64,000 nt of DNA from Pocillopora damicornis (lineage: Eukaryota): assembly GCF_003704095.1 (NCBI RefSeq), contig NW_020846166.1:248001-312000 (forward strand). Direction: 5' to 3'. The stretch's first letter is position 1. Each line of letters opens with the position of its first letter. Of the stretch, positions 1 through 64,000 are shown one piece after another. The position numbers were made by a program, and so were the translations under genes. The notes under the pieces were generated by a model, which was not told the DNA's origin, searched no databases, and saw nothing but the letters and a program-made list of their open reading frames with translations.

Positions 1-22
1 CTTTGTTTGACTTTTTCTGCAG

Positions 23-175
23 GAAATCTTAACGTCTATTGAGGAGCAAGACGCCAAGTTTTCCAAAAGGGAGTACAGTGACCTTTTGTCACTGCACGCT
101 CGTAGTCAGGCGGTCCGAGATAATAGTGCGCATGAACAGCGAATGGAAAGACTTAATAAAATCTTCTACAACTAG
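23..175 (+). CDS. Terminal coding exon of an unidentified gene entering from the left edge
   Basis: Polypyrimidine tract plus CAG (AG at 21-22), then an open frame EILTSIEEQDAKFSKREYSDLLSLHARSQAVRDNSAHEQRMERLNKIFYN to TAG at 173-175; AATAAA near 224. Product not recognised. Confidence 0.55.
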   Translation, partial: EILTSIEEQDAKFSKREYSDLLSLHARSQAVRDNSAHEQRMERLNKIFYN

Positions 176-1915
176 GTCAAAATGGAAGAATAATCGCTAA
201 ACCCACTTTCAAATCTGCAACAAAATAAAAAAAAACTGTAGTGGAAGTGTTAAATCATTGAAATGTAACTTTCTTAGCCAAGTTTTGAAAATTGAAATTT
301 TTTTACCTGTATGTTTTGTTTTGTTTTGTTCTTCTCCGTGAGGCAAAGCCAACTATATGACGAGTTTCATTTGATAAACTCCTCATTAAGATTTTTTAGA
401 CGGTGGAATGTGCAGATTTCAATCTAATCTCCAAAATTCAATGAAAATCAGTTAGGTTTGTTCGTTGGCACAATTGCTATATAGTATAATTAATTCAAAG
501 CAAATACACGCTCATTTTTCAAACCGTTGAAACTTTTCTACGTGTAATGTGCATCTAGGTGTCGTAAAGGATTCAATTTGTTGAGAACTTTAGCAAAAAA
601 TGGCAATAACTGCCCGTGTATTTCGTTTGATGGTTGACGGTGATTTGCGAACTCCACCAACGGCTCGTGCTACACGAACGGAAACTTTTAAAAAGTCACT
701 CGTGCTTAGAAGTCACGAACTGAACTAGCGATTGTGCAATTTTCTTTTTTTCTTATTCAAACAGTCCTCTGCCTGAACCATTTTCGAGAACACAAATGCA
801 GTTTTATTGCGTGAGCGGAACTCAAATTGATTACTCGATAAACAGTTCATTGTGTTGTTTCATTTTATTGTTTTGTTGTCATGCCATTGATATTAGTCGA
901 AATCTAAGCATAAAAACCTCGACTAAACTGTTCCTTTAAGGATGAAGATTTACAATGAAAAAGATCATTTGATGTCACTTTGACATCGTCGTTAAATAAT
1001 GGAGTGAAATAATGATATAAAACAAGTTTTGAACAGCTCTATTTATAAGTGCTAATGATTAAAGCAGTTGTCATGGAATACATTGCAGATAGAATTACAA
1101 TTTTTCTCATCAGGATATACAAACAAAAATCCCTTGGCTGTAAGTATTTCGCCAACAAAACAAATAATGTTATAAATCTCCTTCATCTGATGTGGTTAAT
1201 GAACATCAGAAAATAATTCTTTGAAAAGCTTTTGTGTCTGTATCCGGCTCAATCTGTTTGTTTTAAACTTAACTTAGCAGCTAGAAGGTGTACAGAGCTC
1301 TGTAAACTTCCCACAATTGAAGGGCGACATGTTCTTCCATACTTTGCCATGGTACCTCAATCTCGAATTTTCTAAATCCTGGTGGTGGATTCTGGTGTAG
1401 CTCTTGAAGACTGCATTTCTTCCCTTGTTCCTCAACAGCGTTTTCACCAAGTCCGGATACACAGCGCCTTCGACCATGTGTTTTGTAACAAAATTTATCC
1501 TTGCCTCTGCTTAGTTTCGCAACACAAGCTCCCATTATTAGAATCAAAAATGCTTCCCAAAGAGATGAATAAGGCGGTTCTGTGTAGCTGTTTGAGGCGT
1601 TTTCCCTCTTTCCTCAATCCAATGAACTAGAGGGCAGGTAAACGCTCGATTGACCTTTGGAATCCGTTAAAGGTCCATATTGCAAAACAAAGGAAAACTT
1701 TGGAGGCTCTTTACAATTTCTGAAACCCCATTAACTTTGCCACTCTGTCGGTGATTGGTCAAAATCACACACGGTGACAAGTCGGCAAATCATAGTAACT
1801 AGGGCGTAAACGAGGTAAACAAATAGAAGCCTTCTCCTGTTCGCTCTGTTTTCGGGAGAAAAACCTGCGCTCTCGTCCACGCTAAAGCTCTCTTTTCTAG
1901 CTCATCGTTACTCCT

Positions 1916-2119
1916 TTAACCCCTAAGAGTGACCAGTTTCTAATTTCTTCCTATAATATCACTCCTGAATCAAACATCAAGGTCACGAGAATCAAGGAAA
2001 TGATCACCAACTTATAATTCTCTTGATTCTTGCACAAATTCTCCTCGTCAGCGCTTTAGGAAATGTGTAGAGAACAGTATGGAGAATTTGCATACTGATG
2101 TTAGGGTGCAAACGGTTAA
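1916..2119 (+). mobile_element. TTAA-flanked MITE, family A (piggyBac-like ends)
   Basis: TTAACCC...GGTTAA ends; internal AGAGTGA..CTAATTTCT..AGAACAGTATGGAGAAT..GCATACTGATGTTA shared with other copies in the window. Confidence 0.75.
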
Positions 2120-2404
2120 GAGAAAAACAGACTGCTACTTACGGCAATTCAGTTGGACTCAAATTGATAGGGGTTCAGAATCGGTGGAAACTTAGTTCTA
2201 AAAGGTCGTCGATCAAAATAATGCTTAATTGGTGAAATGTTTAAAAAAAATTGTGAAAGAAACGGTTTTTAGAATTCAACAATGAAGCGTTACCTTAAAA
2301 CACCGTTGAAATTAGTAAGAAATACGTCCAGCATTTGCACCCGCGATACAACCTACTCTTTTTCCCATGCCTCCGTCTGCCCCCTGCAAATTGAGTGCTA
2401 TAGA

Positions 2405-2905
2405 TACGTTGTTGACAGAGCTTGTTCGGTCAAGATGCGTGGATGTTGGCCGAGTTCATTTTGGGGGTTTTTATGGACCGAGAGAAAGTCGAGATCCATG
2501 AAACGCAAAAAGGAGAACGAGGCTAATATCCAGCTGCCATCTTGGTCGAACAGGCTTGGTCAATAAAGGTGTTGTTTTAGCAAAAAGATGTTCTTATAAA
2601 AACCAAGAATGACTTGTTTATTTCCAAAGCCGGTAAAGAAGGTCAACTGTGTCTGTGGCACAACAACCCTACGGGAGTCATCTATGTTTTGATTGTCTTT
2701 TTGCTGCTCCTTTTTGCAACCCCATCACCGACGTTGTCCAAAACTTTACTACTATGTAAGTCCGCTCCACGAATTCTGTTTTCTCTTTTGGTCCGGGATC
2801 AAAGCGGGCAATCCCGAGCGGGGGCCCATCTTGTCCGCTTGGGTGGCCAATCAGAACACGGGATTCGCTTCACATTACCCACGAGCGTTACCGGCAATAT
2901 GATAA
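2405..2905. repeat. Interspersed repeat with internal inverted arms (non-autonomous DNA element-like)
   Basis: TTGTTGAC..GCTTGTTCGGTCAAGATG..GGATGTTGGCC versus GGCTAATATCC..CATCTTGGTCGAACAGGC..GTCAATAA form an imperfect fold-back (about 2409-2566). Confidence 0.55.
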
Positions 2906-4878
2906 GACCTATTATACTTGACTGAAAAGGAACTCTTCACTCGACTCATAAGATGACTTTCTCCGAGGCTGTGGAAACGTCAGTAACTACCACCATTATT
3001 ATTAGCCCCCCCTCCCCCCTTACCCGCAGCAGCACGTCAGACCGTACAGCACTTGAGTTGATTTTTAGCGGATAGTGAACAATGGTTGAGGACAGTCTAG
3101 AGTCACTCTAATGTAAGGTATGTGAGCGGTTGCATATATGGAATTGAGGGTCACCATCAATCTTCCAAAGAGAACCACAGATGCTGGGGTGAGAGAGGGC
3201 AAAAAGGAAAACCCTGGGGACATGGAATACTTCTATGACTGATGCCGAAAACAGTCATTAAAAAATAGAAGTGACAAGAAAGAAAAGAGGCAACAGGGAA
3301 TCAATCAGCATATACACTTCATTCTCATGATGTCAATGAAGGTCCAAAACACAGAGTTGATCTAAATTGTTAAACAAGCATCTCCTTTCCTACTCTCTGT
3401 CTAATATTTATTTGTCCAACGGTTATCTCAGTGAAAAAGGTTTAGCACTGTCCTTAGTAAACTTAAATTTGACATATTTTCTATAACTACATGATTGTCA
3501 CTCAGTACATGTACATGTTGACTAGAGACTAAAAATCCCTCATATAGGATATCTAGCTAGGAAATACTTCTCAAGAACCAATATATAGTATTCAAATTCA
3601 ACAACAGTTGCAGATAAAAAATAAAGTGTCCACAAAACTGTGGTGTTCAATTCAAGGTAACTATTTAACTCAGTTAAACTTAATGTCTAGTTTATCAAAA
3701 AAAGAAAACCTTTAATCCAGTGCATTTACCAGAATTACTTAAAAAAATTTCTTGTGAATGTTGAAAGATGTAATTGTTAATCACTGAGATTTTGATACCA
3801 TAAAAAATTTTAAATTCTGGCATTAAATTCATCTGCACAGATTAAACGCTCAATGTTAGTACTTTCTAATGCCACAAAATACACTTATAATGTAGCTTAC
3901 TTGTTTTTTGCTTATGAATTCAATACCGGATGAAAATTGATCGTAGTCTGAAAATTTTAAAACTGATCGTCTTTCAGTTATGTCAATATTTCTACAATTC
4001 ATGTACACTCATCACAAAATTTCTTCCACATTGTGTCAATTATTAGATTGAAAATAATATCATTTGTCAAAAATACTTCAAGGTCCTTTAATGTGAACTG
4101 TACAAAATTGAGAATTATGTATTAATATTGTATTGAGTTTGTAGTTCATAATATTGAGTCTACATTTTAAATTCTTGAATGTTTCAGTGAGAACACAAGA
4201 GCCTTAGTTGACTATATTTCTAGCCAAATTTACCACCAAAATACTGTTTGAGTCAATCTCACTGACTCGGCATATATAAAATGCAATTGCACCGCATGTC
4301 TGTTAAAATTCCACCCCCAATAATGATCCATTCTAGACCCACTTGGAAAGAGAAGCTTTCCTTGTTAAGCACAAATTAAGTAGTGTGGAAGTGGACTCAC
4401 AGGAAGTAATGTGTGATCTAAAGTGGATATAATTTTAAAAACCTTGTAATATGACTGCATTTATATAAAGCAATTTAATAAGATCAAGTTTGGCAGCCAT
4501 TAGACATTTTACAAGAAATGCATTCAAATATGACTTCTCTGCTCCCTGTGAAACTATTAACTTCTTACTAACCGAGTATGAGGGCCAAACTGGGAAATAT
4601 TGACCCAAGATCATGACAATAAGGACCAAGCTCAGTGAGGTCTGTAAAAAACAAACCAGGGCCAATATTTCTCAGTACAGCTTGAGCAAGCAAAGCTAGT
4701 CAGTAGTTTATTACACAACACTCACACCAAAATTGTTTATTTTGAATTTGCTAATTTTCATGCATAAAAATACAAGAGTTATGAGCATTTCTTAGTAAAC
4801 ACTCCATATAACAAAATACGGACCACTATCTTGACATTTGATGACACAGCTTTAACAACCAGCATCTTTTTCTCTACA

Positions 4879-7800
4879 TTAGTACATATATCTTCCCTTG
4901 CAAGATTCCTTTCTGCTTTTTAAACTTTTCTGTGACATTCTAAGTAGGGCATCAAAATCCATCTCATCTGATGATGGCGGTCGGCTCAGCTCCTGTTCTT
5001 CAAGATAACTGGCATTCGAGTCTGAGAATCAAATTTTTCCATAGTCAGAAAATGAGAAAAATCTCTCTTTACCCACTGATGGGGCTAACAGAAAACTATT
5101 CGTCTTTCTTATCCTATACATTCCAGAACCCTATCTGTGCGTGAGATTCAAAAGTCACTTTGATCTTCAGGGCCATTCTCCTTTCTGTTACAGCACAGAA
5201 TCTATGAGAGACTATCCTCCAAATCAAAACCAAGGGTGGGGTGTGTTCATCTAATTGTTCATTCCACCCTCCAGTCGCTACACATTCCCTTGTAAATCAG
5301 TTACATGTACAAGAATTTGGTATTATAAGTACATCAAGATAACAAATTTTATCTAATAAGTTTGAGTGAATAAATTCCCATAACCTGCTATTTGGTGGTT
5401 AACGTGTGGACATTAGAGGGAGAAATAACAGTTTAATCACTTCTGGGAGTTGATGGGCTGGTTATTTGAATGACGTCTAACCTACATGTACTGTACATGT
5501 AAACCACAGTTTTATGCAATCCGTGGGCCTCATGCTTTCTCTATAAGGGAGTTGATTTGATTACATTAATACCCTTCTTTGGCCCTCATGACAATGTTCA
5601 CAAAAATAAATGTTCAGGTATAAGGTTCAGCTAAATAGAGGATTATTTTAGATGTGGTTTTGTCAAACAACAGCTAAAACTTGTTTGAATAACCAATCCA
5701 ATGGGTTAAATAAATAAGGAACAGGTGAAAGGCATTGCAAAATTACATGCATGCTAAAGCTCAAAAAATACTCACCAAAGTCTACATAGCTACCACCACA
5801 GAATTTCCTTCTTCCACCAAAGCAAAGATCCAAGACAGGAAGTCGTGAGTCTTCATTTCCCCCTGAAGAGAAAATTATGGTAAAATAAGGGATTTTTCTC
5901 ATCACCTCAAGCCATACAAAAGCTAAACTGAAAAAGGACGCTAACAAGATGCTAAATTTCTCACAACACTCACTTTCAATAGCTTCAGCAGCAGAGGAGG
6001 TTTCAAAAAATGTCACAAAAGCATAGTTGTCACTGTTGGGAAAAAGGTAGAAAAAAATTACATTTTCTGCTGTGGACAAACAAAAACAAATCATACCTTT
6101 GGATGAAATTGCCACACCAAAAGAACACTTTTAAGAAAGTTAAAAAAGAAACTAATGCTGAAAACTTGAAACAAATCTTTTCAAGCAACTTATACATGTA
6201 GGAAGAGAACTCTCACAGCCATGGTACAAATTAAAAATCCGTCATCAGCTAAACAATGGAAACCTTCATCTGGTATTGGAGTTTTCTTACAACAAAAGTA
6301 TACCCTACCCTTTCTCTCTGAAGTGGACAGTAACTTTTTCAATTGGCCCAAATGGACGAAACCTTCTGAATACATCATCTTTTGTTGTCTTATTGGATAT
6401 TTTACCAATGTACACAATACGTCTCTCTTCCTACAATCATATAGAACATTAAAATTTTAGAATGATCTTCAGTAACTATTATTTTTTCCTTGTTTTGATC
6501 TTCAACTGAAAGAGTTCTTGAACTTTTGAGCTGTCTACCTACAAGAATTAATCCCATAAGAGGACACTGAAAAAAATAGGGAGGATGTCTGCTAAGGGAG
6601 AGTTTATGACTGGATTGTAATTACTAGACATGTGAACAGACAGTCTGCCTTCCCCTGGACAAATAGAGATTTAACATCCCACTTGTTTTTGATAATTTTC
6701 AAACTAAATACAGACTTCATTGCCATGAGTCAACTATTATGCATGGGGTATTACTAGGAAGTAAAAAGGGGAATAAAAAAAAAGTGTCTGCAAGTAGAAC
6801 TGTCTGCTCTCCTGAGTGTCCATTAGCAGGGAGTTGACCATATATGCAAAATGTGACTTCATTACAATGTTGATGTTCAACAGAATTAAATTTAGTCTTT
6901 TAACAAAGATATTTAATAATTAAACATGAAATGTCCATGAACTTGAACATAAATTAACCCTTAATCTCCCAACAACTGATTTTTACATGCAATCCTCCCC
7001 TCTAGCTGCTACACACTTCCTTGTACATTAGTCACAATAATTTGGTGTTAGATCAAGTAACAACTTTCACCTGTCCAAGCATACTTGATATCCCTAATCA
7101 TTCTAAGAAGCATTATGGCAGTTTGCAGTTTTTCCCTACATCTAGGCAGTTCAGAAAGCCACAAAACTCTAGAACAAAAATTTATCTTTCAAATTGGCAC
7201 TCTTAATTTAAATATCATTGTGCAACTAACTTATTCTTGTTTTCTTGTCACCATATTCCCACCAATAGTGCAGCTCCATTTCTGCATATAAACACATACA
7301 CACAACCCACAATTGCTCCATTCGCTCTGACGAAGGGCTAATGCTGGAAAGGTCAGCTTTGAAACTCTTTACAGTGGCCAAGTTACATAATCAACTCAGT
7401 TGATAATATTTAATTACTCTCCAATACTCATTACCTATTTGTTGGCTAATGTATGGATTTCACTGGGAGAAGTTACATGTTAATCACTTCTGGAAGTTAA
7501 AGGGGTTCAACCACCAATTTGAAATTGGTGGTTGACTCCAACCAACCTAAAAATTACAGTACTGTAAAAAAAAAAAATCAAGCAATCACACAATGCACAC
7601 AACCTCTGTTTTGGATAGCCACTGCATGGTAGTTTCAATGTAGCAATCAAACAAAACAACAAAAGAAAATGTTCCCTGTACCTTTGCAGTGTTCCTGATG
7701 TTATGGTCAAACTTGAATTCTAGTTTTCTTTCAAATTCAATATCATGGAATGTTTTGTTCTTTGTGACACCATTTCTCTTTTCAGTGGGGTCTTTACTCC

Positions 7801-10800
7801 GAGACCTCCTCCTCCTTCTTCTGTTGTGAGGGCTCCTGTGATGGTCTGCTTCTCTGTCGCTACCACTTGATTGCTTGCGCTGCCAGTCAGATTCAGAACG
7901 TCTAGGATCATATCGGGATGTCCTTTCATTCTTACACTCCTCATCTGAACTGGAATACTCTCGTCCATCATAACTGTCATTTGAGCACATGCTGTGTCTA
8001 CGATTGCTTCCTTTATAACAACTTCTGTCTCCATCAGAGCTGTAACTAAACTTCCGATAACTATTCTGTCTCTTATGGTCTTTATCTTTGTCAGTGCTCA
8101 TTTCCCTGTAGTGATACTCTTCATCACAACTGCTTTCGCCACCACAGCTCTCCTCACAGTACGCACCTCTATAGCGCTTTGGAAGTCTCCTCTTTCTGTC
8201 TGGTGAATGATCATCACAGCTTAACCTTCTCTTGTGTGAGTAACGGTTTGGACCAGTTTCTTCAGAAATAGAGTGATGATGATTCTCCATATCCAGAGAC
8301 TTTTGAGGACTACATTTCAGAATAGACTCTTTCAAAGTATTGTCATCTTCTGGTTTCAACTGAATAGGTTTTCTCAGTGGAGATCCACTACAGGCATAGT
8401 TGTGATCTGTTGCATGATTATCAACATGGGAATTCTTAACAGTTTTAGAATTTTCATCCTGTCCTTTTACATCATTGTGAGAAGATCCACCACTCGTTGT
8501 TCCATGAACTTCTTGATTTTCTTTATTTTCAGCAGAATGAAAATGTGCAGAATTCTCCTCAGCAAGGGAAGGTAAGCCCTTATTTTCTACATCACATGGA
8601 ATGTCAAATTTCAGCTCATGTTTCTCAGCAAATGAATTGATCTTGTCTGAAACAGTCTGCATTTCACAAGATGTATCTTTCCTGAAATTATCAAAACATA
8701 CAATGCCCCTTAGGAGATTTCCATTTCACAACTTGCAAAAAAAGACAGCAGCACCTTGCTATAAAACAACTTCAAAGCAGGTTACAGCAACATCTTGTTG
8801 GTATGAAGAAAATAATTTTAGTGGAAATTCATATCAAAGAACACAAACTTAAAAAAAAAATCTCAAAATCAAAATCTGAGAGCAACAAGAAAATGATTCC
8901 TTAAGATTTGTCCTTGAAGCAATAGAGGCAAAGTGCTTCATAACAGCAACCTGTAAACTAGCATCTCTCTCAGGATTCAACCTATTACTGTGTTTTGTAA
9001 ACGCTTAACACTCCAAGAGTGATAAGCATCTAATTTCTCCTTGCTGTATCATCCTTGAATCACATATTAAGATGATGAGAATAGAGAAAATGATCACCAA
9101 CTAAAGATGCTCTTGATTGTTAAACAAATTCTCCATGTCAGCACCTTAGGAAATGTATAGAGAACAGTATGGAGAATATGCATACTGATGTTAAAGTCTA
9201 AAGGGTTCAGACAAACACTTACAGAGAGGAAAGCTGAGGTGTGGAGCAATCCATTGAACCTATAGAGACAAACATGGAAAAAAAATTTGAATAAATTGAC
9301 AAAATTTACAACCACTAAACTAAACAGTCACAAAACTAACAGTTTTCTCTCATGCTTTTGCAATACCACAGATATTTCTATTAAAGCCTAGTCCCTACAT
9401 TGCACCTCTTGGGAAAACAGGAATTAGATAATTAACAATCCCTTGTCACACTAGGAGTCATCTTATAGTGCCTTTGACATTTTGACGGTACACAGGACCC
9501 TTGCCACATAGTAACTTAGTTTCACAAACAAGTTTGCTGCAGAAGAGCTTCAGACTTCAAAATCTTGGGAGACTTTGCATTTNNNNNNNNNNNNNNNNNN
9601 NNNNNNNNNNNNNNNNNNNNNNNNNNNNNNNNNNNNNNNNNNNNNNNNNNNNNNNNNNNNNNNNNNNNNNNNNNNNNNNNNNATTTTTCTTTGTACTGTG
9701 CTTGTGACAATAGAAAAAACACCTTCAACTCCCTGAAGCAATTAACATTAAACCTCTCCCTATAATATCCATACAATATTCAGCAAACAGGGATTGAAAA
9801 TACTCAAACTTGTTAGGAAGACGTTGCTATCTAGATCTACCAATGCATTGTGGTAACTAATTTTCAAGGAAAATGTGTTGCAGTTTGCTGGGGAGGATGA
9901 TTAGGAGTAGGATCTTGGGAGTTAAAGGATTAAACAGTGAAGTTATTAATTTTATTATGTGATCAAAATGTCAAGTGTGGCCCTCAGCAAGAGGGGATTA
10001 TGTGTAGCCTTGAGAAAATCAGGAGTCAAACAATTTAAACTGAGTGATGTACATGCCATGCTTTCTCTAAGACATGTGGTCATTTAACGTTTTTTCCTCT
10101 GATGTTTAATCTTTGAGGCCAGTTTAATTTTGGTCTTTGGTTGTCTTGAATTATAGTACCAGCCAAGTGAAAATAAAAAAATTGGCTATCAAAAGTCATG
10201 ATTCCCGAGCAACCCCAGGGAAAATATTAACCTATGTATATAAATACATTAATTTCACAAAAGTAAAGGATTTTTTGGGTTTGTTACAGCAAAGAGCAAG
10301 GAAAAAAATTAGTAGTACTGTTACTTTCTTTTGGCTTATTCTGCTCTCAAAGGTTTCTTTTTTAGCTGGTCCTTCACAATTCATTTTCTCTAAACCTTTT
10401 TTTTTTATGGTTCAAGACCATCTTTGGAATTTCTTACCTTCATTGAACTGGAATAAAAAAAAAAATCAAGAACTCACGACTAACCTTCAATGAGTTCACC
10501 ATCTTCTAACTCGTTCGAAGAAGTTCCCTTTCTCTCGATGTCGTTCTAGTATCCCGAGAAAAAAAAAAAAAACACTTTGTCTAACAAAGACTCACATGAA
10601 GTCACGTACACATTTTTAAGAACATTGACATAGCATTTTGATCAAACATATGATAATAGATATATAATCATAAAGACAATCATCTACAAAGGTAAGTTTA
10701 ATGAGCTCACTGTAATGAGAAATTGATCAAGATTCTGGATTCTGAGTCGAGTCAACTTTTCAATTTGAGAAAGACATTGTATTTAAAAAAACCCGAAGTA

Positions 10801-11203
10801 GCTAATGAGTCGTTTGGTGAAGATGATTTTCACCAATAATAGCTCAAATTCGACGAAAATTTCAATAACTCTGTTCAATCAATTCAATCAAAGTTGCATG
10901 TGTTTTTATATGGCAAGGATTTAAAGATTTAGAGCTCCGTTGACACCACGTGTTATAAACATGCCTGAACACATGACTTACGTTGCCTAAGAACGACTTT
11001 TTACCGGAGAAAAAATTATTTCACACAACTATTTTGTGGCGGTCAAAAGTAGTTCTTACCTGAGACACTTCATGAATTGAAGAACTAGACACTTTTCCGG
11101 CAACAAAGTTCGGTGCGGACTCGAAATCCTTATGTTTCGAGTCGCTTTGTACATCATGGCACGAAGACACCAAACGCAGTTGTACGGCTTCACTTTTTCG
11201 CAT
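4879..11203 (-). CDS. PPRC1: PGC-1 family transcriptional coactivator (PPRC1/PPARGC1-like), multi-exon
   Basis: Exons: 11203-11060 and 10545-10485 (tentative), probably one exon running into the gap at 9583-9682, then 8681-7682, 6430-6309, 6032-5974, 5862-5776, 5021-4879. Spliced protein has a DHNY HCF-binding motif (8396-8407), an RS-rich region, an RRM starting EERRIVYIGKI, and the family C-terminal signature LDLCFGGRRKFC..SYVDFDS..MDFDALL. The 5' end is uncertain. Confidence 0.85.
5215..5460 (-). mobile_element. MITE family D copy (reverse, diverged)
   Basis: GCTACACATTCCCTTGTAAATCAGTTAC...TAAGTTTGAGT...AATCACTTCTGGGAGTT. Confidence 0.55.
6954..7510 (-). mobile_element. MITE family D copy with internal insertions
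   Basis: TTAACCCTT start and AATCACTTCTGGAAGTTAAAGGGGTT end; body matches the reverse of 15495-15688 but is interrupted over roughly 7085-7420. Confidence 0.6.
9005..9209 (+). mobile_element. MITE family A copy
   Basis: Aligns by eye to 1916-2119. Confidence 0.75.
9583..9682. other. Assembly gap (100 N)
   Basis: N run. Confidence 1.
9722..9933 (+). mobile_element. MITE family D copy
   Basis: CTCTCCCTATAATATCCATACA..CAGCAAACAG..AATACTCAAAC...GATCTTGGGAGTTAAAGGATTAA. Confidence 0.65.
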
Positions 11204-11614
11204 ACTGCTTCTTTACATATATATATTTTTTCTATTGCAATTCATAAGATTTACTTTTTAAAACTGACGAAGTTTATAACCGACCGAAGAAAACGCCGCT
11301 TTACGATAAGAAGTTAAGTCATCCGTGTTTTTGACTTAAAACCACGCGGATGAATTTGTTGCGACACAACGTGTACATTCATCCTTTGTCGAGTGGAGCC
11401 CGGGACGAGCATACTAATTTTTTAGATTCAGCGGTTTTCCGCCCACAACTTTTTATGTCATGTGCTGGTACATATATTGTACCTCATTCACTTTTCTTCA
11501 ACATGGCGGACGCAAACGAGAAACATGACGAGGAGTAGTGACTGATCAGTCGTGAGAAAAACGAGGAACATGGCGCGTACTAGTGACTGATCAATCAAAC
11601 GATTTTGGATCAAA
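11204..11614. promoter_or_regulatory. Bidirectional promoter between the PGC-1-like gene and MTRF1L
   Basis: Divergent putative start codons about 410 bp apart; CpG-rich relative to flanks; YY1-like AACATGGCG at 11500 and 11567; direct repeat with 45-bp period at 11514-11593. Confidence 0.65.
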
Positions 11615-14600
11615 ATGTTTCGGCATACTTTGAAAGGCGTTAAGGTAGTGACTAGTTATGCTGTTCCGACGTTTCGTAAGTTGTGGTTTCCCCTCATAGG
11701 TAAGTCTTTTGTGCTCAAGCCTCCTTTCCTGTCTATTTTTCAGTCCATAACTGTCCAGTCGCCTTCACTAGATTTAATTTGTCAAAAAAAATTAACTCTT
11801 TTTTCCAGAGAGTCAAGCAAGGTTGTTGTCAAACGTGATCAGCACCCTTGAGCCGCACTTGAAAAATCTTGTGAAACAACACGAAGAGATCACTGAGAGG
11901 TTGTCTGTTACTGAGGTATTATTTCTGACCAGTGATAATACATTTCTCTTACTAACCCAGTTCGAGGTCTGTACTGTAAGTTATGGACCGAGGGGAAAAA
12001 ACGAGGTTTCGTGACTTACAGTACGCACTGACAAAGCGATGTTACATTAAAATATTGCCTGCTAATTTGACTAAGCAGAGCTCACGTACTATCTGAGAGA
12101 TATAGTGAATGTATATAATGCTTTTACCACTCTACATCAATATCTTTTATATTAAGCCATTCCAAAGATAACGAGATTTATTCTTATTGGGTTTAACAAA
12201 TCTCCTTGAAAATTTAATCAGAAGATACTTCAAGGAAATACTCCTTGGGAAAGTTGAAATAATTGTATTCTCTGAACTAACATCATAAAAATTGTATGGC
12301 AGACAGTAAGGAGAATTACAAATGAAATTTGGGGAGTGAAAGGGTGAAGTTACTTGACATTAAGACTCAACTTTGGGTCTGAGATGGTTCTTTGAATTTC
12401 CATGTTTGTAAGGGTGGTTTTTAGTTTTAAACTCCTCCTTCCTCCAGCACTCTGTACCCTCAGCTGACTTTTTCAAATTATCATCCCCCTTCCCTTTAAT
12501 TCAGTATCAGTTTTCTCTGATATTTTTGGATGGGATGTTACTTCACCACAAGCTAACCTCCCTCCACCCCTAAGAATTTTGTCAAATTTCCTATTCAAAC
12601 AGTTTGGTATATTCCATTTATAATCCTCATTAGAAAGAGAAACTCCTGAAATAAAGTATTTCAGCCAGGAACACTCAACAAAGTGACTATAACCAGGACT
12701 TGTAATGGAACCTTCCCATCTAGAATCCATTAAACCTTTACACCCTCATATTGGTATATATAAATATCTATCCAGTGGATAATGCCATATGTTTTGCAAT
12801 CACTTATATGCTGGATAGTGATTTATCCATTGGATAGGCTTATCTGCCCTTTATACAACAGGATCCTGACCTGAGATACTCCTCTTGTGGGTGTGAAAGG
12901 GTGTACACTAACCTGTTGGTCAGTGTGTCTTACTTTGTGTTGTAGTGACTGGGTGAGTTGCCTTTCAGGGGAATATTCCAACTGCAAGTGAACACAAGAC
13001 TTTATCCAAGCAGCTTTCTAAACTTTCACCTATTGTCCATTTGATAAGCCAAATTGAGACAAAGGAGAAGGTGAGAAATAAGAAATGTCTTGAATTTGTC
13101 TTTTTATAATGATAATTGTGTAGAACTAATCATGATGATTACAACTCAGTTTGATTGGGACAAGGGTCTTCACCTAGAGGCAACAGAAGTTTGATGACCA
13201 GTTTTTGATGTTGAATCATGTTTTTGTGAAACTGGCTCCATTTTCATTGGCAATGTGTGGTTTGACCTCTTTTGGCAGGCTGTTATGTTTGGTGTTAGTC
13301 AATGCACAGCTATTGAAATTTGGTTAGAATTGAAAATGGGGAAGGTTGCCGGTGTTAACACCATAATTTTACAGTCAAAACCTGGGTAACAAACTTTTTC
13401 TGCTTGACAATCAAATGATAATTAAATATTTGATAGTTTTTATTTCTGTAGTAAGAAGGTGAGAACAGGAAACATATAAAAACAGAGACAAAGAAACTGA
13501 ATGTATGGCACTGCATGAAATCCATTAAAAAAATTAGATGGACCTAAACCAGTTAATCTTGGTGTGAACTGGAGTAAACAGTGCAACTAACTACTGCAAT
13601 ATCTGTTTCAATTCTTTTTTCTGTAGGAAATCAAGGATTTAGATGAAATGATATTGGAAATTGGTGGAGAATTAGGGAAATTTGCAGAAGAGGATAAGAA
13701 GCAAGCTCTCAGTGATATAAAGAAAATTGAGGTACGTCAGTCTATGTCACTAAGCAATAAAATAACTTAAACTTGAAGATACATTGTACTTTTAGCGTGT
13801 TGGAATTTCCTATCAGTATGTGTACCTTTTTTACAGTAATCATTTAGCATTGTTTCATTAAAAAGTTCTAGTAACTTTTTTAACAAATTCTTGCATAGTG
13901 AGCTAAATATAAGGATTTATACTAGTATAAACAGTTTCTGTTTCACTCTCAATGTAAAATCTGAACTAGTTTTGAATAAATACAAACTTACCTCACCTAG
14001 GTGGTTGTTACTTTACACCACGTAAATTTTCTGGGCTGATTTAAGGCAGTTTGGCTCAGTTCTAGTTTATCTTCTCTACCCTCTATATAATCTTTTCCCA
14101 AGGTAGCACACTGTATGACACCAACAAAATGAATCCAATGCAAGCAAAACATTATAAATTTGGTCCAATCACCATGAAACTCCACATACAATAGCAACAT
14201 AAAGATAATTCACACTAGTATTCCTCATTCAGGGGTTATGTGTAATGAAAAGGATATAACCCTTTACGCCCCAACATTAGTATGCATATTCGCCATACTT
14301 TCTTTATACATTTCTTAATGTTCTGAAAAGGAGAATTTTTTTAACAATCAAGAGCCTCTTTAGTTGTAGATCATTTCCCTTATTCTCATGACCCTAATGT
14401 TTTACACAGGGGTGATCTTGTGAGGAGAAATTGGATGCCAGTCTCTCTAAGGGGTTAAAGGGTTAAACACAGCCAATTCCTAGCTATAAGTTTACTGATA
14501 GACTTTGGATGATGAGTTATTCAGATTTTGCAGGACCTTAAAACTATATGAACTTTCAAAGAGTGGGTGATTTCTAAATTTTCTCCTATGCCACTCTCTT

Positions 14601-17600
14601 TGCACTTTTTGGATATTATTAATGTTACCCCTTCCCTCAATTTTATATTCTGACCATTCAGACTTATTCTGGTTTTGCATCATGTTAGGTGCAATAGCCT
14701 CTGATAGAAAGAAAAAAAAACTGAATTGGTTAATTTTGTTTACTAAATTTTCTTTCCTAGGATGAGTTGCTTAAGGCTCTTATTCCTCAAGATGGTGATG
14801 ATGAAAACAGTGCCATACTGGAATTAAGGGCTGGTATGTGAGGAAAATAATTTATTAGTATGGGTTTGAAATGACTCAACTGGTTGGATACAAATTGACC
14901 TAACTGGGTATGGAACAATGGTGTATGAAACAAATATAATTACAAAATGTTTGGTAATCTTGCTAAATGCTTTTTATTCTGAAGATTAAGAAACTTTGAA
15001 CACAATGATTTGATAATGCAAGGGAGATTATAGTGCACTGACCAATTACAGAAAGTTTAGGACATGCAAGAAAAACTCCAGATCATAAACTTATAATTAC
15101 TTAATCTGTCTGTTGTTAACTTTTCTCACATCTGATTGGTATTTTCCTTGGAAAACGTATTCCATAATTGCATGTCCCAGCTTCTTCTGTTTGCAGTTTG
15201 CTGAGTTCCACAGAAAGTGATGCAAGTCTGATCAAATATCTTAACATCAGCCATTCTCTTTCAAAAACTAAAGATAGAGGTGTGTGGCACTGAGCAAATA
15301 ATAATTGCTATATTTGTGGTATGCAGGCACTGGTGGAAAGGAAGCATCCTTGTTTACTGAGGAGATGTTGACAATGTATCAAAGGTTTGTCTTAAAAACT
15401 AAAAAGTTGATATGTCTTTTAAGTGTGCAGTCAATGTAAAATTCTGTGAGTATCAATTTTATCAGACAATAGTTCCTTTAAATTAGAGACTGGTTTAACT
15501 CCCAGAAGTGCTTAACATTTAGCCTCTCCCTATAACATCCATACATTATCCAGCAAACATATAATGAGAATACTCAAACCTATCAGGTAGAATTTGTTAT
15601 CTTGATCTAGCACCCAATTCTCATAACTAATTTACAAGGAAATGTGTAGCAGCCAGATGGGAGAATAAACAATCAGATCTTTGGTTAAGTAAAATTTGAA
15701 TTCAGTGAATAAGAGTTATATGTTTATGGCCCCTGTGGTGTAATCGCCACTAGAACGGGGTGAAACAAATGGTTTTAAAGAAGAACTAGAAATCAAACAA
15801 TTTTTGTCTTTGTTGATTAAAGACTAGTCTATCCTTTCAAAAAATTGTCTTAAAAGGTGCCAAAAATTTGTGTGTCAGTATGTAAGGAGATAACTGTTTT
15901 ATAATACTTTGTAATGGCTGACGTAAGATTCTTTCAATTGTTTCTGGAGCACACTTTTCCTTTAATTTATTTTTCCTTGCCTACCCCAGGTTTTCAGCTT
16001 ACAAGAAGTGGAAATTTGAAATTCTGAACATTAGTAAAAGTGAAGGTGGTGGTATTAAGGTAGTCTTGAAAGTTTGGACTCTATGATAATTTGTTGGAAC
16101 TATTTTGAATTTTTAATCTATCACACAGTTACCCCTAGTGTTTCATCAGGCTTCCCTGACAATTTTCTGGTACCCATTTAGTGAGAAACTTTGGGAGTAA
16201 AGTGTTTTCCCCATGGACACCACACAATGGTATGCATGGGGCCCGTTTCTCGAAGGTCCTGGTAACTTAATGGGCTCGCATAGCTGTTCTGTTTTCATTC
16301 AAGATGATGGTTTCAAAAGTTTTAAAAGTTGTACAATAAAACTATCAGACAGCTAAATAAACAAAATGGAATAATTAGGGTGCCAAAACCTGCTTCTCTG
16401 TTCTTTAACATTTAATTTTGAAATAACTATGGCTTCGGGCCCGGAACTTTCGAGAAACGGGCCCCTGGCCATGTATCGAACCCAGACCTCTCAACCCGGA
16501 GTTCAGTGTGGAGTTTTGTTTGAATTACTGTACACATTGTACAGTTACACTGTACAAGTTGAATTTTTTCCGTTATGCTCTTAGGTCCTAATGAATGAAT
16601 CTTGGAGAATTTCAACGAAAACCGAAGAAATAAAAACAATTTCTGATTGAACTAAGAACTCTTGGTAGCTTTGTTTTCACGCTGTAATTTAAAAATAAAT
16701 AATATTGAGTTCAATTTTGTTCTACTGTTTGCAGGAAGCTTCTGTGAGTATTGTAGGGAGTGGTGTGTTTGGCACGATGAAGGTAACTTGAATGATTATT
16801 TAAACATTAAACATTACTGTAGGTTCTAATTTACCTGGAAACGGTCGACAAAAAGACTCTTTGAATGTGCCAATAATAGATATCTCTCTTCTAAACTTGG
16901 TTAATGACGACCTTAGTTGTTATTTTTTGCTAGTTTGAAACTGGTGTTCACAGAGTGCAAAGAGTTCCGCATACAGAGTCGCTAGGCCGTATTCACACTA
17001 GTACTATGACTGTGGCAGTGTTACCACAACCTGAAGAGGTACAGTTACATTTCAATCAAGTATATTGAAATGACCACATCGTGTGCGTTCAAATATTGGG
17101 AATATTGCCTAAGCCTGAGAAACTATCCTCAAAATTTCTCACTTGTCCTCAAAAATTTTCTTCTCCAGCCAATGATATTTCAGTTTCGAGCGTTATTTAG
17201 TCCTTAACGTTTTGGAACTGGTCGCAACCCGACCCAGGCTCCTCTCTTTTTTTCACTCCTCTGCTACAATCGCGCCATGTACTATCACGGTCAGTTTTTC
17301 CTTCCTGAACACCCGGAGCAGGGTAGGTGTTATGCGTCTTCTCGGCCACCACAAGCGGTTTATTTACTTATTAGTATCCTACTATTGGTTATTATGGTAT
17401 TACTAATCAGAAGCATTGATTTTTTAAAAAATTTTTTTTATTATTTTTGTAACACAGGCACTAAAATGCTAACATTTAGTTAATTAAATTATTTGCATAC
17501 CCGGCAATACGCACATTACTTACTACAGATATAACTCTTTTTGCAATTACTAAAATGCTTCAGCACAGAGTAAACTAAATTAGTTACGATGCCTTTTAAT

Positions 17601-20264
17601 ACATATCATCGACGTCAATTAAATTACGATACCTCACAATACACACTGTTCCTTTTTTTTTTTTAAGTTACTGGCATTGCTTTTTCTCCAGGTAGATGTG
17701 GTGATTAATCCAAACGATCTCAAAGTTGATACATTTAGAGCGTCTGGGTAAGTAACTTAACAACAGTACAAAAACACCGGCAGTGAAGTGCTTCTCAAGC
17801 AGGTTTTTCTGGTTTGTTTCAGCGCCGGCGGTCAGCATGTCAACAAAACTGATTCTGCAGTCAGAATAACTCATTTACCGACGGGGCTTGTGGTCGGTTG
17901 TCAAGAGGAACGATCTCAGATTCAGGTATTATATGATAAGCTGCATTATGTTCGCATTTGGATTTTTTCCTTCTTATGATCCACAAGAGCACAGGCGCAT
18001 AGATGACATTCCACCAACAGAAATTTGCTTTGTTATCATTTAAAACAAGGACATTTCATGTTGCCGCTGGTCTGCACAATAGTAGATCATAGATTATGTT
18101 GAAATGTGGTAAGTACATCATTGACACACTCGATGCGACGGCATTGGTTTCTCTTCGTTACGCTACGTGATTGGCTCAGAATATGCGTGCAATCTTCTTA
18201 GCCAATCAGATGCAATACCGAAACCAATCGCTAATTGGTCGCTCGCGTTTTCCCGCGCTTTGAGCAGTTTCTTAATTTAGCACGATTTGCATCATCCCGA
18301 TTTGCCGTTGTGATTACTCCTGTAATTGTTTAACGATACTCTTTAAAATTGTATTCTAAGTTTTCCCCCCTTTTCAGAATCGACACAAAGCCTTACAAGT
18401 GTTACGAACGCGTCTCTATGATATACAGCGTCGACAACTGGATTCAGAAAGATCTGAAGCCCGCAGAAAACAGGTCAGCAGTAAAACGGAAAGTCTGATT
18501 AACTGATGCGATAAACACGAAACACAGCGGTCAAACGTTTGCGCATGCGAACTTTATATTGGCTAGTTAACGTGCTTTCAGGCTGTCAGAACCAATCGCA
18601 CGAGCTGACAAGTCACGGTGTTTTAAAACGGTATAAACTCTAGGATAAATCTGAGAAAAAAATTTAAATCAAAAGGATGATCGAAAGAGTAAGCTTTATG
18701 TTCGAAAGGTTCGAGTTCTTCTTTTCCCTGCATTTGTTGTCTTTTACAGATTCTATGAGCGTTCAACCCTATGTTTTCCTTTGAGATTTTGCGCGGGAAA
18801 CTGGAGCGCGGCCGGCCAGATTGGATCCCCGTGCGCGTGTCCAAAGTTTGACCGCTGTGTTGCTGCTGTAGCACGAAGCACGAGAGGTCCTTTTATTCAT
18901 TTTAGTCAGGCTGGTCATTCTGGGCGTCTATTTTCCGTAACCGAAGCATTTTACGAAGTTTCTAGATTGTTCGCTGGTGCACATTTGTACTCCAGGGTGC
19001 TGGAGAGAGGAACTTTTAAGTCTCTTCAGTTTGCCCAATAACATAAAACTATGATCGTGCTCTTGCGAAAGGGAGTTTGCCAACTTGTACTTGAGTTCTA
19101 ATTTGCTCCTTGTGGTAGCTCCTTTATTCCTGGCTGTTGTGTTTACCTAGTTTGCTGTTTTACGACACTCAATCAAATGTGGCCTGAAACGAAACGTTTT
19201 CCATTTAATTAGATCGGGAGTGGAGGGAGATCAGAAAAGATAAGGACGTACAACTTTCCTCAGGTGAGTCCAAGGTTTTCCTCTGTTTAGGTTTACTATG
19301 GTCTTTTTATGTGAGAAATATTCAGTCGATACATTGTAAGCTTTACAAGAACGATAGAAAGTTGTCTGTTTTGCACATTTCTCCGCTGTTGTTACTTTAT
19401 AAGAAAATCCAACTCATAAGTCAGGAAATTATGGTGAAATTTGAAGTGTTGGAGACATGATTTCGAATGTTTGATGTTTGTCCCCAATCGCTATGATCAC
19501 CTGACCTCAACTGGTCAACTCTGGTCGAGAATTGTGTCATATCTCGCTATAATCACCGAGGTGATTAGAGCAGGAGCGCTACTTTTCAAAATGGCTGTAT
19601 TGTGTTTTGTCAATGTTTTTCGAGGAAGTGATAAACGCAATAGTAGAAAATTGAAATTCGAAGAGCACAAAAGATGCTACTAACGTAACGCTCTTGTAAC
19701 GTAACGCTCTTCGAAAGTAACTTGAATTTTTTACTGACTGATTAAAATAAACCTAGTGGAAATTGTGTGCCTATCTTGAGACGAGTAATCAAAACAACCA
19801 CAACAAAATATGCGTAGTGCTTTCTCTATTTATGAATAGAGAAAGTAGTGCGCATATTTTGTTACAAAATAATTTCAACCACGTAACTGATTTACCAGAA
19901 AATTCGAAAGCAACGGAACGATTGTACCAATAACAATTATTGTCCTCGGGCTCAATGCATATTGTTGTTATTCAAAAATATTCACTTCGCCTTCGTGAAT
20001 AATTGTAAAGCTATGGCGGTGATAAAAAAAAATTGCACAGCTTCTTGTGCATATCCTCCTTCAAAGTCTAAAAACGAGCATGTCTTCCCCAAGGGCCGAG
20101 TGACTGATCACAGAATAGGTATGACTGAGCATGGAGCAGAACTGTTTTTGGAGGGAGAAGACAAACTCAATCACATGATCACGGCTTTGCAGTCTCAACA
20201 CGAAGCCGAGGCGCTACAGGAACTGACCAGCCAATATGACACCGGGAAGAAAGGGAATAGGTAA
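11615..20264 (+). CDS. MTRF1L: Mitochondrial peptide chain release factor 1-like (mtRF1a), 14 exons
   Basis: GT-AG exons in consistent phase: 11615-11699, 11809-11915, 12969-13070, 13627-13731, 14761-14833, 15327-15384, 15990-16059, 16735-16782, 16934-17038, 17692-17747, 17823-17925, 18378-18473, 19213-19263, 20094-20264. Motifs [23 protein letters not shown] (RF1-type PxT), [18 protein letters not shown] (GGQ), [16 protein letters not shown]; basic N-terminal presequence. Confidence 0.95.
14255..14466 (-). mobile_element. MITE family A copy (reverse)
   Basis: TAACCCTTTA...TAAAGGGTTAA termini; reverse complement of the family A body. Confidence 0.75.
15495..15688 (+). mobile_element. MITE family D copy
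   Basis: TTAACTCCCAGAAGTG...AATACTCAAAC...GGAAATGTGTAGCAG...GGTTAA. Confidence 0.7.
16238..16465. mobile_element. MITE with perfect 17-bp TIRs, nested in a SINE-like repeat
   Basis: GGGGCCCGTTTCTCGAA ... TTCGAGAAACGGGCCCC; the flanks (about 16125-16237 and 16466-16510) are two parts of the repeat at 24250-24547. Confidence 0.8.
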
Positions 20265-20669
20265 CCAAAGGAAAACACGGAAAACACAGCCAAAGACAAC
20301 AACACGGCGCTTTCTCGAGGGCCCATCTTACGAATGTGCAAATGGCCAGACGATGAAATAATAGTATTTATATCGGAATTGGTTATGCATTTGTTTCTTA
20401 AAAAAGAGCAAAATAGTACATTGTAACATAGTGAAGAAGCATTAAAAAAGAAAAAAAAGTCGCCAAGTGTTGTAAACTGCCTTTCCTTGAGGATACAGAG
20501 GAAAAATGATAATGAATAACCTTTGGTTCAAATAGACAATCTTTGATCCTAAAGGAAGAAATTCCAACCATCGTCGTTACCCTTTTGGAAGGGTCACCAC
20601 TTCGTAGGAAACATTTTTTAACAAGACTGTCACCTGAATGTCCACCGTGGTAACCTTTCCATATGTTAT

Positions 20670-21100
20670 CTTTACTAAGGGGAAACCTCTATTAAGGGAC
20701 ACTTTTTCTAGTCCCGAGTTTGTCCCTTTAATGTACGTTCCACTGAATGAACGATGCATTTCCTAACTTTACTTTGGGACATCTCTATTCGGGGGCACTT
20801 TTTCCAGCCTCAAGTTTGAATGTCGGTTCTACGGTCTAACTTGTCATCTCTACTGAATAAACACCTCTACTCAGGGATACTTATTTCTATTTCCGATTTT
20901 GCCTCTTCAATGTAAGTTCCACCTTATGAACCATGTCTTTGGTAACTTTACTTTAGGACATCTCTATTCAATTACGTTTTTTCTAGTTCCGCGTTTTCCC
21001 CAGAATTTAGGTTTTACTGTATTTGTTGTATTTTTATTAAAGGAACACTTCTACTCAGGGACAGGTTTTTTTCTACTTTCAAGGTTGTCCCCTGAGTGGA
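20670..21100 (+). repeat. Degenerate tandem repeat, about 90-bp period
   Basis: About five copies of ACmyCTCTAyTcAGGGACACTTTTTCTA near 20684, 20779, 20861, 20959, 21045. Confidence 0.55.
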
Positions 21101-23124
21101 TTTTCTATTGTTAAGGAAATCTTAATTTGAGGCTTATAAATATTACAGTGTCCGCAATTATCCCCGAACCAAAGTTTATCATGGCATGATGTTATTTCAA
21201 TTTTTTGTAGGTCGATCAAAGATTTAGTTTCTTTCCTTAGCAGGGCAAGAGTTGAACATTAATATTAATCGCTGATACGTTTTGTGTCAAATTGAGGAAA
21301 ATATACAATTTCGTATCTATGTCTCTATTTACACTTAAAAGATATAATATGAGAGATTATATGCGACCATACGGTACGGAGACTTAAGAGGTGTTTTTAC
21401 CTCTGTATCTATATAGGAATTGATAGCTTATTTCAAAATTATTAAATGAAAGGGCTGGTTTATGAACTGAATATATGTTTTTTTTCATAATTTATTTTTA
21501 TTCTCATAAGTGTTGGAGCATTAGCTTTTTTGTTTTGTTTCTTCACTAAAAGGTATATTTGCATATTTGCCTTTTTGTAAATTCTTAATTTCCTGCAAAA
21601 TTGAAATGATAAACGTACAAAGAGAATTTCTATGTGTGGTAATTTGACGATAAGATATAACGATAAGATGTACCTGCTACCGGCGGAGCAGTAAAAGATT
21701 CCCTCTCGCTTCATTTTTCGTTTCCAGTATAATTTCCGGGAAATGTGTGGTTTCTTGTGTTTATGAGCCTAGATACACCTGTATTTACTATCTATGGGAA
21801 CGTGTTGACTAGGCTAGAAGCACGAATCACCCGTTTCAATGGGCATATCTTTAAAATTTGTTTTGTTTTTTTTTCCTTTGTGATGGAAAAAGCGCACAGC
21901 AGTCAAAACAATGCAGGTAGATTTGAAATGTAATTTGGTGTAAATCAGAGACATTTCGATGAATGTCGGCGAACGCTCTCACATTTTAAGAGTTTTAAAG
22001 TTTTAATTTAAAAGTTTAGAATGAATATGCATGTAAGCCAGAGGTTCTGTTATTAATTAGCGTCGTTTTGTTAATTGTAATCGAGTTTATGAAACTGTTT
22101 TGAAGAAAAGAGAAAGAGAGAGAAATAAGAGAAACAGAGGAAAATATTTTGTTTGTTTATGTGCATGATGTCGAGAAGAAATGAATATTTTCCAATGATT
22201 ACAATTTTTACCATTTAATTCATCCACAAGGTCCGTCTTGATAGTGTTTTATGTTTGTTTCTAGAAAGAACTTGTCTAAATAAAAATAAAAATTAAAATT
22301 ATTTTGTCTCAGGGAAATTTTATGATAGTTTGTATAACCGGATGATAATCTCCCCCAAGAAAGATCAGTTTTGGACCTTTTACAACGAGATCAATTCGTT
22401 CGCCGATTTCGATGGCATGTTTAAATTAGTACACGAGAGATGCTGTTTTTATATTTCTTAATTTGTCTGTTCCAGTTACCGAAAAAAAAACAACAGTAAT
22501 AAGAGCAAAACATATGTTGTGTGGATAAAGTAGCGAGATTTAATAATTGCTTTCTTGTATCCTACTGAGGAAATTTCTATTGTCATGTCCAGTATTTATC
22601 GTCTCCCCCGTTTATTGACCTCGTCAAGCGGCGAGCGAAAATGACTATTATCTTTTTCAATGATGTTATATGCAAATCACGATGTCACGAGTTTCAACAT
22701 TAATACAAAAAGCGAAATTTCAAAATCCTGTTGGCTTAAAGTGGCTTTTTCAAGTCTTTCCAATAAATGTTAAACAAATATTCGGGTTCGCTGGCACATC
22801 GGATGAGAAAGACTGTTTAGCATTTGGCATTTATCAGGTGTGTATTTACGTAGAGTATAACAGATTTAAAACAGAAATTCTTTGACCTGCTGCAGTCAAA
22901 AACGAAATCAAACAGTCACACGGTGGAAACGTGCGAGGTGGTTGAGCGCCGCAAATCAGCGGTTTATCTTCCATGAAATTTTAATATAACAGAGGAGTCG
23001 ACCCATTAAGACAGAAACAAACATATTACCGCTTGGTAATTAGTTCTTGTCTTATTCAGCCATCATTTGGTCGCGGGAAGCTTTTTTTTTCGAGAACATT
23101 ATTTCGGATCAGTGGCACACTACG

Positions 23125-24219
23125 ATGAAAGCAGCGCTGGATAATTTTCTCAAAAACCACGCTGATGCCTTCGTACGATATCGTCGAAAGAAGCTTAAGG
23201 AAATCGAAAACCTAATTAATCCATTATTGGAAGAAGTGAAGAAACTGGATGGAAAATTTGACTTTGAAATGGTCAACCCTAAAAGCTTTTATACCATCAA
23301 GTCACCCATCCATTACGAAGTACTTCTGATTTTTCACGGGGTGGACCCTGAAGAGATTTCTGTCGAAGACGGGCAAACACCAGCGGGATTTGCGCTAGCG
23401 AAACTTACTGGTAAAAAAATGGTGTCTAAGTGGAAATTTTGCAGTGGGAACAGTAATCCCAGCAAGGTTTACATGTCGGCTAAGATTGTCAGAGAGAAAC
23501 TCTTCGAGCTTGTAAACCGAGTGATCAGCAGCTCGTCTTTTCTGGAATCACTCGAAGGGAGTAACTTTTGTGTAGAAGTCGTCGACGACGACGATGTGAT
23601 TTCAATGCGGGTCAGCGGACAAGACGTTGAAGCATACAGCGTTGATCTTATCCCAGCAATTCCTTATCCAGGACGCTGGGTGCTCTCTGCGCATGCGTGG
23701 GAATCCAAGCAAGCTGATTGGATGAGCAAGACTTTGAAGGAAGAAGTCATTAAGACCGGATTTCACTTGGTAGCCAGGCCATCACCGAGTAGGTCATCGT
23801 ACCAGTGGCAGATTGATTTTCCTGGCCCCATGAGGAAGCTACTGGAAATAGACATGGGCTGTCGCATAAAATGTCTGCTTATTCTTGAGATCATTATGGG
23901 CGACATGTACTCTCAAAGGGATGCATGCGACAGTTTCCAACTCGAAACTCTCGTGTTGCGTATAACAGAACACTATCCAGTGAAATCGTTCTGGAGCGAA
24001 GAAAAATTCTCTAAACGTTTCTTAGACACCATAAGAGAACTGCAACGATGTCTCTCAGAAAGACACCTGACGCAGATTTTTATCCCAGGCGTGAATTTGT
24101 TTCGAGATTTCGACAAATTGAGTTTGAAAAGTTGCGAAGAAGTTGTTCAGAGTGTTTTAGAAAACCCAGAAAATTTCCTGAACACTTTCGAACTGTTCCA
24201 ATATACAACTGCTTTGTAA
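23125..24219 (+). CDS. Mab-21 domain (cGAS/MAB21L-like nucleotidyltransferase fold) protein 1, intronless, 364 aa
   Basis: First ATG at 23125 within ORF 23047-24219. Motifs KSPIHYEVLL, YMSAKIVREKL, VDLIPAI, W..SAHAW..W....KEEVIKTGFHLV, GCRIKCLLILE, CLSERHLTQIFIPGVNLF match the Mab-21 family layout. Confidence 0.9.
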   Translation: MKAALDNFLKNHADAFVRYRRKKLKEIENLINPLLEEVKKLDGKFDFEMVNPKSFYTIKSPIHYEVLLIFHGVDPEEISVEDGQTPAGFALAKLTGKKMVSKWKFCSGNSNPSKVYMSAKIVREKLFELVNRVISSSSFLESLEGSNFCVEVVDDDDVISMRVSGQDVEAYSVDLIPAIPYPGRWVLSAHAWESKQADWMSKTLKEEVIKTGFHLVARPSPSRSSYQWQIDFPGPMRKLLEIDMGCRIKCLLILEIIMGDMYSQRDACDSFQLETLVLRITEHYPVKSFWSEEKFSKRFLDTIRELQRCLSERHLTQIFIPGVNLFRDFDKLSLKSCEEVVQSVLENPENFLNTFELFQYTTAL

Positions 24220-24249
24220 CCCAGAAAAATAGTAGGCAAAGTCTTTACT

Positions 24250-24547
24250 TAAGCCAGATAGCCCATCCAACCCGAGTTTTATCCCAGTTTCCTTAGCATG
24301 TAGCGAATAGGAAGTTACCTCTCCCCCTCTCCCCCTTACGTGGGATTTCAGTCCATCACAAGGTTACCCCTCGCCCAGGCATTTCATCGGGGTTCCCTGA
24401 CATTTTTCCTGCACCTTTTTATACCTCCGGATGGAGAGAGGCACCGTGAAAGAGATTTGTTTTCCCAAGAAGACAACACAATGACCTGGCTAAGTCTCGA
24501 ACCCAGACCTCTCAACCCGGAATTCAGCGCACACTGCGTCTCCCACC
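24250..24547 (-). mobile_element. tRNA-derived SINE-like repeat
   Basis: B-box-like GGTTCGAGAC on the minus strand (24495-24504); shares TCGAACCCAGACCTCTCAACCCGGA with 16476-16500. Confidence 0.55.
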
Positions 24548-25918
24548 GAAAGATCGTTAGAGCTGAGTACTTTGACGTCTTTATTCTCAAGATCTAGAGT
24601 GACCAGGAGGCAATTTCTCCCAACAATAACACTACACTAACAAGCCGATGGGGAATGACAATTGAGATAATAAGGGGATAATAATTTCAGTGATGAAAAA
24701 CTAAATTCTCAGAACTACCATTATAGGAGATGCGTGGAAGACAGCAAGGATAATTATTATAGTGATCTTTCAGATCTTGCTTTTGTATGATGTAGCTACC
24801 ACGTTCCACTGAACGATCTTTATCTGGGATCGCTTATTTTTCAGTCAGCATCTCTGTAGGGAAGCTTTAAGATAAAAAGAAACCTTAGAAAAATCATTTA
24901 CTTAGGTACACAATCAAAAAGAGGGAAAAAAAATTAATAAGGAACGAAGAACTCTTCGTGATGGGTTCCAAGTGACAGACTTGAAAAAAAGGCTACATTG
25001 GTGATGTAAATGAAGCGAAACTGTTTGAAAATGAAGCTTGCACGGGCAATATTAAATCATATATTTACCAAGCCCGCTTCCCGGGAAGTTGTAACAATTT
25101 TATTTTAAATCGTAGTGCACCAGGAGCCCATCATAAGCGCTCCCGAGTACACTGAGAAGAGTTTTGTTTATAAGTAACGTACCCGAGACCTCTTTGCTTG
25201 ATTTTTTCCAAAGATTAATTACCAGCTTTCCGCTAGGATTTTCAGAATTTTAAACAATATTTCTCTATCGTTCCTTTGTACAATAACCAAGGCGATAGTG
25301 ATCGGTAAATACGTTTCCCCTAAAGAATACCTATCAGTACTGTGGGCTGAAGTTTTTTTAAACAGTAGACGCTTTGATATCTGTCCAAAAGAGCCGGCGA
25401 GGAAATAAGAATATTTGAAATCAGATGGAAAGCAAAATGGAACCCACCAAATACATTAAATTTATGAAAAAATGATGCCAAAACAAAAACAAAAAGAATT
25501 AACGAGAGGACGGAACTGTGGTCAATTAATGTTTAATATGAGGATTAATGTTTCATAAGCGTGGAGAGTTTTTGTTCCTGTTACCACACCAATCAAATAT
25601 ATGTTATTTTATTCTATGAACGATTGATGTAAACCAATACTTTGAAGTCTCCCACACGTCTAGCGATGAAATTTATCTTTTTTAAAGAATTTTCCGAGTT
25701 GAACTGCCGGCGTTTAATGTACTGAGCAATTGTCTGCACCATCAACGATTCTTTTTTGTTGAGAGCGTAAAGAATTTTGAAATAATACAGTTTTCTAACC
25801 ACGCGAGTGAACAGCCGTTGTTGTGCTTAAAGATAACACAGTTTTTTGCTCTCAACGACCGAAAAAAGTTTTGAGAACCGGATTCTGTAGTGGGTGAAAC
25901 TACGCTTCATCATTAGTA

Positions 25919-27901
25919 ATGGCGGAAAATTTCGAACTTTCAGCATCAGACAACGAGCACTGGTTAAACGGCTTTCTCCAACAAAACTGCGAAGAGGCGA
26001 GAAAACGAGTTTTAGAAGAACGAACTATGATGAATTTTGCGGAAGACGGAGGTTCTCAAGACGAATGTGATCTGTCTGGAATGTTCAACTTTAAGGAATA
26101 CGAAGAGTTCGACGAACAGAGAGTCTATGAAAATATAGATTTTTCGATTCTGTCCGAAACAAAACGTGTGACGTTCAACGGTGGTATATCGACTCCCGAC
26201 CTAGATGTAAAACCTGACATGGGTATTGTGGCATTGAACGGTAATGTATCAATTCATGAAGGTAAAAATCGATCAGTACACGACACTAACGATCGTCTAT
26301 CGACTCCCAGCGACGACACTATCCGCTACCGAGAGGATTCTGACACGAATTTTTCGACATTCAATACATCGATTTTCAAAAGTGACAAACGGTCTGAATT
26401 GGACGCCAATAGTACTTTATCAACCCTCAAGGACGAAAAACGGTTAGAGAAGGAGGTTCGGCATAGTAAAGACAATCACTCCATTATGAATGTCACGACC
26501 CTGGACGACAGCATGTTGATTTTCAAAGATAAAGGACGACACGACGCCACCCAGGATCCAGTCAATTCTATTCCACTAATTCAGACGGGCACGTTGTATT
26601 GTGATGAAATATTGACGAAAGGCGATGAACCACGAGCTAGCCTTGACGATTATGGAAAACGCGTTGGTAACGCGCAGCCACCTTCCGAGCACGCTCCGCC
26701 CACGACAAACAATGGAGAGTTAGCCTTGGGCTTTGAAACCGAACTGGTTGAGGTGCCAAGTATGGGAATAGCTCACCCTAAAGAACAACTCTTGAAGGCA
26801 ATAAACGACTTCAACAAGAATGTGGTAGAGATTCAGCGAGTTCGTTTTAAGCAGATGATGTTCCAGATCCAGGAAATAGTCAATGAAATCTTGGCGGAAG
26901 TAGAACGACTTGAAAACACTTTTAAATTCCAAAGAATGAGCCCTGACAGTTATTATGAAATGAAGTCGCAAAACGAAGTGGACATACTTGTTGTCCTGGA
27001 AAACATTTCGCACACAGAATTTATCATCGAGGATATGAAAACACCAACTGGATTTGCACGAATACGTATGACGTCAGCATACATGACGTCATTAGATGCA
27101 ATGAGGTCATCAGATGTAACGTCAGAACCTAATATGGGGTCGTCAGGTGGCACCATTTTCCATTGGTGCACGGACACTGATTCTGGTGAGGTCTATTTCT
27201 CACCTAAAAAGTTGTGCATGAAATTTGCTGCCTCAGTTTCTCGAGCAGCGGCGAAAATTTTACGGCATGGCTCGAGCCCACTCAGAAAGAAAGTGACGTT
27301 TTCGGACAGAGAAGAGACATTTCCTTTCGTCGTAAATCTTATACCTACAGTCGCCTGTCCGCAGACCTGGCCGCTGTGTGCGTACTGGCTCAGAAATTAC
27401 ACTAAACAATGGCCATCGCCACACGTCAAAGATGAAGTCGTTAAGGGGAGAATGCATCTCGTTGCCATGGTGACTAGCCAAGAGTCTGATCCTCTATGGC
27501 GAATAAGCTTTTGCTCCGCACGTCGGCGTCTTCTCCAGGCTGATGGTGATGGAAAAAAGAATTGCTTGCGCGTGTTGAAAGTTCTCCTCGTAAAAGACTT
27601 GTCGAGACCCAAAGGCATCACGCCGCTGTACCTAGAAAACATTGTACTATGGGCGAGTAGGAAGCACTGGCAAGAAGAGGAATGGGCCGAGTCTATGTTA
27701 GCCGACAGATTCTTGGAGATGTTGGTGGCGCTGCACAAATGTCTGGAAAATAAGGATTGTTATAACTTTTTTGTGCCAACAATGAATCTTTTCAATGAGT
27801 TGAAACCCGATGCTTTGAAAGTGTTGGCTTCGAAAGTTGAAGACATCTTGCGTGATCCCTTCAAATATCTGAAAACCCAGGGAGCCATACCCACCCCCTG
27901 A
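25919..27901 (+). CDS. Mab-21 domain protein 2 with a long acidic N-terminal extension, intronless, 660 aa
   Basis: C-terminal ~375 aa: KSQNEVDILV, YFSPKK, VNLIPTV.CP.TWP..A.W......WP, MHLV, WRISFCSARRRL, CLRVLK, CLENKDCYNFFVPTMNLF. N-terminal ~285 aa is D/E/S/T-rich low complexity. Confidence 0.92.
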   Translation: MAENFELSASDNEHWLNGFLQQNCEEARKRVLEERTMMNFAEDGGSQDECDLSGMFNFKEYEEFDEQRVYENIDFSILSETKRVTFNGGISTPDLDVKPDMGIVALNGNVSIHEGKNRSVHDTNDRLSTPSDDTIRYREDSDTNFSTFNTSIFKSDKRSELDANSTLSTLKDEKRLEKEVRHSKDNHSIMNVTTLDDSMLIFKDKGRHDATQDPVNSIPLIQTGTLYCDEILTKGDEPRASLDDYGKRVGNAQPPSEHAPPTTNNGELALGFETELVEVPSMGIAHPKEQLLKAINDFNKNVVEIQRVRFKQMMFQIQEIVNEILAEVERLENTFKFQRMSPDSYYEMKSQNEVDILVVLENISHTEFIIEDMKTPTGFARIRMTSAYMTSLDAMRSSDVTSEPNMGSSGGTIFHWCTDTDSGEVYFSPKKLCMKFAASVSRAAAKILRHGSSPLRKKVTFSDREETFPFVVNLIPTVACPQTWPLCAYWLRNYTKQWPSPHVKDEVVKGRMHLVAMVTSQESDPLWRISFCSARRRLLQADGDGKKNCLRVLKVLLVKDLSRPKGITPLYLENIVLWASRKHWQEEEWAESMLADRFLEMLVALHKCLENKDCYNFFVPTMNLFNELKPDALKVLASKVEDILRDPFKYLKTQGAIPTP

Positions 27902-29158
27902 CGTAGGACGTTTTGCTTGCTCCAGAGCGGCATGGTATATCAAGACAACTTTTTCTTTTTTGGTTGTCGTTACCTGCATGACTGACATTGTACAAACACT
28001 GTTTTTTTTTAATTTCTAGACTGGGTCACCTCTAATCATTCCTTGGGGTAACAGTTTCAAAGGTCTAGATCTTAATGACACAGTGTAGGTCCAATAGCTG
28101 TCCTACGAGTTGATAAGTATTAGAGTACAATCCACTACCACGAGATTGTGTCCCGCCAGCAGGGCCGTAAATGATCTCTTGAAGTGGCAAAAACTCATCT
28201 TTCTGAGTCGCACAATTTATTGGGGCTTTCTTAAATGATGGTCAGTGTAATAATTCCACATATACTTTCTGATAGCACCGACAAAAGCTTTTTTCTGGAG
28301 TATACTTTGTCATGGACAGAAGTAGATTAGTGCAATGTGCAGTATGATATTCTGAAATATTTGCTGGTTTAGGGATACTCACACCTTCCCCCCCTCCACC
28401 GCTTTTAGAATATTGTTTCTGAAAGACGGACAAATCTATTTGTGTTTTTTTAATCGGTTTATTTATCTACTCATTTAAAGTTATTGTATTTTTTTCTTAG
28501 AAACTATCCTGTCACTACACTTGTTGCATGATCTCAATATAAGAAAGAATGCTTTTATCATATAAATTACACCTAAGTTGGGGAAATTAAATACTTGACG
28601 TCAAATAACTGCTTATTCTCCCTTGTTATTTAAATAAATCGAAAGATTTCTAAAAAATGTTTCACCTTTTGGCAAGCTCTCTCGTTAAAACACCGAGTAA
28701 TGCGAAAACCAAAAGCAGTTTTGCTCGTAGGCTAGTAAGCTTTCAACTGTATCTAATTATATATTGATAAGATAATTAAAACCTGACCCAAATTACCTGC
28801 CCAAATTACCGTTATGTTTATGTATTTTGTATGTTTTTTGCTATGGTTACATATTTCATTATTAATTATATACTTGAAGTAAAACATTGTATTCCGCTGT
28901 CAATCTGAACAGCTCATACAATAAAATGGCTTAAAAGGAGAATTTCTCTCACTTACAATGCAATGGCTTTAAATCAATAATTCCGTCGGACTTAAAACGG
29001 AACTCAGAAAGACTGAGTTCGACCCATAACGCTACGTTAAAAAACTTATTTTCCTAAATTTTTTACCAGTTCTAGAAAAATTTAGCGAAAATGTTCCTCA
29101 AAGATAATTTCTCTTCAATGTAGTTCCTTAATCTCTAGTGTTTTTCTTAGTTATCTCT

Positions 29159-29371
29159 TTAACCCTTTTCACTCACTTGAGTGACCAATACAGAATTTCT
29201 CCTTACAACATCCACACAATATCAGGCAGAGTAGTGATGAGAATATCGAAAAACATCAAATAAGGAATTGTTAGTTAATCCAATACCAAATTCTCTGAAC
29301 GAACATTGTGAGAATTGTATGACAGACAACGAAGAGAGTTATAAACGAGATCTTAGGAGTAAGAGGGTTAA
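29159..29371 (+). mobile_element. TTAA-flanked MITE, family C
   Basis: TTAACCCT...AGGGTTAA; body GAGTGACCAA..AGAATTTCTCCTTACAA..GTGATGAGAATA..CCAATACCAAATTCTC shared with copies at 34213, 34620 and 40389. Confidence 0.75.
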
Positions 29372-29991
29372 GGTTGTTCCGGCGGCCTAGTCTTGAAGTA
29401 CTAAAATAAAAAAATAGCAAACGTTTATATAGGGAAGCTTTAAATCCATTTTGATAGCCAGGGTTTCAAAAGTGAGTAAGAATCATTACTCTTCTACTTG
29501 AAAATCTTTGGATACAAAATTTTTCCACTACATCCATTACATTTCAGAAACTAAGGGAAAATTTAGTTGCTCGAGAGGCCGTTTGGTATAGTTCTAGGCT
29601 GTTTTTCAAGAACATATTAAATGATATTTATAAACGACAGTGAAAAAGCAAAACAAACTATATTACTCCCTAAATTTTGAAATGGGTAGCTTCAAGGATA
29701 CTGAGGTTATTTATTACGCAAGGTCATCTCTGGCCTTGGCCAGCTGTGGATAAAATTTACATCTGAAAAAAGCCTTTACTTTTCAAAAAAAGGAAAAAAT
29801 AACTTCGCAGGTTTTTCCAAGCACCAAGTAAACTCCTCCAAAATGATAAAGTCTAAGACTGATTCGATCTGACTTTGCGGCTAACTGTCCATTGTTCCAA
29901 ACGAAACTGTTTGGGGATCGCTTGTAGTCGCTCTGTGAAAGAATCTTCTCCAACGCTGATCTGTATATCCTTGGCTAAGCGTGTTTGACTC

Positions 29992-32900
29992 TCAAACAGA
30001 AGTATCACCAGATTTGTGACCGTTACGCTGTGAGAACTTCCTGGTACCAGGAAAGCTGTTGTTTGAGCCATGAGCGCTGTGTGCATATAAATGCTCTTGT
30101 CTGAGAAGTAAACTTCTGAATAACGTGTCGAACCTCGAGTCCATGTGCTCGAGCATGGCCTGGAGCTTAGCTTCAACTCGCCCCATAATTCTCTTCTCTG
30201 CGGCATAGATGTTCGTGGTGATAGAGTTATAAACTGATAAACATCCGGGGCATCCGCATTCGGCGCACCTGAGTAACAATAGAAATGCATTTTGATAACA
30301 TGGGCACTCTCTTTTTTAAAGGCGAAATGCTGCATTGTGTTAGCTTTTAGTGGAGTTGAGAGGGAAATTGGCGCAGACCTTTGAAGGGAAATTCTGAAAT
30401 CAGTCTTTCGGTACGTCGGCTGGCAAGTTTACTTCTACCAAAGTGAAACTCTAGGCAGCTTAGCTGTCCCATCAGTGTTGCAGTTACCATCAACACATCT
30501 CCTTCTCCATCCACCCCTCCCTCAACTGCCAAACGCTACCTCCCCCGACCCCTACCCCCATTATCATATTTGCCCTTACCTGGACTTACTCCCGGGATCC
30601 GAGCTGTCAGACGAAGCCTTCTCTAACGGAGCAGGCGCTTGTTCAGCCATAACTCGTTCTACAGCTCGCTTGTCTTCCAAGCAGAATGACTGCGCCCGTG
30701 GATTGATTGTAGTCTGTGTCGCTACAGGAAGCGCACTGCCGAGGGACACTGGTCTGGCTTTGCGCACCATGTTGCGGCTTGCACGTACACGTGACTGTAA
30801 GTAGGTTTCCCACCGGTGCTTAGCGAGCGTGGGTGATTCCGGGGTATCGGGTGCGCCATTTTCCACCGACAGAGTAGCAGAGTTCTCCGCTGATTCGGGT
30901 GACTTCTCAACCATCAGGCCTGCTAGCATATTAATAAAATCTTCATCGCCTTCTGGACTTCCTGGCATATTCCGCGCTGTAAGGAAAACAAAAGGTAAGT
31001 TGGCTATCTAAAGCAATTTTAAATTGAGAGTCGAAATTCATCCGAGATTGATTTCGTTCTGCTTCGCGTCGTTCTGTGATTGGTTTTGCACCACTCTATC
31101 AACTAATCAGATGCAAAACTAAAACCAATCACGACTTGGTTGCCCTCGTTTTCCCGCTCTTTGAACGGTTTGGTTTTCATCGGCTCTTAAAGGTAATTTC
31201 CTGTCTTTCGATTGGCCATTGTCCGTTGTGATTACTTTGGTTTGGTTTTGCGACACTCAGTCTAAAGGGACTCTAGAAGTCGAAGTTGATTACACCTAAC
31301 TGCAATAACATTGAGAAAGTAAAGAACGTTTTAAAAAAAGCCAGTTCGGAATTATTTACATCGTTATAAATCATTTCATTACACAGACTGATGCTGAAAG
31401 TACGTTCCTGCCTCTTTCTATCAGACTTAGTCTCTCCCAATCAGTAGAATTTTTCATTAAGCAAAAAATGATCAAACCTGTTAACCTCTAGATTGCTCTT
31501 AACCTTTTCACTTTGTATTACAAGTTTCATTACAGAAGACGGGCGAGGAATTGAATTATAGAAAGAAAACTCCAAAAAGGGGTGTTGTCCATGCCAAATA
31601 TTCACAGCATAACGTTAAGGGAGCCTGCCTTCTTCAAAACGCGAACTTTACCTTGGAAGTAAAATCAGTGCACTTCTCAAAGCGTCTTCCAGGCGTTCAG
31701 TCAGTACAACGATGCTCGATAGAAGCGGAAGAGTGAAATACCGAGGGATGTTTGGGTCGGGTGGTGTTCTCTACGCAACTCGACCCGAATCGCCCTCGTT
31801 TTCACTCTGCTGCATCTATTGCACCCTGAACTATCTGGAATGGGCTACTTCTAAGTGACTGACGGAAACCAAATTGCTCCGCTTGATTCGCCTACACCCG
31901 GGGTTACGAAATCTTTAAGAAATTGTTTCGACGTTTGGCAAAACTTTCCTCAAATTGGAGAAAACCACAAAACATGAACATTGAAAGATGGAAAGGCATT
32001 AAAGATATTGAGAGGAGGATTTCGAACCAAGGTGGAAAAGGATGGAATAGTTTAATGAGGACTGAAAATTTTTAACTCTTAAAATTTAGACCAAAGTCGT
32101 AGCTTGCAAGACGGATTTCGCTTTTTTTTGAGGGGGGGGGGGGGGGGCGTTTTCAAGCAAGCGCAAAGTCCGCTCAACTGAAAAAGGGAAAAGACAACTT
32201 GTTCTGTAGGCTGAAAGTTCAACTCACACATTCTTTCTGCTTTCTCCTCCTCTTCCAGTTGTTTCGCTCTTGTCATGGCCTGTGATAAGATGCTAGTTTC
32301 ACTCCCTGATAAATTCATGGCACCAAGGTGTTCAGGCAGAGACCCACTGCCGTGGCTAACAGATCTGACATGCTCAGCGACACTTCTACTTTGACTCTGC
32401 CGAAAACACTTCATAATTAGTTTACTGAGTCCGATAAAAGGGTTCAATTTTGGCTACAAGCGTAAGAGCTAAGTAATGCAAAATAATTGGTAAAACTAGA
32501 TCACAACGCTACTATATAATTACCAACCATTTGCTTGCTTTCCATGGACTCCAAGAGTTGCTGAGCCTCTGGCGACAGCTGTTTACCCAGACTATCCAAA
32601 TAGCTTCTCACATTAGAGATATCCACTTGGCCTGGTATCAAACCCTGAAAAAGATTGCATATCATTCCAATTTATCTGACAAACTGAATGATAATTGCAT
32701 CTTGATTAGTTTTTACTAATCAGTTATGAGATGGCAGTGCATTATGGGAAGATTGGGTGTTATGACATCAAATACATTAATGGCTTTTCAGCATTCTAAT
32801 TGACCGTATTTCCTACACCATGGTGTACATGTCTGCATTCAACTGACCGAAGAACTTCCCAGAGAGCTGATTTTTGTCCTGTGTTTGGCTCATTTCCAGT

Positions 32901-35900
32901 AGCTGAAGTGTTCAAAATCAAAACTCTAACCTGCAAAGGCATTCCTGGGCTGGGAGGAAGTGTAGAGACTCTGGCAACTCGCACAACAATGGTCTGAAGT
33001 CTCATTGATTGCTCTTCTGCATATGATAGGAACTGGACATGAAAAATCAAAATCTTGTCAGCTATAATTTTTCAAATTGTTACTGTTAAAACTACAATCT
33101 GACAAAAATTTTAAACCAGATAATAGACCTAATGCATGAATGGCAGACTCGACTAGTATTCTTTTANNNNNNNNNNNNNNNNNNNNNNNNNNNNNNNNNN
33201 NNNNNNNNNNNNNNNNNNNNNNNNNNNNNNNNNNNNNNNNNNNNNNNNNNNNNNNNNNNNNNNNNNNNNNNNNNNNNNNNNNNNNNNNNNNNNNNNNNNN
33301 NNNNNNNNNNNNNNNNNNNNNNNNNNNNNNNNNNNNNNNNNNNNNNNNNNNNNNNNNNNNNNNNNNNNNNNNNNNNNNNNNNNNNNNNNNNNNNNNNNNN
33401 NNNNNNNNNNNNNNNNNNNNNNNNNNNNNNNNNNNNNNNNNNNNNNNNNNNNNNNNNNNNNNNNNNNNNNNNNNNNNNNNNNNNNNNNNNNNNNNNNNNN
33501 NNNNNNNNNNNNNNNNNNNNNNNNNNNNNNNNNNNNNNNNNNNNNNNNNNNNNNNNNNNNNNNNNNNNNNNNNNNNNNNNNNNNNNNNNNNNNNNNNNNN
33601 NNNNNNNNNNNNNNNNNNNNNNNNNNNNNNNNNNNNNNNNNNNNNNNNNNNNNNNNNNNNNNNNNNNNNNNNNNNNNNNNCTGTTAAGTAAAAGGGTCTT
33701 TGCACCTGTCATATTATAAAGTTTGTGAGAGGTAGGTGTTAGAAGACTTTGTTAAAATATGAAAACTGGTCCAAGAACTGAAGCCAGCTCACTTTGTTAG
33801 GAGGGACAGCACCAATGGTCAAGACATTATCACCTTTAAAGGAATGATACCAAGTCAGTGAGTTTAAAGAAAGGGGTGGTTGTTAATACACATTTTTTAG
33901 TGCCTTGATAATGGTTCCCATTCTCTTGAAAATCATAGGTTTCCTAACAACAGAGTGCCCCCTGCACCAATTTACACTCTCACTTACCTTAACTAGGCAT
34001 CTGCAAGTTCCATGAATGAACTCAGTCAAGTCAAACTCAGTTTCAAATAAGGATACTTTTCTGAGAAAAAAGTACAGCATGATAAAATTAACATGAAGGT
34101 ACTTAAAAATAATTCATACCCATTGGAAATGATTGTGTAATAAATACAGCAGTAAAATAATTTTGCACAAAAGTGACTGCCACATCTGTTGTAGAGTGTT
34201 TTGCTTTAAGCCTTAACCCTCAAACTCACATGAGTGACCAAGACAAAATTTCTCCTTATAGCATCAATACAATATCAACCAGATAAATGATGAGAATAAA
34301 AAAAATATCAATCTGGGGATTATTAGTTGATCCAATACTAAATTCTCCAAACTAACATTATAAAAATTGTATGGTTGAGAGTAAGGAGAATTACAAATTT
34401 CATCTGGGAGTTAAAGGGTTAATCCCCTAAGAGTGACTGGGATATAATTTCTCCTTAGCTAAATCAAACAGTAAGTTCATGAGAATAAGGAAAATGATGG
34501 CAACTAAAGGAGCTTGTGATGTCAAGCAAAATCCTCCTTTTCAGTACCATAGAAAATGTAAAGGGAACAGTGTGGAGAATATGAACATTAATCAGGTTAA
34601 ACATTTCTCTGTGATTCTGTTAATGGCTTTAAGTCTAAGATCAATTTTGTAATTCTCCTTACTGTCAACCATACAATTCTTATAATGTTAGTTCAGAGAA
34701 TTTAGTGTTGGATCAACTAATTATCCCCATATTGATATTTTTCTTTATACTCATCACTTATCTGGTTGATATTGTATTGATATTGTAAGGAGAAATTCTG
34801 TCTTGGTCACTCATGGGAGTTTAAGGGTTAATGATGTATGACAATTATCAGATAAATTTACCCCAGGATGGAATAAAATACCAAAGTGCATTGACTATGG
34901 TTTAAAAATAATGTGATCTTCATACCTTCCTTTGCGAATTGTAAGCATGATACCCTTTGCTGTTCTCTCATAGTTTTCATCAACATACAGCTCAACGTTC
35001 CTTGCTTCAGAGACAATGACGATGTTTTTAATGTAGAATTCCTGAGCCAAAGGGTGTGCTGTGAAGCTCATTTCACATGGGACTACATCACTGTGTGGTT
35101 TTGGTTGGGTTAGGATCACACCTGCTCCAGCTGTCTGAACACACCCCACAACAAGCTGATCCTGAGCCCTATGGAAAAGAAAAACAAAATAAACATACAG
35201 GAAACTGTAAAAGAAAACTGCCTAAAACATACAATAAAAATACAAGCACAATGGCTTAAATATGCTCCCTAGAGAATGACAGGAGATAGCTGTGAAACCA
35301 GTGTCACACTTGACTACATATCATAGAACTGCACAAGCTAAGTTTAGATTCCCTTGTTCTTTGATTCTCAGTTCTCAATCCTTGCTTCTCAATTATTAAT
35401 TTTTAATTCTTGATCCTCCAATTAAGTTTTGAGGATTGAGTATCAAGTTTCAAGTCAAGATTGTCAACTTACTATTACATTTGTGACACATGAAAAAGGT
35501 ACTTTCAGTTTAAAGTGTATGTAATGCATGAGTTTTTCTAAAATTTGTGCATGAAACAGGATTAGGACCCAAGCTTGCTACCTTCTTAGAACTGGGTTGT
35601 ATCAAAGAGAGATAATTAACATTAAATTCCATCACAAGCATGAGAGAAAGAAAAAACCTGGGTTGTTCTACCAACAGAGCTAAATAAAACTTGTTGGTAA
35701 GATGGATTATAAACTAATTCACATGCATAATGTTAGCTGCAAACTGTAGTATCAGCAATGACAAAAGCATGAAGATAGAGAAACTTATGAGCTCTGTTGC
35801 TGAAATGTATATCATGAATGCTTAGTAGAAAAAATTTTGGATGTTTCATTACAAATTTACTGCAATACAGCTTTGAAGAAGAAGTATATTACTGTACTTC

Positions 35901-37738
35901 TCTCAAACAACACAATTGTCATCTTCCCCAATGAAAAATACATTTTTCTCTGTGGTTTGAGACTAGAGAAAAAAGTAACCTGAATTTTTGAAAATTTTTT
36001 CAACCCTTTATATCCAAACATCAGAATCCAATTGTCAGTCTACAAAGACTTTACAATGAATTAATTATAAATCAGGAGTTCACTGTAGAATAACTTACTT
36101 CTAGTTTTAAGTTGTTTTAGCTCTTAACACCCTAAAATCAGTATGCATATTTGCCATGCTGCTCCTAATACACTTTACCAATCAAAAGCTTCTTTTGTTG
36201 GTGATCATTTCATTTATTCTCATGACCTTAAAGTGTAATTCAGGGTTGATATTGTAGGGAGAAATTTGATTCTAGTCACTCTGAGGATTTAAAAGGTTAA
36301 TAAACATTCCAATGTTACATGCAAGTGAACAATAACTATAGTGCAGTTCAGTACCATCACAAACGTTGATCGAATGTATATCACAATGAGATAACAGGAA
36401 ATGGAACAGTGAGACTATATTTGATCATATTCAAAAGAAATTTTCCCACGCCATATGTCAACCACATTTAGCAAACAAAGAAATATGTTTGCATTTAAAA
36501 TACAGATTAATTGTTTACAGAACAAACAAATCTGGATTAGTCTACTTTTTAAATTTGCCACCAATGGAAAAAATAATTTAAAAAACTTGTAGAAAGAAAT
36601 GGGTTTATTCGTTGTGAATTGTAGGCTATTTGCATAGTTGAATTTCTCTCATGCATGAAGTGAGCACACTCGTTTTTTTAGATTTAGCTATAAAGTATCG
36701 AAGTTATTTTATACAAACTCTACAGGGAGGTTCCAAAAATTTTATACATCCATAGTTTAAACGACATAAATTAACATAAAAAACCCACAAGAATGCACTT
36801 TGAGATCCTTGGACAAGAAAGGAAAGACAAAAAGCCTTTTACTCCATGTTTATTAAGGCATAAAGATAAACATCTAGTAATTGTCTCTAGAATCCTTCTT
36901 TGGCTAAAATTGCTCTTGACCTTCGTCAAGATATCGAGGAGATGCTTTTTCGTTTCGATCCGCCTTATCAACAAGAAGAACAGTTGGAAGATCGACGATA
37001 TCACGGAAATATCTATAATATCGTCGTAAAAAGTGAAAATATAAAATCCATTGGTTAAACTGTATTCTTTATTGTGATAAAACGTATTTAAAGTGCTAAC
37101 AGAGTATTCGCGGCGTTCACTAAGGTTAAACGTAATTGTGGTAGCGCTGCTTGCTTTGGAATGAACTGTCATGATGGGTGTTCTTGAACGAAAAGGAAAT
37201 TGTTTGTGATAAAAATTACCATCGCGTGATAATAAATTCAACCAGAGTTTTACAAAGAAGGACCTCCTGTGATTTCACCTGATTTGTTTGGTTTCTTTAT
37301 AAAGGCAAAAGTTAACCTGCACTCGCCAAGAGAAAACGAGACAGTTCATCATAAGAGATTTTACATTGTTACAGTGTGTTTATCTAAGCACCTCAAAGGA
37401 TTAATCGAATGAACCTGTTCTTAGAAAGCACGAATCACCGTGATCGATTTTATCACAAAACACAGTGGGAAATCAAAAAGGATATCAGCCTAAAACTGCG
37501 ATTTTTATTGACAAGTTATCAAAGGGATAAACTTCACCTGCAATTATTATTACTGTTAGTGCCGTTATCATAGGTAATAAAACAGTGATGTTCGATCTTA
37601 ATCTCACCTCGTTTCGCTGTCGCCTACAACATGAAACACGGCTGACTGCACAGCTTGTATATCCCAGCCTTCTGGATAATCCCACGAAAAGGCGATCTGA
37701 AATCTCGCCCAAAAGCTCGATAAATCCTCTAGATCCAT
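29992..37738 (-). CDS. C10orf88: C10orf88/PAAT homologue, 8 exons
   Basis: Exons 37738-37608, 35168-34926, 34060-33988, 33032-32931, 32644-32528, 32453-32228, 30976-30580, 30268-29992 join in phase. Motifs AFSWD, IVSEARNVELY...G, KFLS, VDISNVRSYLDSLGKQLSPEAQQLL and the C-terminal coil EKRIMGRVEAKLQAMLEHMDSRFD resemble vertebrate C10orf88 (recognised from memory, not searched). Confidence 0.8.
31025..31270 (+). repeat. Interspersed repeat family with CCAATCAG/GATTGG motifs
   Basis: AATCAGATGCAA..AAACCAATC..TTGGT..CTCG.TTTTCCCGC also at about 18150-18345; fragments at 1740-1900 and 19060-19180. Confidence 0.6.
31681..31848. repeat. Palindromic fold-back element
   Basis: AGAGTGAAA..CGAGGG..TTGGGTCGGGT / ACTCGACCCGAA..CCCTCG..TTTCACTCT, with outer TTCCAG/CTGGAA arms. 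Confidence 0.7.
33167..33680. other. Assembly gap (514 N)
   Basis: N run. Confidence 1.
34213..34831. mobile_element. Cluster of three MITEs: C(+) 34213-34422, A(+) 34419-34600, C(-) 34620-34831
   Basis: TTAA junctions; the two family C copies are inverted relative to each other. Confidence 0.8.
36124..36300 (-). mobile_element. MITE family A copy (reverse, internally deleted)
   Basis: CAGTATGCATAT...TTCTCATGACCTTA...AGTCACTCT...AAAGGTTAA. Confidence 0.65.
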
Positions 37739-38516
37739 TTATCAGTTGATTGCTCCACAGGGCTCTTCGATCAATGCGATGGTTTGCTTTCAGCGATGAT
37801 GGATCGCTGCCCACACATGGCGCTACTGAAAACGAACGAGATCAGACAACGAAGAGGCGCCTAATCCTTTTATACAAAACAAAGAACTTGCACGCATTCA
37901 ATGACGAAGCATGAAGCTTGTCAGGCTTGTTTTGGTTTATGAAGTTGCGGGCTTATGTCAAACAAAGAGCAACTCAACTTCCGATGTGATAAATAGGAAA
38001 TTCTGTGTGCTGCGAAAGCGCGAAATGGAAGATAAACTAGTACTCAGGCTACGGCCGGAGGTGACATATAGAAATATGGAATGGACTCATACAAGGTGGA
38101 AACTAGAACGAAGTCTGTGGAATTTTCAGCTTTGCATCTGATTAATCAGGCTTTAGAAAAATAGAGCCATTTCTTCCCAAATTGGATTTGCGGTGTACTG
38201 CATAAAATACATGAATCACAGTTTTATTTCATTGTATCACAGTTTTATTTTATTTCTTTCTTGAACAACTCTTGCGTTGTATCATAACAATCTGTCAAAA
38301 TTAATTAACGCTTCTTTCCCAGTGCACATAAATTTTAATCTAGAAGCGGCATAAATACGCTTTAACACGTTCATTATTTTGCAGTTAAGGTACATGCTTA
38401 GCTGATACTGTACAAACTCAATTTTCTTTCAGCAAGCCATCTTACGGAACATTAAACTTCGTTTACTTCAGAAGAGTCTGCGATTAATAATGTGTTCTAC
38501 ATAAAGTTCTCAGTTT

Positions 38517-39164
38517 TTACATAGCCCAGGCCTCGAGATCTTTCAGGTCATCATCATCACGCATAGTTTTGTTTTTCATTAACGGATCTGTCGATGGAAC
38601 GTTCGGTAATCCTGTGTTAGGACGTTCCATTCCAAGAAGTTCTTTGTTGAGACTTTCTTGTTCGATGGCTTCCAATTCGGCTTCGAGTCCTTCATCATCG
38701 AAGTCTTGATTCAGACCTACACCACAGATTGCCTCCGAAATCTCTTTAGAAATTTCTGTCTGTTCTTGAATATCATCCATAATGTCGTGAACATCCTCCA
38801 CATCGAGAACTTGATGAATGCTCTTCAGTGTTTTAGCAGCATAATTCATATTCTTCAAAACTTCGGTGTTTGTGTTAGCGTTTTCCAAGGCTTCACGCTG
38901 AAATTCTATGGTCGATAAAGTTCCATCAATCTGATTAAGCTGTTTTTCAAAGCGTTTCCGCCTTTTCAAGGCTTGCAGCGCAATTCTCTTGTTCGTTTTG
39001 GCGTGCTTTTTCGCTGTTGCGTTCTCCATATCGATTTTTTTCTCCAAGAATTCTTGCTTTTTCTCCAACATTTCCTCGGTCTGTCTCAGTTTTTGGATTG
39101 CATCTTCAGTTGTCGGAATATTTTCCTTATTCTTACCTCCAAACATTCGCTGCAATACACTCAT
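38517..39164 (-). CDS. CHMP4B: ESCRT-III subunit CHMP4/Snf7, intronless, 215 aa
   Basis: MSVLQRMFGG N-terminal amphipathic helix; AIQKLRQTEEML..KQEFLE; QLNQIDGTLSTIEFQREALENANTN; MIM2-like LPNVPS; C-terminal ALIX-binding LKDLEAW. True ATG at 39164. Confidence 0.95.
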   Translation of the reverse strand: MSVLQRMFGGKNKENIPTTEDAIQKLRQTEEMLEKKQEFLEKKIDMENATAKKHAKTNKRIALQALKRRKRFEKQLNQIDGTLSTIEFQREALENANTNTEVLKNMNYAAKTLKSIHQVLDVEDVHDIMDDIQEQTEISKEISEAICGVGLNQDFDDEGLEAELEAIEQESLNKELLGMERPNTGLPNVPSTDPLMKNKTMRDDDDLKDLEAWAM

Positions 39165-39344
39165 TATGGCAGCGAAAGACCAGAAAAAAACTGCTGATAT
39201 TTGATCGAACCAGAAACCAACGACTGCTTCTTTCAAATTGTGCGCTAAAAAAGGAAATGAGTAACGCGTCAATCAAATGTCACGAGTTTTTGTTCTCCGA
39301 TTAATATCGATCTGTCACGGTTATTCTGGAAACCGGAAGTCAGC

Positions 39345-41716
39345 ATGGTGTTCAATATGGCGGTACGGACGCTGTGTATTGGCTGCCTTTGTGTAGTATT
39401 CTTCAGCTTTAAACCCACTCAATGTGAGCCATTTCAAGCGCCAAGTTATACCATTGACCTCGATCTTGCTCCAGAAGAAAGATGGCTCAATATTACCCAG
39501 AAATACCTGAAATACACTCCGAAGATTTTAGCAAATCTGCGAAAGAAGATTCCACCGTTTGCAATACCGCTTGCAGAAAAGCTTGCTGTTGTAATTGATA
39601 AACATTTCCCCGAGGAGTATAATAAAGAGATGATGGGTATATCAAAGGGACTTAATCTAAGCTTTTCAGACACAATACTTCTCAACATTTTATACGACGT
39701 AACAGCTTTTTGCACGAGTATCGTTGCACAAGACAAGGATGGAAGTGTTTTTCATGGAAGAAACCTGGATTACTCTTTTACAGATACGCTGCGGGATATA
39801 ACTTTCATATCCAACTTTCAAAGCAAAGGTGAACTATAAATTATTCTTTAGACAGTAAGTGTGCGATTCTTCTATCCTGTTCCGTCCAGCATGTAATATA
39901 AAATGAATAGTAATTGAACTCTCACATTCCTCGCACTGGTGTATAGCTCAGTGGAAAAAGGCTATGGTAGGAAATAACTGATCCGGTTAATAGGCAAGAA
40001 AGCTTATTTTGAGTGACAGTGACAGTGACAGTCTTTAAAATTCAAGGATTATTTGAATTAAATGTGCCAGTTCATAAGCTTCCGATGCGTTGATCAATTT
40101 GAAGAGTTAACGCCCCTTGGTAAGCATCATTCCTTGATGTGAAAATTTATCACATCATGTTGCATTTAGTAACTAAATGCAATAAATTTAATGATCATAT
40201 TCAATATTGTTTGAGAGAGATTGTCATTAATTTTTCAGTCTTTGTTCATTCACTGTTCATCAGCACTTCATGCTCTGCAGACAACAACTGTTTTATGATA
40301 AAGACAAGATCAGAAAATGTGACTTTCTACTCATTGACCAGAGTTGATTTGATCATTGAAGCCTTTAACACCTGAAATGCATAACCTTTTAACCCTTTAA
40401 CTCCCATGAGTGATCAAAATAGAATTTCTTCTGACAATATCCATGCAGTATCAAGCAGACAAGTGATGAGAATAAAGAAAAACATCAGTTAAGGGATTAT
40501 TTATTGTTCCAATACCTAATTCTCCATACTGCTATGATACAAATTGTATGGCAAACAGTAAGGAGAAGAAATAGTGGGATTTGGGAGTGAAACAGTTTAT
40601 CATTGGTCTTTATAGGTAAGGTGGTGTACACTGGTGTAACATTTGCTGGCCAGGTTGGTCTTTTGACAGCACAGCGACCGAACAGTCTCACAATCAGTCT
40701 GGATGAGAGGGACCGTGGCCACATATGGGATAATGTCTTTGAAGCTATCTTTAATAAAAATGCAATTCCTGTTACATTTCTGATTCGAGATGTGGTCAGC
40801 ACAGAAGGAATGGACTTTTCTCAAGCTGTGAAGAAAGTATCTCAAGTGTCCTTGATAGCAGCTAGCTATCTTATTTTAGGAGGAGTTAAAGTTGGGGAAG
40901 GTGCTGTGGTAACACGAGGCAGAGAAAAAACAGCTGACATCTGGAGGCTGAGTCAAGATGCAGCAAAGGAACCGTATGTACTTAACAAATAGATGTCATG
41001 TTGTGGTACATAATTTTATGTTTAGTGATATATCTCAGGTTATGTCAAAATGTGGAAGAAAACAAGAACACAAGAAAGAAAGTTGCACATAACATGGCCA
41101 AGTTTGTCGCTGATACTCTAACCCTAAGCATTTTGGTGTCTTCTGTGATCTATTACTTTCCAGATTTACAGAGCCACAGTAACATGGAACCAAATGAATA
41201 TATTTTATAAAAGAAAAAGAAAAAGGTTGTTGCTGGTGACATCATTTTTGTGTCTGTCCTTCAATAGGTCATAAGTAAGAACCAATCAAATGGTGTGTAA
41301 TTCAGCTTATTATCTACTAGTAAATACAAAGAGATTATGCAATTTTGAAACTTAAGAAAAGTGAGAAAGTACATATGAATTATGAGGTTTGAAAAGGAGG
41401 TTAATTTTATCCTGAACTTTACAAACTACCCTCATATGGATGGTTACATCTCAGGATTGAATCATTTTTGTGTTGAATATGCAGGTGGTACCTTGTAGAG
41501 ACCAATTATGACCATTGGACCACACCCCCTCCATCAGATGATCGCCGCGACCCGGCTGAGAAGGCATTGAAAAAGTTGACTCAGGCAAAACTCACCCCTG
41601 ATGCACTGTTCAATGTCATGTCCATCCATCCTGTACTGAATAATGAGACTGTCTACACAACTATCATGCAGGCAAAAAATGCTGATCTATTCAATACTTG
41701 GATTCAGACGCCATAA
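39345..41716 (+). CDS. NAAA: N-acylethanolamine-hydrolysing acid amidase (acid ceramidase-like Ntn hydrolase), 3 exons
   Basis: Exons 39345-39828, 40616-40973, 41485-41716. Signal peptide; IDLDLAPEERW; catalytic F/CTSIVAQD...HGRNLDY (NAAA-type rather than ASAH1-type CTSIVAED..GRNMDF); ISLDER; WYLVETNYDHW...DDRR; PVLN..TVYT. Confidence 0.92.
40389..40599 (+). mobile_element. MITE family C copy ending just before the NAAA exon 2 acceptor
   Basis: TTAACCCTTTAACTCCCATGAGTGA...TTGGGAGTGAAA. Confidence 0.75.
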
Positions 41717-41772
41717 GATAACAATCTTGTATTCCTTAGTGAGCCACTTATTTTCTTGGAGATAATTCAAGC

Positions 41773-42140
41773 TTAACCCTTTACTGTTGATCCTAACATC
41801 GGTATGCATATTCTCGATACTGTTCTCTATACATTTCTACATTACCTATAAGGAGAGTTTGTTTGAAAATCAAGAGCATCTTTTGTTGGTGATCATCTCC
41901 TTCATTCTCATGACCTTAATGTTTGATTCACAGGTGATATTGTAAGGAAAAATTAGATGCCAGTCACTCTTAGGGATTAAAGGATTAACCCTTAAGCTCC
42001 CATGAGTGATGACCAAAACAGAATTTCTCCTTACAATATCAATACAATTGTGAATTGTTAGTTGATCAAACACCAAATTATCTGAAGTAACAATTGTGTG
42101 ACAGACAGTAGGGAGAATTTCTAGTCACATATCGGAAGGG
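41773..42140. mobile_element. Abutting MITEs, family A (reverse) and family C, sharing TTAA at 41985-41988
   Basis: Matches both families; begins about 57 bp after the NAAA stop. Confidence 0.7.
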
Positions 42141-43112
42141 AATGGTCAGTTGCAAACTAGGAAAAGTATGCATTGTTTTGCATGTAATTGTGAAAAAAAA
42201 AGAAGAAAACAGAGTGCTAAAGAAACTAAATTTTTGAGACAAATTGGATCACATAAATGTTAAGAAAAATGAGCAAGCACTTTTTGCAACTTATTTTCAA
42301 CATAACAAAAAGAATGGAAAAAATTGTTTTTTAAGTAACACTGAAGGTAGCTTCAACAGTATGGATAACACAACTTTAACAATTATAACATAATATATGT
42401 TTCAGTTTCGTATTGAAATTTTTTATCGTCTTTTTTATATCAATATTTTATGATGAATAGTAACAACTGGTTAAGTCTGCATAATAACTGAGTTAAGCAC
42501 TACTCGAGAGTTAAGGAATTGGATGTGGTTGGGAGAAAATCAAGAAAATTGACTGTTAATTTTTTTTCCAGAGAATGGCGAAATCAGAAATAAATTATTG
42601 TTAGTGGAATGATCTTTTTCACTAAAAATGCACTGAGTGCACTCCCGTGTCCCCGTTCCCCGTTCTTAATTTGTTTTGTTTTGTTTTTCATTCCCCGTTC
42701 TCCGTTCCTGATTTTAGTAACATCCACAGCGGTAATGGCGGATAATGCTTTTGCATGAGGTTCATATGACTCTCATAAGGGTAATCAGTCTCTTAGATCG
42801 AATCTCTCATAACAATGGTGAAGATTGCTTTGAAAATTACCGTTACGCTTGCAGAACACATGAAACAGCCGTATTTATCTCTTTGCCAATTATCCATCTG
42901 TTCGTAAAGTATTCGAATGAGCAAAATCAATTATCTTAGCTTGCTATGCTTTATTAGATACAACTGAATAATTTACACTTATAGACATATTTTTTTTTAT
43001 ATTTACAAAAAAGGTCGTGCAACGAATACCAGTAGTCTGGAGGATGCAGGCGCTCCTAAAATTCCCAGCGTGTCTTAATAAAAAGTATAGTCTATGATCG
43101 ATCGCGAAGAAC

Positions 43113-44066
43113 TTAAACCTTTGTGGGTGGAAATTTGCTAGAGCGATCCCTTAGGAATACGTGGCGATACTTGGGCAATCTCCATGCACACACAAAGGGA
43201 TTTAAGGCAGAATTAAGGAAAAGAAATCGCGAAAACACAATCTCCAACTTTCTAAAAAGTATTGATCGTTTGCACGACTGGCAAAAGTACATTAGATGTA
43301 ACGCAACGAATTCAGGTACGACTGTCACGTAGAATAACGCCAACACAATCAGAATTGTCACGACCATGTTCCTTTCGCGGTCTAACGCTTGTTTGCTTTT
43401 CATCGTGGCGGTGATTCCAGCTTCTTTAAGTTCGCGTTTCCTTTTTCCCAAAGCGAGGAAGACTTTACAGTACATGATTGTTAACAATATGGCGGGGAAC
43501 GATGCGTGAGTATGCGCATACACGATCTTGAATATTTCTTCAGGAACATTTGTTAACGGTAGAAAGCACACAGTCGCGGCAATTCCCCAGATACTAGCGA
43601 TGCAAATCCTAATTCTTTCCTTAGTCATGTTGGTTCGGTATTTAAACGGATGCATTACAGCAATGTAGCGATCGCAGGACAGAGCTATGATAGACCCACT
43701 ACTGACAAAGAGTGATAATCCAAGCACCAAACGGATTATAAGATCCAGAAACTCGGGAACGTCCAAACCTTGATATCGATAAACATCTTTCACGCCTACA
43801 AGAGTACCAGCAATCAATCCAACCGTTAGATCAGAAACACACAAGTTTGCGATCAGCAAAGACGGAGGCGTTTGAAGTAGGCGACGAGTGTCACGACTAA
43901 TTGTCCACAATAGCGCTCCGTTCGCTGTTGTAGTAACCACAGACAGAGTGAAATCCACCACCGCTAGAACGAGAAAGAATATTGGGCTAATCATCGTCAA
44001 TGGATCATCTGCTGTTTGTACAGAATACTTCGGTGAAGAAATTGTATGCTCCATTGCTAAAGTCAT
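43113..44066 (-). CDS. Orphan class A (rhodopsin-like) GPCR, intronless
   Basis: Seven hydrophobic segments; TM1 ANG, TM2 NLCVSDL, TM3 DRY..V.HP..Y, TM4 W, TM5 P......Y, TM7 NSALNPFVC. Confidence 0.9.
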   Translation of the reverse strand: MTLAMEHTISSPKYSVQTADDPLTMISPIFFLVLAVVDFTLSVVTTTANGALLWTISRDTRRLLQTPPSLLIANLCVSDLTVGLIAGTLVGVKDVYRYQGLDVPEFLDLIIRLVLGLSLFVSSGSIIALSCDRYIAVMHPFKYRTNMTKERIRICIASIWGIAATVCFLPLTNVPEEIFKIVYAHTHASFPAILLTIMYCKVFLALGKRKRELKEAGITATMKSKQALDRERNMVVTILIVLALFYVTVVPEFVALHLMYFCQSCKRSILFRKLEIVFSRFLFLNSALNPFVCAWRLPKYRHVFLRDRSSKFPPTKV

Positions 44067-45874
44067 TAAGTTCGGTGTGTTACATGTATCGACGCGTTAC
44101 AGCCGATGTATTCGATTTTAGAACGCAAGTGGAAAAAGTATTCCTTGAAAACTGCGATGAGCTGATTTTGTGTATCTCAGTTTTAGTCCTTACAGTCTAC
44201 TGTTCAGCGAGTATATTTGACTGGTGCAATCAAGGGAATGAATGCTTTTATCTCACACTGAGTGCGACGTGCTTCTACGAAAACGAGGAAGTCAGCATTC
44301 ATAGTATGACGTCAATGAAATATTGACCTAAGCTTCAACTCTACCAGCCAGCGATTCTTAACAATTGTTTTAAAGAAAGTTAATTGCATGACAAAGAAAA
44401 CGGCTAATTTGAATACAGGTTACGTTAACTCTCTTTTGTATTTATTTTGAAATTCAAGTGTCAGCCGATGTAATTCCGCCAAACCTCTTCCGGTTAAATT
44501 TATCGTTCTAAGAAAACACACCAGTCACTTAGTGTCACCCCAACAGAGGATCCAGTAAGTAACCCTCCGGAAAATTGTAAACACAGCAGTACTTGAATTC
44601 TTTTGACAATTCAACCCAGAAAACTGCCCGAGGATGGGTATTTCAAAACAACTTTACTTCACTTGATTGTTCAAGCGCGTCTGAGTTGACTGCAGTCACG
44701 ATTTCCGCTTGTTTCTCCTGGGTGGGGGTGACGGGACGGAAGCACGGGATCGTTTCCCGTACAGTGGCTAGCTAGTAATCGAGTCATAAAATGTTTCACC
44801 CTAACTACTCGTCAGATCAGAGGGCATAAGACGCAAGGTATTCTTCCCGCGCACGACTTAACGCTTATGTCTGTGTAAGGGAGGTTATATTCATCGACCA
44901 GATGATCAAATTGCGATGAAGGGACAGGCGGATACCAAGATCCTGAAATTAGTTGATCATTAACTACAAGCGAACGTCACCGTTGTTGTCGTGCTTAAGT
45001 GAAGTCATCGCTCTCGACCACAAAATAGCACAGTTTGTAACCATACGTGAAATTTAATTACTCAACTCCAAGTCCCACCAGGAAAATACTCTGAACGTCA
45101 CTACTATAGAAAGGCCATTTATCTGTTCTACCGAAATCAGACTATCACTTCGACCGATATCTCATGATATAACGATGACGACGGCAGGTTCAGAGCCTCG
45201 GAATAAGAAGCTAGCACCACGAAAGATCATAATGGGAAAATTATCCTCTGATGAGGTCATCTTTCCTTGTGCTGTGGCTAGTAATTTCCTCTCAAAAAGA
45301 AATTAAGCTATTGCAACTCACATGGAATGCTTTAAACGTCATCTTTTTCCCCTTTGTTTGATGTGAATACATGTGTGACTGCGTTTGCGTCGTCAGCGAG
45401 TTTCAGGCTAAACTTACGAGACAGAAAAAACTCCACACACACTAACTGTTTACACGTATCGTTTAATGTGAACACAATTCGTTTCCTATCATCTACCCTG
45501 GCTGAAGTTTGAATTGAATTGAATTGAACAAAAAAACGAAAAACAAACGAAAAAAAGATGTCTCATGATATCATACAATTTTCTCTGCTCTCACCGAATT
45601 CCTTGAAGCTTAAGTATAGGTTTTCATCGAAAGACAAGGCCAGCACCGAATAAGACAAACTAAACGCAGTCCCACAACAACGGGAAGACCAAAGTTATGA
45701 CTGAAAACCAGCGAAATAGACGTAACAATCGCAATCATTTTTGTAAACGTTCACACTCCAAATATGACTGACATAATGGGTCAGCTATGAACACATCCGG
45801 TTAAGCGCCAAACCAAGGAAGCATTGAGTGGCTTTATTAACTCCTTGCCAGGGTAGTGTATTAGTATGAGTTGA

Positions 45875-48800
45875 TCACTTGTACTGTACTGTGGTCCAAC
45901 CGTCACCATCAGATTGCTCCGCAGGGGGTCTTTCTCGACCGCGACGGGAGGCAGACCAGGATTTACCTGAGTATAAAGCATATCAAAAGTCAGAAAAAAA
46001 TTACTTCCAATCCTTTGTCTAACACTCCTAACAAACCTTCAGAACGTGCAGGTGGTGGGTCTCGTCTCCACTGATCACGTCCTGGATCGTCCCCTCCCCC
46101 CCTTCTCCACGCATCACGATCACGATCACGATCATCTGGGCGTTCGTTCCTCCAACCAGAACGATCACGTTCATCACGATCTCCTCTGTAGCGATCTCCT
46201 TCACGGTCTCCTCGGAAACGATCATCTCGACCCCCATCTCCACGATCACCGCGCCAAGAATCCCCCGACGGACGGTCACGCTCTTCTCGATCACGCCCAC
46301 GCCAACGATCATCGCGTCCACGATCATCACGACCACGATCGTCCCTCCCACGATCATCGCGTCCACGATCATCACGACCGCGTTCATCACGCCATCGATC
46401 GTCCCGTCCACGGTCGTCCCGTCCACGGTCGTCCCGCCCACGGTCGTCCCGTCCACGGTCGTCCCGTCCACGGTCGTCACGCCCACGATCATCTCGGCCG
46501 CGATCGTCACGATAGGAACTGGGTGGTGGACGGTCACGGTCATCACGGTCTCGCCACCCGCTACCTGAGGATGGACGATCACGGTCATCTCTCCTCCAAG
46601 GACCACGATCGTCCATTCTAGGGCGGTCCATATCTAAATAAGAGAAAATTAAAATATTTGTTTCATTGAAGGAGAGTATTTCTAACTCTCCTCTGGATTC
46701 AGAAAGTAACAGTGCATCAACTCTACGTGTAGGGAGCTACAAGTTCTGAAAAGGCCACTCGCACTTAAGTCTATGATAATCTCAAACCTCTTCTCGGACC
46801 ATCTCTTTCCCCAGACCTCCTCCAAGTTGACCCCTCATCACGAGGCCCTTCCCTGTCACGATCATCTCGTCTCCAGCCTCCACCTAAAACGAATCATTGC
46901 TGCTGTTACATCGTTAAATTTTGTCCTATGACATATTCACTAATTAGGTCAGCGGGCAACTTCTTTACCGCTGGGATCGATGAATTCTCGAGCAGTTTGA
47001 CGACGCCATTCCACAGTAATCCTGTGCGCTCTTTTTGCGGTCGTCTTAAAGCGTTCCCCCGCCTCACCCCTCCCTTCTTGATGAACGGGTACCTGAAACA
47101 AGGTTTCAGGGCTGGGCATTTCCTGCTTTAAGAGTAGTATTCTTTCCAAGGGCCGTCTGGACAAATTAGGAGCCCCTGAATACCTCAGACCTGAATTTCA
47201 TTAGGGGAAGCTACAGTCACCATAACAACAGTTTGCCTTAATCCTTAACAACAAAAAAAACCCGAACACTTAAAACACCGGGCTATACATCTCAAAATTA
47301 TGGTTTCAAATTACCTGAACCCCCATCACGGAAACGGTCGTCGCGCATGCGATCATCGCGATAACGATCGTCACGGGAACGGTCGTCGCGGAAACGATCA
47401 TCACGGCCATCACGACGCCATCCACCTGTGGATTCACGGTCCTGTTCGCGCTCCTCCTGGTCACGGCTTGAGGGTAGCAGTTCTCGTTCCTCACGGCGCC
47501 TCTCAACATCAGGTGGTGGCCTCTCCCGTTCATCGCGCCTCCATGATCCACCTTCGTCTGTGAAGAAGGGCAACATACTAAGTGCAAGTATTACACTCCG
47601 ACATAAACGCTGTCTGGCCGCCCGAATGGTTTGCTGTGGGCCTTTTGAAAACCATCTTGGAACATTCCTTTTGGGCTCCCAATCTTGAAATTAATTCTCC
47701 TTATGATCCATCGTACGACTATTACAATGTTAATTAAGAGAAGTTGCCGTCCAAACAAAAACCCTTGGTAAATATTTTTTCTTTATTATATTCCCCTGAT
47801 TGCTTGAGAATGTATTGGCATCAAAGGGAAAAAGTACTTATTGCTCAAAAGGTTAAATTTCTGCGACTTAAACCTGTGTGCGTGGATTATCCAAAATAGA
47901 AGAAAAAACTGTAAACTTGTCTTTCCGAATCATTGTAACGGAGCGTTATGAATAAGTCGAAATGACGAGAGGAACTTTTACAGATTATCCTTTAAAAGAA
48001 TGCTGAAAGAGCTTAAATAGCGAGAAGTTTTCATCAGAAGACAGAAGAATTGGAGGGGGGAGGGGCTTGAGATGTGGGCTACGAAAGACTTCAAAAGAAT
48101 TTGCGAGGAAACAGGTATGGTTTATTTTTATCAGCCACTTACTTTTTTCTCCAACAAAAAACGCTTTTTTTTTCCATCACTTGAATGCAAGCTCATTCAA
48201 GATCTTTTCTCACAGTTCCGTTCATAACACTGGGTAAGGTCTTACAACCGAATGAAAAACAAACCAACCAACCAACAAACAATTCATAAGAAATAACTCG
48301 AACCTTTCTCTTCCCGGCGAGGAGGTCCATATCGGTCCCTGTCTCTGTCCCGTTCCAATCCCCTTGGTGGACCATCCGGTTCACTGTCAGGCCTGCTCCC
48401 TCGCTGGTTCTTTTCCTCAATTTCCTTCTCCCTCTCTCGCCGCTTGCGCTCCATCTCGTCCAGCTTTGCGACCCTCTCGCGGTACTCACGTTCTTTCTCT
48501 TCCTTTTCTATCCTGGCTTTCTCTTCGGCTTCTTCGCGTTCTATGGCAGAGAAAAGAGGAAAACGACATACTCTCCTCTCCTTTGACTCTTGAGGCACGG
48601 AAAAAAAACTTAGAAATCGGTCATTATATACTGCCTGAGGCAAAGAGGTGTTGGGGGGGAAGGGAGACAGAGAATTTTGATTGTGTCACAATAAAATTTA
48701 CATATTTCCCCTTCCCTCAATTTTATCCAGTCCCCACAAATGCTGTTAGAGACGACTCCTCCGTTCTCCCTAAAAAACCATATGATTCCCCACATCCTTC

Positions 48801-60800: not shown

Positions 60801-62318
60801 GTTAGAATGAAGAATAAATTGGATTCACTTTGACAAAGGCTAAACTAAGGTATATAAATTTGCATTTTGAAGTTTGATACCTCTCTGGTGTCTGCAGCTG
60901 ATCCAAATCATCCACTGTGGGAACCTGCTCGCGAGACTCCTGCCTGGCAGTCTCGGCGCGGTCTTCAGCAAGCTTGAGAAAGTAGCGAATGACATCTTCA
61001 AGAGACGCAATATTAACTTGCTGGCAAATTAGTTTGTACTGGTACAGCCCTTCTTTAGCTACATGGCTTCGCTTGAGATCAACACACAGCTCCAAGTACT
61101 TGAAAAGAATAGGCTCATGAATCTTGTTCTGCCATGTGCGATGCTTCTTGCTTTTAATGACATCATACAATGCATCCAAAGCTGGTTCTTTCTTTCCAAC
61201 TTCAATAAACTCTGGATATGTGGGATTTTGAAAAAAAGCATATAACTGTTACCATTGGTAAGATAATTATGGAGATTTATGGACTATATGACTGTTTGAG
61301 GATTGTGTTGTATCTTGCAATCAAAATGTTGCATACTGCAATTACACATTTTATCAGAATTACTTTTCAGAATGACCACGGTACTCCTATGTTGTGATGA
61401 TATGCACTGTTACCATATTAATGTCAAAGTCAGAATAAATGCGCTTCTGAACATATTTTTTACCCTTTTCAAGCAGGCAACAAACACAGCTGGTCAAGAG
61501 CAAGTAATTGTACCAGAATAATTAAAAAAAATATTCTCTTTCTCAACCAATCAGCATTCAGCCCTGTACATGATAAGATGCCAAGAGCTTTTTCCTTGTT
61601 CAGAAAATTCAATACTAAAAGTAAATGAGCCACCTGCTTCCTTCAAAACCTTTTGAAAAAGCAATTCCACGGTTAACACAGGTTCAAATGTGATAAAAGG
61701 TTGGTAATCCTTGGTCAAAGCCGAGGGAGAGGTCACTCCAGACAGCCGAGTAAAATTTAGATTAATAATTATAAATTTAACAGCTATAGCGATTTTCGTC
61801 TTATAGGTACGTTAAGGGCGGCTATTTTCAATTATCTGTATGATATGTATGTAGATAATAATAACAAATGTACGACCTTAGATACACTTTAAATAATACG
61901 TTTTAATACGGTTTTAGTGGTACCAGCAAAATCACGTGGTTAATATTACATTCACTGAAGTACACGTATAAATTCGATTTGAAAGCGAGAACTCTTAAAG
62001 GACGGCAAAGAAACACGTACGAATAGAAAAAAATGAGTCGTTAATAAATTAACCACGGGTATAATTCATAACGATTGTGCCCATGGTTTCACCGGCGATG
62101 TTATAAATGAATCAAATAAAATTTACCAAGCCTGTGCGCTGGTGAAATCGGCCACACAAAGGATTATAATACTGTACAATATTTCCCTTTAGCTGCTTTA
62201 GAAGCCTTTAAAACAGGTTTAAGATAAACTATGAAAGCTGATGGCGAATGTACAATCGATAGTTCTTACCGTTCGCTCTTTTAAGAGCATTTTCCGGTCG
62301 CTGAAAGTAGACCGGCAT
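45875..62318 (-). CDS. EIF3A: Eukaryotic translation initiation factor 3 subunit A, 22 exons
   Basis: Exons 62318-62270, 61211-60881, 60191-60028, 59919-59861, 59470-59330, 59071-58863, 58216-58045, 57544-57347, 56952-56836, 56447-56355, 55982-55890, 54854-54717, 54066-53857, 52549-52445, 50219-50106, 49842-49720, 49056-48903, 48540-48304, 47557-47315, 46883-46788, 46633-46037, 45966-45875. Starts [18 protein letters not shown]; [13 protein letters not shown]; D/R/G-rich repeat tail; ends DGWTTVQYK. Confidence 0.96.
46290..46515 (-). repeat. Coding minisatellite, 15-bp unit encoding GRDDR
   Basis: Tandem units such as GGACGGGACGACCGT / GGACGCGATGATCGT in the eIF3a tail exon. Confidence 0.9.
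49393..49610 (+). mobile_element. MITE family A copy (diverged)
   Basis: AACCCTTCAACTCCTAAGAGCGAC...AAGGTCACGAGAA...CTGATGTT...GAAGGGTT. Confidence 0.6.
50504..51627. mobile_element. DNA transposon-like element with a TA|CCGTA terminus, running toward the gap
   Basis: TACCGTAAA terminus with subterminal inverted ATAAGCCGCAC / GTGTGGCTTAT. The right end is not visible, so the extent is uncertain. Confidence 0.4.
51628..51727. other. Assembly gap (100 N)
   Basis: N run. Confidence 1.
53290..53378 (-). ncRNA. Box C/D snoRNA candidate, copy 1 (eIF3a intron 13)
   Basis: Box C ATGATGA (53373-53367), C'-like ATGAGGA, box D CTGA (53298-53295), 79 nt from C to D; external stem CTTGCTGT/ACAGCAAG; guide ACCACCCATAG next to box D; close paralogue at 55372-55450. 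Confidence 0.8.
55004..55195 (+). mobile_element. MITE family A copy (diverged)
   Basis: GGTCACGAGAATGAAGGAA...TGTATAGAGA..AGTATGG...GCATACT...GGTTAA. Confidence 0.6.
55367..55455 (-). ncRNA. Box C/D snoRNA candidate, copy 2 (eIF3a intron 11)
   Basis: Box C GTGATGA (55450-55444), box D CTGA (55375-55372), 79 nt; perfect 10-bp external stem CAGACTTGCT (55357-55366)/AGCAAGTCTG (55455-55464); same guide as copy 1. Confidence 0.82.
55486..55560 (-). ncRNA. Possible third, degenerate box C/D snoRNA
   Basis: ATGATAA (imperfect C), CTGA (D'), GTGAGGA (C'), CTGA (D); ACCAGCTACT before D' is complementary to a conserved 28S motif (AGUAGCUGGU). The box C mismatch falls on the critical GA. Confidence 0.3.
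56706..56851. repeat. Tandem duplication (74-bp period) spanning an eIF3a exon end and donor
   Basis: Two near-identical copies of AAATCAGTTCACyGATCAGAG...CTAAAGCATACCTGAAGTTCATTCTGT starting at 56706 and 56780. Confidence 0.9.
57590..57775 (+). mobile_element. MITE family D copy
   Basis: CCAGAAGTGATTAACAT...GAGAATACTCAAAC...ATGTGTAGCAG. Confidence 0.65.
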
Positions 62319-63645
62319 GATTAAACACGTCGTCCTTTCCAACCTCCTTCGCCAAGAATCGAAGAGAAGTGACCGAACTGCGTTATGGTCTGGATTTTGC
62401 CTCGTTTTCAAAACATGTTCCCTACACGCGCGAACACGCGTGACGGAGGCGCGTGTTTCCACTTACGTGGCTCAGGTGTTCACTCCAGGAGCACACAAAA
62501 AACAAAGAAACGAATTAATGTTGCAAAGACGTAATCAAAGGACTGAGACAGAGGGATTTCGGGAAGCATTCGATCATTTCTTCACTCCAGATAAAAGGCA
62601 TTGAGTAAGCTTGATCACTGAAGATATTGTGAAATTCTCAAACTCGTTCACAAGGAAGGAAAGCAGAACTCCTTGGAAACAAAACTTGGTGTCTTGTGGT
62701 GTTACATAAAAGTAAACGGTACGGGACACAAAACTCTTAAATCAACGACTGGTCGAGAAAAAAAAAACACTCGATTTCCGGCTGCCTACCCTGTCTCAAA
62801 AGAACACAGCAGTCAAACGTTAGGCATGCGCAAAGGCATCAGTTTTTGCCGCCCTCCCGCCAGTCTCCTGTGCAAATATTTATAGGAAAACACAAGAAAC
62901 AACAGATTTCTCGCAAAAAAGCGCAAAAAATTATTGAAAAACTCAGAAATTTGTGAAACGGCTCAAAAGTAAGGAAAAAGAAAACTCAAAATGCTCGTAC
63001 TCGCACGTTTAGGAGTAACGCTCGACAAGGGTAGTTGTTATTAAGTGGGAAAAGACTATTTGGTGACAACGTATTCAGTTACCCGAATAAGTAAACGAAA
63101 GCCTCGCTAATTTGAAGCTTGAACATGCTAGCTTATTTGTTCGAGAACACTAAGCGAACAGTTTTGCGAGGACAAAGCTCTAAGAAAACTGTGGTCCTCA
63201 AGAAACGCATGATAATGTCGGTCCAGGGCAGAGGTCAGAGCTCATAATCCATCGAATATTTTCACTCGTGTGCGATTGGTTGCAACATGGCAGGTGGCCG
63301 AAACGCTCAAGCGAGCGACAGTCACCAGTTTTTCAAAATGGATTAACACTTCGTTGCAACAACCATTTCGACGCTACTCTGTTTGCAACCGTCTCCTTAC
63401 GAGCGCAACCAAAGACACTTTAAGGATTCCAAAGGTTTTATTTGGCTTGAAAACAGATGAAGTCGAATTTTTATCCCTGCATACTTAGAGCTTTGTTTTT
63501 ATTCAGGATGGTGTCCATCCGCCAGTGAAAGAAAAGACCTAAGGAAGTATCACCCTTGTTTGGTGGGAAAGGCGAAAGTATCAGGCTGATGAAGCCATAT
63601 TTATGGCGATTAGGACCGAAATAAACATTTCCCCTTGCTCAAACC

Positions 63646-63745
63646 NNNNNNNNNNNNNNNNNNNNNNNNNNNNNNNNNNNNNNNNNNNNNNNNNNNNNNN
63701 NNNNNNNNNNNNNNNNNNNNNNNNNNNNNNNNNNNNNNNNNNNNN
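63646..63745. other. Assembly gap (100 N)
   Basis: N run. Confidence 1.
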
Positions 63746-63913
63746 ATGTAGAGGAAATGGATTGGAGCGTGGGCCAGATTATGGCCACAGTGGAGAAACT
63801 TGGTTTGAGAGAAAACACATTTGTGTATTTCACATCTGATAATGGACCTCACTTAGAAGAAGTTAGCAACACAGGTGAATACCATGGTGGCTGGAACGGG
63901 ATTTTCAAAGGAG
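63746..63913 (+). CDS. Internal exon of an arylsulfatase/steryl-sulfatase family gene (partial)
   Basis: Frame from 63748 reads [38 protein letters not shown]....[14 protein letters not shown], then a GTAAG donor. The 5' part is lost in the gap. Confidence 0.85.
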
Positions 63914-64000
63914 GTAAGACTGTAAAATCAGAAGATATTAGCCAAAAGCTAAGTACTAAGCGAGAGAAAAACTCTTCTTCGATTTTTCAAGACATATTCT

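Follow-up and report, generated by a model that had tools for sequence, protein, structure and literature searches.

A tandem pair of Mab-21/cGAS-fold pseudo-enzymes in a stony coral with candidate docking motifs for a PDZ scaffold and protein phosphatase 1

The window, i.e., the whole stretch of DNA analysed here, spans 64,000 nucleotides from the stony coral Pocillopora damicornis (contig NW_020846166.1, positions 248,001 to 312,000) and contains two neighbouring genes with open, uninterrupted reading frames. The following features describe the locus:

23125..24219, + strand: gene 1, 364 amino acids, one exon, a Mab-21/cGAS-fold pseudo-enzyme (model pLDDT 91.2, pTM 0.90)
22744..25159, + strand (strand taken from the ORF): longest RNA contig of gene 1, unspliced, running about 0.9 kb past the stop
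23281..23319, + strand: shortened loop of gene 1, from K53-S54 (GS absent) to H63-Y-E65 (first acid lost)
23365..23472, + strand: EDGQTPAGFA motif of gene 1 with the near-invariant hairpin FCSGNSNPSKVY (residues 105-116), a candidate protein-binding surface
23644..23646, + strand: D174 of gene 1, third Asp of the triad, Asp in 17 of 24 orthologues
23887..23946, + strand: E255 and E274 of gene 1, at both phosphate-binding Lys positions
24205..24216, + strand: TTAL of gene 1, predicted class I PDZ-binding motif on a free C-terminal tail
25919..27901, + strand: gene 2, 660 amino acids, one exon (653 amino acids in the allele of the RNA runs)
25961..26041, + strand: conserved N-terminal helix of gene 2 (residues 15-41), recognisable in corals and in P0099/P0100
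26045..26728, + strand: acidic linker of gene 2, predicted to be disordered, fast-evolving
26732..27877, + strand: Mab-21/cGAS-fold domain of gene 2 (residues 272-653; Pfam and model)
26945..26983, + strand: D343-S344 (GS absent) and E353-V-D355 of gene 2
27284..27301, + strand: RKKVTF of gene 2 (residues 456-461), matching the PP1-type RVxF motif, on a loop modelled with low confidence that corresponds to two beta strands of gene 1
27335..27337, + strand: N473 of gene 2, replacing the third Asp, acidic in 0 of 33 orthologues
27578..27637, + strand: K554 (retained) and E573 (Lys to Glu) of gene 2

RNA contigs span both ORFs; they come from three studies recorded as polyA or oligo-dT and from one run guessed to be RNA, and the same runs yield contigs for both genes. 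None of the joints listed falls inside either ORF, and a contig of another run extends to 25634 over the gene 1 side. None of the RNA contigs listed bridges gene 1 and gene 2, and positions 22352-22635 are uncovered, which hints weakly that the genes are transcribed separately. The adjoining genes are of the housekeeping type.

Both proteins match Pfam Mab-21 (PF03281) and Mab-21_C (PF20266) above cut-off (E 1e-15 to 1e-22), combining the NTase domain and the C-terminal helical domain of the Mab-21/cGAS-fold superfamily. The intact, intronless tandem pair described in an earlier sequence-only reading is borne out, and so are the ED..TP.GFA motif common to both proteins and the shortened loop between the Ser and the first acid (8 residues versus 11 in Sp-cGLR1 in the alignment). 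Identity between the two proteins is 27% across 376 amino acids. Their top sequence match is Sp-cGLR1 (PDB 8gjy; E 1.5e-18 and 6.3e-22), while MAB21L1 is the top structural match of the gene 1 model (TM 0.77-0.82) and fits the gene 2 model best (Z 35.5, rmsd 2.3, versus Z 32.4 for Sp-cGLR1 and Z 27.6 for cGAS); the MAB21L1 structure (2016) is older than that of Sp-cGLR1 (2023), and the models may lean towards it. The earlier suggestion that the pair stands closer to MAB21L than to cGAS thus holds for the models, whereas Sp-cGLR1 is nearly as close in structure and first in sequence. MiD proteins also appear among the structural matches of the gene 1 model, and Mab-21_C is matched at least 57 times in the host genome. 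The N-terminal helix of gene 2 is without a recognisable counterpart in two named anemone orthologues, and an atlas search with it gave no usable match.

According to the definition of Li et al. (PMC9980059), a cGLR combines a G[S/G] activation loop, an acidic triad ([DE]h[DE] X50-90 [DE]) and homology in both lobes, and makes cyclic dinucleotides once a ligand activates it. Like Sp-cGLR1 and cGAS, the coral proteins have the two lobes, with homology and predicted structural homology throughout; unlike them, they lack the GS loop and the triad, and their loop is three residues shorter. Neither the GS loop nor the full triad occurs in any of the 24 gene-1 or 33 gene-2 orthologues, and on these grounds both proteins are read as pseudo-enzymes, as already proposed from the letters. 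Every active-site residue named in that proposal is present, and alignment with MAB21L1, Sp-cGLR1 and GS-bearing relatives places the substitutions at catalytic columns, with no full triad restored. The equivalent of cGAS E383, the ribose-binding Glu that contacts the donor nucleotide, is acidic in 0/24 and 0/33 orthologues of gene 1 and gene 2, respectively, and the second phosphate-binding Lys is charge-reversed in 21/24 and 32/33. The second acid persists in 24/24 and 31/33, with the loop Ser mostly retained. Judged from these residues, gene 1 and gene 2 very probably make no cyclic dinucleotides. The six supplement files of PMC9980059 (the 2023 cGLR tables) contain no metazoan row with any of five peptides taken from the pair. 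A pattern census of GS..ExD over 35 ORFs of the own genome returned 14 strict matches, some of them spurious and with long loops missed, and is not to be read as a rate.

Purifying selection acts on both genes, dN/dS lying at 0.14-0.16 in gene 1 and at 0.085-0.088 in the domain of gene 2, and both behave as slow-evolving one-to-one orthologues from corals to anemones. They are linked in other corals too, with the same orientation in three of the six loci fetched, and their Nematostella orthologues are apparently adjacent. The idea of an old tandem duplication still under selection is thus upheld, and with RNA contigs over both genes the pair is neither unexpressed nor neutrally evolving. In trees supported by SH-aLRT from quick runs and by FastTree, the clade of the pair is separate from MAB21L and every named member is cnidarian; these trees were computed without named MAB21L3, MB21D2, MiD49/51, ITPRIP and TMEM102, and database labels such as 'mab-21-like 2/3' are automatic names. 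MAB21L forms its own 100% clade, and joining it is rejected for gene 1 alone (p-AU 0.020) and for gene 2 alone (p-AU 0.0014), while the whole clade of the pair as sister to MAB21L is not rejected (p-AU 0.235); the supported tree and the p-AU tests took in 36 of the 47 rows of the larger quick tree. Whether gene 1 and gene 2 group most closely with one another is doubtful, the p-AU of 0.04 being borderline. The host genome carries MAB21L of its own (L012/L023), L023 being a true MAB21L, and orthology of either gene to MAB21L is set aside.

The class I PDZ ligand consensus is x-S/T-x-(L/F)-COOH (PMC8244488), and gene 1 ends in a free, conserved S/T-x-hydrophobic tail that is unstructured in the model. 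Among gene-1 proteins, 30/31 end in the pattern [ST]-x-[LVIF]-COOH, as do 4/7 paralogues of the clade, compared to 0/84 gene-2 proteins and 2/123 other Mab-21 proteins, where 3.4% would be expected and some of the background proteins are fragments whose C-termini are possibly not real. T362 and L364 are invariant in 20/20 orthologues, with the residues preceding them varying in deep members. Such a pattern makes it likely that the tail binds a PDZ scaffold. The same protein contains the hairpin FCSGNSNPSKVY, which is the top conservation window of gene 1 (mean of 99% over 12 residues in 20 orthologues).

In gene 2, the loose RVxF pattern [RK]x0-1[VI]{P}[FW] occurs in 93 of 94 sequences and the strict form [KR][KR][VI][ST][FW] in 91 of 94, or 35 of 38 distinct windows; these motif counts, as those for gene 1, include kin sequences and correspond to about five to nine independent lineages. 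V459 is invariant in all 38 windows, and one of the three that miss the strict motif lacks the Phe. When matched by position, the strict motif is present in 30/33 gene-2 orthologues versus 0/181 relatives, and it persists despite flanking insertions in anemones (spacing 11-31). The motif of the window satisfies the stringent, extended consensus described in PMC4794898, a six-residue pattern found in only 36/84 gene-2 proteins, with 42 of the 48 misses belonging to one near-identical QKRVSF set. It also shares the RV[S/T]F form found in Ki-67 and RepoMan (PMC5005033), and PP1 is encoded in the host genome. In the model, residues 457-465 are coil with pLDDT <50. On the other side, the scleractinian V-T-F is in register with a V-T-L strand of Sp-cGLR1, 14 residues ahead of the third-Asp position, and V/I-x-F is found in the same stretch of 9/9 sister-clade proteins, without the basic residues; V and F may for this reason be packed in the sheet and inaccessible. 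The K/R-K/R-V-S/T core could also be merely a kinase site. Complex prediction of cnidarian PP1 (P0398, residues 7-300) with the gene-2 domain (272-654), made without alignments or folded controls, scored 0.00 in both runs and weighs on neither side. Taken together, docking of PP1 by RKKVTF comes a little short of an even chance. AKAP, SILK and MyPhoNE patterns, compared by eye, give no good fit to gene 2.

The tail and the RVxF motif, both overlooked when the pair was read as decoys or regulators, point to an adaptor role. We therefore propose, at a probability of roughly 55%, that gene 1 and gene 2 are non-enzymatic signalling adaptors, for a PDZ scaffold and for PP1, respectively. The C-terminal T-x-L would tether gene 1 to a PDZ-domain scaffold, and the RKKVTF loop would recruit PP1 to gene 2. 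Phosphorylation of the S/T within this motif by a basophilic kinase would switch PP1 docking off, as in Ki-67 and RepoMan, and the folded domain would offer a surface for a substrate or ligand. The dead fold of MiD49/MiD51 (MIEF2/MIEF1) serves in this way: MiD51 is an adaptor built on a cGAS-like nucleotidyltransferase fold that recruits protein, with a disordered region ahead of the domain as in gene 2 (PMC3926961). MiD proteins differ from the coral pair in being anchored to a membrane by their N-terminus, in binding ADP/GDP and in having Drp1 as the recruited partner; the pair has no evident membrane helix, and its candidate docking elements are the PDZ tail and the RVxF motif. Ki-67 and RepoMan share with gene 2 the RV[S/T]F core with its phosphorylatable S/T, and neurabin joins PP1 docking to PDZ-ligand recruitment. 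In these proteins and in spinophilin, however, the motif is embedded in a long disordered region or is next to a PDZ domain, whereas that of gene 2 is a loop within a dead cGAS-fold domain and its neighbour gene 1 offers a putative PDZ ligand instead of a PDZ domain.

Among the other readings, the unlikely one that fares best sees the pair as developmental regulators of the MAB21L type, with nucleotide or RNA bound in the platform pocket; the VxF would then be a leftover strand and the tail incidental or localising only. The structural fit of both models and the admissible sister position of the whole clade agree with it, and gene 2 has basic residues at several CTP-contacting positions of MAB21L1 in alignments read by eye. 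Like the pair, MAB21L1/MAB21L2 lack the GS loop and have an altered third acid, with no activity shown. They belong to a different clade, however, with identities of about 22-24%, and the MAB21L sequences compared carry neither PDZ tail nor RVxF motif. Of the residues E238, K255, Y272 and K275, all retained by MAB21L1, the majority are altered in the pair, and K255, K248 and S252 correspond to Glu, Ile and Leu in gene 1. The separate rejection of each gene from MAB21L, the true MAB21L in the genome and the possible bias of the models further weaken this reading.

Similarly improbable, and somewhat more so, are immune decoys or modulators whose binding to dsRNA/dsDNA, to cyclic dinucleotides or to active cGLRs would weaken or adjust cGLR-STING signalling. 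The match to Sp-cGLR1 and the many Mab-21_C genes are in line with such a role, as is the pI of 8.65 of the gene-2 domain, within the range reported for nucleic-acid-sensing cGLRs (>8.5), and the basic patch retained on the spine helix of gene 1 (R20 in 95%). Gene 1, however, has a pI of 5.9 (5.8-8.7 across 31 gene-1 proteins), the neighbours are of the housekeeping type, and slow one-to-one evolution suggests something other than a host-pathogen arms race; the PDZ tail and RVxF motif would be left unexplained. The terms of the pair are absent from the supplement of a Nematostella immune-cell paper (four files, 91,278 characters, possibly without the expression tables). The nucleic-acid or nucleotide binding once proposed for both proteins is weakly supported for gene 1, given its changed donor-nucleotide residues and acidic pI, and possible for gene 2, whose basic domain retains K554.

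Atypical active nucleotidyltransferases that work through a remodelled site or on a protein are highly unlikely. The second acid, the loop Ser and, in gene 2, E-x-D with one Lys are kept, and the authors of the MAB21L1 structure leave activity possible for a protein likewise without GS and third Asp, but the three acids never occur together in an orthologue, most orthologues carry the opposite charge at the phosphate-binding Lys, and all have lost the ribose-binding Glu. The triad of the cGAS fold sits on neighbouring strands of one sheet, and its completion in trans is thus implausible. The least chance falls to an obligate heterodimer whose two damaged sites would together make up an active or regulatory enzyme, despite the linkage of the genes and the co-occurrence of their RNA contigs in runs, since the supposed complementarity fails in the 7/24 gene-1 orthologues that lack the third Asp (Nematostella and other deep members included), GS is absent from both proteins, an acid occupies the second Lys position in nearly all, and the genes are not clearly mutual closest relatives; catalytic complementation is unlikely.

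The adaptor proposal can be carried further, as a long shot, to an ancient cnidarian two-gene module in which the cGAS fold has changed from a second-messenger enzyme to a phosphatase-recruiting receptor: gene 1 on a PDZ scaffold would pair with gene 2, and ligand binding or clearing of the kinase site would expose the RVxF strand to PP1. If true, the outcome would be a PP1 holoenzyme of the neurabin kind, split over two proteins and made from cGAS-fold parts, with dephosphorylation replacing the cyclic dinucleotide signal.

Mab-21 proteins without catalytic activity have long been puzzling, and MAB21L1/2 are not known to have a defined biochemistry. The cGLR survey excluded proteins without an active site (PMC9980059). 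The literature searched, with subscription papers mostly outside it, held no paper on this gene pair, and none of the 20 matches listed out of 41 treated Mab-21 together with RVxF. The clade is old, conserved and apparently unstudied, offers two mutable candidate docking motifs and has both orthologues in the genetic model Nematostella. Should PP1 binding fail, there would still be a clearly delimited pair of cnidarian pseudo-enzymes, one of them probably with a PDZ-binding tail; should it hold, gene 2 would be the first cGAS-fold regulatory subunit of PP1 within the literature searched, and a second route from the cGAS fold to an adaptor.

The two proteins of the tandem pair are most likely non-catalytic adaptors, and both genes are real.

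23125-24219, plus strand: gene 1, open frame of 364 aa
25919-27901, plus strand: gene 2, open frame of 660 aa

Both ORFs are covered by RNA contigs from three polyA/oligo-dT studies and one run guessed to be RNA (six RNA or guessed-RNA runs plus two of unknown kind, from 21; the contigs are uninformative on strand and level), and none of the joints listed for these contigs falls inside either ORF. At 27878-27880 the window and two runs of unknown kind read CAG, whereas the five RNA or guessed-RNA runs spanning the site read TAG; the window allele therefore has seven extra residues after KYLKT, where gene-2 orthologues mostly end. One repeat (24279-24530) lies immediately downstream of the gene-1 stop codon, and at another (29168-29350) the contig depths add up to 15,000-43,000 in each of the four runs.

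Both proteins match Pfam Mab-21 and Mab-21_C over the curated cut-offs and share 27% identity across 376 aa; the Stylophora pistillata orthologue of gene 1 is 85% identical, which marks the source as a stony coral closely related to it. In PDB sequence searches the best matches of both are Sp-cGLR1, MAB21L1 and MB21D2 at 46-81 bits, with cGAS at 32 bits or less. The AlphaFold2 model of gene 1 (pLDDT 91.2) matches MAB21L1 (TM 0.77-0.82), Sp-cGLR1 (0.78) and cGAS (about 0.7), while the model of gene 2, comprising a helix (15-41), a disordered linker and a folded domain (about 272-654), aligns with MAB21L1, Sp-cGLR1 and cGAS at Z 35.5, 32.4 and 27.6, respectively.

Every catalytic-site residue named in the sequence-only reading is present in the two proteins, and its proposal of pseudo-enzymes extends to the orthologues. 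Among 24 gene-1 orthologues the GS loop is found in none, the first acid in one, the second in all, the third in 17 and the three acids together in none. Gene-2 orthologues (n = 33) likewise never carry GS; the first and the second acid are each kept in 31, the third in none. At the position of cGAS K439, 21/24 gene-1 and 32/33 gene-2 orthologues have an acid, and at that of E383 none of either does (numbering after PMC4897736). The active sites are thus predicted to be dead across the whole clade, and the pair are not cGLRs under the definition of a G[S/G] loop plus acidic triad given by Li et al. (PMC9980059), in whose six supplement files we found no metazoan row with any of five peptides of the pair. 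The idea that the two sites are damaged in complementary ways does not hold as a conserved feature, since Nematostella and the other deep members have lost the third Asp in gene 1. Degenerate Mab-21 proteins are not rare: inactive members were already remarked upon in a 2009 survey (PMC2794190), and in this genome, with at least 57 Mab-21_C matches, GS is also missing from at least four other ORFs (L022, L023, L027 and L043).

Neither protein is a MAB21L1/2 orthologue. A mixture-model quick tree of 36 rows unites gene 1, gene 2, a Rhopilema-containing clade and several paralogues in one 18-row group (SH-aLRT 98), apart from MAB21L (support 100); the corresponding supports are 94 and 85 in two other trees, all built without vertebrate cGAS, MB21D2, MAB21L3 and MiD51. 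AU tests reject joining gene 1 (p 0.020) or gene 2 (p 0.0014) to MAB21L and, weakly, an exclusive sister relation of the two genes (p 0.04); the whole group as sister to MAB21L is not rejected (p 0.235). The named members of the group, a minority, are all cnidarian. The genome holds a third member of the short-loop clade (L003/L027, G000:C1423), without GS, first acid or PDZ tail. The sister clade of gene 2 (P0116, P0117, P0119, P0122, P0123, P0127 and P0130, one cluster member being from Rhopilema) has long N-terminal extensions, a conserved helix before the domain and a still more degenerate active site.

The pair is old and remains under selection, as the sequence-only reading had supposed. 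In three of six orthologous loci on metagenome contigs (L057, L058 and L059) gene 2 comes after gene 1 in the same orientation, the remaining three stopping 0.2-1.2 kb past gene 1. Adjacency in Nematostella is indicated indirectly by consecutive accessions (XP_001634773.2 and XP_001634774.2) on equal-sized contigs. Contigs equal in size between gene-1 and gene-2 clusters recur in two further lineages (three for P0103/P0102, two for P0105/P0099) and in three coral pairs. Against the six loci, gene 1 shows dN/dS of 0.14-0.16 at dS 1.2-1.6, near saturation; pairs among these loci at dS 0.18-0.34 give 0.24-0.35, with a few upstream non-coding codons included. For gene 2, two loci give 0.12 over the full length; the domain alone has 0.085-0.088 and the linker 0.29-0.42. 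In L059 (4433-4475) the gene-1 orthologue shifts frame at about residue 310-319, through an assembly error or a broken allele. Non-coding sequence upstream of gene 2 (25517-25650) is 73% identical in L057 and is possibly a promoter or 5' UTR element. The surroundings contain the following features.

17761-20236, plus strand: left-hand neighbouring gene, with one exon encoding an RF-1 domain
7586-8662, minus strand: 358-aa ORF without Pfam match
34898-35221, minus strand: PAAT-like match
38517-39164, minus strand: Snf7 match
39345-39839, plus strand: NAAA-like match
43113-44066, minus strand: rhodopsin-family GPCR match

Besides the RF-1 exon, three more pieces have matches ahead of gene 1 in L055 and L059, and synteny therefore likely reaches this RF-1-domain gene.

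Gene 1 ends in YTTAL, past the last helix, with pLDDT 47 over the last four residues. This tail fits the class I PDZ consensus x-S/T-x-(L/F)-COOH (PMC8244488) and is predicted to bind PDZ domains. The form [ST]-x-[LVIF]-COOH occurs in 30/31 gene-1 proteins and 4/7 clade paralogues, compared with 0/84 gene-2 proteins, 0/7 of the Rhopilema-type clade, 2/123 other Mab-21 proteins and a composition-based expectation of 3.4%. Deep lineages end in STAF (Nematostella), NTAL, TTAL and DTHL, and T362 and L364 are invariant in 20/20 close orthologues. Conservation along gene 1 peaks outside the active site: over 12-residue windows it is highest (99%) in a hairpin at 105-116. This hairpin aligns inside MAB21L1 G96-Q138, which is described for MAB21L1 and MiD51 as a surface for protein interactions (PMC4897736).

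In gene 2, the RVxF motif RKKVTF lies in modelled coil (pLDDT <50 at 457-465) that takes the place of two strands in gene 1 (148-165). The strict form [KR][KR][VI][ST][FW] stands at this site in 91/94 gene-2 sequences (35/38 distinct windows), including Nematostella and Actinia, and is separated from the following strand by 11-31 residues; in position-matched windows it occurs in 30/33 gene-2 rows versus 0/181 others (24 gene 1, 7 paralogues, 9 sister clade, 141 other). V459 is invariant (38/38), and F461 and K457 are retained in 97% and 89%, respectively. The extended PP1 consensus of PMC4794898 is found in gene 2 of the window, 36/84 gene-2 proteins and 2/121 others, and the genome encodes PP1. 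The motif shares the RV[S/T]F form with Ki-67 and RepoMan, where a phosphomimetic at the S/T lowers PP1 binding 25-30-fold (PMC5005033). A second KRVTF in the linker (residues 82-86; 26162-26176) is not conserved, since KRATF stands there in P0022, a close cluster representative. The conserved N-terminal helix (25961-26041) looks like the beginning of the spine helix in MAB21L; no counterpart could be recognised in the orthologues from Nematostella and Actinia.

The main argument against PP1 docking is structural: coral V-T-F stands in register with the V-T-L strand of Sp-cGLR1, and 9/9 sister-clade proteins carry V/I-x-F in the same stretch without the basic residues. V and F may still be buried, or the RVxF motif may have evolved from a structural strand as basic residues were gained and the adjacent strand was lost. 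As a nucleic-acid decoy, gene 1 (pI 5.9) is a less likely candidate than the domain of gene 2 (pI 8.65).

For non-catalytic adaptors, the closest working mode among known proteins is that of MiD49/51, in which the fold serves to recruit a protein (PMC3926961), and neurabin already combines PP1 docking with PDZ-ligand recruitment (PMC12185105); none of the papers listed by our literature search dealt with this pair or with RVxF motifs in Mab-21 proteins. The data establish the fold, the motif loss, the selection, the linkage and the conservation of both short motifs. In the model that we propose, all binding steps of which we infer, a PDZ scaffold would hold gene 1, which would show its conserved hairpin to a partner; PP1 would dock on gene 2, subject to control by a kinase, and be carried to the targets bound by the domain or the N-terminal helix of gene 2. 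The long linkage of the two genes is compatible with joint action of their proteins, without demonstrating it.
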